From: Planctomycetota bacterium
GTDB lineage: Bacteria; Planctomycetota; MHYJ01; WSZJ01
Length of the DNA stretch: 64,000 bases
Assembly (NCBI GenBank): GCA_038060895.1
Contig: JBBTCT010000022.1
Location: 229,301-293,300 of the forward strand
Direction: 5' to 3'
Shown: positions 1 to 64,000 of the stretch, piece after piece
Position numbering within the stretch: the first letter of the stretch is position 1
Layout of the letters: each line of letters starts with the position of its first letter
Notes under the pieces: model-generated
What the model was told of the DNA's origin: nothing
The model's input: the letters and a program-made list of their open reading frames with translations, nothing else
The model's database searches: none
Made by a program: the position numbers and the translations under genes

Positions 1-1
1 C

Positions 2-286
2 CCCGAAAACCTCGGCAACCCCGTCGCCGCCGGCGTCCGCGTCCAGGGAGAACTCATGACGGACGGGACGCTCACCTGCCAGGGCGCAGGCGAAGTCCAC
101 AAGGCGTACACCGACTACGTGGAAGCGATGCGCGGCCAGGGCTGGGAGCCGCGCTCGGCCGACGGCGACGACGTCAGCAGCATGAAGTGTTCGCTGAAGA
201 AGGACACGCGGCAGGTGGACGTCGCGATCACCGCCGAGGGGAACGGGGCGATCAAGGTGGTCGTCACGGTGGGGACGGCGAAGTAG
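2..286 (+). CDS. hypothetical protein, C-terminal part (gene probably starts upstream of the window)
   Basis: Track ORF 56..286. The same frame has no stop back to nt 2, so the gene is probably cut by the window edge. No motif recognised. Confidence 0.4.
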   Translation, partial: PENLGNPVAAGVRVQGELMTDGTLTCQGAGEVHKAYTDYVEAMRGQGWEPRSADGDDVSSMKCSLKKDTRQVDVAITAEGNGAIKVVVTVGTAK

Positions 287-545
287 GCTCGACCTTTGCC
301 CTGAATCCTCGCCGCCCTCGCTATGGCCGCTTCGACCTGCTCCGCCGGCGAGTCTGAGAACGTGGTGCTCTGCGACTGCCAGTGGAAGAGCGAGGAGGTG
401 CGCGCGTGTTGGCGGCAATTGGATTTCGGAGGGAAATCGAGCGCCGATTCCAGAGCGGCAGCAAGCTGCGGATCGGCAATTCCTGAGCAGTTGGCCGGAA
501 GATGTTGGTCGCACTTCGATACTCGACCGATATCATCTAGAACTA

Positions 546-2369
546 ATGAGTTCTGCTTCCTGCGCTTGGCAAGGCTCTGTCTCTTCCTTCCTGGAAACTT
601 CGGAGGAACGCGTCCTTTCCGATCTCACCGCGTTTCTGCGCGAAACCGGCGCGCCTCAGATCCTCGCCTGGGATCGCTCTCTCCGCGTCTTGCGAGACCA
701 GCTCCATACGTGTATGCCCGACGCCTCGAACTTCGCACTCGTCCTCGAATTCGAACTTCCGCGAAGCGGTGGCAGGCGCCCGGACTTGATCGTTCTGGAG
801 AACGGCCTCGTCCTCGTCATCGAATTCAAGAATCGCGTAACTGCGGAAGCGGCGGACCTCGCCCAGGTGAAGGGGTACGTGCGCGACCTCGAGGACTACC
901 ACGCCGCTTGCCGCGGCAAGACGCTCGTTCCGATCCTCGTGCCGATCGGGATGGAAGGGGAGCCCGAGGAGCGTGACGGCGTGCGCGTCGTCCCGTCGCG
1001 TCTGTTAGGCAGGGTGATTCGCGAGATCTCCAAAGGCGGCGAGGGGAAGCGCGGCGACGGGGAAGCGTTCGTTCTGGCACCATTTGAGCCTCTCCCCGCT
1101 CTTGTCGACGCCGCACGCCTACTATTCGAGCGCAAGCCTCTCCCTCGTATCAGAGCTGCCGAATCGGCACGCATCCCGGCGACGGTGGCCCGCCTCGAGC
1201 GGCTCGCTCGAGAAGTGCGCGGCACCGGAAGGCGGTCGCTCGCGCTTGTCTCGGGAGTGCCGGGAAGTGGCAAGACGCTTGTGGGTCTTCAACTGGTGCA
1301 CTCGCGCGACCTCGGTGTCCCGGCGGTGTTCCTCTCCGGAAACGGGCCGCTCGTCAACGTTCTCCAGTACGTCCTGGAGAACAAAGAGTTCGTGCGCGAC
1401 ATGAAGAAATTCATTCACGACCACCTCGTGCGTACGACCTCGGCGCCGCGGGAACACGTCGTTGTGTTCGACGAAGCGCAGCGAGCGTGGGACCGAGACC
1501 GTGTGCTCAAGAAGCATCGCGGGGCACTGGCGGACGGCGAGCCGGCTCTTCTCGCGAGGATTGCGACCAAGGTGAGCGACGGATTTGTGCTTGTCGCCCT
1601 GATCGGGACAGGGCAGGAGATCCATGAGGGAGAAGAAGGCGGGATTGCCCAGTGGGTGGGCGCGCTGAAAGAGGTCGGCGGGTGGGATGTGCTTGGACCC
1701 CCCGGGTACCGGGAGGAATTCGTGAAGGCCGGAATCGAATACACGGCGGATGACCTGCTTCATCTCACGGTAGCGCTTCGGAGTCACAGGGCGTCCGACA
1801 CGGCTCTGTGGGCCGGGCTCCTTCTTGAAGGTCGCCTGACCGAAGCGGCGAGCGTCGCTGCCGGCATGCGCGACAACAATTTCGAGATTCTCGGTTCACG
1901 ATCGCTGAACGCTCTTCGCGACTATGCGCGTGAGCGATACAGCAATGAGTCCGGAAAGAGGTTTGGGCTGGTGACTTCGTCGAGATTCCGAAATATCGAC
2001 GAGTACGGAGTGCGAACGCCACCCGCGAAATTCTTTCCGCATGGGCCGTGGTATGAGAGCCATCGTGACGATCCGAAATCCTGTTGTCGCCTCGAGGTCG
2101 CCGAAACGGAATTTGGATGCCAAGGACTGGAGCTAGACTTTCCGATCGTCTGCTGGGGACCGGACCTTGTCTGGCGCGGAGCTCACTGGGAAGTGGTGAT
2201 CAAGCGACGGAATCCCGACGTAAGGAATCCGGCCAAGCTGAGGCTCAACGCATACCGAGTCCTCCTGACGCGCGGCCGAGACGGCATGGCCGTGTTTGTG
2301 CCTCCTGGCCAAGCCGGAGACGCAACCTGGAGTGCACTCTTGGCGGGCGGGATCCGCGAACTGGCTTAG
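546..2369 (+). CDS. DUF2075-type protein: PD-(D/E)xK-like nuclease N-domain + P-loop NTPase + SF1-helicase-like C-terminus
   Basis: 607-aa ORF. 'RRPDLIVLENGLVLVIEFK' gives a D..ExK pattern. Walker A is 'GVPGSGKT' and a Walker B-like motif is 'VVVFDEAQRAW'. The C-terminal 'NAYRVLLTRGRDGMAVFV' is typical of this family. Confidence 0.85.
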   Translation: MSSASCAWQGSVSSFLETSEERVLSDLTAFLRETGAPQILAWDRSLRVLRDQLHTCMPDASNFALVLEFELPRSGGRRPDLIVLENGLVLVIEFKNRVTAEAADLAQVKGYVRDLEDYHAACRGKTLVPILVPIGMEGEPEERDGVRVVPSRLLGRVIREISKGGEGKRGDGEAFVLAPFEPLPALVDAARLLFERKPLPRIRAAESARIPATVARLERLAREVRGTGRRSLALVSGVPGSGKTLVGLQLVHSRDLGVPAVFLSGNGPLVNVLQYVLENKEFVRDMKKFIHDHLVRTTSAPREHVVVFDEAQRAWDRDRVLKKHRGALADGEPALLARIATKVSDGFVLVALIGTGQEIHEGEEGGIAQWVGALKEVGGWDVLGPPGYREEFVKAGIEYTADDLLHLTVALRSHRASDTALWAGLLLEGRLTEAASVAAGMRDNNFEILGSRSLNALRDYARERYSNESGKRFGLVTSSRFRNIDEYGVRTPPAKFFPHGPWYESHRDDPKSCCRLEVAETEFGCQGLELDFPIVCWGPDLVWRGAHWEVVIKRRNPDVRNPAKLRLNAYRVLLTRGRDGMAVFVPPGQAGDATWSALLAGGIRELA

Positions 2370-2374
2370 CGTTT

Positions 2375-2749
2375 TCAACCACGTTTTACAGTTCTTGCCG
2401 TCCGGACCCTGTGGACGACGGGAGGGGGGTCCGTTTTCGTGGCGTCGACTTGCCTGAACCTGCGTCGATCTCCTTTCGATTTCCTAGCCCAACTTTCGTC
2501 GGTCACCGACCAGTCGCCGTAGTACATGCCGTCGTAGTAGAGCAGGCACTCGCACGTCACCTGCAGGTCGGCGCTTGCGCACTCGTCTGGCTGCCCCTCA
2601 CCGTCGAGAGGACAGCACTTCAGGTCGCCCGCGTATGTCGTGTGGACGTAAGAGAGCGGACCGAGAATCGGGCCCTGTTCGCCCCAATCGTTGAGTTCTG
2701 ACCGATCGGTGGTCTCGGTTCCATGGAAGAGTTCGAGGTAGACGGGCAT
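2375..2749 (-). CDS. hypothetical small protein (Cys/Tyr/Trp-rich)
   Basis: 124-aa ORF 'MPVYLELFHGTETTDRSELNDWGEQGPILGPLSYVHTTYAG...'. Its composition is unlike the Arg/Pro-rich artefact ORFs. It is convergent with the DUF2075 gene. Confidence 0.5.
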   Translation of the reverse strand: MPVYLELFHGTETTDRSELNDWGEQGPILGPLSYVHTTYAGDLKCCPLDGEGQPDECASADLQVTCECLLYYDGMYYGDWSVTDESWARKSKGDRRRFRQVDATKTDPPPVVHRVRTARTVKRG

Positions 2750-2992
2750 GGAACCTCCTTGATCCGTGTGAGTTCAGAATTCCAATCGTGTGACATTGAT
2801 ACGTCCCGATCGAAAAACTCCTGGAGGAATTCCCAGGAATTCGGACAAGGTTCCACCGCGCCTGCCACCTCCTAGAACTCCTCAATGTGATTCCCCGTCC
2901 TCTTCCGCTTCACCCGGTCGAACTCCTTCACCGTCTTCGGGGATGAGGTCGAGGAACGCTTCCGATGCCACGACCTCGCGAGGCCGGGAGGA

Positions 2993-3811
2993 GTGGCGGG
3001 TTATCCTGCAACTATGCGAGCGCCGGCCCACTACGAATACACCGGCCTCATGGCCCAATCCTGGGACCTTCTCCGCGGCGACACTTCCGCCTGGCCCGAC
3101 CGTGCGTTCTACCTCGAGGTCATCCGCCGGCACGGGCAGCCGGTGCTGGATGTCGGGTGCGGGACGGGGCGGCTGCTGCTGGATTTTCTCGCGCAAGGGA
3201 TCGACGTGGACGGGGTGGACAACTCACCGGAGATGCTGGCGTTGTTGCGGGAGAAAGCTCGGGTGGCGGGACTGCAACCGCGCGTCTACGAGCAGCCGAT
3301 GGAAGCGCTCTCGCTGCCGCGGCGCTACCGGACGATTCTCATTCCGTCGAGCTCGCTTCAGCTGGTCACGGACGTCGCGGCGGCCGGAGCGGCGCTGCGC
3401 GGGATGCGGTCGCTTCTCCCGGAAGGCGGCGTCCTGGTCGCGCCGTTCATGACGCTCTGGCACGAAGGCCAGCCGCTGGAGTCGGGGCGCGAGACGAGGG
3501 CGGTGCGGCCGGCGGACGGGGCGGTTTTCCGGCGGATCGAGAAGTGCCGCTTCGACCCGGCGAATGGATGCGAGCACACGGAGGACCGGTATGAGGTGAT
3601 CGTGGACGGCCGCGTGGTCGGGGAGGAGACGCACCGGCGGTCGCCGGCGACGCGGTCGTACACGCAGGAGGAGGCGCGGCGGCTGTTTCTGGAAGCGGGG
3701 TTCGCGGAGGTGACGGTGACCAGCGGGTTCAGGTTGGTCGCCGCGAAGGCGGACGACCTGTTGTTCTGCGTGACCGCGCTGGATTCGAGGGCCCGTCCCG
3801 GGATAAGCTGA
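2993..3811 (+). CDS. class I SAM-dependent methyltransferase
   Basis: Motif I is 'VLDVGCGTGRLLLDF', followed by 'GVDNSPEML'. The start is either GTG 2993 or ATG 3014. Confidence 0.85.
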   Translation: MAGYPATMRAPAHYEYTGLMAQSWDLLRGDTSAWPDRAFYLEVIRRHGQPVLDVGCGTGRLLLDFLAQGIDVDGVDNSPEMLALLREKARVAGLQPRVYEQPMEALSLPRRYRTILIPSSSLQLVTDVAAAGAALRGMRSLLPEGGVLVAPFMTLWHEGQPLESGRETRAVRPADGAVFRRIEKCRFDPANGCEHTEDRYEVIVDGRVVGEETHRRSPATRSYTQEEARRLFLEAGFAEVTVTSGFRLVAAKADDLLFCVTALDSRARPGIS

Positions 3812-3815
3812 ATCC

Positions 3816-4094
3816 ATGTCAACGCTTCCCGACCACGGCGACTTCTTCGTCAAAACCACGCTCAACGAAGACCTCAAGGCGATTCGCCAGGCCACCGAGA
3901 TGGCGAAGCAGAACCCCTCGAAGCCGGGGCACTACTGGCTGCGGGCGGTGATCAAGGGGGACGGGCCGGAAGGGAAGTTCGAGGTGATCAAGATGTATCA
4001 CGTGGACCTGAACGCGGGGATCGTGGAGATCACGGAGACGATGGAAGGCGAAGAGCGGGCGCGGCGGACGCGCAAGCTGGACGATCTGGGGTAG
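3816..4094 (+). CDS. hypothetical protein
   Basis: 92-aa ORF beginning 5 nt after the methyltransferase stop. Normal amino-acid composition (Lys/Glu-rich). No motif recognised. Confidence 0.55.
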   Translation: MSTLPDHGDFFVKTTLNEDLKAIRQATEMAKQNPSKPGHYWLRAVIKGDGPEGKFEVIKMYHVDLNAGIVEITETMEGEERARRTRKLDDLG

Positions 4095-4120
4095 GCTCGT
4101 TTGCGGCGAGGGTCGAAACG

Positions 4121-4189
4121 ATGGGCTATGACGAAAAGCTGGCCGGCCGGATTGCCGGGAAGCTCGACGGGAAGAAGCCTCGGAAGTGA
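4121..4189 (+). pseudogene. possible TfoX-N-like gene stub (22 codons)
   Basis: The stub reads 'MGYDEKLAGRIAGKLDGKKPRK*'. It resembles the first ~15 residues of TfoX/Sxy N-domain proteins (MAYDEELAERIR..) and then stops. Confidence 0.25.
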
Positions 4190-4242
4190 GCGGCCCGCGG
4201 AACCGATCAGGCTTTCGCCGCACGAGCCGCTAACATGAGGGC

Positions 4243-5214
4243 ATGATCCGACTTGCCGCTCTCCTTCTGCCGTTCCTGGCCGGCGTTTCCGCGGCCCAGT
4301 CGCCGGCGACGCAGGTCACTTTCGAGCTGAACGACGCGTTCGTGAAAGGAAAGGCGCTGGAAGGGGTGGAGGTTTCGCTTCAGCGAAGCCCTGAAGGTCC
4401 TGTCGAGCACTCGGGGTTCACGGGCGCGGGCGGTCGCCTGGTGATCATCGTGGAGCCTGGGAAGTGGCTCGTGTCGTACCGGCTGCGCGGATACGTGCCG
4501 GTCGTGCGGAGCGAGACGGACTTTGTCCGCGGTGCGGCGATCGTGACGACGAGCCTGTCGATGAACCTTGAGAGCGAAGGGAGCGACGGCGGCCGCCGGG
4601 TCCGGATGATCCTGAACTGGGGATCCGGCGCTGACCAGGTCCGCGACCTGGATGCGCACGCGCTGTGTGTGTGCGTGCCGGCCAATCCGCACATCTACTA
4701 CCAGGCGAGGATGCACGAGGCCGGTGCGCACGAGGTGTCGCTGGATGTCGACGACCGGGACGGGGGCGGGCCGGAGACGATCACGCTACGGGATCCCACG
4801 CCGGGACAATATCGGTACTTCGTGCACAACTTCAGCGGCGCGCCGGCGCGGCTCGGCGCTTCGGACGCCGTCGTGCGCGTCCTCTCGGGGGACGAACTGA
4901 TCGGGGAATTCCGCGTGCCGCCCGACGTCGCGGAGCGGGTGTGGCGGCCGTTCAAGGCGATCGAAGTGACGCCCGAGGGAAAAGTCTGGATCGTGCCGTT
5001 CGCGGAGTCCGAACTGAAGCGCGCCGAGGACCGGCGGGCACCTGTCGGGACGTCGACGTTCCGGGAACCGGCGGATGAGGAAGGGGCGCCGGTGCGTGCC
5101 GCCGCGCCGGCGAAGAAGGACAACTCCTCTTCCTTCGGGGTCCCGATCGCCGTACTGGTTGTCGTCCTCATCATCCTGGCCGAATTGTTTTTGCGCCGCA
5201 GGCGCGCTTCCTGA
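4243..5214 (+). CDS. secreted, C-terminally membrane-anchored protein with carboxypeptidase-regulatory-like beta-sandwich region
   Basis: Signal peptide 'MIRLAALLLPFLAGVSAAQS'. C-terminal TM segment plus basic stop-transfer 'IAVLVVVLIILAELFLRRRRAS'. Beta-rich middle region. Confidence 0.75.
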   Translation: MIRLAALLLPFLAGVSAAQSPATQVTFELNDAFVKGKALEGVEVSLQRSPEGPVEHSGFTGAGGRLVIIVEPGKWLVSYRLRGYVPVVRSETDFVRGAAIVTTSLSMNLESEGSDGGRRVRMILNWGSGADQVRDLDAHALCVCVPANPHIYYQARMHEAGAHEVSLDVDDRDGGGPETITLRDPTPGQYRYFVHNFSGAPARLGASDAVVRVLSGDELIGEFRVPPDVAERVWRPFKAIEVTPEGKVWIVPFAESELKRAEDRRAPVGTSTFREPADEEGAPVRAAAPAKKDNSSSFGVPIAVLVVVLIILAELFLRRRRAS

Positions 5215-5269
5215 CCGGCGACGAGGTTTCCCGGGACCTTCCGGCGGCCTCCCGGCGCCGACGCGTCGC

Positions 5270-5750
5270 AGGTGAGCGTGCTGCTCACGCTCGGCGGCGT
5301 GGTCGACGAGGTCCTGAAGTAGCCGCGCGCCGACTTCAGGCGCGCACCACGCTTCGAGTACCTGCGAGCCGAGTTCCTTCTGGTCACGGCCGATTTTCTC
5401 CAGCGTCGTCGAGCGCAGCCGCCGGCGAGTGCGTGGCCGTTGATGGCGGCGACGAGGGGTTTGGGGAACGTGAAAGCGGCGCGGAGCGCGTCGTGAAGTG
5501 CCGGGATCAGATCGCGGATGTACGTGGGCCCGCCGTCGGCGAGTTGTTTGATGTCGAGCCCGGCGGAGAATATCGGGCCGTCTGCGGCGAGGACCACGGC
5601 GCGCGACCCGGATTTCGCCTCGCTCGCGAACGCCGCTTCCAGCTCGCGCAGCAGTCCGACGTCCATCGCGTTCGCCTTGCCCTGTCGGAGGCGCAGGATC
5701 GTGATCGCACTGCGGGATTCGGTGGCGAGCATGGAGGTCCATGGAACCAT
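5270..5750 (-). pseudogene. enoyl-CoA hydratase/isomerase (crotonase) remnant with internal deletion and frameshift
   Basis: The N-terminal ~105 aa are intact: 'MLATESRSAITILRLRQGKANAMD...VVLAADGPIFSAGLDI...KPLVAAINGHALAGGC'. The frame then turns to junk. A crotonase-like C-terminal piece 'LEKIGRDQKELGSQVLEAWCAPEVGARLLQDLV' follows in another frame. The oxyanion-hole and catalytic middle is missing. Confidence 0.7.
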
Positions 5751-5816
5751 GCCCGCGGCCGGGGCGCACGCCGTTCGGAATTCTGCGAAATTCCGCTTGA
5801 CATGAAATGAATTATA

Positions 5817-6965
5817 ATGGATCATAATGACATGAAACGATATGAGACGGACTTCGACGCCGCCCTGGCGTTCCTCCAGGTCAGCCGCTCCACCCTGAAC
5901 CGCTGGGTCCACGACGGCAAACTCCCCGCCCGAAAGGTCGGCGGCCAGTGGCGCTTCTCCGAAGAAGACCTCACCAGACTCCGCGACGGATCCGGGGAGC
6001 CCGCCCCGCTCGTCCGCGCTCGAGAAGAGCTGAAGACTTTCCTCGAATCCTCACGGGCCAACCGAAAGGGACCGAAAAACATGAACGCCATCGACACGAA
6101 ATCGCAGCCGCTCGCCGAAGCCCTGGTCTGGGAAGCGCACGACCGCAAGGCCTCCGAGCTGCACCTCCAGCCGAGGAAGGACGGCGTCCACATCTCCGTG
6201 GGCAAAGAAGCGCGGCTCGAGACGATCCGCGTCATTCCGGCGGACCTCGCGCGCGAACTCGAGCAGGCATGGGAAGAAATCGGGCTGCCGTTCGGCGACT
6301 CGGGCATCCGCCGGATCTTCCTCAGTCGCGCCGGGGACCAGGCCGTGAACGAAGTCTCCGTGCTACTCCAGGCCATCGACACCCTCCAGGGGCGCCGCGT
6401 CACGCTACGCTTCATGGGCGGCGGCCGCATCGCCGACCTCGATACCGTCGCGCCGAAAGCCGACGACCGCGCCGTCTTCGAGCGCTGGCTCAAGCGCCCC
6501 AACGGGATCATTCTCTTCTCGGGCCCGACCGGCTCCGGCAAGACGACGACGCTCCTCTCCTGCCTTCAGCATCTCGCGAAGGACGCCGGGCTGGCCGTCT
6601 TCAGCCTCGAGTACCCCGCTTATGTCCGCGTCGATGGCGTCGACCAGGTTGAGGTTCCGAGCGAAGACGGCCCGGTCGTCAAGGCCGCGCTCGAGCGCAT
6701 CATGAGGATGTATCCCAACGCGATCGGAATCTGCGTCGAGACCGAAGAAGCCGCCGCGGCCGCGCTGAACATGGCGATCACGGGGCATCTCGTGCTGATG
6801 CAGGTGCATGCAGAAGAGCACGAGGCGGCGGTGAAGCGCCTCGAGCAGCTCGCAGGCAGGCCGGTCGCGCCGTCCGTGATCGGGGTGATCTCGCAGCGGC
6901 TCAAGCGCGGCGACGCGGGCGGGAAGGTGGCTGAGTACCGCTTCTGGGAGCCTGGCGGGAGATAG
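5817..6965 (+). CDS. excisionase/MerR-type HTH fused to a GspE/PilB-like secretion ATPase core
   Basis: HTH is 'FLQVSRSTLNRWVHDGKLPARKVGGQWRFSEEDL'. Walker A is 'GPTGSGKTTT'. His-box-like motif is 'ITGHLVLMQVHA'. An alternative start is ATG 5832. Confidence 0.85.
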   Translation: MDHNDMKRYETDFDAALAFLQVSRSTLNRWVHDGKLPARKVGGQWRFSEEDLTRLRDGSGEPAPLVRAREELKTFLESSRANRKGPKNMNAIDTKSQPLAEALVWEAHDRKASELHLQPRKDGVHISVGKEARLETIRVIPADLARELEQAWEEIGLPFGDSGIRRIFLSRAGDQAVNEVSVLLQAIDTLQGRRVTLRFMGGGRIADLDTVAPKADDRAVFERWLKRPNGIILFSGPTGSGKTTTLLSCLQHLAKDAGLAVFSLEYPAYVRVDGVDQVEVPSEDGPVVKAALERIMRMYPNAIGICVETEEAAAAALNMAITGHLVLMQVHAEEHEAAVKRLEQLAGRPVAPSVIGVISQRLKRGDAGGKVAEYRFWEPGGR

Positions 6966-6987
6966 GCTCCCGCGCGACGGCGGCCCG

Positions 6988-8313
6988 TTGCGTAAGATGC
7001 CGGGGATGCCTCTGCTTCGCCGCCCGGGCTGGATCTGCGCCGCCGTCGCGCTCGCTTGCCTTGCCGGATGCGGGCAGAAAAAGCCGGCCGCATCCCGAAC
7101 TTCTTCGCCGGCGCCTCAGGAAATCACCGAACTCGACGCGGGGGAGCTCTTCACGAAGCTTCTTCCCGAAGGACTCCAGGCGCGCGTCACCCGCCGCGAG
7201 TACGCAGGCTACCGCGAGGGAGGCGTCTTCGTCATCGACGGCGACTACCAGTTCTTCCTCACCGTCATCAACAGCACGGCCGCGCCGGCGCGTGCGACGT
7301 GCCCGAAGTACCTGCTCGGCAAGGGCGAGGGGTGGAGGAACCCCAATCCGGGCGAAGGGCGGGAGCCGGAGTTCCTCTATTTCATGGTCGTCCGCGACCG
7401 GGAACTGCGGATCCCCGCGGGACAGGAGACGCGCGTTGAGCTCCGTGAAGCGCATTACCTGGGCAACGTAAACCGACCGCCCTATTTCGGGCCGGGGACG
7501 GAGCCGGAGCTGCGGATCTCGGTGCCGGCTGCGGATTCGCAGTATGTCAGAGCCGCTGAAGCGCTCGAAGCCCTGAAACCGTCGCTGGCGCCCTGGTTCC
7601 CGGGCCTCGCTTTCAGCCTCATTTCCGACGCGTCCCCCGACGAGATCCAGCGCAAGCGAATCCTGGCGTGGGAGTGGGTCGGGCTGAAGAGGCTTCGCGA
7701 GGCGCTGGAAGGGGCCGGTGTCCGGCCGCGGCAGGCATCGTCCTTCGAGGAGGCCGCGAAAAAGCGCGAGGGCATTCTCGGGAAGCTGCGCGCGGCCGTT
7801 GACGCCGCCGAGGCGATCCGCGCGGTGGACGAGCGATCGTGCGCCGGCGACGTCGAGGTCGCCGTCGCGGTCGCAGCTTTCCTCAAGCCGGAAGCCGACC
7901 GGACGGAGAAGTCACCGCTTCCCCTGGTCCTGGGCCGCCTCAAGGTCCGCGACCCCCGCATTCTCGACCGGCTCTTCGAATTCGCCCTGCGCGACGGCCA
8001 CGAATTCAGCCGCGTGCAGGCGGCCATGGAGGGAGCGAAGCTCGGCGACCCCCGGTGCATTCCGCTGCTCGTGCAGTACAGCCGGAACCCGGCCATGGCC
8101 GATGGCGACGTGGCGAAACTGGCCCAGGAATGCACCGGCACGCTGGTCGAGTTGTGGGAAGCGCAGGGAAAGTTCGCGCGGGGAGGGAAATGGAAAGAAG
8201 CCATCGACCGCTTCGGCGGCCTGGATGCCCCCGATCTGGCGGCCGTCCCGCAGGGGCAGCTCGCCGAGCTCAGGACCTTCCTCGAGTCCGGAAAAAACCT
8301 CCGCAGGAAATAG
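6988..8313 (+). CDS. lipoprotein, helical-repeat (HEAT-like) C-terminal half
   Basis: Lipobox 'LACLAGCGQ'. Helical repeats near 'PLLVQYSRNPAMADGDVAKLA'. The start is probably ATG 7006 (see the leaderless finding). Confidence 0.7.
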   Translation: MRKMPGMPLLRRPGWICAAVALACLAGCGQKKPAASRTSSPAPQEITELDAGELFTKLLPEGLQARVTRREYAGYREGGVFVIDGDYQFFLTVINSTAAPARATCPKYLLGKGEGWRNPNPGEGREPEFLYFMVVRDRELRIPAGQETRVELREAHYLGNVNRPPYFGPGTEPELRISVPAADSQYVRAAEALEALKPSLAPWFPGLAFSLISDASPDEIQRKRILAWEWVGLKRLREALEGAGVRPRQASSFEEAAKKREGILGKLRAAVDAAEAIRAVDERSCAGDVEVAVAVAAFLKPEADRTEKSPLPLVLGRLKVRDPRILDRLFEFALRDGHEFSRVQAAMEGAKLGDPRCIPLLVQYSRNPAMADGDVAKLAQECTGTLVELWEAQGKFARGGKWKEAIDRFGGLDAPDLAAVPQGQLAELRTFLESGKNLRRK

Positions 8314-8385
8314 CCGCCCCGTCCGTGGCTACAATGCCCGTGTCCTTTCGCCGTTCCGTGGAATCGCGGTCGCAGGGGGTGCGGC

Positions 8386-10608
8386 GTGGGCAGGGAGCTC
8401 GAGATTCTCGCTGGACTCATGGCAGTCCAGCTGCGCCTCGTGCCGGGCCCCCGATTCATCCACGCCGGCGCGCAGACCGAATCGGACCCGACGAAACTCC
8501 TCACCCGGCGACTGGTCGAGGAACGGGACATCGGCGAAGCCGAAATGGCGTCGATTCTCATGCTGGCGTCGGGGCAGGTCCGGCAGCACGGCGGGGACGA
8601 GACCGCCGCCCTGGCCTCGGCGCCGATCGACCCGAAGCTCCTCGACGCGCTTCTGGAGTGCGGGCCGTCTCCGAAAATGAAAGGGTTGCTGCGGCTGCTG
8701 CGTCCCGCGGAAAAAGTCGGCACTTCGGTGCTGCCGGGGCACGCACCGAAGCTGTCGCTCATCGACACTTCGGAGCTGGACGACGTTCTCGGCGGCGGCG
8801 AAGTCGACCTGGAACAGGAGCTCCGCGGCGCGCGGCCGATGGGCGGCGGCCTGGCCATCCCCGCTTCCATTCCGGCGCCGACCGCGGAATCGGCCGAGGC
8901 GGACGACGTCCGCAGGGTTGAGCGCGCGCTGAAAACGTACGCGGATTCGCTGGCGGCGGCGCAGGGGCAGAAAGGGTTCCATGCCAGGGGGATGACGCGC
9001 GGCGTCTCGGAGTCGAACGTGACGGCGCTCGGGTCCGACCAGTCCGCGACCCGGGAAGCCAGGCAGAAAGCGGCGACCTTGTTCGAGGGATTGCGCAAGA
9101 CGATCGAGGAAGCGGTCGCGCGCCGGCCCGCGAACCGCGCCATCCGGCACGCCGCGGCGGAGTTCTACACGCGCGCGGCGAGCCAGCGCGAAATCGAGGG
9201 AGAGGCGGCGGCTTCTTCCGAACTCAAGGCCCGCGCCCGGCTGCTCGACACCTCCGTTCACTCCGCGGTCCGGCGCTCCGGGACGCTGGGCGTGCGGACC
9301 CGGGCGTTTTCCTGCGCGTGCGTGCGCGAGGGACGCGAGTTCGCGCCCGGCGCGCTGGCACTTCGCGGCCTGAGCCTGTTCACCGGCCTCCCCGCAGTCA
9401 AATCGCCCTCGAAAGTTCCGGGAGATTCCGGCGAATCGGATCGCCCCGTCCGGCTGAAGGCCCACGGGCCCGAGTGCGTTCCGGCGCCCCTTCCCGGAGC
9501 CGACGTCTGGCTCTTCCGGTACGACCTCGGCACGGATCACTCCACGCTCACGACGCCGAAGGACGTGGCCGGGCGCGGGACCGATCCGCTGCCGGTTCAT
9601 CTGCGCGAAGCGCTTTTTGCGAAGAACTCCCCGCACGCGCCGGAAGGGCCCGGCGTCCACCTCGGGAAGACGCCGGTGGAGGGCCTCGTCCTCCCCTCCG
9701 GTTCGTGGATGCTGCTGGTCTGGCAAGCCGGCCGCAATCCGGCGCGGGTGCCCGTGCGCACGGGCGTCAGCGGCGACACTTCCATCGACGTGACGCTGTC
9801 GCTCCCCACGGAAGTTCCGCCGAAGTTCGCTTCGATCGCCGAAGGAACGTTCCTGTACCAGGGGGACGTGAAGAACCCGCACTCGGAGCCCGGCCAGTCC
9901 GGATCGACGCACGAGTTCCTGCTGGCGAAGTACCCGGTCACCGCGAGGGAGTACGCCGAATTTCTGAACGCCCGCTGCCAGGCGGAACTCGACCTCGTCG
10001 TGCGCCGGAGCGCGCCGCGGGACGTGGAAAAGGCGACCACTCTCTGGCCCGGGCCTCCGTTTGCCGTGCCGACGGCGCAGGCCCTCGAGGCCGCGCCCGC
10101 GGAGTTCCGCGCCGCCGCGAAGAAACTCCCCGGCTGCACCGCCGACTGGAATGAACGGTGGCCGATCGTCTCGATTTCGTGGCGCGACGCGATGATGTTC
10201 TGCGAATGGAAGCGCGCCACCACGGGATGGCTCATGACGCTTCCCCACGAAATCGACTGGGAGAAAGCCGCCAGGGGAGTGGACGGGCGGACGTTTCCGT
10301 GGGGGCACGGCCTGAAGCAGGGCAACTGCAATACCGTCAGCGCGCGTCCCGACTCGGCCAGCCCCTCGGCCGTGGAGGAGTTCCCGGCCGACGAGTCGCC
10401 CTACGGCGTCTTCGGGCTCGGCGGGAACGCGCGCGACATGTGCCTCAACCAGCCCGGGCCGGAATTCGCCGGGCAGCGCGTCATGCGCGGCGGCTACTGG
10501 GCGAGCGACGGCCTCCGCTGCCACTCCAGCTACCGCACCTGCGCCAGGCAGGACCACGTTTCCGCGAACGGAGGCTTCCGGCTGATGTGCATCACACGGC
10601 TCTCCTGA
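8386..10608 (+). CDS. FGE-sulfatase (SUMF1) domain protein with long N-terminal region
   Basis: The C-terminal domain contains 'LLAKYPVTAREYAEFLN', 'ISWRDAMMFCEWK', 'LPHEIDWEKAARG', 'ESPYGVFGLGGNARDMC', 'MRGGYW' and 'GFRLM'. Confidence 0.8.
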   Translation: MGRELEILAGLMAVQLRLVPGPRFIHAGAQTESDPTKLLTRRLVEERDIGEAEMASILMLASGQVRQHGGDETAALASAPIDPKLLDALLECGPSPKMKGLLRLLRPAEKVGTSVLPGHAPKLSLIDTSELDDVLGGGEVDLEQELRGARPMGGGLAIPASIPAPTAESAEADDVRRVERALKTYADSLAAAQGQKGFHARGMTRGVSESNVTALGSDQSATREARQKAATLFEGLRKTIEEAVARRPANRAIRHAAAEFYTRAASQREIEGEAAASSELKARARLLDTSVHSAVRRSGTLGVRTRAFSCACVREGREFAPGALALRGLSLFTGLPAVKSPSKVPGDSGESDRPVRLKAHGPECVPAPLPGADVWLFRYDLGTDHSTLTTPKDVAGRGTDPLPVHLREALFAKNSPHAPEGPGVHLGKTPVEGLVLPSGSWMLLVWQAGRNPARVPVRTGVSGDTSIDVTLSLPTEVPPKFASIAEGTFLYQGDVKNPHSEPGQSGSTHEFLLAKYPVTAREYAEFLNARCQAELDLVVRRSAPRDVEKATTLWPGPPFAVPTAQALEAAPAEFRAAAKKLPGCTADWNERWPIVSISWRDAMMFCEWKRATTGWLMTLPHEIDWEKAARGVDGRTFPWGHGLKQGNCNTVSARPDSASPSAVEEFPADESPYGVFGLGGNARDMCLNQPGPEFAGQRVMRGGYWASDGLRCHSSYRTCARQDHVSANGGFRLMCITRLS

Positions 10609-10660
10609 TGGCCCGTCCGGCGGCGCCTCCCTTGTCCGGCGCCTGGAGCAGGAGGTACGC

Positions 10661-12556
10661 TTGCAGACATCCATCAGCGGGGAAGCCGGCGATCCGCGCC
10701 GGGCGCTGGATTCAGGGGAAGCGGCGGTGACAGAGCAAGAGAATCCGGGCCGGTGCCGGAACTTCGTGAACGCCTGCCGTGAACGGCGGTCGGTGAAGGT
10801 CCTCGCCGCGGGGGTGTTCCTCCTCGCGGCCGCGTGGGTCGTGCAGATCGCCTCACAGCCCGAGGGCCCGCGCTTCCGCGAAGGCCTCGCTCTCTACGCG
10901 ACTCGCTTCTGGCCGCTTCTGGGAAGCGCCGCCGTGCTCTTCGCCGTGTGGGTCGCGCTGTGGGCCGCGACGCACCGCGCGAAGCTCTCGGCGGTCCTGC
11001 TCCTCGTGCTGTGGCTGCCGCCTGCGATCGCCAACGCGGCGAAGCTGGCGAGCCTCGACCTCCCGCTGATGCCGCTGGACGCGTACCGCACGGGGGACAT
11101 GCTGTCGATTTTTCACGCGGACCTCGTGCGGCCGGGGGGGTGGCTGAAGCTGTCGCTCCTGGTCGCGCTCACGGCGCCGCTCGTCATGGCATTCGCGGTG
11201 ATGCCGTCGCCGAAGACGCGGCCGCGCGTCCGCATCGCCGCCGGCGTGGCGGCCCTCGCGTTCCTGGGCTCGCTCTTTCTCCCGGCGACGAACGTCTTCG
11301 CGCAGCTCTCGGGACCGTTCACGCGCTACAGCTGGGACAGCCGCGGCACCCACGACCAGAACGGATTCGTCGTGTTTTTCGCCATGAACTGCCGGTACGT
11401 GAGGGTCGAAGAGCCGCGCGGCTACTCGGAGGAAGCGGTCGCGCGCATCATCCGCGAGCTGCCGCCGTCCACTGCGAAGACGAGCGGCCTCCGCCCGAAC
11501 GTCATCGTCGTCCTGAGCGAGTCGTTCAGCGACGTGACGCGCATCCCGGGCGTCGAATTCGAAACCGACCCGCTCCCGACCCTCCACGAACTCCAGCGCG
11601 ACTTCGGCCGCCTCGACCTCGTCAGCCCCGTCTACGCCGGCATCACGTGCAACGCCGAGCTCGAGATCCTCACCGGATTCAACATGCGCTTCTTCCCCGA
11701 ACCCTCCGCCGCCTGGGTCGATTCGATCCGCCGCCCGGTGCCGTCTCTCGCTTCCATCCTCCGCGGCCACGGATATCGCGCGATCTCGCTTCACGCCGCC
11801 GGCGGGTTCCACAACGACGCGCAGGTGCAGCCGCTTCTCGGTTTCGAAAAGTGCATTCCCGGAAGCGACTGGGTCAACCGCGACGCGATCGGCTGGCTCG
11901 TGACGGACGAAGCGGTGACGAAGGAGGTCATCCGCGTTTCGCGCGAGCTGCCGCGGCCGTGGTTCGTGTGCGTGAACACCATCGAGGGGCACGCGCCCTA
12001 CGACGGCAAGTACCCGGACCCGAAGTGCGGGATTCGCTTTACGAGGCCGCTCTCGGAGAAGTCGCGTGAGATTCTCGAAGGGTACGCGTACGGACTGAAC
12101 CGAGCCGACCGCGCGCTGCGCGCGCTCATCGACGGGTACCGCGACTCGCCCGAGCCCACGCTCATCCTGTTCTACGGCGACCACCTTCCCGACCTCGGCG
12201 AGAACTTCCTCGCCTGGAGCGAAACCGGTTTCCTCCCGCCCGGACAGGGAAGCTCCTCCCTCGCCATGCGCACCGTCCCCGCCGCGATCTGGAACAACTA
12301 CGGGAAGCGGCTTCCCGTGCTCAACGGTCCCGTCGGCATGTCGCGAGTCCTGCCGCTTCTCCTCGACGCGCTCGAGTTGCCGAAGCCGGCGCACGTGCGC
12401 GTCGTCGAGCAGGTGGGCGCCCGCTGGCCGGTCGTGAGCACCGCGGGATGCTTTGACGCCAGCGGGACCGGCGCGGACGCGGATCTCGCCGATTACTCCC
12501 TCATGCAGTACGACCTGCTGTTCGGCAAGCAGCACTTCCTGCAGGGCGGGCGCTGA
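10661..12556 (+). CDS. LTA-synthase-family sulfatase-like membrane transferase
   Basis: Several N-terminal TM helices are followed by an alkaline-phosphatase-superfamily domain ('NVIVVLSESFSD', 'NTIEGHAPY', 'FYGDHLP'). The true start may lie further downstream. Confidence 0.8.
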   Translation: MQTSISGEAGDPRRALDSGEAAVTEQENPGRCRNFVNACRERRSVKVLAAGVFLLAAAWVVQIASQPEGPRFREGLALYATRFWPLLGSAAVLFAVWVALWAATHRAKLSAVLLLVLWLPPAIANAAKLASLDLPLMPLDAYRTGDMLSIFHADLVRPGGWLKLSLLVALTAPLVMAFAVMPSPKTRPRVRIAAGVAALAFLGSLFLPATNVFAQLSGPFTRYSWDSRGTHDQNGFVVFFAMNCRYVRVEEPRGYSEEAVARIIRELPPSTAKTSGLRPNVIVVLSESFSDVTRIPGVEFETDPLPTLHELQRDFGRLDLVSPVYAGITCNAELEILTGFNMRFFPEPSAAWVDSIRRPVPSLASILRGHGYRAISLHAAGGFHNDAQVQPLLGFEKCIPGSDWVNRDAIGWLVTDEAVTKEVIRVSRELPRPWFVCVNTIEGHAPYDGKYPDPKCGIRFTRPLSEKSREILEGYAYGLNRADRALRALIDGYRDSPEPTLILFYGDHLPDLGENFLAWSETGFLPPGQGSSSLAMRTVPAAIWNNYGKRLPVLNGPVGMSRVLPLLLDALELPKPAHVRVVEQVGARWPVVSTAGCFDASGTGADADLADYSLMQYDLLFGKQHFLQGGR

Positions 12557-12559
12557 TGC

Positions 12560-12961
12560 CTAGGGCGGGCAAAGCAGCGGGATCGCTTCGCGTTTGTTCC
12601 TGCGATAGACATGAAAGTCGGTTCGGTCAGTCGTGATCACGATGTGGCGCGGGTACATCTCGCTCATGCGGATGAGGCAGAGATCGGCAAAATCGGGTTT
12701 CAAGTCGGCGTAACGCTTCGCCAGGGCTGCCAGCTGCGGAATATGCGCGCGGGATTCGAATGACGGAAGCACCAGGCCTTCCTCGATCATCGCCAGGACG
12801 ATGGCAGAGTCCTGTACGTGGAAGGCCGCTTCCGCAAGGACCGCATCGCAGGTGAGCAGCGGTTCCGTCATGCCTTCCGCCACGCTGACGGCCCAGTCGT
12901 GGTGCATGTCGTTCCGGCGGATGAAGGCGACGATGAAGCCGGTGTCGGCGATCCCCTTCAA
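12560..12961 (-). CDS. vapC: PIN-domain toxin (VapC-like)
   Basis: 133 aa beginning 'MKGIADTGFIVAFIRRNDMHHDWA' (N-terminal acidic D). It overlaps the upstream antitoxin gene by 4 nt. Confidence 0.8.
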   Translation of the reverse strand: MKGIADTGFIVAFIRRNDMHHDWAVSVAEGMTEPLLTCDAVLAEAAFHVQDSAIVLAMIEEGLVLPSFESRAHIPQLAALAKRYADLKPDFADLCLIRMSEMYPRHIVITTDRTDFHVYRRNKREAIPLLCPP

Positions 12962-13173
12962 TGCTTGCTGAAGCCCTTGCGCATCGAAAGGTCGCGAGGC
13001 CCTCCGCGGATGATGCCTGCGAGCCTCATGAATTTGCGTTGCTCGCCGGCCGCGCGAGCCTTCTCCAGCTGCTCGCGGACGAGACGGCCCTGTGAAATCC
13101 CGCTCCGGGCGGCGGCTTTTTCAAGCCAGTCGGCGAGGTCGGGGGTGAGGCGGATGGAGAGTGTACGACTCAT
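12958..13173 (-). CDS. ribbon-helix-helix (CopG/VapB-like) antitoxin
   Basis: 71 aa. 'RTLSIRLTPDLADWLEKAAARSGISQGRLVREQLEKA' fits the RHH pattern. Confidence 0.8.
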   Translation of the reverse strand: MSRTLSIRLTPDLADWLEKAAARSGISQGRLVREQLEKARAAGEQRKFMRLAGIIRGGPRDLSMRKGFSKH

Positions 13174-13342
13174 ATGGCAGAAGTGTACTCAGAGCGCGCG
13201 AAGAAGTCGAGTGCCGTCGGCGGTCGGACCTCGCTGCGCGACGCCGCCGAACGGCCGGCGTCGTCGCTTCGCTCGCCCCGACCGCTCGCCGTCACTCGAT
13301 TTCTTCGCGCGCTCTCACCTGGCCCGCACCGGTCAATGCGCC

Positions 13343-14929
13343 CTACTTTTCCGCCTCCAGCCGGACGGTCACGTTTTGCACCGATCGATCGCGGACTCTC
13401 AATTCCGCGCTCAACTTCTCTCCGTCCACTTCCCCCCACGCCACCAGGTCCAGCCGGTCCACGTCCTCGGAATCGAAGAGCAGGCTGAACCGCCCGTCCG
13501 CCCCGACGACGACGATGCCGGAGTCGGGGCGCTTGATGAGGGTGCAGACGCTCGCTCCCGCGCAGGGTTCGCCGTCGGGCTTGAGGACGACCCCGGCGAT
13601 GCGGAAGCCGGCGCGGAGGCGGACGACGAGTTCTTGCCCCTGGGGCTCGACGTTGCGGACGAGTCCCTTGACCCAGTCGATCGCGGCGGGGTCGTCGTCG
13701 GGAGGAGAGACCTCGACGAGCAGTTTCACGGGAGGGAGGCCGGTGAACGCGGCGACGCCGAGCTGATCCGTGACGCGGGCGCTGGCCGGGCTCTCGTAGA
13801 CTTCATAGAGCCGCACGGCCGCCGCGGCGACAGGCCCGCCCGTCGGCGATTCGACCTTGACCCGCAGCGTCCGGTCGAGCGGCTGCACCTGGAGCTGCAG
13901 GACGAGGTCGCGCGCGCCGGCGCTCACGCCGGGCAGCGAGCCGGTGACGCGGACCGGCCACGTGTCTTCCGCTTCCTGAAGCGCCGGCGCCTTCTCGCCG
14001 AAGTCGATCGCGAGCGTGACGGTTTCGCCTTCGGGGACGGTGGCTTCGAAGCGGCCCTCGGCGTCGGTTTTGGCCGTCGAGACCGTGTCCTTCCCCCGGA
14101 GAGTGGCGACGACGCCGCCCTTGAAGGGTCGCCCGCGAGGAGTCAGGACGACGCCTGAGGCGATGCCCGCATCCTCGAGCACGAAGCGCACGTCGTTGCC
14201 GTCGTCCGGGTACAGCTGCGTCTGCATCGGCAGCACGTAGCGGCGTCCGAAGGCGGGGGTTTCGACGACCTCGACCACGGGAAAGTCCCCGTACGACGTC
14301 AGCCGGGCGACGCCGAGCTCGTTGGTGGGGACGCACCCCTGCTTCGGGTCGTCGTTCGCGCGCTCCGACGAAACCACGACCTGCGCGCCGGCGACCGCGG
14401 CGCCGCGGGCGTCGACGACGGTCACGGTGATGATCCGCGCCTGCGGAAGGCGCAGTTCGAGGCCGTCGCGACTTCTTCCATCGGACAGGTCGAAGGGAAG
14501 CGTCACCACGCTTGCGGGGAAACGCAACGCGTCACCCGCCGAGAGGATTCCTGTGCTGGCGGGCAGGCCGTCAAACCGGAAAGCCCCGTCGGACCCTGTC
14601 TCCACGCCATTCATGAAGATGTCCGCAACCGATCTCGTCGAGCGAACCTGCACCAGGCAGCCGGCCGCGGCCGTCCCGTCGTGATTCAGCACCCGACCCG
14701 CGATGAAGAGTTTCCCGGCGGGCGCCGGAGCCCGCAGGCCCGTCGAACTTTCCTTCGGCGGGCTGCCTTCGCCGCCCTCGCCTGCCGCCGGCCTCTCGGG
14801 GCCCCGCGCCAGGTCCGCGGACGAGTCTTCGACAACGGGGCGCTCCGCCCCACGGAACCGGAGCCAGAGCCCGGCCGCCCCTGCCATCAGCAGGCAAAAG
14901 ACGACGCCGATGACAACGCGGTTCCGCAC
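13343..14929 (-). CDS. N-terminally anchored protein with repeated carboxypeptidase-regulatory-like beta-sandwich domains
   Basis: TM segment 'VVIGVVFCLLMAGAAGLWL'. Repeated 'G.V.d..G.P..GA.V' type units run through the 528 aa. Confidence 0.75.
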   Translation of the reverse strand: MRNRVVIGVVFCLLMAGAAGLWLRFRGAERPVVEDSSADLARGPERPAAGEGGEGSPPKESSTGLRAPAPAGKLFIAGRVLNHDGTAAAGCLVQVRSTRSVADIFMNGVETGSDGAFRFDGLPASTGILSAGDALRFPASVVTLPFDLSDGRSRDGLELRLPQARIITVTVVDARGAAVAGAQVVVSSERANDDPKQGCVPTNELGVARLTSYGDFPVVEVVETPAFGRRYVLPMQTQLYPDDGNDVRFVLEDAGIASGVVLTPRGRPFKGGVVATLRGKDTVSTAKTDAEGRFEATVPEGETVTLAIDFGEKAPALQEAEDTWPVRVTGSLPGVSAGARDLVLQLQVQPLDRTLRVKVESPTGGPVAAAAVRLYEVYESPASARVTDQLGVAAFTGLPPVKLLVEVSPPDDDPAAIDWVKGLVRNVEPQGQELVVRLRAGFRIAGVVLKPDGEPCAGASVCTLIKRPDSGIVVVGADGRFSLLFDSEDVDRLDLVAWGEVDGEKLSAELRVRDRSVQNVTVRLEAEK

Positions 14930-14935
14930 GAAGGT

Positions 14936-15664
14936 CTATTTGTCCTCCGTTTCGTCCGGCTTCCCGTGTTTCACCAGCTTCGCCGGCCCGTCCTTGATCA
15001 GCCCGATCCCCTTCACGTAGTACTTGTACTCAATGTGCCCGGGCTCGAGCGGCGTCGATTCCTGGATCTTGAGCACGTCCTTGAACTTCCCGGCCGGCGT
15101 CGTGACCTTGCGGTCGAGGCCGACGATCTCCGCCCGGTCCATCGCGACCCCGGGGGCGACTTCCTGCATGTAGCGGGCGCCCAGAAGCGCCGTCCCCGGC
15201 ATGATCATTCCGAACTTCGCGCCGTCCTTGCCGGCGAGCCAGGAGCCGTCGTGCGAGACGACCTTCCCGCCCTTGTACATGTCCACGTCCTCGCCGAAGT
15301 AGTACACGGCGTTGGTGCGCTTCGAGATCACGAAGTAGTTGCGCGAGACCTCGATCAGTTCGTCTCCTTCCCACTCTTTCTCCTCGACGATGCGCGTGTT
15401 GATGTCGCCGACCTTCTTCGTCTCTTTGAGGACGGTGATCAGGAGCTTGAGCTTCTTTTTCCCCTCCATCCCTTCGTACTCGAGCACGTAACCGGGATCG
15501 AGAATGAAGTAAGGGTTCTTGCCGGATGTCTCGAAGTCCGCGGGGTCCTCGCCGAAATCCTGTGTGAACACGGGCTCGTCCGGCGGCGGCGCTTTCGGGT
15601 CTTCTGCGCAGACGGTCAGGACGAGAAAAAGGGCGGAGGCGGTGAAAAGGGAAGCGCGGATCAT
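14936..15664 (-). CDS. secreted hypothetical protein
   Basis: The real start is 'MIRASLFTASALFLVLTVCAED' (ATG at 15664). Lys/Glu/Tyr-rich, normal composition. The longer 688-aa track ORF is an artefactual 5' extension. Confidence 0.75.
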   Translation of the reverse strand: MIRASLFTASALFLVLTVCAEDPKAPPPDEPVFTQDFGEDPADFETSGKNPYFILDPGYVLEYEGMEGKKKLKLLITVLKETKKVGDINTRIVEEKEWEGDELIEVSRNYFVISKRTNAVYYFGEDVDMYKGGKVVSHDGSWLAGKDGAKFGMIMPGTALLGARYMQEVAPGVAMDRAEIVGLDRKVTTPAGKFKDVLKIQESTPLEPGHIEYKYYVKGIGLIKDGPAKLVKHGKPDETEDK

Positions 15665-15798
15665 GGGGGCTCCTGCGGGCAGGTAGAAGTGCCTTCGACC
15701 ATACGCCCCGGAGCGTGGGCGGTTCAAGGACCATATGCGGGCTCCGCGGGCCGAAGTCTCGAGCAGACGATTGCCTGCTCCATGATTTTCAGTCCAAG

Positions 15799-16809
15799 TC
15801 AGCCACCGAGGATCACGCACGAGTCCCCGAACTCGTGGCAGAGGTAACCTTCGGATTCGGCGTGCCGGTAAGACTCGCGCAGCAGTTCCTCCGCCGCGAA
15901 TGCGCACAGCAGCCGGTAGTGGCTGGTGCCGGGTTCGTGGATGCCGGTGAAGATCCCGTGGACGACGCGGGGCCGGGTGTCCGGGGTCACGAGGTGCGTC
16001 GTGCGGCCGGCGCCGGCGCGGATTTCGCCATCGTGCGAACAGGCGCTTCCTTCGAGCGCGCGCACAACGCTGGTGCCGACGGCGATCACGCGGCGCGCGA
16101 CGGCGATCGCATCCACCGTGGCCTGCGGAATCTCGAAGCTTTCCCCGAACGGCAGGCGCGCGTCGAGCGCGGCGTCGCCGGAAGAAGAGAGCCCCGCCGA
16201 GTGCGTGATCGACGCGACGCGCACGCCGGCGCGCGCGAGCCCGAGCAGCGTCGCCCACGACAGCGGGCGCCCCGCCGACGGCGCTTCCGCCGCCCACGGC
16301 CGTGCGGCCCAGCCGGTCTGGACGTCCCAGAGCGCGAGGGGGCGGTCGAGGTACGAGTACTGCACGGGACGGCCGGCGCGATAGAGCGCGGGCCAAAAGG
16401 CGTCGGGGGGTTCGTCGAAACGGAGGTGCACGAGGCGGGGCGAAACGGCGTCCACGGCGGTGACGATGGCGTGCAACTCCGCGCCGAAATCGAGGTGCGT
16501 GCCGGCCGGAAGAAGCGGCGGCGCCGGTCGGTCCTCGGTGCGCGCACGCCAGTCGCCGGCGCCGAAGGCGATCGCTTCCCAGGAATCTGCTGACGGTGCG
16601 CCGCACAGGCGAAGCTCGACGGGATGCGAGGTGGAATTGAGGGAAGCGGGGAGAGTCGCGGCGTCGTTGACGACGACGAGGTCGCGGGGACGAAGGAAGG
16701 AGGGGAGGTCGCGGACGCGTGAGTCGTGGAAAGCGCCGGTGGATGGGTCGATTCGGAGAAGGCGCTCGGCGTCGCGGTCCGTGCGGGGGTGGCGGGCGGG
16801 GCTGAGCAT
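15799..16809 (-). CDS. queA: S-adenosylmethionine:tRNA ribosyltransferase-isomerase-like (QueA family)
   Basis: 'LRPRDLVVVNDAATLPA', 'RVIAVGTSVVRALE', 'FTGIHEPGTSHYRLLCAFA' and 'HEFGDSCVI' are colinear with QueA motifs. Confidence 0.7.
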   Translation of the reverse strand: MLSPARHPRTDRDAERLLRIDPSTGAFHDSRVRDLPSFLRPRDLVVVNDAATLPASLNSTSHPVELRLCGAPSADSWEAIAFGAGDWRARTEDRPAPPLLPAGTHLDFGAELHAIVTAVDAVSPRLVHLRFDEPPDAFWPALYRAGRPVQYSYLDRPLALWDVQTGWAARPWAAEAPSAGRPLSWATLLGLARAGVRVASITHSAGLSSSGDAALDARLPFGESFEIPQATVDAIAVARRVIAVGTSVVRALEGSACSHDGEIRAGAGRTTHLVTPDTRPRVVHGIFTGIHEPGTSHYRLLCAFAAEELLRESYRHAESEGYLCHEFGDSCVILGG

Positions 16810-16813
16810 GGTC

Positions 16814-16865
16814 TTTAGCCTCCGCCAGCTTTCGCCAGCCTCGGCCAGCCTTCGCCAGCCTCACC
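16814..16865. repeat. tandem 10-mer repeat, about 4.5 copies (TCCGCCAGCT TTCGCCAGCC TCGGCCAGCC TTCGCCAGCC), single arm
   Basis: Read directly. It belongs to the same family as the right arm at 32497-32550, including the leading 'CTTTAGCC'. Confidence 0.85.
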
Positions 16866-17585
16866 TTCCATTCCCGGCAAACCGCTGAGCCGCGTTCCGC
16901 TGGGGATTTCCTCAACCCCCTCGATGCACCGCACGATCCGCTTCGCCACTTCCGCCGGATCCGCCAGCGTCGCGGGGTCGGCCTCGGGCATTGCTTCGGC
17001 ATGCATGCGCGTGTTCATCTCGCCGGGGTCGATGCCGAGGAAGCGCACGCCGGTGCCTTCGAGTTCCGCGGCCCAGATGCGGGCGAGGTGATCGAGGGCT
17101 GCCTTGGAAGAGGAGTAGGCGCCCCAGCCGGGGTAGGCGCTTGTGGCGGCGTCGCTGGAGATGTGGAGGACGAGGCCGCGGCGGCGGAGGACCATGGAGC
17201 CGGCGAGGGCTTTGGTCAGGCGGAAGGGACCGACGAGGTTGACCTCGAGGACGCGGGAGAGGTCTTCGCACTCGGTGTCGAGGAGGAGGGGAAGGGGCGT
17301 TTTGCCGAGGGTGCTGGCGTTGTGGACGAGGAGGTCGATCGGGCCGACGAGGGCGGCCGCGGCGCCGGCGAGAGGGTAGATCGCGGACTTGTCGCCGATG
17401 TCGGCGGGGAGGGGGTGGGCTTCACCGCCTTCGGCGCGGATTTCGGCCGCGACGCGATCGAGATCCGTTCTTGAGCGGGCGACGAGGACGACGCGGGCGC
17501 CGCGGCGGGCGAGTTCCTTCGCGAGCGAGGCGCCGAGGCCGCGGCCGGCGCCGGTGACGAGAGCGGAAAGACGGTTGAGATTCAT
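16815..17585 (-). CDS. short-chain dehydrogenase/reductase (SDR)
   Basis: 'ALVTGAGRGLGASLAKELARRGARVVLVARS' (TGxxxGxG), 'NASTLG' and 'YSSSKAAL' (YxxxK). The last ~17 codons are translated from the 10-mer repeat. Confidence 0.9.
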   Translation of the reverse strand: MNLNRLSALVTGAGRGLGASLAKELARRGARVVLVARSRTDLDRVAAEIRAEGGEAHPLPADIGDKSAIYPLAGAAAALVGPIDLLVHNASTLGKTPLPLLLDTECEDLSRVLEVNLVGPFRLTKALAGSMVLRRRGLVLHISSDAATSAYPGWGAYSSSKAALDHLARIWAAELEGTGVRFLGIDPGEMNTRMHAEAMPEADPATLADPAEVAKRIVRCIEGVEEIPSGTRLSGLPGMEGEAGEGWPRLAKAGGG

Positions 17586-17682
17586 TGAGAGCCCTCCGGA
17601 TTGTGTTCCCTACTTAATAAAGTAACTCCTTTACTAAGTTTGTCAAGCGGGTTGGGTAGAAAGGCGGGAGAGAACGGAACCT

Positions 17683-17756
17683 GGCCCTTGCCCAGGGGAC
17701 GGAATGGGAGCGCCTGGGATTGAAGTTTGGTGGGCAAGGGCAAGGGCGAGGGCAAC
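17683..17756. repeat. GGCCCTTGCCC facing four tandem hexamers GGGCAA GGGCAA GGGCGA GGGCAA (imperfect inverted arrangement)
   Basis: Read directly. GGCCCTTGCCC (17683-17693) is the reverse complement of GGGCAAGGGCC. The tandem hexamers lie at 17732-17756. Confidence 0.7.
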
Positions 17757-17793
17757 GACTGCGCTGTGACCGAATTCCGGTAACATTCCGGCG

Positions 17794-19158
17794 ATGCGCA
17801 TCACACTGCTGCTCCTGTTCCTGACCTCCACCGCGTTCGCCGATCGCTGGGGGGCATACGTGGAAAACCGCACGGTGTCCCCCAACGGAAAACACTACGT
17901 CGTCGCCAGAAGCCCCGAGTTCATGAAGCTCTCCTTCCAGATCTGCCGCCGCCGCGACGGTGTCGCGCCCCTTCTCCCGGCCGAGAATCCCGATCCCATC
18001 GATCGCGATTCCGAGGACAAGCTGCTGGCGGAAGGGCAGCTCGACTGGTGCCCGATTGCGATCCGGGTGCTGGACTCGGAGCCCTCGGCGGTGCTGTTCG
18101 AGAAGCACGGCGGAGTCGGGCGCGGAAACTCGCTGGCGCTGGTGGACGAGAAGGGACAGACGCGGTGGACGGTGCAGCTGGACGACCTCTTCACGGCGCA
18201 GGAGATCGAAAAGTTCATGCGCACGGTGTCGTCGATCTGGTGGTCGCAGGGGTGGTGGATTGACGAAAAGCGCGGAAAGGTCGTGGTCGTCGCGACCGGG
18301 GACGCGCTTCGCGAGGTTGACCTCAAGGACGGCAAGGTTTCGACGCCGCCGGCGAAGGTGCTGCTCCTGCGCGTGGAGGAAGGACCGGTGGCGGACCGGT
18401 GCCTGGCGCTTGAGGTGATGTCGCGGATACTGCCGGAGGGGATGACGCCGTGGGTCACGACGGTGGCGCAGGATGAGAAACAGCCGGTTGCGGTGCGGCT
18501 GCGCGCCGCGATTGCGTCGAAAAAGGCGGGTGAGGATCCGAGGGCGGGAGATCTTTTCCTGGCGGCGATCCCGAAGGGACAGCCGATCGACGAGCGGCGG
18601 TACGCAATCGGGCATCTCGGGGAGATTCTCGGTGAGAAGGCGATCCCTCACCTGCGTGAAGCGATGCGCGGGACTGCCGACGGGGCCTGGGGCTCGGCGC
18701 AGGAGGGTCTGGCGGCGTTCGGGGAGCACGCGGTGCCCGTGCTGATCGAGATGATGAAGGAAGTCAAGGAGACGCCGGACTACCGTGGAGGCGCGGCGCA
18801 CGTGCTGGCGAAGATCGGGGCGAGGTCGTCGGTGCCGGCGCTGGTCGAGACGATTTCGGACCCGGTTGAATACGTTGCGAATGCCGCGGCAAACGCGGCG
18901 ATCGCGATCGGGGCGCCGGATCTGGAGGAGAAGCTCGCCGCGATTCTGCTGAAGGGATCGACGCAGGACTCGCGCCTGGCCGGGTACTTCGAGGATCACC
19001 CGGGCGAGCGGGCGGTGGAAGCGCTCGTCGCGGCGCTAGGGCGGACGAAGCCGGATACGTACGACCGGCGGAGGGTGCTGCAAACGCTGAGGAAAATTAC
19101 GGGGAAGGATTTCGGTGAAGAGGCGGAGGATTGGAAGGCGGGGTTGAAAGGGAGGTAA
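17794..19158 (+). CDS. secreted HEAT-repeat protein
   Basis: Signal peptide 'MRITLLLLFLTSTAFA'. The C-terminal half holds HEAT-like repeats ('RLRAAIASKKAGEDPRA', 'RRYAIGHLGEILGEKAIPHL', 'GGAAHVLAKIGARSSVPALV'). Confidence 0.8.
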   Translation: MRITLLLLFLTSTAFADRWGAYVENRTVSPNGKHYVVARSPEFMKLSFQICRRRDGVAPLLPAENPDPIDRDSEDKLLAEGQLDWCPIAIRVLDSEPSAVLFEKHGGVGRGNSLALVDEKGQTRWTVQLDDLFTAQEIEKFMRTVSSIWWSQGWWIDEKRGKVVVVATGDALREVDLKDGKVSTPPAKVLLLRVEEGPVADRCLALEVMSRILPEGMTPWVTTVAQDEKQPVAVRLRAAIASKKAGEDPRAGDLFLAAIPKGQPIDERRYAIGHLGEILGEKAIPHLREAMRGTADGAWGSAQEGLAAFGEHAVPVLIEMMKEVKETPDYRGGAAHVLAKIGARSSVPALVETISDPVEYVANAAANAAIAIGAPDLEEKLAAILLKGSTQDSRLAGYFEDHPGERAVEALVAALGRTKPDTYDRRRVLQTLRKITGKDFGEEAEDWKAGLKGR

Positions 19159-19273
19159 CGACGGCGGAAGGAAGCTGTCCTCGCGGCGCCATTCCTCTCA
19201 GGGCGGTGCCATTTCCCATTCCCTCATGCCGGGTAGGAGGGAAAGGACAAGACGGGCGGCTGAATTGGCCTGG

Positions 19274-21091
19274 TTACTTCGCTCCCAACGTCCTCGCCCG
19301 AACAAGGTAAACCCAGACCTCCCGCCCCTTCGCCCCGTTCCTTGTGACCGCCGAGGCCACGAACGCTCTCCCGTCCTGCAGATGCGCGTCGCATCCCAGC
19401 GACACGACCTCGCAGGTCGGCGTCTGCACGGCGCCCCCTGTCTCGGACTCGGTCTCCAGTGCCTCCGCCATCGAGGCTTCGGCCAGACCCGACTGAAGCT
19501 TCACCTGCAGCCGTCCCTCGGTGGCCTGGAGGACGCCGGCGTGGAGAAGGAAGCCGTCGTTCAGCGAATCGATGACGGGATCCCAGGCCTTGGCGCCCCA
19601 GGCGATTTCCACGTCGTGCTCCGCGACGAAATCGGCGTGGCGGCCGCGAAGCGAATGGAAAGGACTCCCGGTGCGGCCGAGCGCGGACGACTGGGCGACG
19701 AGGCGCGCGGTCCCTTTCTGCACGAGCCCGAGGATGTCGCCGAAAAGCGCGTCGGGGAGCCCGCCCGCCCGCTCCAGGACGTCGCGGCGGGCGAGCCACT
19801 CGGACTCGGGGAACGCGAGAAGCCACGACTCGGCCGCGAGGTTCGCGCCAAGGCGCAACTCCAGGTCGGTCAGCGTGCGCCGGATCTTGTCCTGCACTTC
19901 CGGCGGCGCGTGCACGACGAGGTCGTCGCCGATGATGGCGTAGCGGCAGCCGTCTTCGCTCCAGGTTTCTTCGCCGGTGCCGGCCTTGATCCGCTCGTCC
20001 AGTTCGTCGAGGTCCAGGCAGGTCGGATCGGGACCCGGGCCACATCGGATTCCCCCTCCGTTCTCGGGCGGATCGTTCAGCCCCAGATGGGGGGGCCTGC
20101 GATCGAACCAGGGGAGGCGCAGCAGAGCGCCGATGCTGTAGGCACGGAAGACCTCCGCGTTTCCCGCCCGCTCGGCGACGGCGTCGGAAGCGCCCTCGAC
20201 GCGTGCGCGCAGGAGGACGGCCGTGGTCCAGCCCGGAGTGAAGGGGCGGTAATCGGTCGCAGCGAGGAGGAGGGTCCGGCCCGGCTGAAGCGCGACGTAG
20301 GTGCGGATTTCCGTGGAATCCATGCGCGGAAGTTCGAGGCGTCCGCCGGACGCCGCCGGGAGTTTGAAATCGGCCAGCTCGGCCAGGCGCGCGGTCTGGA
20401 TCAGGAGCTCGAGGTGCAACAGGTCCTCGCCCGCCGAAAAATGCGGCCGCATCTCCAGGACCGCACCTTCCTGAAGTTCGTCCATGATCGGGTCGGCGAT
20501 CGCAGACTGCTGCGCAATCTCGATGTCGAAATCTCTCACATAGGTCTTCCGCCGGAGCGACGACGCAACCGCGTAGCGCCCCCCGCCCCCGCGGGCGACC
20601 AGCCGGTGCGCCACCCGGCCGCGCGCCTTGTCAGCCGCCGCGGCCCGAAGCCCCGCCGCCGCCGCTTCGTCCAGCAATCCCGGCGCAAGCCCGTCCGCAA
20701 CCCCGGGCGCCAATTCCACCATCTCCATCTCCACCACGATCGTCCGCGCCGCCCGCTTTTCGAGCAGCTCGAGCGCTGCGGCAATCGACTGAAGCACTTC
20801 CGGCCCCGCCGTCACGCGCAGCGTCCCGTTGGCGTACTCGAGCGTGTCCACGCCGCTGTCCCACGCGCCGGCATTCACGGTCTGGCCGAGGAGAAGCGCG
20901 ATGCTGTCTCCGGTGCCCTCCGTCTCGGGGGCCGCGCCCACCGGGGGCTCGTAAACGACAAAGCCGATCCGCGGCCCGCGCTTTTCGGGACGAGGGTCCG
21001 TCAGGGAGCGCAGATCCCACGTGCGGCGCTCCTGCGCGGAAGCGGCCGTTGCGAAGGCGAGGACGGCGAGGATGGCGATTGAGACCCGCAT
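19274..21091 (-). CDS. secreted protein with two secretin-like modules (paralogue 1)
   Basis: The start 'MRVSIAILAVLAFATAASA' (ATG 21091) overlaps the upstream stop as ATGA. Each module has a Secretin_N-like 'L.V.A.PEV...I...L..L' segment. That is followed by 'RDFDIEIAQQSAIADPIMDELQEGAVLEMRP' or 'EHDVEIAWGAKAWDPVIDSLNDGFLLHAGV'. Confidence 0.75.
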   Translation of the reverse strand: MRVSIAILAVLAFATAASAQERRTWDLRSLTDPRPEKRGPRIGFVVYEPPVGAAPETEGTGDSIALLLGQTVNAGAWDSGVDTLEYANGTLRVTAGPEVLQSIAAALELLEKRAARTIVVEMEMVELAPGVADGLAPGLLDEAAAAGLRAAAADKARGRVAHRLVARGGGGRYAVASSLRRKTYVRDFDIEIAQQSAIADPIMDELQEGAVLEMRPHFSAGEDLLHLELLIQTARLAELADFKLPAASGGRLELPRMDSTEIRTYVALQPGRTLLLAATDYRPFTPGWTTAVLLRARVEGASDAVAERAGNAEVFRAYSIGALLRLPWFDRRPPHLGLNDPPENGGGIRCGPGPDPTCLDLDELDERIKAGTGEETWSEDGCRYAIIGDDLVVHAPPEVQDKIRRTLTDLELRLGANLAAESWLLAFPESEWLARRDVLERAGGLPDALFGDILGLVQKGTARLVAQSSALGRTGSPFHSLRGRHADFVAEHDVEIAWGAKAWDPVIDSLNDGFLLHAGVLQATEGRLQVKLQSGLAEASMAEALETESETGGAVQTPTCEVVSLGCDAHLQDGRAFVASAVTRNGAKGREVWVYLVRARTLGAK

Positions 21092-22899
21092 CAGCGCACC
21101 TCCGGAAAGCGGACCCGGATGAGGAGAAGGAGCGTTTCGGCGGGGCCTTCGCGTCGCGCCTCCGTCACCGCCGTCCACTCGCCGGCCTTGACGGTCGAGT
21201 CCGTCCGGATTTCGAGCAGGTCGATCGTGGTCCGGTGGATGTCGCCGCCGTGCTCCGCCCCGGTTCCAAATGCTGCGATTTCCGAACGCCACCCGAACTG
21301 GCCCTGGAGTTCCACCCGCGCGCGCCCGCCAGCGTCGGCCGCAAAGGGCCTCACGTCAAGCAGGAGCCCTTCGCGCAGGACGTCGTTGACCGGGTCCGTC
21401 GCCGCCGCTTCCTGCGCAATCTCGACGTCGCGGTCGCGCACGAAGAGCGACTCGGCGCCCGCGAACGCGTGGACGCGCTGGCCGGTGAGCCCGAGAGCCG
21501 TCGCGCCTGCGACCACGCGCGCACGGTCGCCCTTGCGCGCCGCCGCGAGAACGTCCGCCGCCGGGAGGTCGCCGCGCTCCCTGCCCTCGAGGGCCACCAC
21601 GACCGCGTCCACCGCGACCCGCTTCAGCCGGAGTTCGGCCATTCCCTTGAGCGCCGCTTCCGTCGCTTCCAGGATCCCCTGCGGTGCGACGGCCATGATG
21701 CGGTCGTGCCTGAAGCGCAGTTCGCGGCCTTCCACCGACCAGGCGTCCTCCCCGCCGGCCGACTGGCGGAGCAGCGCCCCGAGAGTGTCGTCGTCGAGCC
21801 CGGGATTGCGCGGGTCTTCGATGAAGATGACGCCGCCCTGCTGTTCGTCCCAGTCCGAGAGGTCCAGCCGCTGCCCGGGGAAATCCGTCACGTTCCATTG
21901 GAGGGTGCCGGCCTCGAGGAAGCGCATCTTGAGATCGTCGAGGCCCGCCGCGAGATCGCCGAGGGGCTCTTCGACGCGCTTGGCGCGGACCAGCGCCACG
22001 AGCGTCCAGCCGTTCTCGATGCCTTCGACGCCGCCGGGGACGAGCAGGACGGTGCGCCCCGAAGGGCACGGCCACGTCCCGGCCGCGAACCAGGCCGCGC
22101 GCGAGGGGAGCTGGATCTTTCCCTCGGGTTTCGCCTTCGCGTCGAATTCGAGCACCGTGCCCGGGCGGGCGCACTGGAAGCGGTACTCCAGGAGGACCGT
22201 CGCGCCGTCGGGGGCGAGCACCGGCCGCACGTCGAGCACGGTCCCATCCAGCACTTTCTGCACGAACGGGTCGGCGACCGTGGCCGCCTGCGCAATTTCG
22301 ATGTCGTAGTCCACCACCAGTTGCCGCTCGCGCACGTCGGCCGCGTGAAACCGAAGCCCCGGCGCGCCGCCCGATCGCAGCACCGCCACTGTCCGCCCGC
22401 GCGTCCCGCCCGCCGCCGCTTCCCGCAACGACTGCTCCTGCGCATCCGTCACGACGCCCGCTTCGAGCCCGGCCGTTTCAAGCACCCCCGGCGCCAGCAG
22501 CATGACCTCCGCATCCACCACCACCCGGCGCGCGCCGATCCGCGCGAGCACGTTCAGGGCCGCGACGATCTTCTCCTGGGCCTGCTTCGTCTGCTTGACC
22601 GTCATCCACCCGTCGCCGGCGATGTCGAGCGACGCGTCCCCCGCTTCCCACGACTCCGGCTCGACCATCCGCTGGATCGCCCAGGTCAGCGTCTCGGCGT
22701 CGAAGGCGGCCACTTCCTCGTACTCCTCGCCGTTCTCAACGGCCGAAGTATCCGGAATGGTTTTCAGGCTCAGCCTCGGTCCCGGCTTCGAACTGCCCGT
22801 AGCCCGGAGCGCGCGGACGTCGTGCGTGCGCGTCACAAAGCCAGAGTCCTCGGCCCAGGCAAGTCCCGCGGCGAGGAAGAGGACGGCGATCGGTCGCAT
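21091..22899 (-). CDS. secreted protein with two secretin-like modules (paralogue 2)
   Basis: Start 'MRPIAVLFLAAGLAWA' (ATG 22899). Motifs are 'VDYDIEIAQAATVADPFVQKVLDGTVLDVRP' and 'RDRDVEIAQEAAATDPVNDVLREGLLLDVRP'. Colinear with paralogue 1. Confidence 0.75.
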   Translation of the reverse strand: MRPIAVLFLAAGLAWAEDSGFVTRTHDVRALRATGSSKPGPRLSLKTIPDTSAVENGEEYEEVAAFDAETLTWAIQRMVEPESWEAGDASLDIAGDGWMTVKQTKQAQEKIVAALNVLARIGARRVVVDAEVMLLAPGVLETAGLEAGVVTDAQEQSLREAAAGGTRGRTVAVLRSGGAPGLRFHAADVRERQLVVDYDIEIAQAATVADPFVQKVLDGTVLDVRPVLAPDGATVLLEYRFQCARPGTVLEFDAKAKPEGKIQLPSRAAWFAAGTWPCPSGRTVLLVPGGVEGIENGWTLVALVRAKRVEEPLGDLAAGLDDLKMRFLEAGTLQWNVTDFPGQRLDLSDWDEQQGGVIFIEDPRNPGLDDDTLGALLRQSAGGEDAWSVEGRELRFRHDRIMAVAPQGILEATEAALKGMAELRLKRVAVDAVVVALEGRERGDLPAADVLAAARKGDRARVVAGATALGLTGQRVHAFAGAESLFVRDRDVEIAQEAAATDPVNDVLREGLLLDVRPFAADAGGRARVELQGQFGWRSEIAAFGTGAEHGGDIHRTTIDLLEIRTDSTVKAGEWTAVTEARREGPAETLLLLIRVRFPEVR

Positions 22900-22990
22900 G
22901 AAGCGGTCTCCCGGGTGAATTGGCAGGGCGTCCCCCGGTGCATGAGACGGCCCGACGGGGGTGCGGGTCAAGCGCATTTCTGAAGTTCTG

Positions 22991-23030
22991 GGCTGGCATG
23001 GGCCGGCATGAGCTGGCGTTGGCTTAGTTC
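22991..23030. repeat. tandem 10-mers GGCTGGCATG GGCCGGCATG AGCTGGCGTT GGCTTAGTTC
   Basis: Read directly. Same family and orientation as the left arm at 32372-32432. Confidence 0.7.
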
Positions 23031-23228
23031 AGCAGGAAGACCAAGACCCGTACAGAGGGTGGGCTGAAACGCCAGTGACTCGGGGCCGGCCAGGGGACTA
23101 TACTCTGGTCGGGGGAGATTTTTCCGAGTGGACCGCTGCTTTGCGCTGAGATCGCTGGTGCGGGAGGGAGAAGTAATGAGCGACCTGCTCTGCGTTGGAC
23201 TTTCGAAACGCTCCGCCCCCTCTCGTGT

Positions 23229-23252
23229 GCAAGCAAGCAAGCAAGCAAGCAA
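23229..23252. repeat. tetranucleotide microsatellite (GCAA)x6
   Basis: Read directly: gcaagcaagcaagcaagcaagcaa. It lies in the divergent intergenic region between the secretin-like operon and the EBP gene. Confidence 0.95.
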
Positions 23253-23364
23253 GGTAACCCACCTCTCAGCGCTGTTTGCGCGCCGCCGAAAGTCGAGATG
23301 CGGAAGACCGCATGGACGCCAGATGTCGCTGTGCCTCCCAGTCTGAAGGTTTCAATGCCAAGTT

Positions 23365-24924
23365 TTGCCTGGTGCCTACGAGAGGAAATCGCCCATGGAA
23401 CGATTTGAGGCCGCACGTCGCGCACGCGCAGTTCTGCAAAATCTGGTCATCGCGGCGGCTCCGGCTGGTCAAATCCTGAATGCCACGCTTCGCGAGTGCC
23501 TCCTCCTGACTGGGGCGCGAACCGCGCTCTTCATTGGCGCCGCCGAGGTCCCAGAGCACCTTCGAAGCGTTCCCATGACCTTCGATGGACCGGGAAAGTG
23601 GCCGCCGCTTTCACCGAAACTGCTCGAAACGGTCATGCGTACGGCGAAGCCCTGGGTTCCCGTGGCAACGCCCGCGGATGGAAATGGCACTCCACCCCAC
23701 GTCTCCGAAGTGCTGTGCCTGGGCGATCGTTTCATGGGGGTCGCAGGGTTCATGCCCTGCTCGTTGGAAACTCTCGGTGAAGCGGGGCGTGAACTGCTCA
23801 CAGAGCTCCTACAGTCCATCGCCGAAGCTCTCTCCGCGGCCGTGTACCAGACGGCAATCGCCCGATTGGAGTCGGACCTGCGGCTTGCGAGAGTTGGCAA
23901 TGCCCTCACGCCGCTACCTCTCGTCGGCGGACCGACGAAGCTGCAGTCAAAGCGGCTGGTCGGCAATTCATCCCAGATGCGCGATTTGGACGGACGGATC
24001 GATCGTGCAGCCGCCACCGATGCAACGGTCCTGATCCAGGGGGAAACAGGAACGGGGAAGGAACTTGTCGCCCAGGAAATTCACGCCCGTTCGCCGCGGC
24101 GGCGGGGCCCGTTCGTCGATCAGCACATGGGAGCCTTGCCCGACGACCTGATCGAAGCGGTCATCATGGGGTACGTCAAGGACATCCACTCGCAAGCCCA
24201 CAAAGACAAGCCCGGCCAGTTCGAGCTAGCCGACAAGGGCACCTACTTCATGGACGAGGTCGGGCTGACCACCCTGATCGTGCAGGAGAAATTTCTGCGT
24301 GTTCTCCAGGAGCGAAAGGTCCGCCGCATCGGGTCGGAAGTGTCGTTCGATTTCGACACGCGCATCATTGCGGCGAGCAATCGCGATCTGCAGGAACTCG
24401 TCCGTGAAGGAAAAATGCGTGAGGACTTTTTCTACCGGCTCAAGGTCGTGACCATTCCCATCCCCCCGCTGCGTCACCATCTCGAGGACTTGCCGGCACT
24501 GTTCGAGTATTTCACCGAGCGCCTCGCCTGCAAGTGGAGCCTGCCCGCGCTTCGCGACCACAAATTCGATTCCGCCTGGGCCGCTCTCCTCGGGGGATGG
24601 TCGTGGCCCGGAAACGTTCGGGAACTTGAAAACACCGTTGAGGAGGTCGTAACGAATTCGGGAGGCGCGCCAAAGCTCGAGGAACTGGAAAAGATCATGG
24701 ACGCGAAGCGGAATGCGGCCGGGATCGAGGAGGCAGCGTCCGGCGAGCGGATTTCGCACGCCAAGCGGATGGAGAATGCCGAAGCGAACTTCCTGCGAAG
24801 CGACCTGCGCGAGAGCAACGGCAGCGTCCGCAAGGCGGCAGAGAAGAACGGCCTCTCGGAGCCGACCATGCGAAGGAAGGCAACCCGGTATCACCTCTCG
24901 ACTTCGTCAGGCGCTCAGAAATGA
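23365..24924 (+). CDS. sigma-54-interaction-domain (AAA+) transcriptional regulator, GAF-like N-terminus, Fis-type HTH; GAFTGA motif absent
   Basis: 'VLIQGETGTGKELVAQEIH', 'GTYFMDEVG', 'RIIAASNRDLQELVREGKMREDFFYRLKVVTIPIPPLR', 'WPGNVRELEN' and the HTH 'SVRKAAEKNGLSEPTMRRKATRY'. An alternative start is ATG 23395. Confidence 0.85.
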   Translation: MPGAYERKSPMERFEAARRARAVLQNLVIAAAPAGQILNATLRECLLLTGARTALFIGAAEVPEHLRSVPMTFDGPGKWPPLSPKLLETVMRTAKPWVPVATPADGNGTPPHVSEVLCLGDRFMGVAGFMPCSLETLGEAGRELLTELLQSIAEALSAAVYQTAIARLESDLRLARVGNALTPLPLVGGPTKLQSKRLVGNSSQMRDLDGRIDRAAATDATVLIQGETGTGKELVAQEIHARSPRRRGPFVDQHMGALPDDLIEAVIMGYVKDIHSQAHKDKPGQFELADKGTYFMDEVGLTTLIVQEKFLRVLQERKVRRIGSEVSFDFDTRIIAASNRDLQELVREGKMREDFFYRLKVVTIPIPPLRHHLEDLPALFEYFTERLACKWSLPALRDHKFDSAWAALLGGWSWPGNVRELENTVEEVVTNSGGAPKLEELEKIMDAKRNAAGIEEAASGERISHAKRMENAEANFLRSDLRESNGSVRKAAEKNGLSEPTMRRKATRYHLSTSSGAQK

Positions 24925-25081
24925 CGAAGCGCCGCTCATCTTTGACGAAACGCACTTCGTAAGTCGAAGCCCTGTGGTGCGCGAAACTTGTGTCGCGTGC
25001 CGCACCGGCCGGTTCCGTTGAATTCGTCAAGAGTGAGCGAGTGCCGGATCCTTTTCCGGATCCCGCCCCGGGGAATGTGAG

Positions 25082-25096
25082 TGGCCCGCGGCTTGC
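25082..25096 (+). promoter_or_regulatory. sigma-54-type -24/-12 promoter candidate TGGCCCG-N4-TTGC
   Basis: TGGCCCGCGGCTTGCG matches the consensus TGGCACG-N4-TTGCW, with GG and GC at the canonical spacing. It ends 13 nt before ATG 25110. Confidence 0.5.
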
Positions 25097-25109
25097 GATA
25101 AAGATTCGC

Positions 25110-25637
25110 ATGGGAGCCTGCTGCGGCGGATGCGATGAGGGCGCGAGTTGCGCTGGCAAACAGCCTGCGGCGGTTTTGCTGCCTCCGGACCTGATCATCC
25201 CGGGACCCGACCCGGATCGCACGGGAGTGCTTGAGCTGGAAGAAGTTCCGGATGAGACGACGAGCGATGAATCGGTCCCGCTGATCACGAAGTCGCTCGG
25301 CCCCACCCGGCCAGTCGCACTTAACACCCGTCTCGTCCTCACGGACGGCGGAACGACTGTCAGCGAAGCGCTGCACGTCCGGGGTTGCAACTCGGGTAGC
25401 GTCGACCTTGTCGTCTTCCTTCTGAATTCGATCTCGACCATAGACGCGGTCCTGGAGGGCGGAATCGACGGAGAAAACTACCGCCGGATTTCCTCGACGC
25501 GATTCAGCGCAGCCGGGTTTGCGAGGTTCCGATTTCGCCGGGTGGGTTACCGCTTTCTCCGAGTGTATTACAGCGCTTCCGGCTCGGCCGGTGGCGTCGC
25601 TGTCCTGACCACAACGATCAACGGTTCATCCAACTGA
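25110..25637 (+). CDS. cassette protein A: Cys-rich N-terminus, Pro/acidic linker, beta-rich C-domain
   Basis: 'MGACCGGCDEGASCAGKQ...'. The C-domain 'AVLEGGIDGENYRRI...YRFLRVYY' is paralogous to protein B. The track ORF extends to GTG 24990; the start chosen here follows the promoter candidate. Confidence 0.6.
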   Translation: MGACCGGCDEGASCAGKQPAAVLLPPDLIIPGPDPDRTGVLELEEVPDETTSDESVPLITKSLGPTRPVALNTRLVLTDGGTTVSEALHVRGCNSGSVDLVVFLLNSISTIDAVLEGGIDGENYRRISSTRFSAAGFARFRFRRVGYRFLRVYYSASGSAGGVAVLTTTINGSSN

Positions 25638-25656
25638 CCCCCAAAGGAGGACGTTC

Positions 25657-25980
25657 ATGGCCTATGCCAAGCTCTTTACAAACTTGTCCGTCGTCAACGG
25701 AGTTTCGCAGTACTCGCAACCGTTCAGTATGGCGGGGAACAACGCGTTCCGGTTCGGAGTGACGGTCTTCAGCAACTCCGCGACGAGTCTGACCTGTACG
25801 CCCCAAGGTTCCATCGACGGACAAAACTGGCGGGACCTCACCGCCGCAACCGGGCTCGTCGTCGGGTGGGCCTCGTTCACGCAAGGGAGCATCACCGACC
25901 TGATGGTGAGACTCGTCTGCACGGTCGTAGGAACCGGGACGATCGTCCTGGCCGCTGATGTGTACACGAGCCAGCAGTAG
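25657..25980 (+). CDS. cassette protein B: 107-aa beta-rich protein (possible major subunit)
   Basis: Strong SD (AAAGGAGG, 6 nt before the ATG). 'TPQGSIDGQNWRDLTAA...LMVRLVC' parallels protein A. A stable hairpin follows the gene. Confidence 0.7.
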   Translation: MAYAKLFTNLSVVNGVSQYSQPFSMAGNNAFRFGVTVFSNSATSLTCTPQGSIDGQNWRDLTAATGLVVGWASFTQGSITDLMVRLVCTVVGTGTIVLAADVYTSQQ

Positions 25981-26026
25981 GAACACGAAGAGTCGGAGCA
26001 GTCGCAACCCTCGGACCAGTCGGGGC

Positions 26027-26055
26027 GGAGGAGAGCCGTCGTCCGGCTCTCTTCC
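26027..26055 (+). other. intercistronic GC-rich hairpin (12-bp stem, 5-nt loop, no U-tract)
   Basis: GGAGGAGAGCCG tcgtc CGGCTCTCTTCC, read directly. It lies between cassette genes B and C. Confidence 0.6.
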
Positions 26056-26100
26056 GTCCGGCTTCCGAAATAAAAACATCGTCGTTACAAAGAGGTCGAA

Positions 26101-26667
26101 ATGCCCGAACTTCCGCTGACCTACGTCTACGAGCCGCCGAACTGGCTTGCGCGCGCGAACGCCTACGGCTCCTGCGTCGGCGGCCGGAGATTCTCCGTCG
26201 CGCATCAGACACCCGGGACGACCGTGACGGGGCAGACCTCCTTCGTGGCCACGACTCCCACGTTCCTGATCAACCAGGCGAGCGCCGCGCACCGCGTCGT
26301 GCTCTCGAACTTCGCGCTCTGCCAGATCGGGACGCCCGCGGGAGGGACGATCCACGTGGCGCTGGCGATCGACTCGTCGGATCGATACTCCTCAGGAGGG
26401 ACGTCGATCACCCCGCAGGCGACCGCGATGCCCAGTGCGCTCACCGCGGGCTTCAGTTTCCGGTTCAACCCGACCGCCGCCGCCGCCAGCGCCGTCCGGA
26501 TCCTGAACGAGTGGACCCAGCCCGCGTGGGCCGGTTCGATTTTCAATCCCGACCTGCATGACGGCGTCCTGATCGGATACACGGGTTCGATTCTGATCTA
26601 TACGTGGGCGGCCACGACGGCGCCGACGTGGATCATCGGCGGCTTCGACGTCCTGGAGGACGAGTAG
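26101..26667 (+). CDS. cassette protein C: 188-aa beta-rich protein
   Basis: SD 'AAGAGG' precedes the start. Ser/Thr/Ala/Gly-rich with alternating hydrophobic pattern ('VVLSNFALCQIG', 'ILIYTWAATTAPTWIIGGFDV'). The stop lies 1 nt before the gene D start. Confidence 0.7.
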   Translation: MPELPLTYVYEPPNWLARANAYGSCVGGRRFSVAHQTPGTTVTGQTSFVATTPTFLINQASAAHRVVLSNFALCQIGTPAGGTIHVALAIDSSDRYSSGGTSITPQATAMPSALTAGFSFRFNPTAAAASAVRILNEWTQPAWAGSIFNPDLHDGVLIGYTGSILIYTWAATTAPTWIIGGFDVLEDE

Positions 26668-26668
26668 G

Positions 26669-27553
26669 ATGCCGACGATCCGAGACCTGAGCCAGGGCGG
26701 CGTCCAGCCTCACGCCTCGACGCACATGTCGGGAGGTTCCGACGCGATCAAGCTCGACGAGCTCGCCGCGCCTACGGACGTCACGACGCTGAATGTCTCC
26801 ACTTCGGCTCACGGGCTGACGCCGAAGCTCCCGAACGATGCGACCAAATACCTCGACGGGACTGGCGCGTTCAGCGTCCCTGCGGGAAGCGGCGGCTCCG
26901 GCTCGTACCTCGGGACCACCGTGAAGACTTCCGGCACGACGTTCACGACCGGAGCCTCCACCAACACGATCCGTGTACGCCTTCAGGCCGGCGGCGGTGG
27001 AGGCGGCGGCGCTGCGTCGAATCTATTCAGCCCCGCCGGCGGCGGTGGCGCGGGCGGATACGCGGAAAAGACATTCGCCGTGAGCCCCTCGACCGCCTAC
27101 ACCTGCGCGATCGGCGCCGCAGGAGCCGGGGGCTCGGCAGGAAACAACAACGGCTCGGCCGGAGGGAACTCCACTTTCGCAGTCGGCGGAACGACCGTCA
27201 CAGCTTTCGGCGGCAATGGCGGAATCGGAACTGCCGGCGGAAGCGGCTCATCCGCGATCTTCGTTCTGGGGGGCGCTGCCGCATCCGTCTCCACGAGCGC
27301 CGACCTGAACGCAAGCGGCTCGCCGGGAGGGTTCGGGACAGGAAGTGGCGGCATTGGTGGTAGCGGCGCCTCGGGAGCCGGAGGTTCGTGCCTCTTCGGC
27401 GCCGGCGGAAACAGCCTCAATACCCAGAGCGGCGGCGCCGCGGGCGTCGGTTACGGCGCGGGCGGAAGCGGCGGCTGTTCGCTTTCCAGCGGCGGAAACG
27501 TTGCCGGCGGCGCAGGACTCGCCGGGGTGATCGTCGTCGAGGAGTTCTCGTAG
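26669..27553 (+). CDS. cassette protein D: phage-tail-fibre-like N-terminus + glycine-rich domain
   Basis: 'HASTHMSGGSDAIKLDELA...STSAHGLTPKLPNDATKYLDGTGAFS' is followed by a 'GGGGGGGAAS...GGGGAGGYAEK...GGNGGIG' glycine-rich domain. Confidence 0.8.
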   Translation: MPTIRDLSQGGVQPHASTHMSGGSDAIKLDELAAPTDVTTLNVSTSAHGLTPKLPNDATKYLDGTGAFSVPAGSGGSGSYLGTTVKTSGTTFTTGASTNTIRVRLQAGGGGGGGAASNLFSPAGGGGAGGYAEKTFAVSPSTAYTCAIGAAGAGGSAGNNNGSAGGNSTFAVGGTTVTAFGGNGGIGTAGGSGSSAIFVLGGAAASVSTSADLNASGSPGGFGTGSGGIGGSGASGAGGSCLFGAGGNSLNTQSGGAAGVGYGAGGSGGCSLSSGGNVAGGAGLAGVIVVEEFS

Positions 27554-27574
27554 CAAGATCGAGGAGATGAAGTC

Positions 27575-28015
27575 GTGAGCGGAAACGGCTGTTCCTTCTG
27601 GGCCCAGAACGTCTCCCCGGAGACGAGCTGGCCGATTTCCTCCGAAGCGCCGGCGGGGATGGACGGAATGTCCTGGTCGAGCGAGTGCGTCTGGGACGCG
27701 ATGTCCTTCCCGCAGGGAGTCCTGCAGGTCTCCGCGCCCGTCGAGATCCGGAACCCAAACAACACCGTGATCTTCTCCATCGTGATCATCGGCCAGAGCA
27801 GCGGGTCTCCTCAGCTCGCCATCGTATTCTCCGGCGCCAATTGTCCGGAGGGTCCCTACACCACGCTGAGCGGGCCGACCAACATCACGACCTTGGGCCT
27901 GCAGTTCCTAGGCGCCGTGACCGGAATCAGGTTCCCCTACGTCCGGGCAGAAGTCATGTCGTCGAACGGGAGTGCGGTGGCGGGGAGCGGGTGCTTTTGT
28001 GTCTCGGAAGCCTAA
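27575..28015 (+). CDS. cassette protein E: 146-aa beta-rich, Cys-containing protein
   Basis: GTG start with SD 'GAGGAG' 9 nt upstream. 'VIFSIVIIGQSSGSPQLAIVFSG...IRFPYVRAEV' is the same style as A and B. Confidence 0.65.
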   Translation: MSGNGCSFWAQNVSPETSWPISSEAPAGMDGMSWSSECVWDAMSFPQGVLQVSAPVEIRNPNNTVIFSIVIIGQSSGSPQLAIVFSGANCPEGPYTTLSGPTNITTLGLQFLGAVTGIRFPYVRAEVMSSNGSAVAGSGCFCVSEA

Positions 28016-28173
28016 AGCCAGCGTTCGCTCGACAAACCAACCGTCCAAAGCGCCATCGGTGTAGCACATAACGAGAAGAGGTTTCGCGCGACTGTCTCTC
28101 ATCAAAGTCAAGTCAGAGCTCTCCAGCGCCTGACGGGTCTTCGAGTCGATTTTCCCTAGAGAAGGAGGTACCG

Positions 28174-28656
28174 ATGCCAGATCCAGAGATTGTGTCAATT
28201 GACGAAATCTTGCGTGCTAATGAGCTAAGGGATCCGCTGACCGGGGTCAGAACCGGCGGCACCGTGCTACACCCTGGCACTGGCGTGAAACTTCGGAAAG
28301 ATCGGCCTTCAGGATCCATTGGAATCAACTTGGACACAGGTCAATTGGAGATGCATGACTGGGGGCCGACCGTTGCTGGGCCCAGTACTGATTTCTCAAA
28401 GTTACCTGAACGAATCCGACTCTTTGGGGGAGAAACTGGCGACGGGCCCAGGGTGGGTCGTGACCCAAAGGAGTCTGAGGACCGTGGCGTGGAGATGCTG
28501 CTTCCGGAAGGCGTGAGAAAATTCGTCGCAGGAGATGCGCTGAAGGCAGGTATTGTCTCCATTTCCTTCGAGTTCGGAGGACCTTGGGGCCTTACCGTCA
28601 CGTTTGGAAGGCCGCCTGAGCCGGCTGGGGTCAGACGGAAGGACCTGGAGAAGTGA
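28174..28656 (+). CDS. hypothetical protein (low-GC island)
   Basis: Strong SD (GAAGGAGG, 5 nt before the ATG). 160 aa. No motif recognised. Confidence 0.6.
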   Translation: MPDPEIVSIDEILRANELRDPLTGVRTGGTVLHPGTGVKLRKDRPSGSIGINLDTGQLEMHDWGPTVAGPSTDFSKLPERIRLFGGETGDGPRVGRDPKESEDRGVEMLLPEGVRKFVAGDALKAGIVSISFEFGGPWGLTVTFGRPPEPAGVRRKDLEK

Positions 28657-28760
28657 CGCAATGCGAAACACGATCCATTTCTCGAAGTCGAGGACTGTCT
28701 GGGATGGGATGACTTCCCAGGAGCTAACCGCGCCTCCGTCGAAATCTCAGGAGCACGTCA

Positions 28761-29909
28761 ATGCGAACAGAAGCTTCTAGCGAACTGACTCATTCGTCAA
28801 GGTGGTGTCATCCAGTTACATTTGCACTTGCCTTGTTTCTTGGATGCGCCGCGGGTCAGGGCACCAACGAATCGAAGCCAGAAGAACCCAGGATTCACAA
28901 TTCGGTGGAATTGAGGGACTCGCAAGGGAGGATCCGGCTCTCGATCTGTCTGGATCAAGATGAGTGTCCTCAAATCATGCTATTTGATCCCGCCGGACAC
29001 CCTCGCTCGCGAATTGGACTAAGTTCGGAATTCGAACCCGTAATTCGTATGACGGGTTCGAACGGCGAGGATGCGGTTTCGCTTGGTTTGCGCGAGGATT
29101 CCCCCCAACTCCGGCTGGAGTGTGGCGAGGGACGAAGTGGTATTCGGATCCAGGCTGAAGCAACGCGAGGACCGGAGTTGACGTTGTCGGATGGCGATGG
29201 TTTGGAGCGCGCCCGACTGGCAATTGATCGTGGCGCCCCACAACTTTCGATGTTGGACCCTGGACTCAAGCCTCGCCTGTACCTTGGAACCGAGGTCTCG
29301 ACACCGGATAATTACGGACTCCGCGTCACCTCAGACGACGGCCTTTCCCGCGCGGAGGTTGGCACGACAAAAAACTCGCCGGCGTTCATCCTCGTTTCTG
29401 GAGGCGCTGGCGAATGGTCAGCGCTTGCAATGAGCCGTGGCGGGCACCCGCTGCTAAGCTTTGTCGATTCGACCGACATCGAACGAATTCGAGTCAGCTT
29501 GACGCCTCAACAGGAGTCCGAAGTAGCGCTTTGTAGCGCCGAAGGTCAGATTTCCGTTCTGGCAAGATGTCCGAAGTCGGGTTTCGGGTTGGTCAACTTG
29601 TCCGATGGCGATTCACCGACAGCCGTGTTTCTGGGGAAAGGTTCGTCCGGTGATGTCTTGGCCGGGATCGTTGATGCGGCGGGGTGTAGACGAGCGAGCT
29701 TGTCGCTAACCCCGGAGGACCGAGCTTACGCCTCCGTACAGGATTCGACCGCCTCCTCAGCCTTTCTGACGAACGATGGCAAAGGACTTTGCAAACTCGA
29801 GCTGAATCGAAAGGGAAAGACCAGACTGCTCGCGGGTTTTGACAAGACTGATACAGCATCCTTCATGTCGCTTGATTCGGAGGAAATCGAAACTTGGCGA
29901 TCAAAGTAG
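28761..29909 (+). CDS. lipoprotein built from ~20-aa 'L.L.D..G..R..L' type repeats (low-GC island)
   Basis: Lipobox 'LALFLGCAAG'. Recurring units include 'VELRDSQGRIRLSI', 'IMLFDPAGHPRSRIGL', 'LTLSDGDGLERARLAI' and 'LRVTSDDGLSRAEVG'. Confidence 0.7.
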   Translation: MRTEASSELTHSSRWCHPVTFALALFLGCAAGQGTNESKPEEPRIHNSVELRDSQGRIRLSICLDQDECPQIMLFDPAGHPRSRIGLSSEFEPVIRMTGSNGEDAVSLGLREDSPQLRLECGEGRSGIRIQAEATRGPELTLSDGDGLERARLAIDRGAPQLSMLDPGLKPRLYLGTEVSTPDNYGLRVTSDDGLSRAEVGTTKNSPAFILVSGGAGEWSALAMSRGGHPLLSFVDSTDIERIRVSLTPQQESEVALCSAEGQISVLARCPKSGFGLVNLSDGDSPTAVFLGKGSSGDVLAGIVDAAGCRRASLSLTPEDRAYASVQDSTASSAFLTNDGKGLCKLELNRKGKTRLLAGFDKTDTASFMSLDSEEIETWRSK

Positions 29910-30203
29910 ACTGCGGGGCTGCCATTCTTCTACAGACAGGCTTCAGTAGATGCGGTCGGGCGTCTCGATGGGGTTGAGACGTCGGGTGTAGACGGTTTCG
30001 CGACGTTGTAGACGTCGTAGGGCGACTCTTCCGTTCGGACGGAGCCCAACACCTGGGCTTGCGGGACACCCCGAACCTCCGAACGCAAATCGCTTCGTCC
30101 ACATCCAATTTCCCCAGGAGTCTCATGCCCGCCTTGCTCCGCCTCCCCCGCCAATGCTAAAGTCGCCCTTCCGGGTAACCCAGGGCCCGGTTGAGGGCCT
30201 CTC

Positions 30204-30725
30204 ATGGACGCAACGAAACCGGAAGTCGCCGCTCCAGCACCGCCCGCGCCGCTGGCCGACCCGCGCGTGGACAAGCTCCTTGAAAAGATCGGGATCCTTG
30301 AGCAGCTTTTCGTGAAGCGCATCAAGGACGACCAGGCGCACGCGGCGGCGTACAACACGCTGTACCAGGACATGTCGAAGTACCGGGACGACGCGTTCCG
30401 GGGGGCGCAGAAGTCGCTTCTCAAGGGTCTAGTGCTCATTTACGACACGATGAAGCGGTCCATTTCGGGGATCGGGGACGGGACGGTGCGCGAGATGGTG
30501 AACCTGCACGTCGAGGAACTGCTCGAGCTGCTTCATCGCCACGACGTCGAGCGGATGCCGGACACGCTGGGAAAATTCGACCGGAACGTGCAGCAGGCGC
30601 TGGGGACGGAGCCGGCGGCGACGGCGGAAGAAGATCAGACTGTTGCGCGAGTGGTGCGTGACGGGTTCAAATGGGGGACTCAGGTGTTGAGGCCGCAGGA
30701 AGTAGTGATTAAGGTAAAAAAGTAG
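30204..30725 (+). CDS. GrpE-like nucleotide-exchange factor
   Basis: The C-terminal 'LGKFDRNVQQALGTEPA...DQTVARVVRDGFKWGTQVLRPQEVVIKV' matches the GrpE pattern G.FDP..H.A....V..V...GY....vlRpA.V.V. Confidence 0.7.
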   Translation: MDATKPEVAAPAPPAPLADPRVDKLLEKIGILEQLFVKRIKDDQAHAAAYNTLYQDMSKYRDDAFRGAQKSLLKGLVLIYDTMKRSISGIGDGTVREMVNLHVEELLELLHRHDVERMPDTLGKFDRNVQQALGTEPAATAEEDQTVARVVRDGFKWGTQVLRPQEVVIKVKK

Positions 30726-30757
30726 TAGGGAGCAGGGGGTAGTGGGTAGTTGGTAGG
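30721..30757. repeat. GGTAG-type oligomer repeat (contains GGTAGTGGGTAG)
   Basis: agtagtagggagcagggggtagtgggtagttggtagg, read directly. The 12-mer recurs reverse-complemented at 34670-34681, and an 8-mer recurs at 32549-32556. Confidence 0.7.
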
Positions 30758-30788
30758 AAAGGCAAAGACTCTTAACAGGAGACCGTCC

Positions 30789-32378
30789 ATGGCCGACCAG
30801 AAGACGCCGATGACGTGCGGGATTGACCTGGGCACGACGAACAGCGCCATCGCGTTCATCGACGAGCACGGCAAGGCGCAGGTGATCCAGAACACGGACA
30901 ACGAGCGGATCACGCCCTCGGTCGTGCTGTTCGAGGAGAAGGAAGTCATCGTCGGCAAGATCGCCAAGAACTCGGCGGTGGCAGCGCCGGACCGGGTAGT
31001 GCAGTTCGTGAAGCGGCACATCGGCGAAGAGGGCTGGGTGAAGACGTACTTCGGGACGGAGTACACGCCCGAGACGATCAGCGCGCTGATCCTGAAGCGC
31101 ATCGTGCAGGACGCCGAGAAGGTGAGCGGCGGCAAAGTTGGGAGCGTGGTGATCACGGTTCCGGCGTACTTCAACGAAGTCGAGCGCAAGGCGACGCAGG
31201 ACGCGGGGACGATCGCGGGCCTGAACGTCGTCTCCATCCTCAATGAGCCGACGGCCGCGGCGCTGGCTTACGGGCTGGACCGGCTGGGCGAGAAGAAGCG
31301 CGTCCTGGTCTACGACCTGGGCGGCGGGACGTTCGACGTGACGATCATCGAGATCGACGGCACGAAGATCGACGTGCTGGCGACGGACGGCGAGCGGCGG
31401 CTGGGCGGCATCGACTGGGACGACGAGATCATCAACATGGTCTCCGAGAAGTTCCAGGCGGAGCACGGGATCGACCCGCGCAACGACCTCGAAGCGTGCC
31501 AGGACCTGCGCAACAAGGCGGAAGACGCGAAGATCAGCCTGTCGAAGCTCGAAAAGGTGCGCATCCTCTGCCAGTGCCAGGGCAAGACGACCAAGGTCGA
31601 ACTGACGCGCGAAGATTTCGAGAAGATCACCAAGGGCCTGCTCGACCAGACCGAGACGTACCTCGGGGTCGTGCTCCAGAAGGCGAAGCTCGCCTGGAAG
31701 GACATCGGCACCGTCCTGCTCGTCGGCGGCATGACCCGCATGCCCGCCGTGCAGGGCATGATCCAGCGTGTCACGGGTCTTAAACCCGAAACCGGCATCA
31801 ACCCCGACGAATGCGTCGCGATGGGCGCCGCCTACTACAACGCCGTCCTCGCCCTCCAGGCCAAGCCGTCCGAGGAGCCCGAGCTGGCGCTTCAGGGCGA
31901 AGCGCTGAAGGAGTCGATCGACGAGGAAGTCATGATCCTGCTGCAGGGCGTCGAGGTCACGAACGTGAACTCGCACTCGCTGGGCATCGTGGGCATCCAC
32001 AAGAAGACCGGCAAGCTGGTCGCGTACAAGATGATCCCGAAGAACACGCCGATCCCGGCCGACATCACAAAGCCGTTCGGGACGGAGAAGGAAAACCAGG
32101 TCAGCGTGCAGATCAAGATCGTCGAGGGCGAAGGCGAGACCCCCGAGGATTGCACGGAGATCGGGATGTGCGAGATCAAGGACCTCCCGAAGGGCCACCC
32201 CGCGGGCTCGATCATCGACGTGACCTACTCGTACAGCGTCGACGGCCGACTGCAAGTCACAGGCAAGGACCGCCTGTCCGGCAAGGAGGCCAGGGTCGAG
32301 ATCGTCCGCGCGAGCGGTATGGATGACAAAGAGATCAAGGAGGCGAAGAAGGACGTGGTTGAGATGGAAGTAGGCTAA
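30789..32378 (+). CDS. Hsp70-family ATPase, short form (no long helical lid)
   Basis: 'GIDLGTTNSAIAF', 'VITVPAYFN', 'LVYDLGGGTFDVTIIE' and 'VLLVGGMTRMPAVQ'. The start at ATG 30789 has SD AGGAG 8 nt upstream. About 529 aa. Confidence 0.9.
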   Translation: MADQKTPMTCGIDLGTTNSAIAFIDEHGKAQVIQNTDNERITPSVVLFEEKEVIVGKIAKNSAVAAPDRVVQFVKRHIGEEGWVKTYFGTEYTPETISALILKRIVQDAEKVSGGKVGSVVITVPAYFNEVERKATQDAGTIAGLNVVSILNEPTAAALAYGLDRLGEKKRVLVYDLGGGTFDVTIIEIDGTKIDVLATDGERRLGGIDWDDEIINMVSEKFQAEHGIDPRNDLEACQDLRNKAEDAKISLSKLEKVRILCQCQGKTTKVELTREDFEKITKGLLDQTETYLGVVLQKAKLAWKDIGTVLLVGGMTRMPAVQGMIQRVTGLKPETGINPDECVAMGAAYYNAVLALQAKPSEEPELALQGEALKESIDEEVMILLQGVEVTNVNSHSLGIVGIHKKTGKLVAYKMIPKNTPIPADITKPFGTEKENQVSVQIKIVEGEGETPEDCTEIGMCEIKDLPKGHPAGSIIDVTYSYSVDGRLQVTGKDRLSGKEARVEIVRASGMDDKEIKEAKKDVVEMEVG

Positions 32379-32550
32379 GGACAGGCTGGCATAGGCTGGC
32401 GGAGGCTGCGGAGGCTGGCGGAGGCTTTGGCGCAAAGGGAGGCAACCCCCTATGAGTAAGCGCCGACGCAATCGCCAGCCCCGATTCAGCCGACGCCTTT
32501 AGCCTTCGCCAGCCTCCGCCAGCCTCTGCCAGCCTCCGCCAGCCTCTTCA
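32372..32550. repeat. large inverted repeat made of tandem 10-mers (left arm ~5x AGGCTGGCGG, right arm 5x AGCCTCCGCC), ~64-nt spacer
   Basis: Read directly. The right arm is in perfect 10-nt register at 32501-32550. The arms are reverse complements of each other. Confidence 0.9.
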
Positions 32551-32556
32551 CTACCC

Positions 32557-33771
32557 ATGCCTGAAAACCGCTTCCACGAACTTCTGGGCCTCCCAGAAGA
32601 GGTCTCCGACCCGGACTATTACCAGCTCCTGGGCGTGCCACGCTCCGAGAATGACGCCGCCGCAATCGAGGCGTGCTTCAAGGAGAAGATGACGCATGTC
32701 CAGCACATCGAGAACCCGCGCCACAAGGAGTTTCTCGAGTTTCTCAAGGGGGAGCTGAAGCGCGCCCGGTCGATCCTGACCGACGAAGAGCGGCGCGGCG
32801 AGTACGACCGCGAGCTGGCGGAGGAGCGCGGCGACGAGCTTCGGAAGGTGCTGTCGCACATGCTCGTGGACGGGACGCTGAGCTCGATCGCCGAGGTGTC
32901 GGTCTTCCGCGAGGGTCACAATCTCGGGCTGAGCGGCGAGTTCGTGAAGCAGGTCGTGGACGAGGAGTTGAAGAAGGCGGGGGCGCGCCGCGTCTCGGTC
33001 GCGACGGGGACCAACGGGCACCAGACGCAGGTCCTCATGAACCAGAAGGCGCAGGAAGTCGCGCGCCAGATGCAGGAAGCCCGCATGGCGGCGCGCATCG
33101 CCGACACGCGCGCGAAGATCGCGGAGACGCACCAGAAGAAGGCCGAGGAGCAGGTGCAGGTCGTGCTGCAGAAGGCCCGCGTGGCCGAGGTCCAGAAGAA
33201 GCAGGCCGTCGAACTGGCGCAGGAAACCCGCGAACGCGCGCGGCAGGCCGAGATCCACAAGATGCGCGCCGAACAGAAGGTCCAGGCCGTCACGCAGAAG
33301 GCCCGCGAAGCCGAGACGCTCGCGCGCAAGGCGATTACCCGTGAGCACCTCGCCGCCGCCCGCCACAAGATGTCCGAACAGGAACGCAAGCAGCTCGAAG
33401 CCGGCATGAAGGAGGCGGAGACCCGCTTCCAGGCCTACGTCGAAGCCTCCAACGAAGAACTTGAGTCGGTCCGTGAGAAAGGCATGGCAGGGCGGCGCCT
33501 CACGATGTGCTACGCCCTCCTCAGCATGTCGCTCGTCGCCGGCGCCGCGCTGCCTAAATACGTGCCGGGCGCCGCTTCCGCCATCACGAAACTGCTCGAA
33601 CCCTATGTCTCCAGGGTCAGCGGCATTCCGCACGCGGCCCTGCCGCTCATCGCCATCGCAATCCTGCTCCCGACGCTTCATTGGCTGGCAGGGACGCGGG
33701 CCACCGGGTTCTTCGCGCCGCTGCTGGTTATCCTCGCGCTGGCCGTCGCGGCGGGCGTGCTGCGGGGATAG
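32557..33771 (+). CDS. J-like-domain protein without HPD, long coiled coil, C-terminal TM helices
   Basis: 'DYYQLLGVPRSENDAAAIEACFKEKMTHVQHIENPRH...ILTDEERRGEYDREL' is a J-domain scaffold with HIE in place of HPD. A Gln/Lys/Ala/Glu coiled coil follows. C-terminal TM segments are 'LIAIAILLPTL' and 'FFAPLLVILALAVAAGVL'. Confidence 0.8.
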   Translation: MPENRFHELLGLPEEVSDPDYYQLLGVPRSENDAAAIEACFKEKMTHVQHIENPRHKEFLEFLKGELKRARSILTDEERRGEYDRELAEERGDELRKVLSHMLVDGTLSSIAEVSVFREGHNLGLSGEFVKQVVDEELKKAGARRVSVATGTNGHQTQVLMNQKAQEVARQMQEARMAARIADTRAKIAETHQKKAEEQVQVVLQKARVAEVQKKQAVELAQETRERARQAEIHKMRAEQKVQAVTQKAREAETLARKAITREHLAAARHKMSEQERKQLEAGMKEAETRFQAYVEASNEELESVREKGMAGRRLTMCYALLSMSLVAGAALPKYVPGAASAITKLLEPYVSRVSGIPHAALPLIAIAILLPTLHWLAGTRATGFFAPLLVILALAVAAGVLRG

Positions 33772-33857
33772 TGGCTGTCGGGAACGGAATTGAATGTAGC
33801 CGCGCCCGGCGAAGGATTGCAGGATTCCGCCCCTTAACCCATTCAGGGGAAACCGCC

Positions 33858-34267
33858 ATGAAGTTCCGCAACGCTCTCCCGCTCCTCGCCTCGTTTGCCC
33901 TTCTCGCTGGCTGCGCCTCGAACGGCGAGGGCACCGCCGACACTTCCGGCAAACCCGGCGCCTTCCACGTCCGGGGCGACCAGGTTGAAGCCTGCGAGTG
34001 CGACTCAGTCTGCCCGTGCATCTTCGAAAAAGATGTCACCCACGAACAGTGCCAGGGCTGGCTCGCCCTCGCGATCCGGGAAGGCAGCTACGAGGGGACG
34101 GACCTCGCGGGCGTCACCTGCGCGATCGCCCTGCTGAAGACCGAGAAAAACCTGGGCAAGTCGATGGGCAAGTTGCGGACAGCAACACGCTCAGCGACGG
34201 CCCGGTGAAGTGGGATTTCAAGGGTCGCAACGGCGGGTACGGCGGCTTCGAATTCAAGAGCAAGTAG
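33858..34267 (+). pseudogene. DUF1326-family lipoprotein gene remnant (frameshift plus probable internal deletion)
   Basis: 'MKFRNALPLLASFALLAGCAS' (lipobox) is followed by 'ACECDSVCPCIFE' (the DUF1326 CxCxxxCPC signature). The frame is lost near 34170. The tail 'VKWDFKGRNGGYGGFEFKSK*' continues in another frame. Confidence 0.6.
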
Positions 34268-34331
34268 CAGAGTCCCGGGAGCCCGGCGAAAACGCCGGGC
34301 TCCCTTTGTCTACGGACCACCCGGAGGTCCC

Positions 34332-34598
34332 ATGCCCCTCTACGACTCCGTCCTCCAGCTCATCGGCCGCACGCCGCTTGTCCGCCTCGCGCGCGTCGGC
34401 GCGGGATGCCCGGCGCGCGTCTGCGGCGTCGGAACAGGCGGCACACTGACCGGCGCCGGGCGCTTCCTCAAGGAGCGCAAGCCGGCGCTTCGCGTCGTCC
34501 TGGCCGACCCGGTGGGGTCGACGCTGTCCGGCGGGGCTTCGGGGACCTACTTGCAGGGGCAATCGGCGACCCAAGACCCGAATCCGCATCGTCCTTAA
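34332..34598 (+). pseudogene. cysteine synthase (CysK/CysM, PLP fold-type II) remnant with ~145-codon internal deletion and 3' truncation
   Basis: 'DSVLQLIGRTPLVRLARVG' corresponds to the CysK N-terminus. It is joined directly to 'GVGTGGTLTGAGRFLKERKPALRVVLADPVGS', which matches CysK at about residues 175-215. The PLP lysine region is absent. Confidence 0.75.
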
Positions 34599-34618
34599 CG
34601 AAGAGTCGCTAGAATCCC

Positions 34619-34697
34619 ACCCCCTTCAGGGGGTAGGGGGTAGTAAAGGCCCTGCGTAGCCGGTTTTTCCTACCCACTACCTCCTGCCACTGCCGTC
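34619..34697. repeat. hairpin ACCCCC-TTCA-GGGGGT followed by an imperfect inverted GGTAG-type repeat
   Basis: Read directly. GGTAGGGGGTAGT (34632-34644) faces CCTACCCACTACC (34669-34681). Confidence 0.7.
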
Positions 34698-34717
34698 CCC
34701 GCTTCCAGGAACCCACG

Positions 34718-35677
34718 ATGAGTCCCAAAGACGATTCGGAACGCAATACGTTCCGCCGCATCCACAGCGACCTCGTCGATGATTTCGACGAAGAGCTCGA
34801 GCTGGAATCCGAGGACTACGAGCCCGGGGACATTCCGGCGAAGGGGATTTCCGACGCCGAGCGCGTCCTGCGCCGCCGTTATTTCAAGGAGCTCTTCCGG
34901 CTCCAGTCCGACCTGATCAAGATGCAGGACTGGATCGTGCACAAGGGGCTGAAGCTGGTGATTCTCTTTGAAGGGCGCGACGCGGCCGGCAAGGGAGGGC
35001 TGATCAAGCGGATCACGCAGCGCCTGAACCCGCGCGCCCTTCGCGTCGCGGCCCTGCCGGCGCCGACGGACCGGCAGCGGTCGCAGTGGTACTTCCAGCG
35101 CTACGTGGAACACCTGCCGGCGGCGGGCGAAATGGTGCTCTTCGACCGCAGCTGGTACAACCGCGCCGGCGTGGAAAAAGTGATGGGGTTCTGCACGGCG
35201 GCGGAGCTCGAGGAGTTCTACCGGTCGGTGCCGGAATTCGAAAAGATGCTCGTGCGGTCGGGGATCCAGCTCATCAAGTACTGGTTCTCGATCAGCGACG
35301 AAGAGCAGGAGTTCCGGTTCATGTGCCGGACGATGGACCCGATGAAGCAGTGGAAGCTCTCCAAGATGGACCTCGAGTCGCGCCGGCGGTGGGAGGACTA
35401 CACGAAGGCGAAGGAGATGATGCTCGAGCGCACGCACATCCCGGAGGCGCCCTGGTGGGTGGTGATGGCCAACGACAAGAAGCGCGCGCGGCTGAACTGC
35501 ATCCACCACCTGTTGAGCCAGGTGAAGTTCCAGGAAGTGCCGCACACGCCGCTGACGCTGCCGAAGAGGGAGCACCGGGAGGACTACCACCGGAATCCGG
35601 TGCCGAAGAGCATGATCGTCCCGGACGTTTACGGAGAACCCGGAAGTCCTTCGGGTCAGGCTCCGACGGCCGAATGA
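34718..35677 (+). CDS. ppk2: polyphosphate kinase 2
   Basis: 'LVILFEGRDAAGKGGLIKRI', 'WYFQRY', 'LFDRSWYNRAGVE' and 'IKYWFSISDEEQ'. Confidence 0.9.
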   Translation: MSPKDDSERNTFRRIHSDLVDDFDEELELESEDYEPGDIPAKGISDAERVLRRRYFKELFRLQSDLIKMQDWIVHKGLKLVILFEGRDAAGKGGLIKRITQRLNPRALRVAALPAPTDRQRSQWYFQRYVEHLPAAGEMVLFDRSWYNRAGVEKVMGFCTAAELEEFYRSVPEFEKMLVRSGIQLIKYWFSISDEEQEFRFMCRTMDPMKQWKLSKMDLESRRRWEDYTKAKEMMLERTHIPEAPWWVVMANDKKRARLNCIHHLLSQVKFQEVPHTPLTLPKREHREDYHRNPVPKSMIVPDVYGEPGSPSGQAPTAE

Positions 35678-37527
35678 CTCGCGCTGCCGCTCCCGGAGTT
35701 CTCCTCCTGCTGGCCACCTTCGCCTCCGCCCAGACGACGACGGTCCGCGACGCGGACGGGTTCCGGCAGGCGGTGAGGACGGCGAAGCCGGGCGCGAAGA
35801 TCCTCCTTGCGGCAGGGGAGTACGGCGGAGGTTTTTATTTCGAGAACGTGAAGGGCGAATCCGGGAAGCCTGTGACCATCGCCGCCGCGGACCCCGCGCA
35901 CCCGCCCGAGTTCACCGGCGGCGCTTCCGCGATGCACTTCACGGACGCCTGCCACCTCGAGCTGCGCGACGTCACGGTGAAAGGCTCAACCGCCAACGGC
36001 CTCAACTTCGACGACGGCGGCACGTTCGACACGACGTCGCACCACCTAGTCCTCCGCGGGATCAGGGTCACCGACGTCGGCGCGAGAGGCAACGAGGACG
36101 GACTGAAGATGTCGGGCATCCAGGATTTCCGCGTCGAAGACTGCTCGTTCGAGCGCTGGGGCGCGAACGGATCGGGGATCGACATGGTCGGGTGCGTGCG
36201 GGGCGTGATCGAAAATTGCCGCTTCAGCCACCCGGGAGGCTCCAACGGCGTGCAGATGAAGGGGGCCAGCGCCTCCGTATCGGTCCGCAGGTGCCGCTTC
36301 GAGGACGCCGGCTCGCGCGCGATCAACATCGGCGGCAGCACCGGCCTCCCGTTCTTCCGGCCGCCGCTCAAGGAGCCGCCGTTTGCGGAAGCGCGGGACA
36401 TCACGGTCGAAGGAAACACGTTCACGGGGTCGGACTGCCCGGTGGCGTTCGTCGGCGTGGACGGCGCCGTGGTCCGCTACAACACGATCTACCGCCCGCG
36501 GCGCTGGGCGATGCGCATCCTGCAGGAGACGACGGCGGACGGATTCGTGCCGTGCCGCAACGGCGAGTTCAGCCGGAACATCGTAGTTTTCCGGAGCGAC
36601 GCGTGGTCGGAGGGCGGGGTCAATGCAGGCTCCGGGACGGAGCCGTCGAGCTTCAAGTTCGAGGGAAACGCCTGGTTCTGCCTCGACGCCCCGGCGCGGT
36701 CGAAACCCAAACTGCCGGCGGAAGAGATCAAGGGGTTGTACGGGACCGACCCGATGTTCGAGGATCCTGAGAAGGGTGACTTGCGCGTGAGGGCGGCGAG
36801 CCCCATCCGCGACGCGGGGGCTGAGGCGCTTCAGGACTCGCCGGTCGTCTGGCTCGACGATGCGAAAACGGTGAAGATGGAATTCCGCCGCATCAAGGCC
36901 GGGAAGTTCACGATGGGTGCGAAGGAAGGCGCGGACGAAAAGCGGCTGCCGCATTCGGTGACGCTGACGCGGGATTTCCTGATGCAGACCACAGAGGTGA
37001 CGCAGGCGCAGTTCGAGGCGCTGATGGGGTCGAATCCGTCGAAATCGAAAGGCAAGGACCTGCCCGTGGAGCACGTGACGTGGGATGAGTGCCAGGAATT
37101 CGTCGAGAAGCTGAACGTACGCCTCGCAGGATGGGTCGCAAGCCTTCCGACCGAGGCGGAGTGGGAATACGCCTGTGGCGCGGGGTCTGCCGGGAGATGG
37201 GGCAGCGGGAACGACGCGAAACAGCTCCTCGATTACGCCTGGCTCGAGCCGAACTCGGGCGGCAAGACGCACCCGGTCGCGCAGAAGAAGCCGAACGCCT
37301 GGGGACTCCACGACATGCACGGCAACGCGTGGGAGTGGTGCGCCGACTGGTACGGCCCCTTCCGCGGCGACGAAATCGACCCCAAAGGCCCCGAAACCGG
37401 CGTCGCACGCTGCCTGCGCGGCGGGAGCTGGACCAGCCTCGCTACCCACGCGCGGTCGGCCCACAGCCTGTGGTGCGCGCCGGACTACCGAATGGAAGAA
37501 GCGGGGTTCCGGGTGCTCCTCAAATAG
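35674..37527 (+). CDS. secreted right-handed beta-helix domain fused to FGE-sulfatase (SUMF1) domain
   Basis: The ATG overlaps the ppk2 stop (ATGA). Signal peptide 'LLLLATFASAQ'. The C-terminal domain has 'VTQAQFEALMG', 'VTWDECQEFVEKLN', 'LPTEAEWEYACGAG', 'PNAWGLHDMHGNAWEWCADWY', 'RGGSW' and 'GFRVLLK'. Confidence 0.85.
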   Translation: MTRAAAPGVLLLLATFASAQTTTVRDADGFRQAVRTAKPGAKILLAAGEYGGGFYFENVKGESGKPVTIAAADPAHPPEFTGGASAMHFTDACHLELRDVTVKGSTANGLNFDDGGTFDTTSHHLVLRGIRVTDVGARGNEDGLKMSGIQDFRVEDCSFERWGANGSGIDMVGCVRGVIENCRFSHPGGSNGVQMKGASASVSVRRCRFEDAGSRAINIGGSTGLPFFRPPLKEPPFAEARDITVEGNTFTGSDCPVAFVGVDGAVVRYNTIYRPRRWAMRILQETTADGFVPCRNGEFSRNIVVFRSDAWSEGGVNAGSGTEPSSFKFEGNAWFCLDAPARSKPKLPAEEIKGLYGTDPMFEDPEKGDLRVRAASPIRDAGAEALQDSPVVWLDDAKTVKMEFRRIKAGKFTMGAKEGADEKRLPHSVTLTRDFLMQTTEVTQAQFEALMGSNPSKSKGKDLPVEHVTWDECQEFVEKLNVRLAGWVASLPTEAEWEYACGAGSAGRWGSGNDAKQLLDYAWLEPNSGGKTHPVAQKKPNAWGLHDMHGNAWEWCADWYGPFRGDEIDPKGPETGVARCLRGGSWTSLATHARSAHSLWCAPDYRMEEAGFRVLLK

Positions 37528-37826
37528 ACATCATTTCTCCGGTGACCACTCCACCGGCGTTTTCACCGCTTCCTTGATCGCGTCCCACTCCTTCGGCGTC
37601 ATGTTCATGCGCTCGGCGCGGCTTGTCGTTTCGCGAATTTGGCAAAGCCGTCCGCCGGCATGATCGAGTTAGACGGAGTGCATCCCGATGAAGAGATCCT
37701 CGCCCAGGCCGCGCTCGCCGGCGAAGGCAAGGGTGCGTGCCTTGAAGGCGCGCTCAAGTTCCTTGGCGGAAAATGAACCGGGCATGACGTCCCGCAGCGA
37801 ATGAGCCGTGCTACGATCCGCCCGCG

Positions 37827-38663
37827 ATGACCATGCTGCGCGTCATGACGTACAACATCCTCGAGGGCGCGAACGACCGCCTCGACGTGGTCGCCTCGGT
37901 CGTGCGCGCGGCGGACCCGGACGTGCTCGGCGTCACCGAGGCGAACGGGTTCGAGGACCCGAAGCGGCTGAAGGAAGTCGAGAAGGCGTTCGGGATGAAG
38001 GGTGTCGTGGGGCATGCGAAGAGCGGTTTCCACGTCGCAATTTTCACGAAGCCGGCGTGGACCGTCGAGGCCAGCGGGTCCGAGTTCTACCCGTTTTTTC
38101 ACGCGGCGCTCTGGGCGAAGCTGCGGTTCGACAAGGACCGCCACTTCACCGCCGTCGTCGCCCACCTCAATCCGTTCAGCCCGGATGAGCGCCTCGCGGA
38201 AGTCCGGGCCCTGTGCCGTCACGCGGCGCCCAAGGAGCGCGCCGTCCTGATGGGAGACTTCAACTGCATGGCTCCCGGAGACGAGATCGACCAGAGCGTC
38301 CTCGAACTCCCGCGCAACATCCTGGCGCGCTTCATCAAGGAGGCCGGCGACCCCGTCGAGTTCGACCGCCGCGAGATCGCGCTCGCCGAGTGGGCGGGGT
38401 TCGTGGACGTTTACCGGAAAATGGTCCCGAAGAAACCGGGGTGGACGCTCATGACGACGCGGTTCGGCGCGGCGCTCCGGTCGCGAATGCGCATCGACTA
38501 CATGCTGGCGACTCCGGGGATGTCGAAGCGCGCGACTTCGTCGGAGGTCATCGAGACGAACGAGTCGCGGCGCGCGAGCGACCACTACCCGCTGATGGCG
38601 ACGTTCGACATGCGCGGGATGGGGACGGGGAAGTCGGAAAAGTGGATACCGCTTGAAAAGTAG
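37827..38663 (+). CDS. endonuclease/exonuclease/phosphatase (EEP) family protein
   Basis: 'LRVMTYNILEG', 'LMGDFN' and 'ASDHYPLMATF'. Confidence 0.85.
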   Translation: MTMLRVMTYNILEGANDRLDVVASVVRAADPDVLGVTEANGFEDPKRLKEVEKAFGMKGVVGHAKSGFHVAIFTKPAWTVEASGSEFYPFFHAALWAKLRFDKDRHFTAVVAHLNPFSPDERLAEVRALCRHAAPKERAVLMGDFNCMAPGDEIDQSVLELPRNILARFIKEAGDPVEFDRREIALAEWAGFVDVYRKMVPKKPGWTLMTTRFGAALRSRMRIDYMLATPGMSKRATSSEVIETNESRRASDHYPLMATFDMRGMGTGKSEKWIPLEK

Positions 38664-38696
38664 AGGCTTGCCATCCTGGAGGAAAGGCGGTAGCCC

Positions 38697-40808
38697 ATGA
38701 GACTTCATGGAACATTCACGGCGCTCGCGCTCATCGCCTTCGTCGCCGGCTGCGGGGGAAGCGCCGACCATGCCGACCCGGGGGAAACGGACTTGAGCGC
38801 GGACCCGCATCTCTGGCTTGAAGACGTCTACGGCGAGAAAGCGCTCGATTGGGTGCGCGCGCAGAACGCCGTGAGCCAGAAGGAGCTCGAGGCGCTGCCG
38901 GAATTCGAGCCGACGCGGAAGCGGCTTCTGGCGATCTACGATTCGCGGGAGCGGATTCCGCACGTGGGGAAGCGGGGGAAGTGGTTCTACAACTTCTGGC
39001 GCGATGCGAAGAACGTGCGCGGCGTGTGGCGGCGGACGACGCTGGACGAGTACCGCAAGGCGGCGCCGGCGTGGGAGACGGTGATCGACGTCGACCAGCT
39101 CGCGGCCGCGGAGAACGAGAATTGGGTCTGGCAGGGGACGCACTTCCTCGAGCCGGGTTGGGAGCGCTGCATGGTCCAGCTCTCGCGCGGCGGGCTGGAC
39201 GCGAGCGTGTGGCGCGAGTTTGACGTCGTGAAGAAGGAATTCGTGGCTGGCGGGTTCGCGGTGCCGGAGGCGAAGAGCTGGGTCGCGTGGCGCGACATCG
39301 ACACGATCTACGTCGGGACCGATTTCGGCCCGGGGTCAATGACGACATCCGGGTACACGCGCATCGGCAAGGAGTGGAAGCGCGGGACGCCGCTGGCGGA
39401 GGCGCGGACGGTCTTTGAGGGGACGGTGGACGACGTCAACGCGGACATCACGGTCATCCACGATCACGGCCGCACGTACGAGCTGGCGTCGCGCTCGCCG
39501 ACGTTTTTCACGGACGAGATGTTCGTGCGCCGGGGGGACGAGTTCGTGCGCATCGAGAAGCCGGCTGACACCCGACTCCGCTTCTTCGGCGACGCGGCGC
39601 TGTTCGAGCCGCGCACGGACTGGACCGTCGGCGGGAAGACGTGGCCCGCCGGCACGCTCCTTTCGACGGACTTCGACTCCTGGATGAGGGGCGAACGCAA
39701 CCTCGTCCCCGTCTTCGAGCCCACGGCGCGCGCTTCGCTGAGCAGCATCCATTCGACGAAGAGCTGCCTGATCCTGAACATCCTCGAGAATGTCCGCAGC
39801 CGCCCCGTTCTTCTGCACCTTGAAAAGGGAGCCTGGAAACGCACGCCCCTCGAGGTGCCGGAGATCGGCGTCGTGGGCGCGCACGGCGTTGACCCGGACG
39901 AGAACGACGACTACTTCCTGGACGTGACCAGCTTCCTCACGCCGTCCAGCCTGTGGATGGGGACCGTCGGGAAACCGGGGCGCGAAAAGTTGAAGAGTCT
40001 CCCGGAGTATTTCGAGGCCGACGGTCTCGAGATCCAGCAGTTCGAGGTCAAGTCGAAGGACGGCACGCGCGTCCCGTACTTCCAGGTCAGCCGCAAGGGC
40101 CTCGCGCTCGACGGCTCGAATCCCACCCTTCTCTACGGCTACGGCGGCTTCGAAATCTCCATGCTCCCTTCCTACAACTCCGGCCTCGGAGCCTCCTGGC
40201 TCGAGCGCGGCGGCGTCTACGTCCTTTCCAACATCCGCGGCGGCGGCGAGTTCGGCCCCGCGTGGCACAACGCCGTGCGAAAGGAGAACCGGCAGCTCGC
40301 CTACGACGACTTCATCGCGATCGCCGAGGACCTCATCGCGCGCAAGGTCTCATCCCCGCGCCACCTCGGCATCTCAGGCCGCTCGAACGGCGGCCTCCTC
40401 ATGGGCGCCATTCTCACCCAGCGCCCGGAACTCTTCCGCGCCGTCGTCTGCGGGAATCCGCTTCTCGACATGAAGCGTTACCACAAGCTGCTGGCCGGCG
40501 CGAGCTGGATGGACGAGTACGGCGACCCCGACAAGCCGGAGGAGTGGGCGTACATTTCGAAGTTCTCGCCGTACCAGAACCTGCGCAAGGAGCGGACGTA
40601 CCCGCGCGTGCTGTTCACGACGTCGACGAGGGACGACCGCGTCCACCCCGGCCACGCGAGGAAGATGTTCGCGCGCATGCAGGAGCAGGGCCATGACGCC
40701 CTCTACTACGAGAACATCGAGGGAGGGCACGGGTCGGCGGCGAACAACAAGCAGTCGGCCTTCATGGAAGCGCTGGCGTATGCGTTCCTGTGGAAGGAGC
40801 TGAAGTGA
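38697..40808 (+). CDS. prolyl oligopeptidase (S9A) family serine peptidase, lipoprotein
   Basis: Lipobox 'FVAGCGG'. Nucleophile elbow 'GISGRSNGGLLMG'. Also 'TSTRDDRVHPGHARKM' and 'IEGGHGS'. Confidence 0.9.
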   Translation: MRLHGTFTALALIAFVAGCGGSADHADPGETDLSADPHLWLEDVYGEKALDWVRAQNAVSQKELEALPEFEPTRKRLLAIYDSRERIPHVGKRGKWFYNFWRDAKNVRGVWRRTTLDEYRKAAPAWETVIDVDQLAAAENENWVWQGTHFLEPGWERCMVQLSRGGLDASVWREFDVVKKEFVAGGFAVPEAKSWVAWRDIDTIYVGTDFGPGSMTTSGYTRIGKEWKRGTPLAEARTVFEGTVDDVNADITVIHDHGRTYELASRSPTFFTDEMFVRRGDEFVRIEKPADTRLRFFGDAALFEPRTDWTVGGKTWPAGTLLSTDFDSWMRGERNLVPVFEPTARASLSSIHSTKSCLILNILENVRSRPVLLHLEKGAWKRTPLEVPEIGVVGAHGVDPDENDDYFLDVTSFLTPSSLWMGTVGKPGREKLKSLPEYFEADGLEIQQFEVKSKDGTRVPYFQVSRKGLALDGSNPTLLYGYGGFEISMLPSYNSGLGASWLERGGVYVLSNIRGGGEFGPAWHNAVRKENRQLAYDDFIAIAEDLIARKVSSPRHLGISGRSNGGLLMGAILTQRPELFRAVVCGNPLLDMKRYHKLLAGASWMDEYGDPDKPEEWAYISKFSPYQNLRKERTYPRVLFTTSTRDDRVHPGHARKMFARMQEQGHDALYYENIEGGHGSAANNKQSAFMEALAYAFLWKELK

Positions 40809-40827
40809 ATCGAGGCTGGTTGCAGCA

Positions 40828-41241
40828 GTGAGCACGAAGCCACAATTTCCATGTCCGTGTTGTGGATACGTCGTGTTTTTCGAGCGTCCGGGTAACTACG
40901 AAATTTGCCCGATCTGTTTCTGGGAAGACGACCTCGTTCAACTTCGTGACCCGCGGTTTCCAGGGGGCGCCAACAAATCCAGCCTGGTGGATGCGCAGCA
41001 GAACTGCATTTTGGAAGGTGCCATGGAATCCCGATTCAAGGGGAATGTCCGCAAGCCGCGACCTACCGACGAACAGGATCCGCATTGGCGGCCGGTCAAC
41101 CTCGAGAAGGACAACCTGGAGCAGTGCCTGCCTGAAGGGGTCTTCCCTGCCCGAGCTTCCGATTCGCCGGCGCGAGATTTCAGGTGTTCGACTGCCCCCG
41201 CCGCGGCATCATGCCTGCAACCTCTCAGCCGGAGAATTGCC
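40828..41241 (+). CDS. CPCC-family cysteine-rich protein; no in-frame stop before the next gene
   Basis: 'FPCPCCGYVVFFERPGNYEICPICFWEDD'. The ORF reads straight on into the signal peptide of the next gene (the track shows one 377-aa ORF). Confidence 0.5.
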
Positions 41242-41961
41242 ATGCGCGTTTGCCTCGTTCTCGCCTTCGTCGGCATCGCCGCTTCCCTCGCTGCCGCCCA
41301 GGACTCGAAGCCCGACGTCTCCGAAAACGCCTGGCTCGACTACGACGTCGCTTCGCTCAAGAACGGCGAGTGGGTGAAACTGAAACTCGACCGCGACGGG
41401 GAGAAGCCTCTGGAGTACCGGCTGTCGTGCGTGGGGCTGGAAGCGGAGGTGGTCTGGATCGAGGAGGACCGGACGACGGTGGAGTCGTTCCCGGGGACGG
41501 TGATCCTGTGCTCGGTGGGGTTGAAGGACCGGAAGGTGAAGCGCGCGTTCTGGGGGAAGCCGGGTGAGAAGGGCCGGGAGCTGAACCTGACGCGGCGGAT
41601 TTTGCCGGATCCGGGCAACGACGCGGCGAAGGGGACTGCGGAAGTGACCGCGGGCAAGGTGACGATCAAGGGAAAGGAGCACGTCACCGAGAAAATCGAA
41701 ATCAAGGTGGAGATCGAGGGGTTCGGCGCGCCGATCAAGACGAAGCAGGTGATCGTCCTTGCAGCCGAGATCCCATTCCCGCTGGCGATGGACGAGAAGG
41801 GCAACTGCCGCGCGAGCATTTCGGAGGGGAAGATCGAATGGAAGGGGAAGCCGACGTGGAAGGGCGGGGTGGTGACGCTTCAATTTGAGGGCGGAACGAA
41901 GTCGACGCTGTCGCTTGTGGACTGGGGGGCGGACGCGAAGGCGACGTTGTTCAAGCCCTAG
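41242..41961 (+). CDS. secreted hypothetical protein
   Basis: Internal start 'MRVCLVLAFVGIAASLAAAQ' is a signal peptide. The body is Lys/Glu/Val-rich and beta-type. Confidence 0.6.
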   Translation: MRVCLVLAFVGIAASLAAAQDSKPDVSENAWLDYDVASLKNGEWVKLKLDRDGEKPLEYRLSCVGLEAEVVWIEEDRTTVESFPGTVILCSVGLKDRKVKRAFWGKPGEKGRELNLTRRILPDPGNDAAKGTAEVTAGKVTIKGKEHVTEKIEIKVEIEGFGAPIKTKQVIVLAAEIPFPLAMDEKGNCRASISEGKIEWKGKPTWKGGVVTLQFEGGTKSTLSLVDWGADAKATLFKP

Positions 41962-42785
41962 CGCCCGAGCCTCTCGGAAGCATCCCACTCTTCTTCATTT
42001 TCCAGACCTGTCCTGTAGTCCGGATTCTCGACGAAGTGGCCGAGGTCCTGGTCCCAGAAGAACACCTTCCGGCAGGGGAACTCGGAAACCGGATCCCGGC
42101 GGATGATGCCTTCCTCACCTTCAATTGTGTCACCGTCGTCTTCTCCCTTGTCGACGACGGTTCCCGTGAGATCGAGGTCGTCGTACCCGTCGAGGTCGAT
42201 GTCGCGATAGCAGGGAGACAGCAGGCCCCCCTTGTAGGTGTACCGGTCGTCATGGTCGTCCACGGCGCGCGTCTCGAGGAGCAGCACCAGCTTCCGGCCG
42301 CGCAACTCGTACAGGTACAAGCCTCCGTTGCCCATGTGCGTCTGGCCGAAAACCTCGAACACCGGATTGGGGATTCCGTGCAGCGCCAGGGCCCGCATCT
42401 CCCGGACCGATTGCTCCCCGGGCTGGTTTTCGCACTCCGCCTGCCAGACAATGGCATCCTCCTCAACCCCGTACACCGTCATGAATCCCCACCACTGGCC
42501 TTCGTAGTCGCAAATGGCGCCGAGCAGATCGGGGTGCCCGGCGACCGGGACTGAAGTGATCGCGCGGAGTTCGGCCGACTCGTGTTTCAGGTTCCATGCG
42601 GCGATCGCGGCGTTGAAGCGGCCTGAATCGTCTCCCTCAGGGTCCTCCAGGCGGGGAGAGATTCCGGCCTCATCGGCGGATTTGCGCGACGAGAGCCGCC
42701 GGCATCCGGCGAGCAGAAGAGCGATCGCGACTGAGATCGTAAGGACTCTGATGGGGCACCTCGGGCTGTGAGCGACGCGCGGCAC
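41958..42785 (-). CDS. lipoprotein, hypothetical
   Basis: Lipobox 'IALLLAGCRR'. Acidic 'DIDLDGYDDLDLTG' segment. Confidence 0.7.
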   Translation of the reverse strand: MPRVAHSPRCPIRVLTISVAIALLLAGCRRLSSRKSADEAGISPRLEDPEGDDSGRFNAAIAAWNLKHESAELRAITSVPVAGHPDLLGAICDYEGQWWGFMTVYGVEEDAIVWQAECENQPGEQSVREMRALALHGIPNPVFEVFGQTHMGNGGLYLYELRGRKLVLLLETRAVDDHDDRYTYKGGLLSPCYRDIDLDGYDDLDLTGTVVDKGEDDGDTIEGEEGIIRRDPVSEFPCRKVFFWDQDLGHFVENPDYRTGLENEEEWDASERLGR

Positions 42786-42817
42786 TGCTATCGGCGCGCC
42801 GCCGACCCGGGCCGCAC

Positions 42818-43285
42818 TTACTCTTTACCGCCGCAGCACTTCTTGTACTTCTTGCCGCTCCCGCAAGGGCACGGATCGTTGCGGCCGAGAGGCGCGCCCG
42901 CATTCTTGAAAGGCGTTCCCTCGGGTTTCGCCTGCTTTTCGAACGCCGCGGTGAGCGCGCCGGCGTAGGTGGCGAGCTGGCGGCCGCCGTAGAGGCGACC
43001 CTCGGATTCCAGGAATTCGAGGAAGGCGCCGACGAGGTGGGGGACGGAGGCGCGCGCTTCGGGTGGAAGGGCAAGCCGGGCGAGGCCGGTGAGGAGGCCG
43101 TTTCTGACGGAGAGTTCGTCGAGATCGCCGGGAGAAACGGAGGCGCACGCCGTTTCCATGAAGGCCATGAGGAGCGGGGCGGCGTCCAGATCGGGGCGTG
43201 CGCGGAAGGGGCGGAAGGGAGTGGACTCGAGGAAGTCAGCGATCCAGGCTTCGACGCTGTCGCGTTCGAACGTTTCCATGGGCAA
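42818..43285 (-). CDS. SEC-C motif protein
   Basis: C-terminal '[18 protein letters not shown]'. Confidence 0.8.
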
Positions 43286-43426
43286 AGCATCGTACGCGCG
43301 GGGCTGCTGTCGCGCGAGTGGCAGGGGGAATAGTCGCCGGAACGCTCAGCCGAGATCGTATAAAATAAGTACTCTGCGCTGCTTAATGATATGCGTGGCT
43401 GGAGTCTGACGCACAGCGAATTTCAA

Positions 43427-43447
43427 CGGGATTATGCACTTGACAAA
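43427..43447. repeat. left terminal inverted repeat CGGGATTATGCACTTGACAAA
   Basis: Exact reverse complement of 45542-45562. Confidence 0.95.
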
Positions 43448-43522
43448 CTTAAAATCCATGAACGAAACTCGTACAGGCATCATGGTTTGCGTCGATTATG
43501 GCCCCGCGATTAAACGAATAAG

Positions 43523-43557
43523 AAAATCGCCAGAGTCCCGTTTCAGGACGCGATTTT
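43523..43557 (-). terminator. intrinsic-terminator-like hairpin after the 42-aa ORF
   Basis: AAAATCGC...GCGATTTT, with inner GTCC/GGAC pairing. On the minus strand it is followed by TTTTCTTATT. Confidence 0.5.
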
Positions 43558-43573
43558 GGCCCGCGACGAGGAT

Positions 43574-43702
43574 TCAGGACTTACGGCGAGGTTTCCCGGC
43601 CTTCTTAGCCCGCTTCAGGGGGGGTGTAGCGAGGGCCTTCCGGATCATGGCGTCGAAGTCCACGCGGGTCACTTCTCGGTGGCTCTCTGGCTTGGGTTTC
43701 AT
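43574..43702 (-). CDS. small basic protein (42 aa), IS cargo
   Basis: 'MKPKPESHREVTRVDFDAMIRKALATPPLKRAKKAGKPRRKS'. SD AAGGAG lies 8 nt upstream and a terminator hairpin lies downstream. The ORF is below the track's size cutoff. Confidence 0.45.
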   Translation of the reverse strand: MKPKPESHREVTRVDFDAMIRKALATPPLKRAKKAGKPRRKS

Positions 43703-43749
43703 CTATCTATCTCCTTGGGGGTTATCAGGCTGATTCCCCTAGAAAGTAT

Positions 43750-43778
43750 TTGACAGCGTCTGCGGCGCAGCTTAGGAT
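43750..43778 (+). promoter_or_regulatory. sigma-70-like promoter TTGACA-N17-TAGGAT
   Basis: -35 at 43750-43755, -10 at 43773-43778. ATG 43786 starts 7 nt after the -10, a leaderless geometry. Confidence 0.5.
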
Positions 43779-43785
43779 TTCCCAG

Positions 43786-44175
43786 ATGCGAAGGAACAAC
43801 AAGATCGTGAGCCTTGGAGAGGAAATCGCGGCGAAGCGCCGGGAGCTGGCGGCGCTTGAGGCCGAACTTGACATCGAAGTCAGGCGGTATAGCGGTGGTC
43901 ATGCGAAGGCTCCACAAGCGGTGGTGACACCGCCTAGACCTGCGGACCCTGAAGAGGTCCTTCTGAGTGATGCCATCATCGCTGGCAAGGTGGTGCCTCT
44001 CTTGGACAGGGAGCCGGATCGGGTGTTCACCGTGGATGATATCACAAGATTGACCGGAGTGCCGCGCCACCTTCTGGTGATGTCTATCGGGCGCATGGTG
44101 CGCTGGCACAAGGTCCACAAAGTGGAAGCTGGCAAGTACAAGGCATCCACGGTTAAGAAAGCGATGGAGGGATAA
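43786..44175 (+). CDS. IS cargo protein: coiled-coil N-terminus + possible winged-helix C-terminus
   Basis: 'MRRNNKIVSLGEEIAAKRRELAALEAELD...FTVDDITRLTGVPRHLLVMSIGRMVRWHKVHKVEAGKYK'. The track starts it at TTG 43750, which coincides with the -35 box. Confidence 0.6.
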   Translation: MRRNNKIVSLGEEIAAKRRELAALEAELDIEVRRYSGGHAKAPQAVVTPPRPADPEEVLLSDAIIAGKVVPLLDREPDRVFTVDDITRLTGVPRHLLVMSIGRMVRWHKVHKVEAGKYKASTVKKAMEG

Positions 44176-44182
44176 AGAAAAA

Positions 44183-44203
44183 CCCTCGGTCGTTGGCCGA
44201 GGG
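44183..44203. other. hairpin CCCTCGG-N7-CCGAGGG between the cargo ORF and the first tRNA
   Basis: Read directly. An A-run lies on the + side and a T-run on the - side, so a terminator function would be leftward only. It could instead be a processing or stability element. Confidence 0.4.
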
Positions 44204-44215
44204 TGTACGTCGGTT

Positions 44216-44307
44216 GGAGAGGTGTCCGAGTGGCTTATGGTGCTGGTTTCCAAAACCAGTGAACGGTGGTGACACACCGTCCGAGGGTTCGACTCCCTCC
44301 CTCTCCG
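44216..44307 (+). tRNA. type II tRNA, Ser-like body (G73, long variable arm), anticodon CCA
   Basis: Manual cloverleaf. Acceptor GGAGAGG/CCTCTCC. D-arm TCC-GAGTGGCTTAT-GGT. Anticodon stem CTGGT/ACCAG with loop TTCCAAA. 23-nt variable arm (ACGGTG-GTGACA-CACCGT). T-arm GAGGG-TTCGACT-CCCTC. Discriminator G. No encoded CCA end. Confidence 0.8.
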
Positions 44308-44325
44308 TTTTGCTGTTCTGAGGCT

Positions 44326-44420
44326 GGCCGGGTGGCGGAACTGGTTTACGCGCCCGACTTGGAATCGGGTGGTTGTCTCTTGACGGGGGCACCATGCGGG
44401 TTCGAATCCCGTCCCGGTCA
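44326..44420 (+). tRNA. type II tRNA, Leu-like body (A73, GGCGGAAYTGGT D-arm), anticodon UGG
   Basis: Manual cloverleaf. Acceptor GGCCGGG/CCCGGTC (one G.U pair). D-arm GCG-GAACTGGTTTA-CGC. Anticodon stem CCCGA/TCGGG with loop CTTGGAA. ~26-nt variable arm. T-arm GCGGG-TTCGAAT-CCCGT. Discriminator A. Confidence 0.75.
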
Positions 44421-44484
44421 GTCTCATTTTTGAAAGATCGAAGCGCCTTTGCGAAGTGCTTGAGGCTGGCGCGTGTCAAAAGAA

Positions 44485-44528
44485 TACAACAAGACTGGGT
44501 GCGTGTCAACTTGCGAAATTGACGCACC
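44485..44528 (-). terminator. hairpin plus T-rich tract downstream of the transposase
   Basis: GGTGCGT(GT)CAA-N9-TTGACGCACC (44498-44528). On the minus strand it is followed by CAGTCTTGTTGTATTCTTTTG. Confidence 0.45.
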
Positions 44529-44541
44529 GCGCCAACTCTGA

Positions 44542-45495
44542 CTAGCGCTTCACATCCCGCTTTGGCGCTTCCAGAGTGAGGCGTTTTCCTTCGGTGCGCT
44601 GGATCGCGTCGAGCATCTTCGCCCCGTCTGACTTCTTCCGGTTGTTGAACGTCCAGAGGTAGGAATCGAGGTACTTCGGAAGGTAGTCATGCCCAACGCC
44701 GTGGAAGATGCCCACGATGGAAGTCTTGAAGTTGGCGAAGAGGCCCTCAACGCCGTTCGTCGTGACGTCCCCACGGGCGTACTCTTCGATGGAGTGGTTG
44801 ACGGTTTCATGCTTCACCATCATCCGCCCTGGCGTGACGTACAGCTTGGATTCGTCTGAGTGAAGCACCGTCCGCTTGGGATCAACGTTCTTCATTACGA
44901 AGCGGCGGATGTCCCGCGCGTTGGCCTTGGGCGCTGGCTTGACGACGGCACGCGCGGACCCTCCACGCTGAACCAGCGCCAGCACGGTTGACTTCTTCAC
45001 GGCCTTGCCACGGCGCGATCCGCGCCCCTTGTGGCCGAAGTAGGTTTCGTCCGCTTCGATGATCCCGGCGAGTGGTGACTTGTCGGAGTTCTGGAGAGCG
45101 TGGCGCACCCGATGGCAGAGAAACCACGCGGTGCGATAACTGCCGAGTTCAAGGTGCCGCTGGATTGCCAGCGCCGAGATTCCTGTCTTGCTGGACGAAA
45201 TGAGGTAGAAGGCCAGCAGCCACTTGTTGAGCGGGATGTGGCTGTCCTCGAAGATCGTGCCAACGGTGCAAGTGAACTGCTTCCGGCACGCCACGCAGAA
45301 CAGCAGCCCCTTGCGAATCTTCTTCTCCGCGTCTGGCTTGAGCCGGGCGACCTTCTCGCGTTCGGTGCAGCCACAGTGCGGGCAAACGGGGCCAGAGGGC
45401 CAGCGCACCGCTTCGATGTAGTTACGCGCGGCGTCCTCGTCTGGGAAGAGAGAGAAGATGTTCGTCAGGCTCACGGCATCGGGCGTCGGGATCAT
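44542..45495 (-). CDS. IS1595-family (ISXO2-like) DDE transposase with N-terminal zinc ribbon
   Basis: 'RWPSGPVCPHCGC...LLFCVACRKQFTCTVGTIFEDSHIPLNKWLLAFYL', 'DETYFG', 'VLHSDESKLY' and 'TNGVEGLFANFK'. SD AAGGAG. Confidence 0.92.
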   Translation of the reverse strand: MIPTPDAVSLTNIFSLFPDEDAARNYIEAVRWPSGPVCPHCGCTEREKVARLKPDAEKKIRKGLLFCVACRKQFTCTVGTIFEDSHIPLNKWLLAFYLISSSKTGISALAIQRHLELGSYRTAWFLCHRVRHALQNSDKSPLAGIIEADETYFGHKGRGSRRGKAVKKSTVLALVQRGGSARAVVKPAPKANARDIRRFVMKNVDPKRTVLHSDESKLYVTPGRMMVKHETVNHSIEEYARGDVTTNGVEGLFANFKTSIVGIFHGVGHDYLPKYLDSYLWTFNNRKKSDGAKMLDAIQRTEGKRLTLEAPKRDVKR

Positions 45496-45520
45496 GGGCG
45501 TCTCCTTTGAGTACGCCTAA

Positions 45521-45549
45521 AAGATACTAGATCATGCTTGTTTTGTCAA
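45521..45549 (-). promoter_or_regulatory. transposase promoter candidate, -35 TTGACA inside the right IR, N17, -10 TATCTT
   Basis: Minus-strand reading gives TTGACA (45549-45544), a 17-nt spacer and TATCTT (45526-45521). Confidence 0.5.
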
Positions 45550-45562
45550 GTGCATAATCCCG
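45542..45562. repeat. right terminal inverted repeat TTTGTCAAGTGCATAATCCCG
   Basis: Exact reverse complement of 43427-43447. Confidence 0.95.
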
Positions 45563-45721
45563 ATTTCAAGCTTAACATTATGATATTAAATAAGTTATGA
45601 CACATTGTCTGCAACGGTTCATTCGGCACGTGCGTTGCAATTCAATCTTGACGCGACCTGATCAACGAACGGTTGCGGCCTTCACTTCCCAAACAACAAC
45701 TCACCGATCGGAGAACGACCC

Positions 45722-46261
45722 ATGAGCAACACATTGGACACAACCATCCGGGTTCAGTGGTCCCCGGCCCCCGGCTCCCCCGAAGCCCTTTCTTCCAACC
45801 GCCGTCTCTCGAAGCTCGCCGCTGCGGCGCTTCACTGCGCCTGGCTGTCCTACATCGCGGCGCTCTTCCTTCCTGCCGCTGTCTACACACCCGGCTACCT
45901 GTGCCTGCTCGGGTCGGCCGTTTCGGTGGTGGTTCTCTGCCTGGGCTCGGTCTCCGCGCTCGTTCCCGCGCTTCTGTTCATCCCGAACCTGGCGATGCTC
46001 CTGAGCCCGATGGTCCTGGCGCGGTCCGTGCGTCGCGGCCGCATGATGCAGGTCCTGAGCGGGCTCAGCGTGGCCGGCGCCATCCTGACCGTTTCGTGCG
46101 GCGCGCTGATCTGCTCCCAGGGGCTCGACACCGGCGGCTGCGGCGGCACGGGCGGACGGAACTCCGATCCGGAGATCGGGTTCTTCATGTGGGTCGTGTC
46201 GGCGGTCTTCCTCGCGGCCGGCACGGTCCTCGCCCGCCGGTCGGAAGGCGCCGCGAAGTAA
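45722..46261 (+). CDS. multi-pass membrane protein, hypothetical
   Basis: Four or more hydrophobic segments, including 'AAALHCAWLSYIAALFLPAAV', 'LLGSAVSVVVLCLGSVSALVPALLFI' and 'FFMWVVSAVFLAAGTVL'. SD GGAGAA. Confidence 0.65.
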   Translation: MSNTLDTTIRVQWSPAPGSPEALSSNRRLSKLAAAALHCAWLSYIAALFLPAAVYTPGYLCLLGSAVSVVVLCLGSVSALVPALLFIPNLAMLLSPMVLARSVRRGRMMQVLSGLSVAGAILTVSCGALICSQGLDTGGCGGTGGRNSDPEIGFFMWVVSAVFLAAGTVLARRSEGAAK

Positions 46262-46353
46262 GTCCGGTCTCCTCTCTGCCGAACGGGCCGCGCGATCCCC
46301 ACGGATCCGCGGCCCGTCGCGTTTCCGGCATTCTTCGGGGACAATGCCCCGGA

Positions 46354-46713
46354 ATGGACCAGCTGAACACCGTGCGCGTTCACCTCCTCGAACTTCATCG
46401 CCTCCTCCTCGCCGTCGAGCGCGAGGACTACGAACGCGTCCACGGCCGCGTGACGGGCGCCACCTTCCTGAACGTGCTGACCTCCGACCCGGCGTTCGCA
46501 TGGCTGCGGCCCCTCACGTCGCTGATCCTCACGCTGGACGAGATGCTGGAAGCGGAACTCACCGAGGCCGACCGGGTGGACGGCATCACGCGCATCCGCG
46601 CTTTCCTGGCCCCCGACGAAAACGGGAACGAGTTCCAGAGGAGGTACGCCGACGCGCTTCAGCAGAGCCCGCACGTTCTACTCGCGCACGGGGTGGTGAT
46701 GAAGGCGCTGTAG
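46354..46713 (+). CDS. hypothetical helical protein
   Basis: C-terminal 119 aa of track ORF 45673..46713, starting at 'MDQLNTVRVHLLELHRLLL'. The upstream part of that ORF is antisense-type junk. Confidence 0.5.
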   Translation: MDQLNTVRVHLLELHRLLLAVEREDYERVHGRVTGATFLNVLTSDPAFAWLRPLTSLILTLDEMLEAELTEADRVDGITRIRAFLAPDENGNEFQRRYADALQQSPHVLLAHGVVMKAL

Positions 46714-46744
46714 ACCGCCGCCGGGCGCTCCCCCGGCTCACTGT

Positions 46745-46772
46745 AATAGACAATAAAACCATTATGTCTATT
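46745..46772. promoter_or_regulatory. palindrome AATAGACA-N12-TGTCTATT upstream of the antitoxin gene (candidate operator)
   Basis: Read directly. It sits in an AT-rich stretch 40-65 nt before ATG 46812. ATTATG direct repeats are nearby. Confidence 0.45.
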
Positions 46773-46811
46773 CTGGGCATTATGGTAATTTCCGTCCAGG
46801 AGGTTTCACCC

Positions 46812-47162
46812 ATGACGACAAGTTCCCTGCCGACGCCGACGGGCGAATCCGTTCCCATGACCAGCTTCCCGGCCTCTGCGCTCAAGAACTCCGCTGCGGA
46901 TGTCCTGGAGATGGTCCTGACCTCCGGCGCCGTTGTCATCACCCGACACGGCAAGGAGAAGGCCGTGATCCTGTCCGTCGAAGCCTACCGGCGACTCGTG
47001 GCTTCCCGCCGCGACGACCTGGACGTTCTACGCGCAAAATTCGGCGGGCTGCTAGCCAGAATGCAGACTCCCGCTGCGCGAAAGGGCGCACGGGCCGCCT
47101 TCGACGCTTCGCCGGATGAAATGGGCAAAGCAGCCGTAAAGGCGGCGCGCCGCCGTGGCTGA
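46812..47162 (+). CDS. Phd/YefM-type antitoxin
   Basis: 'SALKNSAADVLEMVLTSGAVVITRHGKEKAVILSVEAYRRL'. SD AGGAGG. It overlaps the toxin gene by 8 nt. Confidence 0.75.
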   Translation: MTTSSLPTPTGESVPMTSFPASALKNSAADVLEMVLTSGAVVITRHGKEKAVILSVEAYRRLVASRRDDLDVLRAKFGGLLARMQTPAARKGARAAFDASPDEMGKAAVKAARRRG

Positions 47163-47802
47163 CCGCCGCGCCGTCATCACCGTGCTCGCCGGCACGAATG
47201 GCGCCGGCAAGAGCAGCATTGCAGGAGCCACGATTCGTTCGCGCCAGGCGGACTACTACAACCCTGACGAAGCGGCGCGCGCTCACAAGGAAGCGCATCC
47301 GGAGGCGACTGCCGAAGAAGCGAACGCCGCTGCGTGGGAATTCGGCCGCCGCATGCTCGAAGAGGCCGCTCGTGAGCGGAAGAACTTCGCCTTTGAAACG
47401 ACACTGGGCGGCAACACGATCATGTTTCTTCTTGAGAATGCAGCGAATTCCGGTTTGGACGTGCGGATCTGGTACACCGGACTTGCTTCAGTCGAGTTGC
47501 ACCTCAAACGCGTCCGGCAACGGGTCCGCCTGGGAGGTCACGACATTCCCGAGGAAATGATCCGGCGCCGCTATGAGAACGGGCCCCGGAACCTGATCCG
47601 CCTCATGCCGAAGCTCGCCTCGCTGCGCGTCTACGACAACAGTGCCGCAGGGGATCCCGCCGCGGGAGTGGCTCCGAAACCAGTTCTTGTTCTGCAGATG
47701 GAAAAGGGCCGAATTGCCGGGCCGAAGGATCTGTCCCGGACTTCCGAATGGGCGAAATCGATCGTCGCGCGGGCCATGGAACTTCACTCGGCGCCCAGGT
47801 AG
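47155..47802 (+). CDS. zeta-toxin-family P-loop kinase
   Basis: '[15 protein letters not shown]' (Walker A) and 'FAFETTLGG'. About 215 aa. GTG start. Confidence 0.75.
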
Positions 47803-47863
47803 CGACCCCGCTCGGATCGGCATTGTGCTATCCTCCCGCCCCCTCATTTCCGGAACCACCTTG

Positions 47864-49387
47864 ATGCGTTTCGCAGACCTGCACCTGATCGAGCCTCTTC
47901 TCCGCGCCGTGCACGACGAAGGCTATGTCACGCCCACCCCCATCCAGGAAATGTCGATCCCGCACGTGCTGGAAGGGAAGGACCTGCTCGGCTGCGCCCA
48001 GACCGGCACCGGCAAGACGGCGGCCTTCGCACTTCCGATCCTCCAGCGCCTCCACGCCCAGCCCATCCCGAACCCGCGATACGTGCGCGTGCTGGTGCTC
48101 GCGCCCACGCGCGAGCTGGCGACCCAGATCGGCGATTCGTTCCGGACCTACGGGAAACACCTCGGCTTCCGGCACGTCACCATCTACGGCGGCGTCGGCC
48201 AGAACCCGCAGGCACAGGCGCTTCACCGCGGCGTCGACATCGTCGTCGCCACCCCCGGCCGGCTGCTCGACCTGATGCAGCAGGGGTATGCGAAGCTGAA
48301 CCGGGTGGAAGTGCTGGTGCTCGACGAAGCGGACCGGATGCTGGACATGGGGTTCATCCACGACGTGAAGCGGATCATCGCGGCGATCCCGAAGAAGCGG
48401 CAGACGCTTTTTTACAGCGCGACGCTGCCGCGCGAGATCCAGTCGCTGGCGCACGACATCCTGTCGAGCCCGGTTCGCGTCGAGGTCACGCCCGCGGCGA
48501 CGACGGTCGAGAAAATCGCACAGTCGGTGTGCTTCGTGGACAAGGGAAACAAGTTCACGGTCCTTCAGGGGCTTCTGCGCGACACGAAAATTCAGCGCGC
48601 CCTCATTTTCACGCGCACGAAGCACGGCGCGAACAAGCTCGCCAAGCAGCTCAACCAGGTCGGCGTCCGATCCGACGCCATCCATGGGAACAAGGCGCAG
48701 ACGGCGCGCGAGCGCGCGCTGGCGGACTTCGGGCGAGGCAAGATCCGGGTCCTGGTCGCCACCGACATCGCCGCGCGCGGGATCGACGTCGAGGGCATCA
48801 CGCACGTCTTCAACTACGACCTCCCCAACGTCCCCGACAGCTACGTGCACCGCATCGGGCGCACCGCGCGAGCGGGGGCTTCCGGCGAAGCGATTTCATT
48901 CTGCTCCCCCGAGGAGCGCGGCGAGCTGTCCGACATCGAGCGGCTGATCCGGATGACGCTTCCGACGCGGCCGGGACAGCCGGAACGGCCCGCGGCGGGG
49001 CGGCCGGGCGGCCAATCGGCCGGGCGGGCAGGCGGGCGCAGCTTCGGCTCCTCAGGGCAGATGGGCGGCTCCTCGAATCGCTTCAATCGCCCGGGACAGG
49101 GACATGGAGGCCACGCGCACCGCTCGCAGGGCGCGAAGCCGGCCGGTCACGGCCACTCCGGGTCCCACGGCCACCACACTTCCGGCGGTCACGCCGCTTC
49201 CCACGTCCAGGCAGCCTCCCACGGCTCAACTCCCGCGCACCCGGCTCCGCACTCCCACGCCGCGCCTCACTCGCACGGAGCTCCGCGATCCGCCGGCGGT
49301 TCGCATCAGCACGGCGGCGCGCCGGCTCACGGCCAGGGCCGCTTCGCGGGAAAACTCCGGGGACGGCATCCCCGGAAGGGGCGTTAG
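47864..49387 (+). CDS. DEAD-box ATP-dependent RNA helicase (RhlE-like) with His/Gly/Ala-rich basic tail
   Basis: Q-motif 'YVTPTPIQ', 'AQTGTGKT', 'PTRELA', '[13 protein letters not shown]', 'SAT' and '[10 protein letters not shown]'. Confidence 0.92.
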
Positions 49388-49472
49388 CCGGAGTTCGTCC
49401 AGGGAGATCGAACCCGCGGCTCAGCGGTTCGTTGAAGGGGAGGACGCCCGGACGGGCGGCCCAACCCTTCTC

Positions 49473-50933
49473 ATGAGAACACTTCTCAGCCCCTGTCTTG
49501 CCGCGCTTGCGACGGCGGCCTGCTTCGCGATGAACGCGAGCGCCGAAGAGCCCGCTTCCGCCGATGTGTTCATCGAAACGGCCGACGGAACGATGATCGC
49601 GGGCACCTTGCCCTCGGACCTGGCGTTTGTGCTCGCGCGACCGGACGGAGAAACGAAAATCGCCGCGGGTGCGGTGCGCCGGCTGGCGGTGTCGAGCCTT
49701 CGGGAAGCGGAAGCGCTGGAGCTGGAGGCTTCGGTCAAGGGGATCGGAGTGCGGTGGAAGAGCGAGGAATTCGAGGAGCGCGAAGCGGCGACGAAGGAAG
49801 CGTTGAAGCTGCCGGCGGCGGCGGCGGCGTTCCTGTCGCGATTGAGAGCGGACCCGGACGCGGAGGTGGGCGCGCGGGCGCGCGAGGTGCTGGAAGAGAT
49901 CCAGGCGCGCGGAGACCCGGGCGATGCGCGCGACCAGGTATTTGCGGACGGCAAGATCCTGCGGGGCTGGCTGAAGCTCGAGACGTTCACGCTCACGACG
50001 ATGCTGGGGCCGGCCAAGATTTCACTGGCGGACGTGCGCACGCTGCGCCGGGTGGAAGAGCCGGAGCGCCTGCCGCGCGCGACACAGGAGGACGAATGGC
50101 CACCGCCGCCGCCGGACCGGCCCGCGCCGCCGCCGGCGAACGGTTCTATTCAGGTCGCGATGCTTCTGCGAAACGGCTGGCGGCTCGTGGGCGAGTTGGC
50201 GCCGGAGGCTCTTTCTCTCGAAGGAGAGAACGGCGACCTGGTGGCGATGGAGAACCTCGTCCGGCTCGAACGGGCGAAGGACGATCGCAAGTTCTTCCGG
50301 GTGATCCGAAAGGGAAAACCTTCGGTCAGCGCGACGCTGGCGGCAGATGAGGTCGCTCTCGATGCGCTCGTCGGGCGCTGGGCCGTGCCCGCCGACGACA
50401 TCGAGTGGATTGAGTTCGGGCCGCTTCGGCGCAACTCGGGAGCCCTCGTTCAACTCATTGCCGACTTCACCGCGGCGAAGGCCGCCGGCGAAAAACGGCT
50501 GGAGTCGAAGTTCTGGGTCCACATCCGCGACCAGCGTGCCAACCCGTGGGACAGCGCGGGAAAGGTGGGAATGACCTGGTCGCTTCTCGACGTCCAGGGC
50601 GACGCCTGCCTGGTCGGCGTGCACGCGAAGAGCAACGCCTACCAGGGCGATACGTCCGTGGAGGAAGAGCTTCCGATCCTCGCGATCCGCAAAGGGAAGT
50701 TCGCGCCGCCGGAGGGGCTGGACGTCTCGAACGCGTACCGGGGCTGGGCCTCGGGCGAGATCCGGCTGACGCGGCCGGTGCGCGGGACGGCGATGACTTC
50801 GCTGGAAGCGGCGAACAAGCTGGTCGTGGAGGAGTTCGGGGACGGCTGGCGGATGGCGCAGTTCCACGATACGAACAGGACGGGATGGCACTGGTGGGCC
50901 TACTGGGTGGATCCGACCGGGAAAGAGAAGTAG
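49473..50933 (+). CDS. secreted hypothetical protein
   Basis: Signal peptide 'MRTLLSPCLAALATAACFAMNASA'. Normal composition. No motif recognised. Confidence 0.7.
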   Translation: MRTLLSPCLAALATAACFAMNASAEEPASADVFIETADGTMIAGTLPSDLAFVLARPDGETKIAAGAVRRLAVSSLREAEALELEASVKGIGVRWKSEEFEEREAATKEALKLPAAAAAFLSRLRADPDAEVGARAREVLEEIQARGDPGDARDQVFADGKILRGWLKLETFTLTTMLGPAKISLADVRTLRRVEEPERLPRATQEDEWPPPPPDRPAPPPANGSIQVAMLLRNGWRLVGELAPEALSLEGENGDLVAMENLVRLERAKDDRKFFRVIRKGKPSVSATLAADEVALDALVGRWAVPADDIEWIEFGPLRRNSGALVQLIADFTAAKAAGEKRLESKFWVHIRDQRANPWDSAGKVGMTWSLLDVQGDACLVGVHAKSNAYQGDTSVEEELPILAIRKGKFAPPEGLDVSNAYRGWASGEIRLTRPVRGTAMTSLEAANKLVVEEFGDGWRMAQFHDTNRTGWHWWAYWVDPTGKEK

Positions 50934-51008
50934 GGAGGAGCGCTCGATCGCGGCCCTCTGTCCGCCGAACAAGCCGGAAAGGAGGTCCCTGCAACTACAC
51001 TCCGTTCC

Positions 51009-54000
51009 ATGAGCGGCGATTCGTCCCTGCAGAACCGCGCCCTTGCCGAGCTGGCCCGCGCCCGCGGGTGGGTGGAGGACGCGGCGCTCGACCGGGCGGT
51101 CTCGGAAGCGGCAGGCGCCGATCTTGGAAACCGGCTGCGGGACGCCGGGCTGATTTCGCAGGGGCAGCTCGAATCGCTTCGCGCCGCCCTCGGCGTGCCT
51201 CTTCAGCCGGGCTCTGATGCGACGGTGGTCCCGGGCGCGGTCGTCGGCGAGGCGTCTGCGGCAGACACCCAGGTCGGGCCTTACCGGATCCTGCGCGAAC
51301 TCGGCCGCGGTGGCATGGGGGTCGTCTACCGCGCGCTCGACCCGAAGCTCGGGCGCGAAGTCGCGCTCAAGGTGCTTCTCGGTGGCGGCATCGCTCCCGA
51401 GGACCAGGTCGAGCGCTTCCGCCGCGAAGCCGCCCTCCTCGCGCGGCTCGGCCGCCATCCGCATCTCGTCGCGGTGCACGACGCGGGGCGCGACGGGGAT
51501 TCGCTGTACTTCACGATGGACCTCGTCGCCGGGAGGTCGCTGCAAAAGCGCCTCGATGACGAAGGCGCTCTTCCTCCCCTCGAAGCCGCGCGCATCGCCG
51601 CGGAGGCCGCTTCGGCCCTGGCGTTCGTGCATGCTGCGGGGGCGGTGCACCGCGACGTGAAGCCCGCGAACGTCCTGCTCGACGCGGAAGGCCGCGCGTA
51701 TCTCACGGATTTCGGGCTGGCGCGGGCGGGGGATTCCGGGCTGACGCTGACGGGGGACGTCTTCGGGACGCCCGCGTTCATGCCGCCGGAACAGGCGGCG
51801 GGGATGGGGAAGTCCGCGACCGCCGCGGCGGACGTCTATTCGTTGGGCGCGACGCTGTACCAGGCGATGACCGGCGCGGCGCCTTTCGCGGGCGAAAGCG
51901 CGGCCGAGATTCTGCGGCAGGTCGTGAGCGAAGAGCCGCAGGCGCCGCGCTCGGTGCGCGCGGCGATCCCCGTCGATCTCGAAGTCATCTGCCTGAAGGC
52001 GATGCGCAAGGAACCTCACCGCCGGTACGGATCGGCTGCGGACATGGAAGCGGACCTGCGGCATTTCATCGCGGGAGAGTCGATCCAGGCGCGCCCGGCC
52101 GGCGCGGCCGAGAGGGCGGCGGGCTGGGCGCGCCGCCATCGCGGCCCCGTCGCGGCGGGAGCGGTGGCGCTTCTGCTCATCGCCGCAGCAGGCGGCGCCG
52201 CCGGCTGGAAGGCGATCACCCAGGCGCGCTCGGACCGCTCGCGGCAGGAAAACGAATCGCGGGCGCGCGCGGAAGCGGCGCCGCTTCTGGCCGAAGGAAG
52301 TTCCCTGATCCGGCAGTCCGACGAGGCCTGGAGGGCGGGCGATCCCTCCCTCCGCGCCGCGATCGCCGCGCGCGCGATCGCGCCGCTTCGCCGCGCCGCC
52401 GGCCTTCTCCCCGGAGACGGCGACATCGCCTGCGAACTCGGCCGCGCGCTCCGGAGGTCCGGGCATCGCGGTGAAGCGCTGGCCGCGCTCGAGCGCGCGC
52501 AGCGGCTGAGCCCCCGGAACTCGCTGGCGTGGTACGAACACGGGGCGACGCTGATGGACCAGCTCGAAGACCAGCGCGGGCGGATCCTGCGCACGGTCAT
52601 TCCCCGCGGAACCTTCAGCATGGAGCAGGACAGCAAAGTTCGCCCCGTCATGGAAGTGTCGCTGGATGAGACGGCCTCGCCCGCCGCGGAGTCGCTGAAA
52701 GCCCGCGCGGCCCAGGATTTCCGCGCGCTGGTCGATCTCGAGCCGGCCGGCGAACGCTCGGCCTACGGGCGGGGGATCCTGCACTTCTTCGAGAAGCGAT
52801 ACGAGGACGGGCTCCGCGAGCTCGACGCCGCGCTGGCCGAGAATCCGTATTTCTTCGAAGCGCGCGAGGCCCGTGCGCAGCTGCTCGACCTCTGGACGAA
52901 GGACCCGCTTCGCGCCCTCGAAGACCGCCGCACGCTCGCAGCGCAGCTTCCGCTCAACCTGCTCGCGCGCCTCGGATACGCCATGTCGCTGGCGGCGGTG
53001 GGGCGCAAGGAGGAAGCGCTCGCCGCGGCCCGCGGCATCGCCGCCGGGTGGCCGGACGACCTCGTCAGTCAGTTCAACGCGGGCGTGATCTGCCTCGCGT
53101 GCGACGACCGCGACAGCGCGAGCCGCTGCGCCGTCCGCGTGCTCGAGCTGGCGGACACGCAGGAAGAGCTGGAGGCCGGCGTCGAGCTCTCGGTCAATTC
53201 CTGCCTTCTCGTGCACGACGTCGCGGCCGCCGACGAAGCCCTGGAGCGCTTCGCGTCGCGCATCGACCCCGATTTCGCCCACCTCTTGCGCGCCATGGTC
53301 CGCCGCGAACAGGGGCGCCACGCCGAGGCCTCCCGCGAACTCCGGGCGATTTCACCGGATGACCCCTACTACCTCATCTGCTCCGACATGCGCGGCTGGG
53401 TCGAGTGGACCTGCGGCAACCTCGACCTCGCCGACAAGGCCTCCTTCGACGGCGCCCGGCGCTTCAGCGAAGGCGGCAGCTTCTGGGTCCGCGGCCTCAT
53501 CCTCATGGACCTCGGCCGCTACCCCGAGGCCGTCGAAAACCTCGACGCAGCCTGCCGCATCACGCCGGACTTCAACGCCTACATCATTCACCTCTCCGGC
53601 GCCCGCTTCCTCAATCGCGACCTCCCCGGCGCTGTCGAAGCGCTGGCGCAGGCGATCGCGACGACGCCCATGCCCGAGTCGGCGCGCAAGACCGCCGACA
53701 GTTACGTCGCCAACCTCCGCAAGCAGGCGGAAGCGGCAAAAACGCCCGCGCAGGAGGGCGCGCTCGTGCAGGGCGTCGCGGGTGCGCTGGCCTTTCTGGG
53801 GGCGCAGGTCGAGGCCCGCTCGGCGACCCGGCAGGCGATCGACATCGGCCTCGCCGGCCTCTGGTACCTGCTCCAGCAATTCTACTTCGACCGAGGGATG
53901 CACAAGGAATCGTCGACGGCCGGCGAAGCGCACCTGAGGATCCAGCGCAACGGGGCGGTCTTGTACAAGCTGGCGCGCTCAAAAGCTTCCGAGGGGAAGA

Positions 54001-54137
54001 CAAAGTCGGCGCTGAAGGCGCTCGCGGAGGCGTTCGAGAAAGGCTTCGACGACGGAAAGCGGCTGGACTCGGAAAAGGCGTTTGACGGAGTGAGGGAGTC
54101 GGGGGATTTCATTGAGCTTCGGAAGCGGTGCCGGTGA
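51009..54137 (+). CDS. Ser/Thr protein kinase with TM segment and TPR-repeat C-terminal region
   Basis: 'LGRGGMGVVYRA...VALKV', 'HRDVKPANVLL', 'DFGLAR' and 'TPAFMPPEQ'. TM segment 'AAGAVALLLIAAAGGAAG'. TPR-like repeats follow. Confidence 0.9.
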   Translation: MSGDSSLQNRALAELARARGWVEDAALDRAVSEAAGADLGNRLRDAGLISQGQLESLRAALGVPLQPGSDATVVPGAVVGEASAADTQVGPYRILRELGRGGMGVVYRALDPKLGREVALKVLLGGGIAPEDQVERFRREAALLARLGRHPHLVAVHDAGRDGDSLYFTMDLVAGRSLQKRLDDEGALPPLEAARIAAEAASALAFVHAAGAVHRDVKPANVLLDAEGRAYLTDFGLARAGDSGLTLTGDVFGTPAFMPPEQAAGMGKSATAAADVYSLGATLYQAMTGAAPFAGESAAEILRQVVSEEPQAPRSVRAAIPVDLEVICLKAMRKEPHRRYGSAADMEADLRHFIAGESIQARPAGAAERAAGWARRHRGPVAAGAVALLLIAAAGGAAGWKAITQARSDRSRQENESRARAEAAPLLAEGSSLIRQSDEAWRAGDPSLRAAIAARAIAPLRRAAGLLPGDGDIACELGRALRRSGHRGEALAALERAQRLSPRNSLAWYEHGATLMDQLEDQRGRILRTVIPRGTFSMEQDSKVRPVMEVSLDETASPAAESLKARAAQDFRALVDLEPAGERSAYGRGILHFFEKRYEDGLRELDAALAENPYFFEAREARAQLLDLWTKDPLRALEDRRTLAAQLPLNLLARLGYAMSLAAVGRKEEALAAARGIAAGWPDDLVSQFNAGVICLACDDRDSASRCAVRVLELADTQEELEAGVELSVNSCLLVHDVAAADEALERFASRIDPDFAHLLRAMVRREQGRHAEASRELRAISPDDPYYLICSDMRGWVEWTCGNLDLADKASFDGARRFSEGGSFWVRGLILMDLGRYPEAVENLDAACRITPDFNAYIIHLSGARFLNRDLPGAVEALAQAIATTPMPESARKTADSYVANLRKQAEAAKTPAQEGALVQGVAGALAFLGAQVEARSATRQAIDIGLAGLWYLLQQFYFDRGMHKESSTAGEAHLRIQRNGAVLYKLARSKASEGKTKSALKALAEAFEKGFDDGKRLDSEKAFDGVRESGDFIELRKRCR

Positions 54138-54152
54138 TCCGACGCACGACCA

Positions 54153-54758
54153 TCAACAATTCTCGTACTTCCAGTTCCGCGACTTTCCTTTCGTCAGCCA
54201 CTCCAGCGTCGTCGCGAGGCGGCGCTGGCGCGTCGCCTCCTGTTTCGCTTCCGTGATCCACTCGATGTACTCGCGCCGGTGGCTCGGCGGAAAGGCCTCG
54301 AACGTCGCGCGCGCCTTCGCGTTTTTCTTGAGCGCCGCGGCGAGATCCGCCGGCACCTTCGCCTCAGGCTTCTTCGTGCGTGGCCGCGACATCGGCGACT
54401 TCGCACCGGAGAGGTTCAGCTCGACGGCCTGCCGCACGTAGTCCGCGATCACTCCGTCCGGCGGAAGCTGCGACACGTCCGTGTACCGAGACCCCATCAT
54501 CCCGTCGTGCCTGCCGAGAATCCCCGCCGGGTCCTTCATCTGCTTCTCGCGCCAGAACCCGAACGTCGCGTGCGCCTTGAACGCCGCCATCCCGCAGACC
54601 ATTCCGTACTTCTCGAAGCTCGGCACACCCCACTTGATTTTCTCCTCGATCCCGGGGCACCCCGTGCGCACCGCCGCGCGGACGCGCTTCAGGATCGGCT
54701 GCGCGAACGGCGCGGCCTTCGCGATGTACGCATCGACTTTCTTCGAGTCGTCGGGCAT
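54153..54758 (-). CDS. DUF1801 (YdhG-like) + YdeI/OmpD-associated domain protein
   Basis: 'VDAYIAKAAPFAQPILKRVRAAV...IKWGVPSF' and the C-terminal 'FPPSHRREYIEWITEAKQEATRQRRL'. The start is ATG 54758. Confidence 0.8.
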   Translation of the reverse strand: MPDDSKKVDAYIAKAAPFAQPILKRVRAAVRTGCPGIEEKIKWGVPSFEKYGMVCGMAAFKAHATFGFWREKQMKDPAGILGRHDGMMGSRYTDVSQLPPDGVIADYVRQAVELNLSGAKSPMSRPRTKKPEAKVPADLAAALKKNAKARATFEAFPPSHRREYIEWITEAKQEATRQRRLATTLEWLTKGKSRNWKYENC

Positions 54759-54845
54759 GGCGGGACCTCTTGCAGGAGAAGCGCCGATGTTGCGGAAGGC
54801 CGCCCGGCGAGTCAAGCCGCGCGCACCGCGTATAATGCGCACCCC

Positions 54846-55307
54846 TTGCGACTCTTCCTCGCCACCGGCTGCGGCCTCGGCCGATTCCCCTTCGGCGGAT
54901 CGATCGCGTCGCTTGCCTCCTGCTTCTTCGCCGTCGTCGTCGCCGAATCGACGTTCCCTGACCGGCTCGAGTGGGCGGTGCTCGCCGTCCTTGCGTCGCT
55001 CGTGTGCCTTGCGACAGCCGGAGAAGCGGAGCGGGTGCTCGGGAGGAAGGACCCGCTGGAAGTCGTCGCCGACGAATTCGCGGGGATGTGGCTGGCGTTT
55101 GCAATCGCGCCGCCGGGGCGGAATCTCGCACTGGTCTTCGTGGTGTTCGGACTATTCCGACTCTTCGACGGCGTAAAGCCGTTCGGGCTGAAGAAGCTCC
55201 AGGCGGCACCGGGCGCAGTGGGGATCCTGATTGACGACCTGGTGGCAGGTGCCATAGCAGGAGCCGGCACCCTCGGCCTGTCCGCCGCGTTACCGGGAGT
55301 CCTTTAG
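54846..55307 (+). CDS. pgpA: phosphatidylglycerophosphatase A
   Basis: 'LATGCGLGRFPFGGSIASL', 'DPLEVVADEFAGMW' and 'FRLFDGVKPFG'. No in-frame ATG exists, so TTG 54846 is proposed. TATAAT (54831-54836) lies 9 nt upstream. Confidence 0.7.
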   Translation: MRLFLATGCGLGRFPFGGSIASLASCFFAVVVAESTFPDRLEWAVLAVLASLVCLATAGEAERVLGRKDPLEVVADEFAGMWLAFAIAPPGRNLALVFVVFGLFRLFDGVKPFGLKKLQAAPGAVGILIDDLVAGAIAGAGTLGLSAALPGVL

Positions 55308-55318
55308 CCGACCGCGGG

Positions 55319-55903
55319 CTACTTCGTGCCTGCCGGGGCCATCCAGGCACTTGGGTCGCCGTCGAGGAGGTCATCGGCGAGCGAGCCGGTCGGACTGTCG
55401 TACGTAAAGACGTCCACGCGGCCCTGGAAGAAGAGGACGTTGAGATCGTCCCCGTTGCCGTGATTCGGCTCGCCCGTCGCAGGATTGTCGTCGTCGCAGG
55501 CGATCGGCAGGTCCGGGGGCGCGCCGTCGTTGATGCCCGCGGTCGTCCACGTGTAGGTCACGCCGCCTTCAGGCGTGTAGGCGCCCGCGTCCACGATCGC
55601 GGCGTAGTGCGTCCCCGTGCCGCCCTTGCCGACTACGGCGCAGCGGAACAGATTGCCGTCGGTCGCCAGGTCGGGGCGCCAGAGCAACCCGAACCACGTC
55701 AGGGCGCCCGGCGTCGGGTAGGCCTTGAACTTTCCCTCGTACAGGGCGAAGTACACGCCGATCTGCTTGAGCGAGTTCTTGCAGTCCGTCTTGCGGCTCG
55801 ATTTGCGCGCCGCGGCCAGGGCAGGGAGGAGGAGCGCCGCCAGGATGCCGATGATGGCGATGACGACGAGCAGTTCGATGAGAGTGAAGCCTTTGCGTCG
55901 CAT
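55319..55903 (-). CDS. prepilin-type N-terminal cleavage/methylation domain protein (pseudopilin-like)
   Basis: '[29 protein letters not shown]'. SD AGGAG. Confidence 0.85.
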
Positions 55904-56108
55904 CAGACGTCTCCTGCTCCAAGAATAGCGTTTGTTCCCCACAAAGAGATGCCGGCATTCGTGAGGGGCTTTCACGGGGAAGCGGAATTCGTCCATCGGG
56001 GGAGGAGGGGCTATCGAATAGCCGCCACGACCTAACTTCCGGCTTACTTCAGCTCCGTCTGCGCGCTCTTTCCCCCACCCGTCCCGCTATCATGCATCTC
56101 CGACACCC

Positions 56109-56762
56109 GTGCCCACCTTCCCCAGCACCATCTGGCACGACCTCGACCGCGCCCGCAACGGCGAGGCCGCCGCGTGGACCGCCGTCGTCACCCGCTATCG
56201 CCCGGCGATTCACTCCTTTCTTCGAAGCGCCGGCAGATCGGAGGCCGACGCGGATGACATCGCGCAGGATGTCTTCCTCCAGATGGTCCGCAGCAGCCTC
56301 CTCGACGGCGCGCACCCCAGGCGCGGCAAGTTCCGGAGCCTCGTCCTCGCCGTGACGACCAACGTCATGCGCCACAAGCTCCGCGACGACCGCGCGGAAA
56401 AACGCGGCGGCGGCAGGAAGCCCGTCCCGCTCGAAGGGCAGGACGTCCCGGCGCCCGAGGAAGAAGAGCGCTTCGACCGCGAATGGGTCAAGCGCATGGT
56501 CGCCTCGGCGCTCGAAGAGCTGGCCCGGACACGGCCGCTCTATCACGAAGCGCTCCGGCTCTCCCTCGAGGACCGGACGCAGGCGCAGATCGCGCAGACG
56601 CTGGGAAAGTCGTCCGCCCAGGTGAACAACCACATCCATCGCGCGAAGAAGTGGGTCCGGCGGCGGTTGCGCGCGCTGGTGAGGGAGTCGTGCGCGGACG
56701 CGGTGACGTACCGGGAGGAGCTCGCCTACCTCGGGAAGTACCTGGACCTGGAGGGGGAATAG
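56109..56762 (+). CDS. ECF-type RNA polymerase sigma factor
   Basis: Region 2 is 'YRPAIHSFLRSAGRSEADADDIAQDVFLQMV'. Region 4 is 'LEDRTQAQIAQTLGKSSAQVNNHIHRAKKWVR'. GTG start. Confidence 0.85.
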   Translation: MPTFPSTIWHDLDRARNGEAAAWTAVVTRYRPAIHSFLRSAGRSEADADDIAQDVFLQMVRSSLLDGAHPRRGKFRSLVLAVTTNVMRHKLRDDRAEKRGGGRKPVPLEGQDVPAPEEEERFDREWVKRMVASALEELARTRPLYHEALRLSLEDRTQAQIAQTLGKSSAQVNNHIHRAKKWVRRRLRALVRESCADAVTYREELAYLGKYLDLEGE

Positions 56763-56764
56763 CC

Positions 56765-59332
56765 CTATTTCGCAGCTTCCACCGACCGCACCAGCCTGAA
56801 CCCGATGTCGCTGTCCACTTCTCTCTCCGGATCCCCATCCACGAACGTCGTCCGAAACTCGACCCAGTCCATGTCGCGCGACCCGCCGCCCCGCACCCCG
56901 CGCAGCCTCACCGACTTGTCCTGCCAGTTCGAGCACCACTCCTTCACATTCCCCGCCAGGTCCATGATCCCGTACGGGCACTCGTCCGCGGGATTCGACC
57001 CGACGGGAAGCGCCCCGAGTTCCACCGTCGGTCGCGACCGCCCGCCGTTCGTCCAGATCCAGTCGAACGTCGGTCCCCACGGAAACGCACGCCCGTCCGC
57101 GCCGCGGGCGATCGCTTCGCGCTCCCGCGTCGTCGGAAGCCGCCACGGGAGCCCGTCCCGCTGCGCCCGCCACGCGCAATACTTCCGCGCGTCCCAGTAC
57201 GACACTTTCACCATCGGCAGACGCAGACCTCCGTCCGGGTAACCCGGCTCCGCCGGCATCAGCCGCCCGTCCCGCATCTCCCAGCCGTCCGGCGGCGCCC
57301 GCTTCCGCAATTCCTCCGGGTCCCCCGCTGCCGCAAGCGCCGCGAGATACTCCGCGTACTCCGCACGCGTAACCTCGTACTTCCCGGCCACCAGGTCCCC
57401 CATCTCGCGAACCCGCCGCCTCTCGTCCGGACCCACGACGAATTTTCCGGCAGGCACGTGCACGAAGTCCGCACCGATCTCCGCTTCCGTCAGCAGCCGT
57501 ACCGTCGCGGCCACCTGCGGATACTTGCGCGTGATCGCGAACGGGAAGCGCGTGTCCCGGCGGCCCGGGAGCCGGAGGATCGCCAGGTACGAACCCGCCG
57601 GCAGCTTTTCCGGCGGCGCTTTCATCGGGCGCAGCACGAGTCGTGGATCCTCTCCCTGCTCGTACCGGAAGTACTCAACGGCAGCGCCCGGCGGGTCCGA
57701 GGTGATCACCACCGAGCCGCTCGCGCGGTCGCACTCTTCCGACCTCGGCTTGTCGTAGAGCTTCAGCAGACCTTTCGCTTCCGCCATCTTGAGTGCATCC
57801 CCGGCCCACTCCGCGCGCTTGAAAGCTCTCCAGTAATAGCCGGACAGGAATTCCCGGGGCGGCGCGTAGTCCGGGTCGGCCTGTACGGCGGACGAATAGA
57901 AGTGGACCACCTTTGTGCGTTCCTCGGAGAGTTCGCGCTCGAGCGTGGCGATCCGGGTTTCCATTCTCCAGAGCTCGTCGTGCTTGCCGGAGGGCGCGGT
58001 GGTGTCGAGCGAAGCGAACAGCGCGTCGCGTTCGACCTGAAGTGCCTTGAGCGAGGCGCCAATCTCCTTCACACGCGCGCGTGCCGCCTTTCCCTGCTCG
58101 GTGTTGCGCTCCGCGTTGTACCGCTTTGCTTCCCGACGCTTGAGCGCCAGCAGGTTCGAGTTCCGGTCGCTCTTCTCGAGATTCCAGAGCTGGCTGGCCA
58201 GCCACACGGCCTGCTCCGTGTCGCGTTCCGCCAGGACCTCCGCGTGTTTCGCTTCGACGTCGCTCCGGTGGCGGGCGGCATCGACGGCGAGCTTCACGCC
58301 GAGTCCTGCGAGTGCGAGCACCAGGGCGGCTCCCGCCGTCGCGGCCGCGACATGACGGCGCACCCAGAGTTCCGCCTTGCGCGCCGGCGAAGGCGGGCGC
58401 GCGAGCACGCGGCCTCCGTCGAGATGTCTGCGGAGGTCGTCGGCAAAGGAAGCGGCATCCGGGTATCGGCGCGCAGGATCTTTTTCGAGGGCGCGCAGGG
58501 CGACGAGCTCGAGGTCGCGCGGGACGCCGGGATTCAGCGCGTTCGGGGGAAGCGGATCTTCATACGCGACCCGCCGGATCACGTCGGCCGCGTTATCCCC
58601 CTGGTGCGGGGCGCGGCCGGTGAGGATGTGGTACAGGATCGCGCCGAGCGCGTAGACGTCGGTGCGGACCGAAAGGAGCCCCGACTGCCCGAGCGCCTGC
58701 TCGGGCGCCATGTACCACGGCGTCCCCAGCGTCGTCCCGCTCTGCGTCAGCGCCGTCTCGGAATCGATCTTCCGCGCAAGGCCGAAGTCCGCGACCTTCG
58801 GCACGCCGGCAGGCGTCAGCAGCAGATTTCCCGGCTTCAAATCGCGGTGAATGATCCCCGTCCCGTGCGCGTAATGCACCGCCCGGCTCACCGTTTCCAG
58901 GATCTCCGCCCCCTTGCGAATCTCCACGTCGTTCGCGCTCAGCGCTTCCGCCAGCGTCCTCCCGCGGATCAGCTCCATCACCAGGATCATTCGCCCTTCT
59001 TCCCAGCCCACGTCGTAAATCGTCACGATGTTCGGGTGCGTCAGCTTCGCCGCCATCTCCGCTTCACGCCGGAACCGGATCCCCATCTCCGCGTCCCCGC
59101 GGCTCTCCTCGCGCAGCACCTTGACCGCGACCTCGCGCTGCAGCTTCTTGTCGAACGCCGCGTAAACCACCGCCGTGCCGCCGCGCCCGAGCTCCTCGCG
59201 CATCTCAAACCGCGAAGCCGCCAGCGGCGGCGCCATCTGCACCGTCGCCACTTCCTTCATGGCGCTTCGCATCGCATCGTCGAGGGATTCGGGTTTCATG
59301 GTCGAGGTCCGGGAAGCGGCGGGCATTTTCAC
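56765..59332 (-). CDS. Ser/Thr protein kinase - TM - coiled coil - FGE-sulfatase (SUMF1) domain fusion
   Basis: 'LGRGGTAVVYAA...VAVKV', 'HRDLKPGNLLL' and 'DFGLAR'. TM segment 'AATAGAALVLALAGLGV'. The C-terminal domain has 'VTRAEYAEYL', 'VSYWDARKYCAWR', 'LPTTREREAIARG', 'CPYGIMDLAGNVKEWC', 'RGGGS' and 'GFRLV'. Confidence 0.9.
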   Translation of the reverse strand: MKMPAASRTSTMKPESLDDAMRSAMKEVATVQMAPPLAASRFEMREELGRGGTAVVYAAFDKKLQREVAVKVLREESRGDAEMGIRFRREAEMAAKLTHPNIVTIYDVGWEEGRMILVMELIRGRTLAEALSANDVEIRKGAEILETVSRAVHYAHGTGIIHRDLKPGNLLLTPAGVPKVADFGLARKIDSETALTQSGTTLGTPWYMAPEQALGQSGLLSVRTDVYALGAILYHILTGRAPHQGDNAADVIRRVAYEDPLPPNALNPGVPRDLELVALRALEKDPARRYPDAASFADDLRRHLDGGRVLARPPSPARKAELWVRRHVAAATAGAALVLALAGLGVKLAVDAARHRSDVEAKHAEVLAERDTEQAVWLASQLWNLEKSDRNSNLLALKRREAKRYNAERNTEQGKAARARVKEIGASLKALQVERDALFASLDTTAPSGKHDELWRMETRIATLERELSEERTKVVHFYSSAVQADPDYAPPREFLSGYYWRAFKRAEWAGDALKMAEAKGLLKLYDKPRSEECDRASGSVVITSDPPGAAVEYFRYEQGEDPRLVLRPMKAPPEKLPAGSYLAILRLPGRRDTRFPFAITRKYPQVAATVRLLTEAEIGADFVHVPAGKFVVGPDERRRVREMGDLVAGKYEVTRAEYAEYLAALAAAGDPEELRKRAPPDGWEMRDGRLMPAEPGYPDGGLRLPMVKVSYWDARKYCAWRAQRDGLPWRLPTTREREAIARGADGRAFPWGPTFDWIWTNGGRSRPTVELGALPVGSNPADECPYGIMDLAGNVKEWCSNWQDKSVRLRGVRGGGSRDMDWVEFRTTFVDGDPEREVDSDIGFRLVRSVEAAK

Positions 59333-59482
59333 ACAAAGAGATGCCCGGTGGCGTCCGGTTGTTTCACTTCATTCCAGGAATGACGGCATTTAAGGTTCGG
59401 TGAAGGTTCGGCCGCTTCTCGAATGGGCATCTCACGCTCGTTGCTTCGCGTCCCGCGATTCCCGTAGAATCCATGGGCTCAC

Positions 59483-60616
59483 ATGGGGGACCTCGCGATG
59501 GGCGAACACACGCGCGATCGGGCTGGCGCCGACGCGGATTCACTGCGCGCGGAGAATCTGCGCCTCGAGACCCTGGTTCGCAAGCAGGAACTGGACTTCA
59601 AGACGCTCCTCGAGATGGCCAACGCGATCAACGAGCGGTCGCTGGATCCGCGCGGGATCGAGGCCTACCTCATCTACATCTGCAACGCTGTGCGCGGGCA
59701 GTTCGGGGTCACGAAGGCGCATGTGGTGCGGGAAGCGATGGACGGGGAAGCGCGGCGGTTCATCCTGATGGAGCGGGGGAAGACGGTGTTTGAGTGCGCG
59801 CGGGACGGGGAGTTCGCGAAGGCGATGGTGAAGGCGCGCGGGGCGGTGCCGCTCTCGGGGGATCCGGTGGCGAATCTGCCGGAGGCCGCGCAGCTCAAGG
59901 CGCTCGACCTCGAAACCGTGGCGCCGCTTCTGAGATTCGCCGAAGGAAAAGCCGAACTCAAGGGGGTGCTCGCGATCGGAAAGCGGCTCGTCAAGGCGCC
60001 TTTCGCGGCCGACGACCTCCAGATGTTTGGATTGCTGGGGAGCATCATCGCGATTTCGCTGCATAATGCGGAACTGCACCGGAAGGCGATCGTGGACACG
60101 CTGACGCAGGTGTACAGCCGGGGGCATTTCGACCTGGCGATGGAAGCGGAGATTTCCCGTGCGGAGCGGTACGGCGGACAGCATCATTCCGACGAGGTGC
60201 GGTTCGTGTCGCTGGTGATGATGGACATCGACCACTTCAAGAAGGTGAACGACACGCACGGCCACCTGGGCGGGGACGCGGTGTTGCGGGTGGTGGCGCG
60301 GGCGCTGAGGCAGACGGTGAGGAAATCGGACGTGGTGTCGCGGTACGGCGGCGAAGAGTTTGCGTTGATCGCGCCGGAGACGAACAAAGAGGAGGCGATC
60401 CGGATGGCGGAGCGGTTGCGGCTGAGGATCGCCGGGGAGAAGGCGGAGAGCGGCGGGAAGTCGCTGGCGGTCACCGCGAGCTTCGGGGTCGCGACGTACC
60501 CCAATGATGCGGGGGATCTGCGCGCGCTGGTGGCGGCCGCCGACAAGGCGCTGTACGCGGCCAAAGAGCGCGGGCGTAACCAGGTCGTCGCCGCTTCCGG
60601 CCGGGAGCACGCCTGA
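59483..60616 (+). CDS. GAF-domain diguanylate cyclase (GGDEF)
   Basis: 'DIDHFKKVNDTHGHLGGD', 'RYGGEEFALIAPET' and 'ALYAAKERGRNQV'. Confidence 0.9.
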   Translation: MGDLAMGEHTRDRAGADADSLRAENLRLETLVRKQELDFKTLLEMANAINERSLDPRGIEAYLIYICNAVRGQFGVTKAHVVREAMDGEARRFILMERGKTVFECARDGEFAKAMVKARGAVPLSGDPVANLPEAAQLKALDLETVAPLLRFAEGKAELKGVLAIGKRLVKAPFAADDLQMFGLLGSIIAISLHNAELHRKAIVDTLTQVYSRGHFDLAMEAEISRAERYGGQHHSDEVRFVSLVMMDIDHFKKVNDTHGHLGGDAVLRVVARALRQTVRKSDVVSRYGGEEFALIAPETNKEEAIRMAERLRLRIAGEKAESGGKSLAVTASFGVATYPNDAGDLRALVAAADKALYAAKERGRNQVVAASGREHA

Positions 60617-62493
60617 TGGAACGGCCCATGGGGGGAGCGCGCCGTCCGGCGCCGGGAGGCACCAGCGCCAAGATGGGCGGGACGGGACAGCACCGTGCGG
60701 TCCGACCCGCGCCGGGGCACACCCCCGCGGGAACGCCACCGCCGTCGGACACCAGCCACCTGAGACGGACGGACGGCGGGCACAGCGCCGGCCACGGCGG
60801 GGGACACGCCGCCGGCCCCGCGCGCTCTCCGGGGACCTCCAGCGGGTCGCTCGGCGGCATGGGCCTCGGCGCCAAGTTCGCGCTCTTCATCGCCCTCACC
60901 GTCGCCATCGCCAGCTCCTTCCTCGTCGTCGGCGGGTACTACTCCGTCGCGAAGGAAATGGACCAGGAGATCGACGAAGCGGGCGTTCGGCTGACGAAGC
61001 TCGCCGCGGCGACGGCGTGGCCGATCATCAAGAAGCACATGGACGCCGGCGATGACAACCCGCGCGAGAAGCTGCTCGAGAACCTCAACAACATGGTCAA
61101 GCTGGTCGATCCCACGAACCAGCCGGCCTACAAGAAGCTCGACGACGAGAACCGCAACAAGTGGCTGAAGGCCATCCTGGAATCCAGCGACATCGACCCT
61201 TACAGCCTCCTGACCAATTCGACGATGGAGCTCGAAACCCCCGAGATCATCAACATCATCATCCTCCTGCCGAACGGGCGGGATTACATCGCCTCCATGA
61301 AGCGAGACCCGATCACCCTTGGAAATCCGACGCCTCGCGCCAAGATCGGCGGCGTGGAGATCCAGGAGGGCATCTACTCCTCCGGCAACAACGTCCGGGT
61401 GCGGCTCTTCAAGAAGCCCGTCCTCGACCAGAACGGAACCGAGCGCGGCACCGTGCAGGTCTACCTGAAGGCCGCGAAGATCGACGCGGCGAAGTCGCAC
61501 ATCCTGACGGCCATGATGATCCCGCTGCTCTTCGCGATCGTCATCGGCGCCGGCATCGGCTTCTACCTGTCCACGATCGTGACCAAGCCGCTCAAGACGC
61601 TCATCAGCGACATCCAGATCGTGTCGCAGGGTGACCTCGAGCACGAGACGAAGGCGCGGTCCACCGACGAGATCGGGTACCTCGCGCGGACGTTCAACCT
61701 CATGACGAAGAGCCTCGCGGTGGCGCACACGGCGGAGCTGCAGACCAAGGCGATGGAGCACGAGTTGAGCATCGCCGTGGACATCCAGTCGAACCTGTTG
61801 CCTAAGCGCATCCCGAAGATCCCGAAGTTCGAGATCGGCGCGTACTACCGGCCGTCAAAGGAAGTCGGCGGCGACTACTACGACTTCATCCAGATCGACC
61901 AGAACCACCTGGGCGTGATCGTGGCCGACGTGTCGGGCAAGGGCATTCCCGGGTCGATGGTGATGACGATGGCGCGGTCGCTTATCCGGATGGAAGCGGA
62001 GCGAAATCTGTCCACGGCCGACACGCTGATCAAGACGAACCGCATCCTCGCGCGCGACATCCGCCGCGGAATGTTCGTGACGTGCCTCTACGCGCTCATC
62101 GACGTGCAGAAGAACTCGATGCTCGTCTCGAGCGCCGGGCACAACCCGATGGTGGTCTACCGCAAGGCGACCAACAAGTACGAGCTGATCAACCCCAACG
62201 GCATCGCCCTCGGTTTCGACAAGGGCCCGATCTTCGAGCGCACCATCAAGGAACAGTCGATCCCGTACGGCCCGGGCGACCGCTTCGTCCTCTACACCGA
62301 CGGCGTCGTCGAGGCCATGAGCCCCCGGAACGTCGAGTTCGGGGACGAACGTTTCTACAAGATGGTCCAGACCCTCGCCGACAAGGATTCGAACGTGTTC
62401 ATCAACACCATCGTGAAGGCGCTCGACGACCACCAGGGCGACGGGGAGCAGCACGACGACATCACGCTCGTTACGGTGAGGGTGCTGGGCTAG
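60616..62493 (+). CDS. membrane HAMP-domain PP2C/SpoIIE-type phosphatase (RsbU-like)
   Basis: The start overlaps the GGDEF stop (TGATG). A low-complexity N-terminus is followed by the TM segment 'FALFIALTVAIASSFLVV' and the HAMP motif 'IGYLARTFNLMTKSL'. The PP2C domain has 'GGDYYDF', 'VADVSGKGIPGS', 'LYTDGVVEA' and 'HDDITLV'. Confidence 0.85.
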   Translation: MERPMGGARRPAPGGTSAKMGGTGQHRAVRPAPGHTPAGTPPPSDTSHLRRTDGGHSAGHGGGHAAGPARSPGTSSGSLGGMGLGAKFALFIALTVAIASSFLVVGGYYSVAKEMDQEIDEAGVRLTKLAAATAWPIIKKHMDAGDDNPREKLLENLNNMVKLVDPTNQPAYKKLDDENRNKWLKAILESSDIDPYSLLTNSTMELETPEIINIIILLPNGRDYIASMKRDPITLGNPTPRAKIGGVEIQEGIYSSGNNVRVRLFKKPVLDQNGTERGTVQVYLKAAKIDAAKSHILTAMMIPLLFAIVIGAGIGFYLSTIVTKPLKTLISDIQIVSQGDLEHETKARSTDEIGYLARTFNLMTKSLAVAHTAELQTKAMEHELSIAVDIQSNLLPKRIPKIPKFEIGAYYRPSKEVGGDYYDFIQIDQNHLGVIVADVSGKGIPGSMVMTMARSLIRMEAERNLSTADTLIKTNRILARDIRRGMFVTCLYALIDVQKNSMLVSSAGHNPMVVYRKATNKYELINPNGIALGFDKGPIFERTIKEQSIPYGPGDRFVLYTDGVVEAMSPRNVEFGDERFYKMVQTLADKDSNVFINTIVKALDDHQGDGEQHDDITLVTVRVLG

Positions 62494-62542
62494 GCGCGTC
62501 CTGAGGTTGGCGGCGTGAATTCAACACCTGGGAGAGCAGCGG

Positions 62543-62989
62543 ATGGGTGAAGTGCACGACCGGATCGTCATCACGAACGACACCAAGTTCCTCGGTTTCG
62601 TGCGCGAGTTCATGTCGCGCATGATCCGCCAGTCGTCGCTCTCCCGCGAGGACGAGAACAAGATCATCCTCGCGGTGGACGAAGCCGTCGCGAACATCAT
62701 CGAGCACGCGTACGAGAACCAGCGCGAGGGGACGATCGACGTCGAGTGCCTGGCCGACCCGGTGAAGTTCGTCGTGACGATCCGCGACTCCGGCCACCAG
62801 TTCAGCCCGGAAGCCATCGAGACGCCGAGCATCGAAGGGCACGTGAAGATGAAGAAGAAGAAGGGCCTGGGCATCTACCTGATGCGCCTCATCATGGACG
62901 AGGTGCGCTACACGTTCCGCGAGGGAATCCAGAACGAACTCGTGCTCGTCAAGTACATCGGGGGAAAGCCCAAGGCACCGCAGGCTTAG
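62543..62989 (+). CDS. anti-sigma-type Ser kinase (RsbW/SpoIIAB-like HATPase)
   Basis: 'ILAVDEAVANIIEHAY' (N-box), 'IRDSGHQF' and 'KKGLGIYLMRLIMDEV'. Confidence 0.85.
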   Translation: MGEVHDRIVITNDTKFLGFVREFMSRMIRQSSLSREDENKIILAVDEAVANIIEHAYENQREGTIDVECLADPVKFVVTIRDSGHQFSPEAIETPSIEGHVKMKKKKGLGIYLMRLIMDEVRYTFREGIQNELVLVKYIGGKPKAPQA

Positions 62990-63047
62990 TTCCGTTGAGT
63001 CAGCCGGGGAGGATCGCTAGAATCCCCGTCCAACATCGAGGAATCAG

Positions 63048-63395
63048 ATGGCCGAGTTCCACATCCAGACCAAGAAGCTGAACAACAACATCGTCTTCAT
63101 CGCGGTGCAGGGTTTTCTCGACGCCCACACCTTCGAGGAGATGGAGAAGACGATCAACGACCTCTTCGACGGCGGCACCTACCGCCTCGTGGTCGACCTC
63201 TCCAAGCTCGACTACATCTCCAGCGCCGGCGCGGGCGTCTTCATCGGCGCGATCGGCACCGCGCAGGAGAACGACGGGAACATCGTCCTCATGAAGCCGA
63301 GCCCGAACGTGAAGGAAGTCTTCGACCTGCTCGGCCTCAGCCAGATCTTTCCGTTCGCCAACGACGTCGACGGAGCTTCGAAACTGTTCGCGTAG
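63048..63395 (+). CDS. STAS-domain anti-sigma-factor antagonist (RsbV/SpoIIAA-like)
   Basis: 'LVVDLSKLDYISSAGAGVFIG' (phosphorylatable Ser context) and 'VKEVFDLLGL'. Confidence 0.9.
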   Translation: MAEFHIQTKKLNNNIVFIAVQGFLDAHTFEEMEKTINDLFDGGTYRLVVDLSKLDYISSAGAGVFIGAIGTAQENDGNIVLMKPSPNVKEVFDLLGLSQIFPFANDVDGASKLFA

Positions 63396-63471
63396 AGGGG
63401 CCGGGCCGGAATCAGAAATGAAGTCGCCCGGAGCGGAATCGCTCCGGGCGAAGTTGTTTTCGGGGACTCCG

Positions 63472-64000
63472 TCATTCGCCGCGGCGCGCCCAGTCGATGA
63501 CGCGCTTCCAGAATGGGTAGAACCACGGCTCGTCTCCGCTGCGGAACCTCCATCGCCAGGTTTCGTCGGTGGCGGAGCAGAAGACGCGGCCGCGGCCGGT
63601 TTTCCTCGTGACGAATAGCGGCATGCGCCGGTCTTCGGGGCCGCATTCCACAAGCGCCTGCGCGTCCGCCTTGCAGCGGGTCGCAAGAAGCCAATGGATT
63701 CCCGGGATGCCGTCGCTGCGGCGGTCTCTGTCCTCCCAGACTTCCGTGGAGGGCGCCGGATTGGCCGAAAACGAAGTGATCGAGCTCAGGATCCCGAAGT
63801 CGGTCAGCCTGTATGCGTAGACAGCGGGTGATTCGGGGAGCGGCGTGTCGATTTCCACCGGCAGGAGCGGCTGAAGGTCCTTCTCGTCCCAGAGACTCGG
63901 CATCGCCTGTTCGCCGGCGATCAGGATGAGGCCGCCGCCCTCTTCCGCGACCCACGTGACCAGATTCTGCCAGCACATCCAGGACGCCATGTCCGGAGTC
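63472..64000 (-). CDS. C-terminal part of a GATase1-like/BatA-neighbourhood-type protein (gene continues beyond the window)
   Basis: The frame is open to the window edge. 'LVTWVAEEGGGLILIAG', 'RGRVFCSATDETWRWR'. The family assignment is tentative. Confidence 0.5.
   Translation of the reverse strand, partial: TPDMASWMCWQNLVTWVAEEGGGLILIAGEQAMPSLWDEKDLQPLLPVEIDTPLPESPAVYAYRLTDFGILSSITSFSANPAPSTEVWEDRDRRSDGIPGIHWLLATRCKADAQALVECGPEDRRMPLFVTRKTGRGRVFCSATDETWRWRFRSGDEPWFYPFWKRVIDWARRGE

Follow-up and report, generated by a model that had tools for sequence, protein, structure and literature searches.

The window analyzed in this work is a stretch of 64,000 nt from a Planctomycetota bacterium (MHYJ01; WSZJ01), corresponding to positions 229,301-293,300 of contig JBBTCT010000022.1 in assembly GCA_038060895.1. 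On its minus strand it contains two adjacent genes, termed A and B, with the following features.

22907..22912, minus strand: Shine-Dalgarno-like GGGAGA of A, 7 nt before the A ATG, read from the sequence
21091..22899, minus strand: gene A, upstream member of the pair, encoding a secreted protein of 602 aa with two secretin-like modules
22852..22899, minus strand: A signal peptide, MRPIAVLFLAAGLAWA (next residues ED), read from the sequence
21099..21103, minus strand: Shine-Dalgarno GGAGG of B, within the 3' end of A and 7 nt before the B ATG, read from the sequence
21089..21093, minus strand: stop/start junction TGATG, with the A stop at 21093-21091 and the B start at 21091-21089, one base being shared
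19274..21091, minus strand: gene B, downstream member of the pair, encoding a secreted paralogue of 605 aa with the same two-module plan
21035..21091, minus strand: B signal peptide, MRVSIAILAVLAFATAASA (next residues QE), read from the sequence; hydropathy peaks at the N terminus

The reading frame of A extends from an ATG at 22899 to a stop at 21091, and that of B from an ATG at 21091 to a stop at 19274. The product of A is 100% identical to "hypothetical protein AAB074_15650" of a Planctomycetota MAG at NCBI, and that of B is 100% identical to AAB074_15645. A sequence-only reading of this DNA had placed two ORFs here, each with a signal peptide, with which both the ORF list and the hydropathy analysis agree. 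It had also described the genes as coupled by a 4-nt ATGA overlap. Stop and start do overlap, but by the single nucleotide of TGATG (...CGC TGA TGC GGG...) and not by four.

Both N termini are typical Sec signal peptides, as read from the sequence and its hydropathy. That of A is the sole strongly hydrophobic window in this protein and appears as a low-confidence helix in its AF2 model. Hydropathy analysis revealed no further hydrophobic or transmembrane segment beyond the signal peptide in either protein, neither contains a lipobox, and both mature proteins are acidic. A and B are Sec-exported paralogues that share 30.6% identity across 594 aa (E = 3e-49).

This paralogy and the internal duplication of each gene had been proposed previously, and the repeats proved to be statistically solid in self-alignment. 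Half-versus-half comparisons resulted in E values of about 1e-9 to 1e-16 (9e-12 for the N-terminal against the C-terminal half of A, 5e-9 for the two halves of B, and 1e-15 for the C-terminal half of A against the N-terminal half of B) and in Smith-Waterman z-scores of 14-22 with respect to 200 shuffles. Since the best match of each N-terminal half is an N-terminal half and that of each C-terminal half is a C-terminal half, the internal duplication predates the gene duplication. Judging from these alignments, each gene is an ancient internal duplication, and the four related modules that had been postulated correspond to two secretin-like cores on each of two paralogous chains, as listed below.

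21964..22845, minus strand: module A1 (aa 19-312), comprising a βαββα N-domain and, after it, a trimmed secretin core
21094..21945, minus strand: module A2 (aa 319-602), a second N-domain and trimmed secretin core
20156..21034, minus strand: module B1 (aa 20-312)
19277..20137, minus strand: module B2 (aa 319-605)

Secretin homology and module architecture

Secretins are proteins that form giant gated pores in the outer membrane. Neither A nor B was matched by any Pfam family, including PF00263 and PF03958, even at E ≤ 10, and both remained far under the cutoffs of the NCBIfam secretin models (25 bits versus 288). Residues 69-127 of B matched the PilN type IVb pilus secretin model TIGR02520 with an E value of 6e-6, which is under the model cutoff. 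Significant similarity was found to proteins that carry PF00263: a BLASTP comparison of A with PF00263 secretins gave an E value of 2e-14 and spanned N-domain and secretin core alike in each of the two modules, and phmmer matched about 40 PF00263 proteins with E values of 3e-14 to 1e-8. Using hhalign, the modules were aligned with the last N-domain and the secretin domain of Planctomycetota TPR-secretins (99.8%, E = 6e-29), and a profile search against the sequences in the PDB retrieved BfpB (E = 4.5e-10). A two-module relative of 982 aa from Kuenenia passes the PF00263 threshold (36.5 bits versus 27.5), with a match that spans only model positions 2-116 of 169.

The top PDB matches of A are secretins, and the order of secondary-structure elements in module A1 was taken from the AF2 model of A (pLDDT 85.7, pTM 0.85). 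A βαββα N-domain of the N1-N3/Secretin_N type directly precedes the secretin domain, the core of which is formed by two stacked β-sheets that represent the outer- and inner-barrel walls. The Secretin_N-like segments quoted in the sequence-only reading are present and correspond to this ring-building N-domain, and the structural similarity to secretin domains supports its secretin-like interpretation of the locus. Each module is composed of the ring-building N-domain and a subsequent secretin-domain core that includes a Gate-1-like hairpin. A and B are a variant of the secretin family, large and unannotated, with two cut-down secretins per gene.

The closest sequence relatives of the modules are the Planctomycetota TPR-secretins (for example, P0022, P0042, and P0054; ~870 aa), which consist of an N-terminal TPR region, an N-domain, and PF00263. 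Each module matches the last N-domain and the secretin domain of these proteins over its full length, module A1 corresponding to residues ~456-850, and the "YDVRDL" first strand and the DFDVEIAQAASIADP gate block are common to both. The modules derive from the TPR-secretins, namely from their C-terminal half. Unlike A and B, which have two secretin domains per chain and lack the long TPR N terminus, TPR-secretins have a single one, pass the Pfam threshold, and retain a β-lip segment of ~95 aa as well as the amphipathic helical loop (AHL) GVPILNKIPIISFFF, both of which are missing in the modules.

Gate-1-like hairpin and loss of the membrane-embedded elements

A D(I/V)EIA...DP...G block had been noted earlier and compared to the core of secretin C-domains. 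All four copies were located, and the assignment to the secretin part held, with the block now assigned to the putative Gate-1 hairpin of the inner barrel.

22210..22311, minus strand: Gate-1-like block of A1, DYDIEIAQAATVADPFVQKVLDGTVLDVRP..., aa 197-230
21334..21435, minus strand: Gate-1-like block of A2, DRDVEIAQEAAATDPVNDVLREGLLLDVRP..., aa 489-522
20432..20533, minus strand: Gate-1-like block of B1, DFDIEIAQQSAIADPIMDELQEGAVLEMRP..., aa 187-220
19520..19621, minus strand: Gate-1-like block of B2, EHDVEIAWGAKAWDPVIDSLNDGFLLHAGV..., aa 491-524, the most diverged copy

In the AF2 model, strands E184-203 and E206-228 of the A1 block pair into a long hairpin that carries the IAQ motif at its tip. 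The A1 residues D197, P211, and G219 are invariant family-wide, and the block shares 42% identity with its counterpart within PF00263 of the TPR-secretin P0022. The putative Gate-1 hairpin of A and B, with one or more hinge glycines at pIV-like spacing, resembles that of the solved secretins RcpA (Tad), pIV (phage f1), InvG (T3SS), PilQ (T4aP), GspD/XcpQ/PulD (T2SS), and BfpB (T4bP). The distal glycine is present in all four modules, and the proximal glycine in the second modules, A2 and B2, only. G481-G511 of A2 comprise 31 residues inclusive and G483-G513 of B2 are 31 residues apart, which equals the spacing of the Gate-1 hinge glycines of phage pIV, G267 and G297 (PMC8563730).

When 12 modules were aligned to 3 secretins using MAFFT, exactly two gaps emerged, and both of them were found in all four modules. 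The first, of ~95 aa, corresponds to the β-lip region after the first barrel strand, and the second, of ~25 aa, covers the AHL. In canonical secretins, the β-lip forms the membrane-spanning hydrophobic belt, and the AHL, which is the most conserved secretin element, contacts the inner leaflet. The AHL motif pattern (vP.L..iP.lG.lF) was detected in 0 of 166 family members versus 29 of 41 TPR-secretins. The β-lip of known secretins comprises 36-80 aa and comes directly behind the first strand of the outer barrel (PMC8563730; PMC6532946). No parts of secretins other than β-lip and AHL are hydrophobic and inserted into the membrane, and the AHL is found in all solved structures (PMC6532946; PMC10499894). 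All four modules have lost both elements. What all solved secretins have in common with the TPR-secretin profile is the AHL region, and its loss explains why A and B are missed by Pfam. As every module shows the same deletions, these are ancient and have been maintained. In the same alignment, the S-domain is absent, the chains stopping directly after the last barrel strand, and the hairpin that provides the other two lip strands in secretins is kept. Given this hairpin, some outer-membrane contact, or an anchoring mediated by a partner, may occur.

As both membrane-embedded secretin elements are missing, a self-sufficient outer-membrane channel is unlikely. Of the earlier suggestion of an outer-membrane channel or plug, the channel is thus weakened, whereas a plug or a periplasmic ring fits the data better. 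The two proteins might still constitute a true outer-membrane-spanning secretin channel of an unrecognized export or uptake machine that is inserted by other means, which would be in agreement with the retained secretin fold and gate-like hairpin, the signal peptides, the retained counterpart of the second pair of lip strands, and the finding of genuine PF00263 secretins as closest kin. However, what has disappeared from all four modules, in the case of the AHL motif from every family member inspected, are the only membrane-embedded parts, of which the AHL is universal in solved secretins (PMC6532946). In addition, there is no S-domain, lipobox, or pilotin-like neighbor, and inner-membrane platform or ATPase genes adjoin none of the 9 pair loci. 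Such a channel is therefore considered improbable.

Family distribution and genomic context

The family has so far been found in Planctomycetota only and comprises hundreds of clusters at 50% identity, with 431 clusters at E ≤ 1e-30, in which the same two-module length is kept. Its members usually occur as A-then-B pairs: 9 pair loci were identified in 7 MAGs, with the A-type gene preceding the B-type gene in 9/9, and a 1-nt overlap or 0-nt gap between the two was also seen in L002, L005, L007, and L009. Single-gene two-module members are encoded at L021, L026, L032, and L049, and three clusters contain single-chain four-module relatives; the AF2 model of such a natural four-module chain was of low confidence (pLDDT 55, pTM 0.51). 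The missing essential secretin elements and the zero Pfam matches could indicate that A and B are decaying, functionless remnants of a secretin gene. However, the ORFs are intact, the motifs invariant, and gene order and stop/start coupling conserved, and both the constant length across the 431 clusters and the identical, hence ancient and maintained, deletions speak against decay. Decay is effectively refuted by these conservation data and is regarded as extremely improbable.

No T2SS, T4P, or T3SS genes were detected within ±10 kb of the pair in the window, in accordance with the previous observation that GspC-M, pilus, or injectisome genes do not adjoin it, and the Pfam-annotated pair loci L002-L009 are equally devoid of T2SS, T3SS, T4P, Tad, and phage-assembly genes and of a pilotin. 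The only T2SSE-type ATPase of the window (5817-6962) is an isolated HTH fusion located 12 kb from the pair. The convergent HEAT-repeat and divergent EBP genes that had been offered as context were not conserved at homologous loci in the neighborhood survey. This HEAT protein is also unrelated to the zf-HC2/HEAT anti-sigma factors of sister loci (L007, L011-L015, L032, and L049), at which an ECF sigma factor gene is followed by the anti-sigma factor gene and then by the secretin-like gene(s). The sister-lineage proteins would represent the cargo of an ECF sigma/HEAT anti-sigma operon, which points to a role in envelope stress or cell-surface signaling. Since neither ECF nor anti-sigma genes are present upstream of the window pair or its close orthologues L002, L005, and L009, this link is borrowed from paralogous subfamilies. 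The order of ECF sigma factor, membrane anti-sigma factor with a periplasmic domain, and secreted envelope protein in the sister subfamilies resembles FecI-FecR-FecA signaling, as a functional analogy only. However, FecA is a TonB-dependent barrel, whereas the envelope partner of the sister subfamilies is a secretin derivative, and FecR-type anti-sigma factors have a FecR domain where the periplasmic domain of the sister anti-sigma factors is made of HEAT repeats. This Fec-like arrangement is limited to the sister subfamilies and absent at the window's own locus.

Planctomycetota genomes also carry TPR-secretins, often two per locus, and at L056, the sole such locus examined, a TPR-secretin pair shares its operon with genes for MotA/ExbB and for ExbD, the latter in two copies. 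A and B could be accessory subunits (plug, cap, or assembly factor) that stack under or intercalate into a full-length TPR-secretin, which they would recognize via almost identical Gate-1 and N-domain surfaces. The presence of TPR-secretins in these genomes, often two per locus, and the 42% identity of the Gate-1 blocks are consistent with this idea, as is the loss of the membrane parts, which fits a periplasmic partner. However, the pair adjoins no TPR-secretin in the loci examined, and a lip-less subunit in the ring would interrupt the membrane belt. Such a role is considered quite unlikely.

Proposed assembly and comparison with known secretins

To our knowledge, all secretins that have been studied are homo-oligomers whose chains contain a single secretin domain, and the canonical ring is formed by 12-17 identical subunits. 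A and B do not follow this plan: the chains are two paralogues, and each of them carries two cores. Most solved secretins possess N0 and further N domains, and many possess an S-domain and a pilotin, none of which was found for A and B. The solved proteins embed in the outer membrane by means of a β-lip and an AHL, both of which A and B lack, and their genes, unlike A and B, accompany those of an assembly machine (T2SS, T3SS, T4P, Tad, or phage).

The favored reading, held with about even confidence, is that A and B form a periplasmic, heteromeric, pseudo-symmetric gated ring. Both proteins would be made in a 1:1 ratio and would co-assemble edge to edge in the periplasm, like secretin protomers, to form a pseudo-symmetric, double-walled β-barrel ring, to which each chain would contribute two protomer equivalents and each A-B unit four, with the conserved Gate-1 hairpins facing the lumen. 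As the membrane-embedded secretin elements are missing, this ring would not cross the outer membrane alone. Instead, it would serve as a gated chamber or a plug in the periplasm and cooperate with a further component of the envelope.

Alternatively, the two modules of one chain may pair into a closed, soluble β-sandwich that does not form rings and serves in the periplasm as a scaffold or for binding, for example, as the ligand of the anti-sigma HEAT domain. The A monomer is indeed modeled confidently as a single rigid body (pTM 0.85), and single-gene two-module members exist. However, the open edges of secretin sheets drive oligomerization, the N-domain is a ring-building motif, and the strict A-B pairing and the separate four-module chains suggest units larger than two modules; a closed monomer is decidedly unlikely. 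Extending the ring proposal, it is tentatively suggested, with clearly less than even confidence, that A and B represent a new architectural class, a heteromeric, pseudo-symmetric periplasmic barrel of the secretin type, made of tandem modules with four protomer equivalents per A-B unit, that would not pierce the outer membrane and would serve in Planctomycetota either as a gated chamber or signaling partner in ECF sigma cell-surface signaling or in an ExbBD-energized trans-envelope transport related to the TPR-secretin/ExbBD clusters.

Implications

This family appears to depart at once from the homo-oligomer and the one-pore-domain rules, yet it keeps the gate-like hairpin and the ring-building domain. 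If rings form, a secretin barrel can exist as a module of the periplasm without any membrane and can arise from protomers that are fused and differ from each other, and the family would provide a natural test of the roles of lip and AHL in assembly as opposed to membrane insertion. As the family is large yet invisible to Pfam and NCBIfam, a profile of its own would annotate many "hypothetical" Planctomycetota proteins. Planctomycetota are a phylum with unusual cell envelopes and macromolecule uptake, and the ECF sigma/anti-sigma operons together with the ExbBD context of the relatives point to an unexplored envelope physiology.

Secretin identity of the A and B modules

The neighboring minus-strand genes A and B encode proteins that, by fold and homology, belong to the secretin superfamily.

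Genes A and B, their translation signals, and the gene convergent with B
ATG 22899 to stop 21093-21091, minus strand: gene A, 602 aa
7 nt 5' of the ATG of A, minus strand: SD-like GGGAGA, read from the sequence
ATG 21091-21089 to 19274, minus strand: gene B, 605 aa
7 nt 5' of the ATG of B, within the 3' end of A, minus strand: GGAGG, read from the sequence
17794-19158, plus strand: HEAT_2 protein with a signal peptide, 454 aa, convergent with B at a distance of 115 nt

The junction of the two genes reads TGATG, so that stop and start overlap by one base and not, as previously described, by the four bases of ATGA. Both proteins carry a typical N-terminal Sec signal peptide, no second hydrophobic segment or lipobox was found in either of them, and the mature forms are both acidic, with a pI of about 5. 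Lipoprotein anchoring was considered and rejected; the lipobox-like matches are cysteines of the signal-peptide h-region located ahead of AXA sites. A and B are each 100% identical to 'hypothetical proteins' in a Planctomycetota MAG.

Neither A nor B matched a Pfam model, even with the limit at E≤10, and the only NCBIfam matches were weak, sub-threshold ones in B, where residues 69-127 matched the PilN and MshL secretin models in their N-domain region. The homologues of A include some 40 Planctomycetota proteins of about 870 aa (E 3e-14 to 1e-8) that combine a TPR N terminus and a last N-domain with PF00263, here termed TPR-secretins, and these are the nearest bona fide secretins to the A/B family. 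In BLASTP alignments, residues 20-146 of A fall on the last N-domain of a TPR-secretin, and residues 195-292 and 443-521 fall within its PF00263 region. Profile-profile comparison of the family alignment (alignment A1) with 18 TPR-secretins gave a probability of 99.8% and an E value of 6e-29 over 259 columns. A single-sequence search of the PDB yielded a chance match only, and the search with the family profile retrieved the type IVb pilus secretin BfpB (E 4.5e-10), with separate stretches matching its N3 domain and its secretin core. The AlphaFold2 model of A, based on a 19-sequence family alignment, is confident (mean pLDDT 85.7, pTM 0.85), and the best 39 Foldseek matches of this model in the PDB are all secretins. 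Homology searches, profile comparison and structure prediction thus bear out the secretin modules proposed in the sequence-only reading, including their structural likeness to secretin domains.

The elements singled out in that reading can now be placed on the fold. What had been termed a Secretin_N-like segment comprises the second β-strand and the second helix together with the first strand of the barrel, and the conserved block corresponds to a β-hairpin of 45 residues (A 184-228) that has IAQ at the tip. From the way it aligns with BfpB and TPR-secretins, the hairpin is probably Gate 1 of the inner barrel. All of the family-invariant residues D197, P211, G219, A495, P503 and G511 are located within the two copies of the hairpin block. 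In the second module of both A and B, the glycines bracketing the hairpin are 31 residues apart, as are G267 and G297, the hinge glycines of Gate 1 in phage pIV (PMC8563730).

Each module consists of an N-domain and a trimmed secretin core, and the four modules claimed for these 3.6 kb were recovered, each of about 290 aa. A and B share 30.6% identity across 594 residues (E 3e-49). When both proteins were cut near residue 320, comparison of their halves gave E values of 5e-9 to 1e-15, and Smith-Waterman scores were 14-22 SD over those of 200 shuffles, so that the internal repeats have statistical support. The best partner of an N-terminal half is the other N-terminal half (E 5e-30) and that of a C-terminal half the other C-terminal half (E 4e-23), indicating that the internal duplication came earlier and the gene duplication later.

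Loss of the β-lip and the amphipathic helical loop

Twelve modules were aligned with three bona fide secretins, of which the C-terminal halves were used. Apart from a few indels of 1-4 residues, the alignment is collinear except for two clean gaps, both present in every module. The first, of about 95 residues, is located immediately past the first barrel strand (GVDFRGLG...GGLQFQWTYL in secretins), and its position is that of the β-lip. In pIV, an unresolved 36-residue lip comes after the strand bearing F184-F196, and T2SS secretins have a lip of 51-60 residues, compared with about 80 for the cap-gate types (PMC8563730). The second gap, of about 25 residues (GVPILNKIPIISFFFERQG), lies right ahead of the last strand, and the missing segment is the amphipathic helical loop (AHL). 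The AHL motif pattern was present in 29 of 41 TPR-secretins, whereas none of 166 two-module family members had it. It is also in this region (profile positions 785-860) that every solved secretin matches the TPR-secretin profile, and the loss of the region is the reason why PF00263 misses A and B. An S-domain is absent as well, since nothing follows the last barrel strand in these chains.

The β-lip and the AHL are the only hydrophobic elements of secretins (PMC6532946; see also PMC10499894). With both deleted, the modules are secretin cores without the known membrane-embedding parts. Canonical outer-membrane secretins possess a β-lip and an AHL, have one domain per chain, form homo-oligomers, go with a secretion or pilus machine and pass the thresholds of the database models. 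In contrast, A and B have neither element in their modules, carry two modules per chain in two paralogues, stand beside no such machine and remain below these thresholds. A and B consequently fail on five tested defining features of a canonical outer-membrane secretin. That they form a true outer-membrane channel is unlikely. Of the earlier proposal of an outer-membrane channel or plug, the channel is weakened by the loss of lip and AHL, and a periplasmic ring or plug is now preferred.

Family distribution and genomic context

When 1.84 billion cluster representatives were searched with the family profile, 431 proteins were identified at E≤1e-30, mostly of 570-650 aa, and two modules were clearly detectable in 133 of 166 sampled members. 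Nine A-type sequences were used to search one-genome-per-species contigs, and 44 related loci were recovered. All of these loci and all named members are from Planctomycetota, including Candidatus Kuenenia. Adjacent pairs were found at 9 loci in 7 MAGs, two of which have two pairs apiece; the A-type gene always precedes the B-type gene, and the two overlap by 1 nt or abut directly. Gene decay as an explanation of A and B is contradicted by conservation and has a negligible probability.

Three clusters contain four modules in a single chain of 1088-1115 aa, encoded by genes that stand alone without a partner gene. These are P0201 (L054 8001-11267), P0214 (L055 8001-11348) and P0213. With 31% identity, the two halves of such a chain resemble one another more than either resembles A or B, so that P0201 is an independent doubling and does not represent A and B joined in a Rosetta-stone fusion. 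The AF2 model of P0201, a natural four-module chain, is of low confidence (pLDDT 54.7, pTM 0.51). At L054 and L055, the four-module gene is divergent from a Peptidase_S8 and Asp_protease_2 gene pair. A further architecture was observed in a Candidatus Kuenenia stuttgartiensis MAG (L018 7667-10615), where a 982-aa protein has an N-terminal extension of about 400 aa ahead of two modules. The last of these exceeds the PF00263 threshold, yet covers only model positions 2-116 of 169, and this protein is a bridge between the secretins and the lip-less family.

Another type of pair, found in five genomes (L007 and L011-L015), makes up the last two genes of a conserved operon of four, with the order ECF sigma factor, zinc-finger anti-sigma-like protein with HEAT repeats, A-type gene and B-type gene. 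The same ECF and HEAT/zf-HC2 genes are upstream of two more distant single-gene members (L032 and L049).

Loci with the ECF operon
L007, 1673-7531
L012-L015
L032, 409-4828
L049, 7147-11482

The arrangement of an ECF gene, a zf-HC2-HEAT anti-sigma-like gene (539-638 aa) and one or two secretin-like genes thus recurs in three divergent subfamilies. These operons of sister subfamilies suggest control by envelope stress or cell-surface signalling.

At the window locus, a sigma-54 activator (EBP) of 509 aa, whose N-terminal approximately 187 aa have no Pfam domain, is divergent from A. It is adjoined by five small unannotated genes (24990-28015), one of which encodes a Gly_rich_2 protein (26669-27553). 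The entire segment 23395-28015, comprising the activator and the five genes, looks like a lineage-specific insertion. Neither L002 nor L009, both syntenic, contains it; upstream of the pair these loci have a Ser/Thr kinase of 950 aa that includes an FGE-sulfatase domain. Control of A by the EBP was rejected because of this absence; no sigma-54 promoter was found 5' of A (22900-23400), and window-wide matches were at chance level. The convergent HEAT protein was not accepted as a conserved partner, as close orthologues are without a neighboring HEAT gene and the protein shows no specific resemblance to the anti-sigma HEAT proteins encoded in the sister operons, to which it is unrelated.

The reported lack of adjacent secretion or pilus genes holds for T2SS, T4P, T3SS and Tad, both in the window and at the annotated pair loci L002-L009. 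The sole T2SSE-type ATPase of the window (5817-6962, plus strand) is 12 kb from the pair. This 382-aa protein has an N-terminal HTH_17 (excisionase-like) domain and stands apart from secretion and pilus genes. Elsewhere, the window encodes a Schlafen group-3-like helicase (546-2366, plus strand, E 4e-60), an IS1595-family transposase, a Phd/YefM antitoxin, PPK2, a GGDEF protein and two Ser/Thr kinases; FGE-sulfatase domains are present on three window proteins.

The TPR-secretins have a context of their own. A JGI metagenome contig reached via P0042 (L056 1-22625) carries an operon with the order TPR-secretin, 989-aa TPR protein, 409-aa protein, MotA/ExbB, ExbD, ExbD and second TPR-secretin, and in several further loci two TPR-secretins are 0.5-8 kb apart (see L020, L022, L023, L025 and L027). 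A secretin pair with an ExbBD motor in place of T2SS/T4P is unusual, and a literature search found no paper joining secretin, ExbD and Planctomycetes. That A and B serve a TPR-secretin, their nearest bona fide relative, as an accessory or plug is quite improbable.

Proposed function and novelty

A and B have Sec signal peptides, lack a membrane anchor and together contain four secretin-core modules that have N-domains and, as assigned by alignment, Gate-1 hairpins, and that have lost lip and AHL. The two genes are obligately paired, with tight stop/start coupling, and the family is usually encoded as heterologous pairs. A and B may be produced at a 1:1 ratio and could join edge to edge like secretin protomers, which would generate a double-walled, pseudo-symmetric barrel with two protomer equivalents from each chain. 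Without lip and AHL, such a ring would be periplasmic or would depend on a partner for contact with the outer membrane, and might act as a gated chamber or plug. We give roughly even credence to this composite model. A soluble protein that forms no ring is an alternative that we regard as quite improbable.

A literature search found no paper on tandem or duplicated secretin domains, or on proteins with two secretin domains, and the family is therefore classed as a new form of the secretin superfamily. A and B represent a large, hitherto unannotated family of tandem, lip-less and AHL-less secretin-like proteins that is so far known only from Planctomycetota.

Follow-up and report, generated by a model that had tools for sequence, protein, structure and literature searches.

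A rewritten GAFTGA loop in a Planctomycetota enhancer-binding protein homologue encoded ahead of a conserved -24/-12 promoter element

The GAFTGA motif, located at the tip of loop L1 in bacterial enhancer-binding proteins (bEBPs), is regarded as the invariant mark by which sigma-54 activators are defined, and regulon surveys filter strictly on it. In the 64,000-nt stretch of Planctomycetota DNA analyzed here (the window; contig JBBTCT010000022.1), a gene for a bEBP homologue in which this motif is replaced is followed by a near-consensus -24/-12 promoter element, and the original prediction, made from the letters alone, held that the two observations pull in opposite directions. This tension was confirmed, and it became sharper because the altered loop, the promoter and three upstream repeats proved to be conserved with a second locus, L017, and because sister operons have regulators of the canonical type. 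A rewritten loop combined with conserved sites and promoter implies either that the loop is not as essential as has been assumed or that a promoter of this type is subject to a new kind of control, and the question raised by the locus is which of the two applies.

The mechanically delimited open reading frame occupies positions 23365..24924 of the plus strand, starting from a TTG codon at 23365, and residues are numbered below according to its 519 aa. The true start of the gene is likely the ATG at 23395 (23395..24924, +; 509 aa), since GAGAGGA precedes it, this codon is chosen by other gene callers, and the resulting protein begins with MERFEAA, in agreement with the MERIEAA at the beginning of the L017 orthologue; the form deposited at NCBI (MEK7468811.1) is shorter, comprising 449 aa from Met71. 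The assignment to the bEBP family, first made from motifs, is borne out by a full-length match to PF00158 (profile positions 1-167 of 168, E=6.7e-54, 182.5 bits, the gathering cut-off being 20.2; the L017 protein scores 185.4 bits), and GETGTGKE, FMDEVG, REDFFYRL and WPGNVRELEN are all present. The AAA+ sigma-54-interaction domain (23956..24456, +; residues 198-364) is modeled with pLDDT above 90, and the AAA+ core matches solved structures with E of about 1e-53. Its ATPase motifs are intact: the Walker A motif (G226-K232), the Walker B residues D297 and E298, sensor I (N339) and the arginine fingers R352 and R358, as well as sensor II (R419), which sits in the adjacent lid domain just beyond this segment, all match near-invariant columns of the 50 nearest homologues.

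As expected of a bEBP, the protein ends in a Fis-type helix-turn-helix (24817..24900, +), which is modeled as three helices with pLDDT >90 and has a recognition region, NGLSEPTMRRK, in common with L017; the alignment to ZraR continues through the DNA-binding domain up to residue 507. The Pfam matches of this domain are sub-threshold in the window protein (HTH_50, E=0.005; HTH_8, E=0.05), and the L017 orthologue clears the HTH_8 threshold (24.0 vs 22). The N-terminal domain of about 186 aa (23395..23952, +), which ends in a long linker helix, is presumably sensory or regulatory. It has no detectable relatives: an exhaustive phmmer search of 1.84 billion representatives returned only the protein itself, no Pfam family matched it, and the L017 orthologue is without this domain. 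The AF2 model of the domain has pLDDT <50, yet it predicts a helix at residues 139-181.

The L1 segment E264-A278 (24154..24198, +) reads EAVIMGYVKDIHSQA at a place where 50 of the 50 nearest homologues carry ESELFGHxKG[AS][FY][TS][GD]A. The MAFFT alignment with these homologues contains no indel, and the L1 region is also gap-free in the phmmer alignments to solved FleQ, NifA and ZraR chains, in which G-Y-V-K-D-I-H-S-Q-A stands opposite G-H-E-K-G-A-F-T-G-A. The position of GAFTGA is filled by DIHSQA (24181-24198), with H275 in the place of PspF F85 and S276 in the place of T86, and the loop tip thus has neither GAFTGA nor the G[AS][FY][TS]xA form that is characteristic of bEBPs. The proposed replacement of the loop is therefore upheld, and the original prediction's own caveat, that a GAFTGA-like motif might be reached via an indel, was resolved in its favor: the alignment is gap-free and all six frames of the whole window lack a GAFTGA-like peptide, which rules out an indel or frameshift concealing the motif.

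The substitutions are confined to this loop to a degree that chance does not readily explain, as 8 of the 11 conserved columns differ within the L1 segment, against 5 of 72 near-invariant columns elsewhere (p=4.5e-6). The five differences outside L1 are all conservative, and apart from L1 the window protein is the most canonical among the cluster-associated bEBPs. Because the deviations cluster in this way, the rewritten loop is, judged by its substitution pattern, not a product of decay. One further replacement lies outside the L1 coordinates, namely H254 (24124-24126), which stands in for the usual switch asparagine (N in 44 and S in 6 of the 50 homologues) and could affect coupling; N254H, like G273D within the loop, is specific to the window protein.

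Related loci were found with the downstream operon as bait, which gave 15 loci in five Planctomycetota MAGs. At six of the 15, a bEBP gene is located directly upstream of the g1-g2-g3-g4 operon, as in the window. Five of these paralogues differ from the window protein in keeping canonical-type L1 loops (GAFTGA in L009, GAFSGA in L010, GSFTGA in L015, GGFSGA in L016 and GAFTGA in L021), and, with the exception of L010, they also have a similar -24/-12 match before the operon; the sixth, L017, has GMHSTA. The L017/P0134 protein is 54-60% identical to the window protein and has the derived loop in common with it (LMGYLKGMHSTASKDK in the window against IMGYVKDIHSQAHKDK in L017), so that the variant motif can be written as x[IM]HS[QT]A. 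Of KDIHSQ, whose conservation was to be checked in orthologues, the His-Ser pair is thus conserved, whereas the residues on either side of it differ. Walker B, sensor I and both arginine fingers are retained in the two variant proteins, and changes confined to L1 are observed in two lineages.

A derived loop shared at 54-60% identity implies that the change is old and has been maintained, and a clade of two members makes this thin evidence for conservation. L017/P0134 is the sole clade-mate among 5.8 billion clusters, in which a profile of the two proteins added only the L017 protein, and a search with the full-length protein returned only itself and generic bEBPs at 45% identity or less. The AAA+ cores of the paralogues with canonical-type loops have only 31-46% identity with that of the window protein, and the neighbor-joining tree of these cores has long branches and does not show whether the variant pair nests among the canonical paralogues. 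Two of these paralogues, L015 and L016, are encoded in the same genome as L017, and its sigma-54 has therefore not simply co-evolved away from GAFTGA.

The -24/-12 match TGGCCCGCGGCTTGCG lies 158 nt after the bEBP stop codon; the element, TGGCCCgcggcTTGCG (TGGCCC-N5-TTGCG), occupies 25082..25097 on the plus strand and predicts a transcription start at about 25107-25109. Within the window alone such a match is unremarkable, given that two-mismatch matches number 13 vs 18 expected and TGGC-N7-TTGC matches 2 vs 1.7 expected. Since the window-wide enrichment is thus at chance level, the promoter is argued only from comparative conservation, and it is in this form, as an element conserved in related loci, that the near-consensus promoter of the original prediction stands. 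Across 249 kb, GGCCCG-N4-TTGC was found 6 times vs 1.8 expected, and five of the six lie ahead of a g1 operon on its coding strand, at distances of 27-836 nt. Besides L017, the loci with a related -24/-12 match in front of the operon are L009, L013, L015, L016 and L021, and the GG and GC dinucleotides together with their spacing are kept across seven loci. Between the two variant loci, the -24/-12 element is a top-conserved block, GAGTGGCCCG..GCTTGC being kept in L017.

Upstream of this element, a 17-nt repeat with the motif CGCTCA-N4-TGACGAA is present in three copies within 128 nt, all 13 specified bases being exact in each. The first upstream site, UAS1 (CGCTCAGAAATGACGAA; 24912..24928, +), overlaps the bEBP stop codon; UAS2 (CGCTCATCTTTGACGAA; 24933..24949, +) follows it at a distance of 21 nt on the same helix face; and UAS3 is an inverted copy (CGCTCACTCTTGACGAA on the minus strand; 25023..25039, -). 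Counted from the predicted transcription start, their centers are located at about -188, -167 and -77. No further copies within one mismatch were found elsewhere in the 64 kb, and the triple repeat exceeded 300/300 simulations. The gene thus has a -24/-12-type target promoter with upstream sites, in the form of predicted elements, as a bEBP gene would be expected to have, and no terminator-like site was found on the plus strand between the bEBP gene and g1.

The control regions of the window and L017 align gap-free over about 190 nt. The four elements (three UAS and the promoter), which had been defined on the window before L017 was compared, are 72% identical, against 37% for the spacers (p=4e-6); UAS1 is identical in L017 at 14/17 positions and UAS3 at 12/17, and exact runs as long as the observed 14 and 10 nt never arose in 2000 shuffles. 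This conservation indicates that the promoter and the sites remained under selection after the loop had changed. The same layout is observed at sister loci with canonical-type regulators: those with GAFTGA, GSFTGA or GGFSGA proteins have similar -24/-12 matches, and L009 (GAFTGA) has its own dyad repeats upstream of its match. The sequence of the L009 UAS, the one well-defined UAS at a canonical locus, differs from that of the window.

The putative target operon starts with g1 (25110..25637, +; 175 aa; same start at NCBI, MEK7468812.1), which encodes a protein with an N-terminal M.CC..C....C motif. It is followed by g2 (25657..25980, +; 107 aa), a paralogue of the C-terminal domain of g1; g3 (26101..26667, +; 188 aa), the most conserved operon member, which served as bait for the related loci; g4 (26669..27553, +; 294 aa), which encodes a glycine-rich, tail-fibre-like protein conserved between copies only in its first ~27 residues; and g5 (27575..28015, +; 146 aa), the probable last conserved member. 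The g3 copies have 86-93% protein identity at 80-84% DNA identity, and the operon is, by sequence comparison, under purifying selection.

Taken together with these data, the explanation that we hold tentatively, at a little under an even chance, is that the window protein binds the repeats and acts on the sigma-54 holoenzyme via a non-canonical loop tip. Under this explanation, it would be a working enhancer-binding AAA+ ATPase controlling the adjacent g1-g5 operon. Its Fis-type helix-turn-helix would bind the three 17-bp sites, two of them tandem at 21 bp and one inverted; a ring would assemble at these sites under the governance of the unique N-terminal domain; and the ring would then act on the sigma-54 holoenzyme at the conserved TGGCCC-N5-TTGCG, the contact being made by an L1 tip in which His-Ser replaces the aromatic-plus-hydroxyl pair Phe-Thr. 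Both the binding of the repeats by this protein and the use of the promoter by the sigma-54 holoenzyme are predicted steps, and the weakest step is that a His-Ser loop would still drive open-complex formation. Neither rpoN nor an RpoN box was found in the window or in the fetched related loci; Planctomycetes are treated as a sigma-54-bearing phylum (PMC12316311). For the lineage as a whole, comprising the window protein and L017/P0134 with x[IM]HS[QT]A, continued activation of the sigma-54 holoenzyme at a classical enhancer-dependent promoter is possible, with somewhat less than an even chance. If true, sigma-54 region I and the -12 fork would not have to be contacted by Phe-Thr, and a His-Ser tip or another engagement geometry would suffice, possibly with altered coupling or regulation.

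The AAA+ core, ATPase motifs, lid domain and Fis-type helix-turn-helix are common to the window protein and the canonical group-V, PspF-like, single-component bEBPs PspF, NorR, ZraR, NtrC1 and FleQ, and the likeness includes a gene beside its target operon, multiple upstream sites (here at about -77 to -190) and a -24/-12 promoter. The window protein differs from them in having DIHSQA (GMHSTA in L017) for GAFTGA, EAVIMGY for ESELFGH, histidine for the switch asparagine and an N-terminal domain without relatives. Some departures from the motif occur in natural proteins: the variants GAFSGA, GAFSEA and GAFTHA, which have serine at the threonine position or a non-glycine at motif position 5, were judged to be compatible with activation by the authors of the Desulfovibrio vulgaris study. 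Relative to such variation, GMHSTA of L017 has just two departures, A to M and F to H. The one precedent that came to light for the combination of a degenerate GAFTGA with -24/-12 targets is D. vulgaris DVUA0100 (GVATGV), a natural bEBP without the motif phenylalanine, which was linked to sigma-54 promoters by comparative regulon reconstruction; it keeps the threonine and both flanking glycines, unlike the window protein, its homology is at family level only, and its sigma-54 drive is a prediction, like that of the window protein.

Several observations count against activation via the His-Ser tip. PspF mutants in which any of A84, F85, T86, G87 and A88 is replaced no longer bind sigma-54 or form open complexes but keep their ATPase activity, and mutants changed at G83 are inactive as well; according to reviews, most GAFTGA mutants fail to activate; and the experimentally characterized GAFTGA-less EBPs all act at sigma-70 promoters or as a repressor. 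To these are added the canonical-type regulators encoded in the L017 genome, the small size of the two-member clade, the absence of rpoN from the window and the fetched loci, the switch histidine and the position of the g1 ATG, 13 nt after TTGC, which means that the g1 mRNA would be leaderless or nearly so.

The mutational data, by which such a loop should not engage sigma-54, would fit a window protein that binds its sites but is non-activating on its own, being a repressor, an anti-activator or a DNA-tethering subunit in need of a partner bEBP with a canonical loop, with the sigma-54 promoter dependent on another activator, alone or in combination; we consider this rather unlikely. HrpR/HrpS provide a precedent for mixed rings. 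ATPase activity and oligomerization survive L1 changes, several bEBP paralogues whose loops are of the canonical type are encoded in these genomes (L015 and L016 in that of L017), PexR and FleQ are bEBPs able to repress as well as activate, and it would be understandable that the -24/-12 element is retained along with the binding sites. However, the low identity of the paralogues in the AAA+ core and the different L009 UAS mean that cross-binding or mixed rings are not obviously favored, no second bEBP gene is present nearby in the window, and a pure repressor would not need the arginine fingers, sensor I and Walker B that both variants have kept.

Action on the sigma-70 holoenzyme, with the -24/-12 match being an inherited relic or overlapping a sigma-70 promoter, would agree with the behavior of every characterized natural EBP without GAFTGA, but it is less probable again, and we regard it as distinctly unlikely. 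The atypical EBPs of this kind, which include Escherichia coli TyrR, Pseudomonas putida PhhR, R. capsulatus HupR and NtrC, Caulobacter NtrC, B. abortus NtrX, M. xanthus HsfA and V. cholerae VpsR, have bEBP architecture without a recognizable GAFTGA, as here, and an A/T-rich, weakly -10-like hexamer after TTGC (GATAAA in the window, TATAGA in L017) is suitably placed for a transcript from the window's ATG. However, a consensus scan of 24925-25110 predicted no sigma-70-type promoter and no -35-like hexamer was seen in the bEBP-g1 spacer, so that the promoter is not of the -35/-10-only type associated with this group. The NtrC proteins of Rhodobacter and Caulobacter have an L1 deletion, whereas the window loop is full length without a gap; VpsR has a degenerate Walker B and activates promoters without a -24/-12 element, whereas the window protein has an intact DE pair and the element is conserved across the seven loci. 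The spread of the sites from -77 to -188 is likewise an enhancer-like layout and not that of class I or class II activation.

A decaying or functionless copy, i.e. a pseudogene in the making whose L1 was hit by chance, is very improbable and was rejected, for although there are essentially no orthologues, the N-terminal domain is unique, the GC3 of 0.73 is below that of the neighboring genes, G273D and N254H look damaging and the g1 leader present in L017 is lost in the window, the orthologue check put forward with the original prediction gave no sign of decay: the frame is intact and full length, the conserved columns outside L1 are near-intact, the loop, helix-turn-helix, sites and promoter are all kept with L017 despite the protein divergence, and the target operon is under purifying selection.

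The locus amounts to a natural experiment, since in two diverged genomes L1 alone is rewritten, while the ATPase and the DNA-binding domain of the protein are kept along with its enhancer sites and the -24/-12 element. Should the protein prove to activate, the rules of sigma-54 engagement would have to be widened, and genuine activators would be overlooked in censuses based on the motif. Otherwise, an undescribed kind of regulator, negative or partner-dependent, would be acting at a sigma-54 enhancer.

As to the operon itself, searches of its proteins against Pfam, PHROGs, PADLOC and NCBIfam yielded only Gly_rich_2/tail-fibre-like matches for g4 and a weak match for g2, no relatives were found on viral contigs, and Rfam gave no match in 22-31 kb of the window; the single-sequence structure model of g3 was unusable (pLDDT 29). 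The operon is multi-copy in Planctomycetota and combines small proteins without family assignment with a hypervariable glycine-rich, fibre-like protein. It is headed by a bEBP in some copies and by an ECF sigma factor in others.

The open reading frame predicted at 23365..24924 (+) is present, and its product is a bacterial enhancer-binding protein (bEBP) homologue as proposed, covering the Pfam family Sigma54_activat end to end (positions 1-167/168, E=6.7e-54), with an AAA+ lid domain and then weak Fis-type helix-turn-helix (HTH) matches on its C-terminal side. NorR, AtoC, NifA, NtrC and PspF-type models of NCBIfam also match the protein, all far under their equivalog cut-offs; it thus belongs to the family but is no named member of it. 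The best start codon is ATG 23395 (509 aa, + strand), which is preceded by the Shine-Dalgarno-like GAGAGGA, is chosen by other gene callers, and gives the N-terminus MER[FI]EAA common to the closest relative. The NCBI version, MEK7468811.1, begins at Met71 (449 aa; 23365-23575 concerned) and, judging by these signals, is probably too short. In the AF2 model, pLDDT is >90 from residue 200 through the C-terminal three-helix HTH; the N-terminal ~190 residues have no confident prediction, and a search of 1.84 billion representative proteins gave no relative of this domain. A (GCAA)6-7 microsatellite at 23226-23256, ~140 nt upstream of the start codon, could be a slippage-prone element in the regulator's own promoter region.

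The proposed replacement of GAFTGA, the sigma-54-contacting tip of the AAA+ loop L1, is borne out in two alignment registers. GYVKDIHSQA stands opposite GHEKGAFTGA in a gap-free L1 region in phmmer alignments to solved FleQ, NifA and ZraR chains, and MAFFT, without any indel, places DIHSQA in the column block that reads G[AS][FY][TS][GD]A in 50/50 nearest homologues. The preceding segment is EAVIMGY versus ESELFGH in the homologues. No GAFTGA-like peptide reachable by an indel was found, all six frames of the whole window being empty of one. In the phmmer register (query residue = PspF residue + 190), H275 takes the place of PspF F85 and S276 that of T86, and the loop tip, with His-Ser for Phe-Thr, retains an aromatic ring and a hydroxyl. 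The window protein deviates at 13 of the 83 reference columns whose conservation in 50 generic bEBPs is 90% or more. The L1 segment (residues 264-278) contributes 11 of the 83 columns and eight of the 13 deviations (Fisher p=4.5e-6 for clustering). The five deviations elsewhere are all conservative (L296M, L310F, V330F, F351M and L355F). Walker A, Walker B, sensor I, both Arg fingers and sensor II are intact; the switch-Asn position holds a window-specific His (N in 44/50 homologues, S in 6/50).

Protein searches with the window protein returned only itself and generic bEBPs, nothing closer. A search baited with an alignment of g3, the third gene of the downstream operon g1-g5, and run against one genome per species returned 15 loci in five Planctomycetota MAGs, at three or four copies per genome. 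The order g1-g2-g3-g4 is kept across loci (tblastn), and, L012, L013 and L020 excepted, every locus with sufficient upstream sequence has a same-strand bEBP gene as its immediate upstream neighbour. The protein of locus L017 (P0134, 367 aa) is 54-60% identical to the window protein, is without its N-terminal domain, shares the HTH recognition region NGL[ST]EPTMRRK and exceeds the HTH_8 threshold. The His-Ser tip recurs in this orthologue (EPVLMGYLKGMHSTASKDK versus EAVIMGYVKDIHSQAHKDK in the window protein), so the members of this small clade (n=2) have the loop in common and have maintained it; by parsimony it is older than the split of the two lineages. No third member was found in 5.8 billion clusters with a profile of both proteins (668 bits for both, next 273 bits). 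As judged by sequence comparison, the replacement is kept in this two-member clade with canonical-type loops at sister operon copies: GAFTGA in L009 and L021, GAFSGA in L010, GSFTGA in L015 and GGFSGA in L016. Catalytic residues kept in the window protein are gone in several of these paralogues, namely those of L016 (6818-8410; sensor I N to R, D331R), L010 (3802-4944; Arg finger R352L, sensor I N to S) and L009 (3-812; sensor I N to H). The regulator type also varies between operon copies, an ECF-type sigma-70-family gene replacing the bEBP gene upstream in L012 (2591-3226) and L020 (684-1040). L013 (1-1230) has no adjacent regulator, has an RluB-like gene upstream, and carries TGGCCCGCGGGTTGCT and the motif CCGCCAGGGAAATGACG, the latter similar to the L017 site; since L013 and L017 lie in the same genome, the variant-loop regulator of L017 may serve this second, unlinked promoter.

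Between the bEBP stop codon and g1, CGCTCA-N4-TGACGAA occurs in three copies, each exact at the 13 specified bases: two direct copies at 24912 and 24933, 21 nt apart, the first overlapping the stop codon, and an inverted copy at 25023-25039. No further site within one mismatch exists elsewhere in the window, and 0/300 composition-matched simulation trials reached the same triple. The -24/-12 match of the original prediction is present (TGGCCCGCGGCTTGCG, 25082-25097) and conserved with L017, but taken within the window alone it is not statistically remarkable, given the frequency of such matches there. Over ~190 nt the control regions of the window and L017 can be aligned without gaps; the four elements (three sites and the -24/-12 match), which had been fixed on the window before L017 was looked at, show 72% identity versus 37% for the spacers (p=4e-6), and neither the exact 14-nt run (CAGAAATGACGAAG) nor the 10-nt one (GAGTGGCCCG) was equalled in any of 2000 shuffles. 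Since the split, these elements and their spacing have been kept and the surrounding DNA randomised, which argues for a sigma-54-type promoter under selection alongside a non-GAFTGA regulator with full ATPase machinery. Across all loci, GGCCCG-N4-TTGC occurs six times versus 1.8 expected, 5/6 being coding-strand matches 27-836 nt ahead of a g1 operon. L015 and L016 have looser -24/-12 matches in the corresponding place; in L009, whose regulator carries canonical GAFTGA, dyad repeats of its own directly precede the -24/-12 match. Neither a terminator-like site on the + strand nor an Rfam match was found in the interval from the bEBP gene to g1. The best sigma-54-like site of the window, CGGCACGTGCGTTGCA (45598-45639; AT-rich spacer), adjoins an IS1595-family transposase gene (44542-45495, minus strand) and precedes by 85 nt an unannotated ORF (45722-46261) with a GGAG ribosome-binding site, which hints at sigma-54 use elsewhere in the organism.

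A sigma-54 promoter stays silent unless an activator is present. Given the kept elements and the full ATPase machinery, the simplest account is therefore a repeat-bound protein that energises sigma-54: the window protein would bind the three repeats and energise the holoenzyme through its non-GAFTGA loop tip. We tentatively propose, as a reading slightly short of probable, that it activates sigma-54 holoenzyme at the g1 promoter. The system has the anatomy and promoter layout of the single-component NorR and PspF, although the protein fails their family signature GAFTGA. Natural motif variants regarded as compatible with activation include ones with Ser at the Thr position and with a non-Gly residue at position 5, and the nearest precedent, D. 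vulgaris DVUA0100 (GVATGV), which lacks the Phe, is likewise only predicted to act on sigma-54 promoters. Three observations count against activation: no position from A84 to A88 of PspF tolerates substitution for sigma-54 engagement, characterised GAFTGA-less EBPs all act at sigma-70 promoters or repress, and the L017 genome also encodes canonical-type-loop regulators. A non-activating or partner-dependent regulator is considered unlikely. No rpoN was seen in the window or fetched loci. The likeness to atypical sigma-70 EBPs is confined to the missing motif: NtrC of Rhodobacter and Caulobacter has loop deletions whereas the window protein has a full-length loop, VpsR has a degenerate Walker B that is intact here, and the window protein, unlike these, has a conserved -24/-12 target. 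With no sigma-70-type promoter predicted between the bEBP gene and g1, membership of that class seems distinctly improbable. Pseudogene decay, raised by the replaced loop itself, was rejected as highly improbable, the L1-confined change (p=4.5e-6) and whole catalytic motifs giving no sign of it.

The genes of the predicted target operon, g1, g2, g3, g4 and g5, are hypotheticals in the NCBI MAG annotation, which gives g1 (25110-25637) the same start. Variants of g3 in other metagenomes show 86-93% protein identity at 80-84% DNA identity, pointing to a real gene under purifying selection. The g1-g2-g3-g4(-g5) module (25110-28015; loci L007-L021) is multi-copy, with three or four per genome, in only a few Planctomycetota MAGs; its proteins fall in no family of Pfam, PHROGs, PADLOC or NCBIfam, and viral contigs encode no relatives of them. 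The g1 protein opens with the conserved motif M.CC..C....C, and g2 is a paralogue of the g1 C-terminal domain. In g4 only ~27 N-terminal residues are kept (MPT[IL]RDLSQG..H.STH.SGGSDA), the body being hypervariable and glycine-rich, an arrangement resembling a receptor-binding fibre. A distance of 13 nt separates the -12 TTGC from the g1 ATG (25097-25112), which would leave the transcript with little or no leader. In L017 a leader of ~40 nt carries the Shine-Dalgarno sequence GAGGAGA (L017 8987-9040); relative to L017, ~36 nt appears to have been lost in the window.

GC and GC3 fall below the flanks at 23000-30000 (bEBP GC3 0.73 versus 0.85-0.9; 56% GC at 28-30 kb), and the composition of the bEBP gene and operon would fit a module that is mobile or was recently acquired, just downstream of which lies grpE (30204-30725). 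Transcribed divergently from the bEBP gene are two tandem paralogous genes (19274-22977, minus strand; 672 and 628 aa, 31% identical) with no family, one having a far sub-threshold PilN/secretin-like match. A DEAD-box helicase gene has as its immediate upstream neighbour a zeta-toxin/AAA_33-like gene (47155-47802), which overlaps the helicase's mechanical ORF (47642-49387).

Follow-up and report, generated by a model that had tools for sequence, protein, structure and literature searches.

A probable sigma-54 promoter ahead of a planctomycetal five-gene cassette, beside an EBP-family regulator with a His-Ser L1 loop

Is the −24/−12 element ahead of a five-gene cassette in a planctomycete MAG a real sigma-54 promoter, and could the regulator encoded next to it open this promoter? 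A sigma-54 promoter beside an EBP gene is routine. In this locus, which lies in a 64-kb stretch of DNA analysed as a whole (the window), the GAFTGA motif of loop L1 was missing in the adjacent regulator. The protein is thus not a canonical bEBP, and by published criteria its loop is an argument against sigma-54 dependence. The regulator and the element were located as follows.

23365–24924, plus strand: gene of an EBP-family regulator, 519 aa in its longest ORF and 449 aa as the NCBI product, which starts near 23575.
24181–24198, plus strand: codons of the L1 loop, D273-I-H-S-Q-A278, placed opposite GAFTGA in ungapped HMMER alignments to NtrC, NifA, and ZraR.
25082–25097, plus strand: sigma-54-type −24/−12 element TGGCCCG-CGGC-TTGCG (TGGCCCGCGGCTTGCG), with GG at 25083–25084 and GC at 25095–25096.

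The GG and GC of the element showed the GG-N10-GC spacing correct for sigma-54. The consensus TGGCACG-N4-TTGCW was matched at 10 of the 12 specified positions, the mismatches being at −22 (C instead of A) and −11 (G instead of W). The weights of the sigma-54 PWM were approximate, and a consensus-only statistic was added for this reason. By this PWM, the element scored 8.8 of a possible 24.5 bits, i.e., rank 21 of the 33 window sites scoring at least 8 bits. The top PWM site of the window, at 45623, had an IS1595 transposase beside it, and no link to the EBP-cassette system emerged. In a genome of 66% GC, agreement at G and C positions tells little. The consensus pattern with at most two mismatches was not enriched in the window (6 observed vs. 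7.8 expected), and sites with GG and GC intact and at least 10/12 matches were found only three times in 128 kb.

An earlier note on this DNA, made from the letters alone, had called the element near-consensus. With a 10/12 match and 8.8 bits in a GC-rich background, this was an overstatement, and the element is better described as a moderate match. The same note had put the probability of a chance occurrence in the gap below 1%. This held with the consensus statistic (p = 0.004 for the 188-nt gap) but not with the PWM (p = 0.028). The positions that it had given were all borne out, i.e., two octamers (25044–25051 and 25056–25063), the motif (25082–25097), and the ATG at 25110, as was the distance of 13 nt from motif to ATG.

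Conservation was more informative than the score of the single site. The cassette follows an EBP-family gene, or a fragment of one, at ten other loci, and the corresponding gap of each contained a GG-N10-GC element, so the conservation in orthologous loci that had been named as a check was found. The EBP-type loci were L001, L002, L005, L008, L010 (with the near-identical contigs L009 and L011), L017, L018, L020, and L021, and the EBP fragments at cassette loci were confirmed by Pfam. Because MAFFT alignment of eight promoter regions misregistered the window and L001, the sites were anchored on the −12 C. In the resulting alignment of nine sites, i.e., the window and eight others, the sole conserved columns were GGC-C (−25 to −21), T (−14), and GC (−13/−12). 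Best-score tests of each locus against random segments gave p = 0.0002–0.066. The Fisher combined p was 5e-8 for the first seven loci with the PWM, and 1.4e-7 for nine loci with the consensus-only statistic or 5e-5 with a conservative null; since the loci are evolutionarily related, these values overstate independence.

Three loci in which the cassette is of the ECF-sigma type (L012, L003, and L016) served as negative controls, and no −24/−12 element was found in them (p = 0.2–0.6). The ECF-type loci carried their own, different conserved upstream blocks, and the blocks common to L012 and L003 were not present in the window. In a motif-blind test of word conservation, the 16-mer at 25082 ranked first with a summed score of 73, vs. 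71 for GC-rich words. With so small a margin, this test does not settle the matter by itself; the decisive ones are the alignment anchored on the −12 C and the pairwise footprint described next.

L021 was used as a test locus; it was discovered via its regulator and not via ORF1 of the cassette. It carried GTGGCCCGGCGCTTGCTT (GTGGCCCG-N4-TTGC), which scored 13.6 bits and was the best match on either strand in 17 kb (p = 0.005). Three ATGACGAA repeats and an inverted TTCGTCA were also found. The result agreed with the prediction made for an orthologous locus, in which both a −24/−12 element and TGACGAA repeats were expected. The pairwise footprint of the window and L021 conserved exactly the −24/−12 and the TGACGAA-repeat blocks, and within the element GAGTGGCCCG and GCTTGC were identical. 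Judged from this conservation, 25082–25097 is very probably a real sigma-54 promoter that drives the five-gene cassette.

The TGACGAA words were found in two clusters upstream of the element.

24903–24962, no strand assigned: distal putative UAS cluster, overlapping the EBP stop codon and lying at about −205 to −146 relative to the predicted start.
24912–24928 and 24933–24949, plus strand: two tandem 17-nt CGCTCA-N4-TGACGAA elements, found by repeat search.
24903–24909 and 24956–24962: flanking half-sites, TTCGTCA and the imperfect TTCGTAA, respectively.
25023–25039, minus strand: proximal putative UAS at −85 to −69, the inverted copy TTCGTCAAGAGTGAGCG, i.e., the reverse complement of CGCTCA-N4-TGACGAA.

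The three copies of CGCTCA-N4-TGACGAA were placed within −196 to −69, a typical UAS distance, and 4 of the 19 TGACGAA copies of the window clustered within 127 bp. In L021, CAGAAATGACGAAG was identical at 14 of 14 positions, and TTCGTCA, matching the proximal inverted copy, was kept at the corresponding place. Across the loci, a repeated word specific to each locus was found at −65 to −220, which is the usual UAS layout. The sites of the activator are therefore likely to be these three copies rather than the octamer pair, which the earlier note had proposed as activator or architectural-protein sites.

25044–25063, plus strand: CCGGATCC-TTTT-CCGGATCC pair, also readable as GGATCC-N6-GGATCC, at −64 to −45.

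The two copies of CCGGATCC were 12 nt apart from start to start. The octamer had been described as palindromic, which was not correct: its reverse complement is GGATCCGG, and only the inner GGATCC is palindromic, so that the two copies also form an inverted repeat of 6 bp. A role of the pair in binding the activator or an architectural protein is improbable. In its favour, many sigma-54 promoters have binding sites for bending proteins between the UAS and the promoter, which is the position of the pair; the pair is an inverted repeat, and in type-B loci a different conserved palindrome, GTTTTCC-N3-GGAGAAC, was found at a similar position. However, CCGGATCC was absent from all other cassette loci compared, even from L021, where the recognition helix of the regulator is almost identical and the TGACGAA repeats were conserved instead. 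The octamer was also common in the window (14 occurrences), an 8-mer repeat at this spacing was statistically unremarkable, and activator binding is better accounted for by the TGACGAA repeats. As a terminator, the CCGGATCC hairpin was rejected: the stem is 5–6 bp, no T-run follows, it folded no better than shuffled sequence (z = −0.07), and the plus-strand terminator scan was empty. The promoter model can do without the pair, which may serve some other protein as a lineage-specific site or have no function.

25108, plus strand: putative transcription start, counted 12 nt on from the −12 C (25096).

This position was derived from the canonical −24/−12 geometry, which places the start about 12 nt downstream of GC. 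The start codon was confirmed as the ATG at 25110: full-length ORF1 homologues began at the same Met with a conserved M-x-CC-x-x-C, and the NCBI product (AAB074_15660) was likewise 175 aa. The predicted leader would thus be about 2 nt, and no Shine-Dalgarno sequence was found in GATAAAGATTCGC. The predicted ATG offset was +3 in the window, +4 in L001, and +6 in L010, and leaders of about 37–120 nt were predicted in L005, L008, L020, and L021, with a Shine-Dalgarno sequence seen in L005, L020, and L021. A 2-nt leader with no Shine-Dalgarno sequence is unusual, and this predicted layout was not conserved in L021, the closest regulatory orthologue.

The cassette downstream of the element consists of five ORFs.

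25110–25637, plus strand: ORF1, the first cassette gene, 175 aa, Cys-rich and disordered at the N-terminus (M-G-A-C-C-G-G-C...C), with a beta-sandwich domain at the C-terminus.
25657–25980, plus strand: ORF2, 107 aa.
26101–26667, plus strand: ORF3, 188 aa.
26669–27553, plus strand: ORF4, 294 aa, glycine-rich and tail-fibre-like.
27575–28015, plus strand: ORF5, 146 aa.

For ORF1, 16 homologues were found, all in Planctomycetota MAGs or metagenome contigs. Its AlphaFold model had a mean pLDDT of 76, and about 90 over the C-terminal 115 residues, and the matches of the predicted fold were generic jelly-rolls. ORF4 matched Gly_rich_2 and phrog_863 (tail fiber assembly, 3.4e-29). In PHROGs, NCBIfam, and PADLOC searches of the cassette, only this tail-fibre-like match and a weak tail match for ORF2 were obtained. 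The gaps between the ORFs were 1–120 nt, and no convincing terminator was found within ORF1–ORF5, which are likely to form one operon. No flanking direct repeats or tRNA marking island boundaries were found at 23–30 kb. The gene order of the cassette was kept in L008, L009, L012, and L021. In the ECF-sigma-controlled versions (L003, L004, L012, and L013), gene order was the same and ORF1–ORF5 were homologous to those of the window, whereas an ECF sigma factor gene overlapped ORF1, no −24/−12 element was present, and the conserved upstream blocks were different. From this comparison, the cassette evidently swapped regulators in evolution, i.e., an EBP with sigma-54 vs. an ECF sigma factor.

Other signals were searched for around the gap. 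No sigma-70-like promoter was found in 24800–25300, in a scan that used an E. coli-type consensus while planctomycetal promoters are poorly defined. An ECF-type promoter in the gap was rejected, as there was no GGAAC-N-CGT-type match and the L012/L003 blocks were missing. No Rfam family was detected in 24500–25700 at E up to 1. No plus-strand terminator was found in the gap after the EBP gene, so read-through from that gene could contribute to cassette transcription. Among the genes of the 64-kb window, no rpoN was found. Rhodopirellula baltica is listed in sigma-54/EBP context tables, so the system is recorded in the phylum (PMC3162934).

The regulator showed a Sigma54_activat domain (PF00158, 6.7e-54) and an AAA_lid_14 domain in Pfam, and its best PDB matches were NtrC, NifA, ZraR, and FleQ. 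By inspection of the alignments, the ATPase motifs, i.e., Walker A, Walker B, sensor, and arginine residues, looked intact (GETGTGKE, FMDE, ASNRDL, REDFFYRL, and GNVRELEN). The C-terminus gave a weak HTH_50 match (E = 0.005) and aligned with the HTH of ZraR. The regulator of L021 (P0138) was 56% identical to it, ungapped over 314 aa, and the helix NGLSEPTMRRK was conserved between the two in the shared form NGL[ST]EPTMRRK. No relatives were found when the N-terminal domains of the two EBPs from the window and L005 were used as queries. With the whole regulator, generic NtrC-family proteins dominated the search and only the protein itself was close. Exhaustive phmmer with only the 56 residues around L1 was successful.

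In the place of GAFTGA, the regulator carries DIHSQA, i.e., His-Ser instead of the sigma-54-contacting Phe-Thr, a point that the earlier note had not raised. To our knowledge, every validated activator has Phe or Tyr, then Thr or Ser, at this position. Loops of the form x-x-H-S-x-A were found in the EBPs of the window (DIHSQA), L005 (GSHSKA), and L021 (P0138, GMHSTA), and in at least five more EBP clusters, i.e., P0161 (DAHSTA), P0226 (GSHSQA), P0247 and P0274 (GAHSTA), and P0248 (GSHSSA), which makes at least eight EBP clusters in all. His at loop position 3 was found in none of about 119 generic EBP matches with a readable loop. The EBP in the same position at L002 has a GAFSGA loop. In an unrelated genome of 38% GC, a −24/−12-like element (12.2 bits, p about 0.05) was seen in the divergent gap of a fourth EBP with a His-Ser loop. 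In the literature, the Phe and Thr of GAFTGA were reported to contact region I of sigma-54 (PMC3467059). Replacements of F3 other than Tyr were classed as inactive, F3 to His included, none of the validated activators listed has His at position 3, and EBP homologues that lack GAFTGA (TyrR, DhaR, and HupR) work with sigma-70 (PMC3162934). Natural functional variants are GAYTGA (TouR), GSFTGA (LevR), GAFSGA (BkdR), and GAFTDA (FlgR) (PMC3162934).

From these observations, 24903–25110 is probably the control region of a sigma-54-dependent, activator-dependent operon. Sigma-54 RNA polymerase would bind TGGCCCG-N4-TTGCG at 25082–25097 as a closed complex. The regulator from 23365–24924 would bind the three CGCTCA-N4-TGACGAA copies at about −196 to −159 and −85 to −69, oligomerise, contact the polymerase via DNA looping, and open the promoter with ATP hydrolysis. 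Transcription would then run from near 25108 through ORF1–ORF5 (25110–28015), and, with the ORF1 start codon at about +3, translation would begin on an mRNA with almost no leader.

Two other explanations were weighed against this model. The element could be a chance GC-rich match, the cassette being read through from the EBP gene or transcribed from an unrecognised planctomycetal sigma-70- or ECF-type promoter. The two-mismatch pattern is unenriched and the PWM score only 8.8 bits, the EBP gene has no downstream terminator, and a scan with an E. coli-type consensus could miss a promoter of this poorly defined kind. In the nine aligned sites, however, conservation was limited to the sigma-54 recognition columns, with a combined p of 1e-7 to 5e-5; the element was missing in ECF-type loci just as the ECF-type blocks were missing in the window, and the prediction for L021 succeeded. 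We consider a chance match highly unlikely.

The other explanation accepts the promoter and places its activator elsewhere: a canonical EBP encoded at another site would open it, and the adjacent regulator would act at the TGACGAA sites like TyrR, DhaR, HupR, and VpsR, i.e., as a sigma-70-type activator or as a repressor. The DIHSQA loop, the published inactivity of F3 changes, the sigma-70 dependence of motif-less homologues, and the lack of His at position 3 in the generic EBP matches all favour it. We still regard it as unlikely, as three different His-Ser-loop regulators lie directly upstream of good −24/−12 elements (10/12 in the window, 11/12 in L005, and 13.6 bits in L021), in the same position that the GAFSGA-loop EBP holds in L002, and the fourth such EBP also faces a −24/−12-like element. 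Moreover, the ATPase motifs look intact and no sigma-70-like promoter was seen in the gap by the E. coli-type scan. The His-Ser pair was kept across at least eight EBP clusters and is not randomly degenerate, which argues for selection on the L1 loop. In the preferred model, with the adjacent regulator as activator, the three members beside conserved −24/−12 promoters ahead of the same cassette (window, L005, and L021) suggest that [G/D]-x-H-S-x-A EBPs could be functional sigma-54 activators of a natural class not described so far, in which His-Ser replaces Phe-Thr. We put this forward tentatively, as a reading whose chances fall only slightly short of even.

Compared with the classical sigma-54 modules (NtrC/glnAp2, PspF/pspA, and ZraR/zraP), the window shares the GG-N10-GC core with TGGC and TTGC flanks, repeated putative activator sites about 70–200 bp upstream, and an adjacent gene whose product, the putative activator, combines an AAA+ sigma-54-interaction domain with a probable HTH at its C-terminus. 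Unlike them, it has a DIHSQA loop, a predicted 2-nt leader, and targets of no known function, and it comes from a planctomycete MAG. TyrR, DhaR, HupR, and VpsR (PMC3162934) resemble the window regulator in that the AAA+ core is complete and the L1 loop departs from the canonical form. However, their loops show deletions or unrelated substitutions and no pairing with −24/−12 elements, whereas the window type has a conserved [GD]-x-H-S-x-A beside −24/−12 elements at three loci. What would be expected of a sigma-70-dependent EBP homologue was not seen here, as the −24/−12 element is conserved and the E. coli-type scan of 24800–25300 gave no sigma-70-like promoter. The TouR, LevR, BkdR, and FlgR variants indicate that single conservative changes of the loop are tolerated; the T4 to Ser change is common to the window loop, which differs from these variants by His at position 3.

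The promoter offers a way into the regulation of a conserved planctomycetal cassette whose products are small beta-sandwich proteins and one glycine-rich, tail-fibre-like protein. If the His-Ser proteins do not activate sigma-54, the conserved promoters would need another activator, and the proteins would represent regulators of a new kind, derived from EBPs. If they do, the annotation rule that separates true activators from sigma-70-dependent look-alikes would need revision, and the His-Ser loops would be a natural experiment on how L1 engages sigma-54.

Five tightly spaced ORFs, i.e., the ORF1-ORF5 cassette (25110-28015), lie on the same strand downstream of a gene of the enhancer-binding protein (EBP) family. 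An earlier note had read the gap between them as a near-consensus sigma-54 promoter with a pair of palindromic CCGGATCC octamers as activator or architectural-protein sites. Direct reading of the sequence placed the octamers, the promoter element and the ATG at 25110 where that note had them. An unbiased repeat scan of 24880-25125 added a bipartite element of 17 nt, present three times.

Features of the control region
to 24924, + strand, EBP-family gene (Sigma54_activat 6.7e-54, AAA_lid_14, weak C-terminal HTH)
24903-24909 and 24956-24962, extra half-sites of the bipartite element
24912-24928 and 24933-24949, tandem copies of CGCTCA-N4-TGACGAA
25023-25039, inverted copy of CGCTCA-N4-TGACGAA
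25044-25051 and 25056-25063, CCGGATCC pair (-64 to -45)
25082-25097, + strand, -24/-12 element TGGCCCGCGGCTTGCG, with GG at 25083-84 and GC at 25095-96

The wording "near-consensus" was too generous, as only 10 of the 12 specified positions agree. The window has 65.8% GC, and G/C matches therefore carry little information; TGGCACG-N4-TTGCW with at most two mismatches was found 6 times in the window against 7.8 expected. By an approximate PWM, with weights modelled on the Barrios compilation, the element scored 8.8 of a possible 24.5 bits, ranked 21st among the 33 window hits of at least 8 bits, and gave p = 0.028 for the gap. Sites with GG and GC intact and at least 10/12 matches numbered only three in 128 kb (p = 0.004 for the 188-nt gap). 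Taken alone, the motif is only weakly unusual. Neither a sigma-70-like promoter nor a plus-strand terminator was found in the promoter and terminator scan of the gap, and no Rfam family was found there. The best -24/-12 PWM hit of the window was TCGGCACGTGCGTTGCAA (45623-45640, 14.2 bits). Its AT-rich surroundings are bordered on one side by the start of the minus-strand IS1595 transposase gene 44542-45516 and on the other by an ORF with no Pfam family (45662-46261).

Loci encoding ORF1 homologues formed the comparison set. The cassette gene order was kept across loci, with products of about 174, 106, 187, 380 (glycine-rich) and 146 aa, and the regulator in front varied. An ECF sigma factor gene that overlaps ORF1 fills this place in L003, L004, L012 and L013. 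The window, L001, L002, L005, L008, L017 and L020 have a gene of the EBP family there, or a C-terminal fragment of one. A GG-N10-GC element is present between regulator and operon in all EBP-type loci, and also in L010 and L018, whose contigs begin near the promoter.

The -24/-12 elements of the other loci
L001, TTGGCCCGGCGCTTGCGA
L017, ATGGCCCGCTTCTTGCGA
L005, CTGGCACGCGCTTCGCTA
L008, GCGGCACGCTCTTCGCAA
L010, CAGGCACGACCCTTGCTT
L018, CCGGCACACTCTTCGCTA
L020, CGGGCACACTCTTCGCTA
L002, CGGGCATGGACTTCGCGT (weaker)

Against random segments of the same length, the per-locus p was 0.0002-0.066, and the Fisher combined p for the first seven loci was 5e-8. A statistic built from the published consensus only gave a combined p of 1.4e-7 for nine loci, or 5e-5 when the null pool still contained the true sites; the loci are related, so all these values overstate independence. 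The ECF-type loci, used as negative controls, had no such element (p = 0.2-0.6). Upstream, these loci conserve blocks of their own that the window does not share. L012 (7260-7340) and L003 (915-990) have GATTTTTTTTC...CTCCTTG...(CCA)4-5CCGCAA in common upstream of the sigma-factor gene, presumably the own control region of ECF-type cassettes. With nine sites aligned at their -12 C, no columns were conserved other than GGC-C (-25 to -21), T (-14) and GC (-13/-12). Because conservation is limited to recognition positions within otherwise diverged DNA, this pattern argues for selection on a putative sigma-54 site.

The 'GGCAC...CTTCGC' subgroup conserves an imperfect palindrome, GTTTTCC-N3-GGAGAAC, whose position relative to the promoter is about -72 to -50. 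It is present in L005 (1937-1959), L002 (5031-5053) and L018 (about 13-35), and in weaker form in L020 and L008. Between L005 and L002, 19 nt are exact although the EBPs of these two loci share only about 30-35% identity. The leader block CCCGTCTACGCCGCG is also common to these palindrome loci.

Locus L021 was reached by another route, via its regulator P0138. P0138 and the window regulator are 56% identical over 314 ungapped residues, with recognition helices NGLTEPTMRRK and NGLSEPTMRRK, respectively. Downstream of the regulator in L021 come a gap of 245 nt and then the same cassette (153, 110, 189, 424 and 116 aa). The model predicts both a -24/-12 element and TGACGAA sites for this gap, and both were present. 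The element GTGGCCCGGCGCTTGCTT scored 13.6 bits, the top of the 17-kb locus on both strands (p = 0.005), and upstream of it lie three ATGACGAA repeats and an inverted TTCGTCA. On alignment of the two control regions, CAGAAATGACGAAG (14/14), the second TGACGAA, TTCGTCA, GAGTGGCCCG and GCTTGC were kept and little else. The sigma-54 promoter claim, for which motif quality alone is insufficient, is well supported by comparative evidence.

The putative activator sites of the window span -205 to -146 and -85 to -69 from the predicted start at 25108, and four of the 19 window copies of TGACGAA are packed in 127 bp. Other loci carry their own repeated words at similar distances, i.e., CGCTCGA(A) four times in L001, including the perfect 18-bp palindrome GCGCTCGAATTCGAGCGC; GTGCGGAAC three times in L017, spaced 44 nt; and CGTAACA five times in L005, making two palindromes. 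The proposed role of the CCGGATCC pair was not supported. The palindromic part of the octamer is the inner GGATCC only, the hairpin of the pair is unremarkable, the octamer is common within the window, and the repeats were found in no other locus, including the L021 control region. The predicted conserved activator sites are the TGACGAA-containing repeats, not CCGGATCC.

The ATG at 25110 is the real start, because full-length ORF1 homologues begin at the same Met and share the N-terminus M-x-C-C-x-x-C-[DE]-x-G-x-x-C. With canonical geometry from the -12 C at 25096, +1 is predicted at about 25108 and the A of ATG at +3, so a nearly leaderless ORF1, as first proposed, is a reasonable reading, though one that holds for this lineage only. 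The predicted ATG position is +4 in L001 and +6 in L010, and predicted leaders are about 37-120 nt in L005, L008, L020 and L021 (about 41 nt with a Shine-Dalgarno sequence in L021). Most other loci have one or two small ORFs between promoter and ORF1, which starts at a TGAcATG junction that suggests translational coupling. Given these small ORFs and longer leaders, the window layout looks like a local derivative, not a conserved feature. In L005 (3126-3140) the ORF1 homologue opens ATG GGC TGA GGA, and L006 has this opening at the same position. The two contigs come from different samples. Their in-frame TGA falls exactly on the Cys that other homologues conserve in the M-G-C-C motif, and it may encode selenocysteine, mark a pseudogene or result from an assembly error; the hairpin downstream was not significant (z = -1.0).

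ORF1 (25110-25637) had 16 homologues, all from Planctomycetota MAGs or metagenome contigs, one being an identical 175-aa NCBI protein. Its model (mean pLDDT 76, with the C-terminal 115 residues at about 90) predicts a beta-sandwich, i.e., a jelly-roll domain, after a disordered Cys-rich N-terminus with a CC-x-x-C...C motif, and matched only generic jelly-rolls. This combination resembles Ena endospore-appendage subunits, which have an N-terminal Cys connector; Foldseek hit Ena (7a02, 9i0y) at E of about 9e-4, but among many generic jelly-rolls. ORF4 has a glycine-rich tail-fibre-type domain (Gly_rich_2 and phrog_863, 3.4e-29), ORF2 weakly matched a major tail protein, and the remaining cassette proteins had no Pfam, NCBIfam or PADLOC family. 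ORF2 (25657-25980) and ORF5 (27575-28015) are paralog-like genes accompanying ORF1.

The region 23000-30000, with the regulator and the cassette, has 55-67% GC against 68-73% for the genes just upstream, which suggests horizontal acquisition; flanking repeats and tRNA were not found. Genes 28174-28656 and 28761-29909 had no family match, and the cassette is followed by a GrpE, Hsp70 and DnaJ-like trio (30204-33771). Other genes of the window, where 59468-62493 is a further stretch of note, encode two Ser/Thr kinases with a fused TPR or FGE-sulfatase domain and, at 56022-56762, an ECF sigma factor; a GGDEF gene adjoins one for a HAMP-SpoIIE phosphatase. The tRNA-Trp (44215-44308) and tRNA-Pro (44325-44421) genes are 92-97 nt long and match the Rfam tRNA model end to end, which implies insertions of about 20 nt.

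For the window regulator (23365-24924), the top family-library match was PADLOC RtcR_PspF2--CARF_AAA_HTH (8.5e-84), slightly better than any NCBIfam model, and no NCBIfam cut-off was reached. NCBI annotates a 449-aa product, against 519 aa for the longest ORF. The closest structural relatives are NtrC, NifA, ZraR and FleQ, and the ATPase motifs look intact in the alignment. In ungapped HMMER alignments, its L1 loop reads D-I-H-S-Q-A opposite G-A-F-T-G-A of NtrC, NifA and ZraR. It has His-Ser in the place of Phe-Thr, the pair regarded as necessary for activating sigma-54. The literature treats the loop as essential, and region I of sigma-54 is contacted by its Phe and Thr (PMC3467059). In a survey of 4,970 EBPs, validated activators replaced F3 only by Tyr, 'other replacements' were classed inactive, T4 to Ser was tolerated, and homologues without the motif, e.g., TyrR, DhaR and HupR, were sigma-70-dependent (PMC3162934). 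The regulator with the His-Ser loop is nevertheless the predicted cognate of the window promoter.

His at loop position 3 was found in none of about 119 generic EBP hits with a readable loop. When just the 56 residues surrounding the loop served as query, exhaustive phmmer against 1.8 billion representatives found further His-containing loops in separate 50%-identity clusters.

L1 loops of cassette-linked regulators (L005, L002) and of EBP-family proteins or clusters (P-numbers)
L005, G-S-H-S-K-A
L002, G-A-F-S-G-A
P0138, GMHSTA
P0161, DAHSTA (the N-terminus appears to be a receiver domain)
P0226, GSHSQA
P0247, GAHSTA
P0274, GAHSTA
P0248, GSHSSA
P0187, DAHNKA

Because His loops occur in separate clusters, the variant recurs and is conserved in the form [GD]-x-H-S-x-A; it is not a product of random decay. 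No mention of the His-loop strings was found in the open-access literature or in parts of the PMC3162934 survey supplements, which is only weak evidence that the variant is so far undescribed. A fourth His-Ser-loop regulator, of the P0248 cluster, is in locus L023 of a 38% GC genome. In its divergent gap, TTGGCATAAATATGGCAA (12.2 bits, the third-ranking hit of 13 kb, p about 0.05) precedes the neighbouring operon by about 25 nt, which is suggestive of a further pairing. Around this GSHSSA-loop EBP (L023 3840-9502) are genes for HATPase_c_3 and TIR-domain proteins and a Y1 transposase, and the setting looks like a defence island. By eye, the gap at 11568-11881 contains three tandem units of about 48 nt, GTCCCGTCAGGGACC...GGTAATTTATTCAG.

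The His-Ser loop was absent from the earlier note and is more interesting than its claims. EBPs with this loop, i.e., the predicted cognate regulator of the window and the wider set, stay paired with conserved -24/-12 elements.
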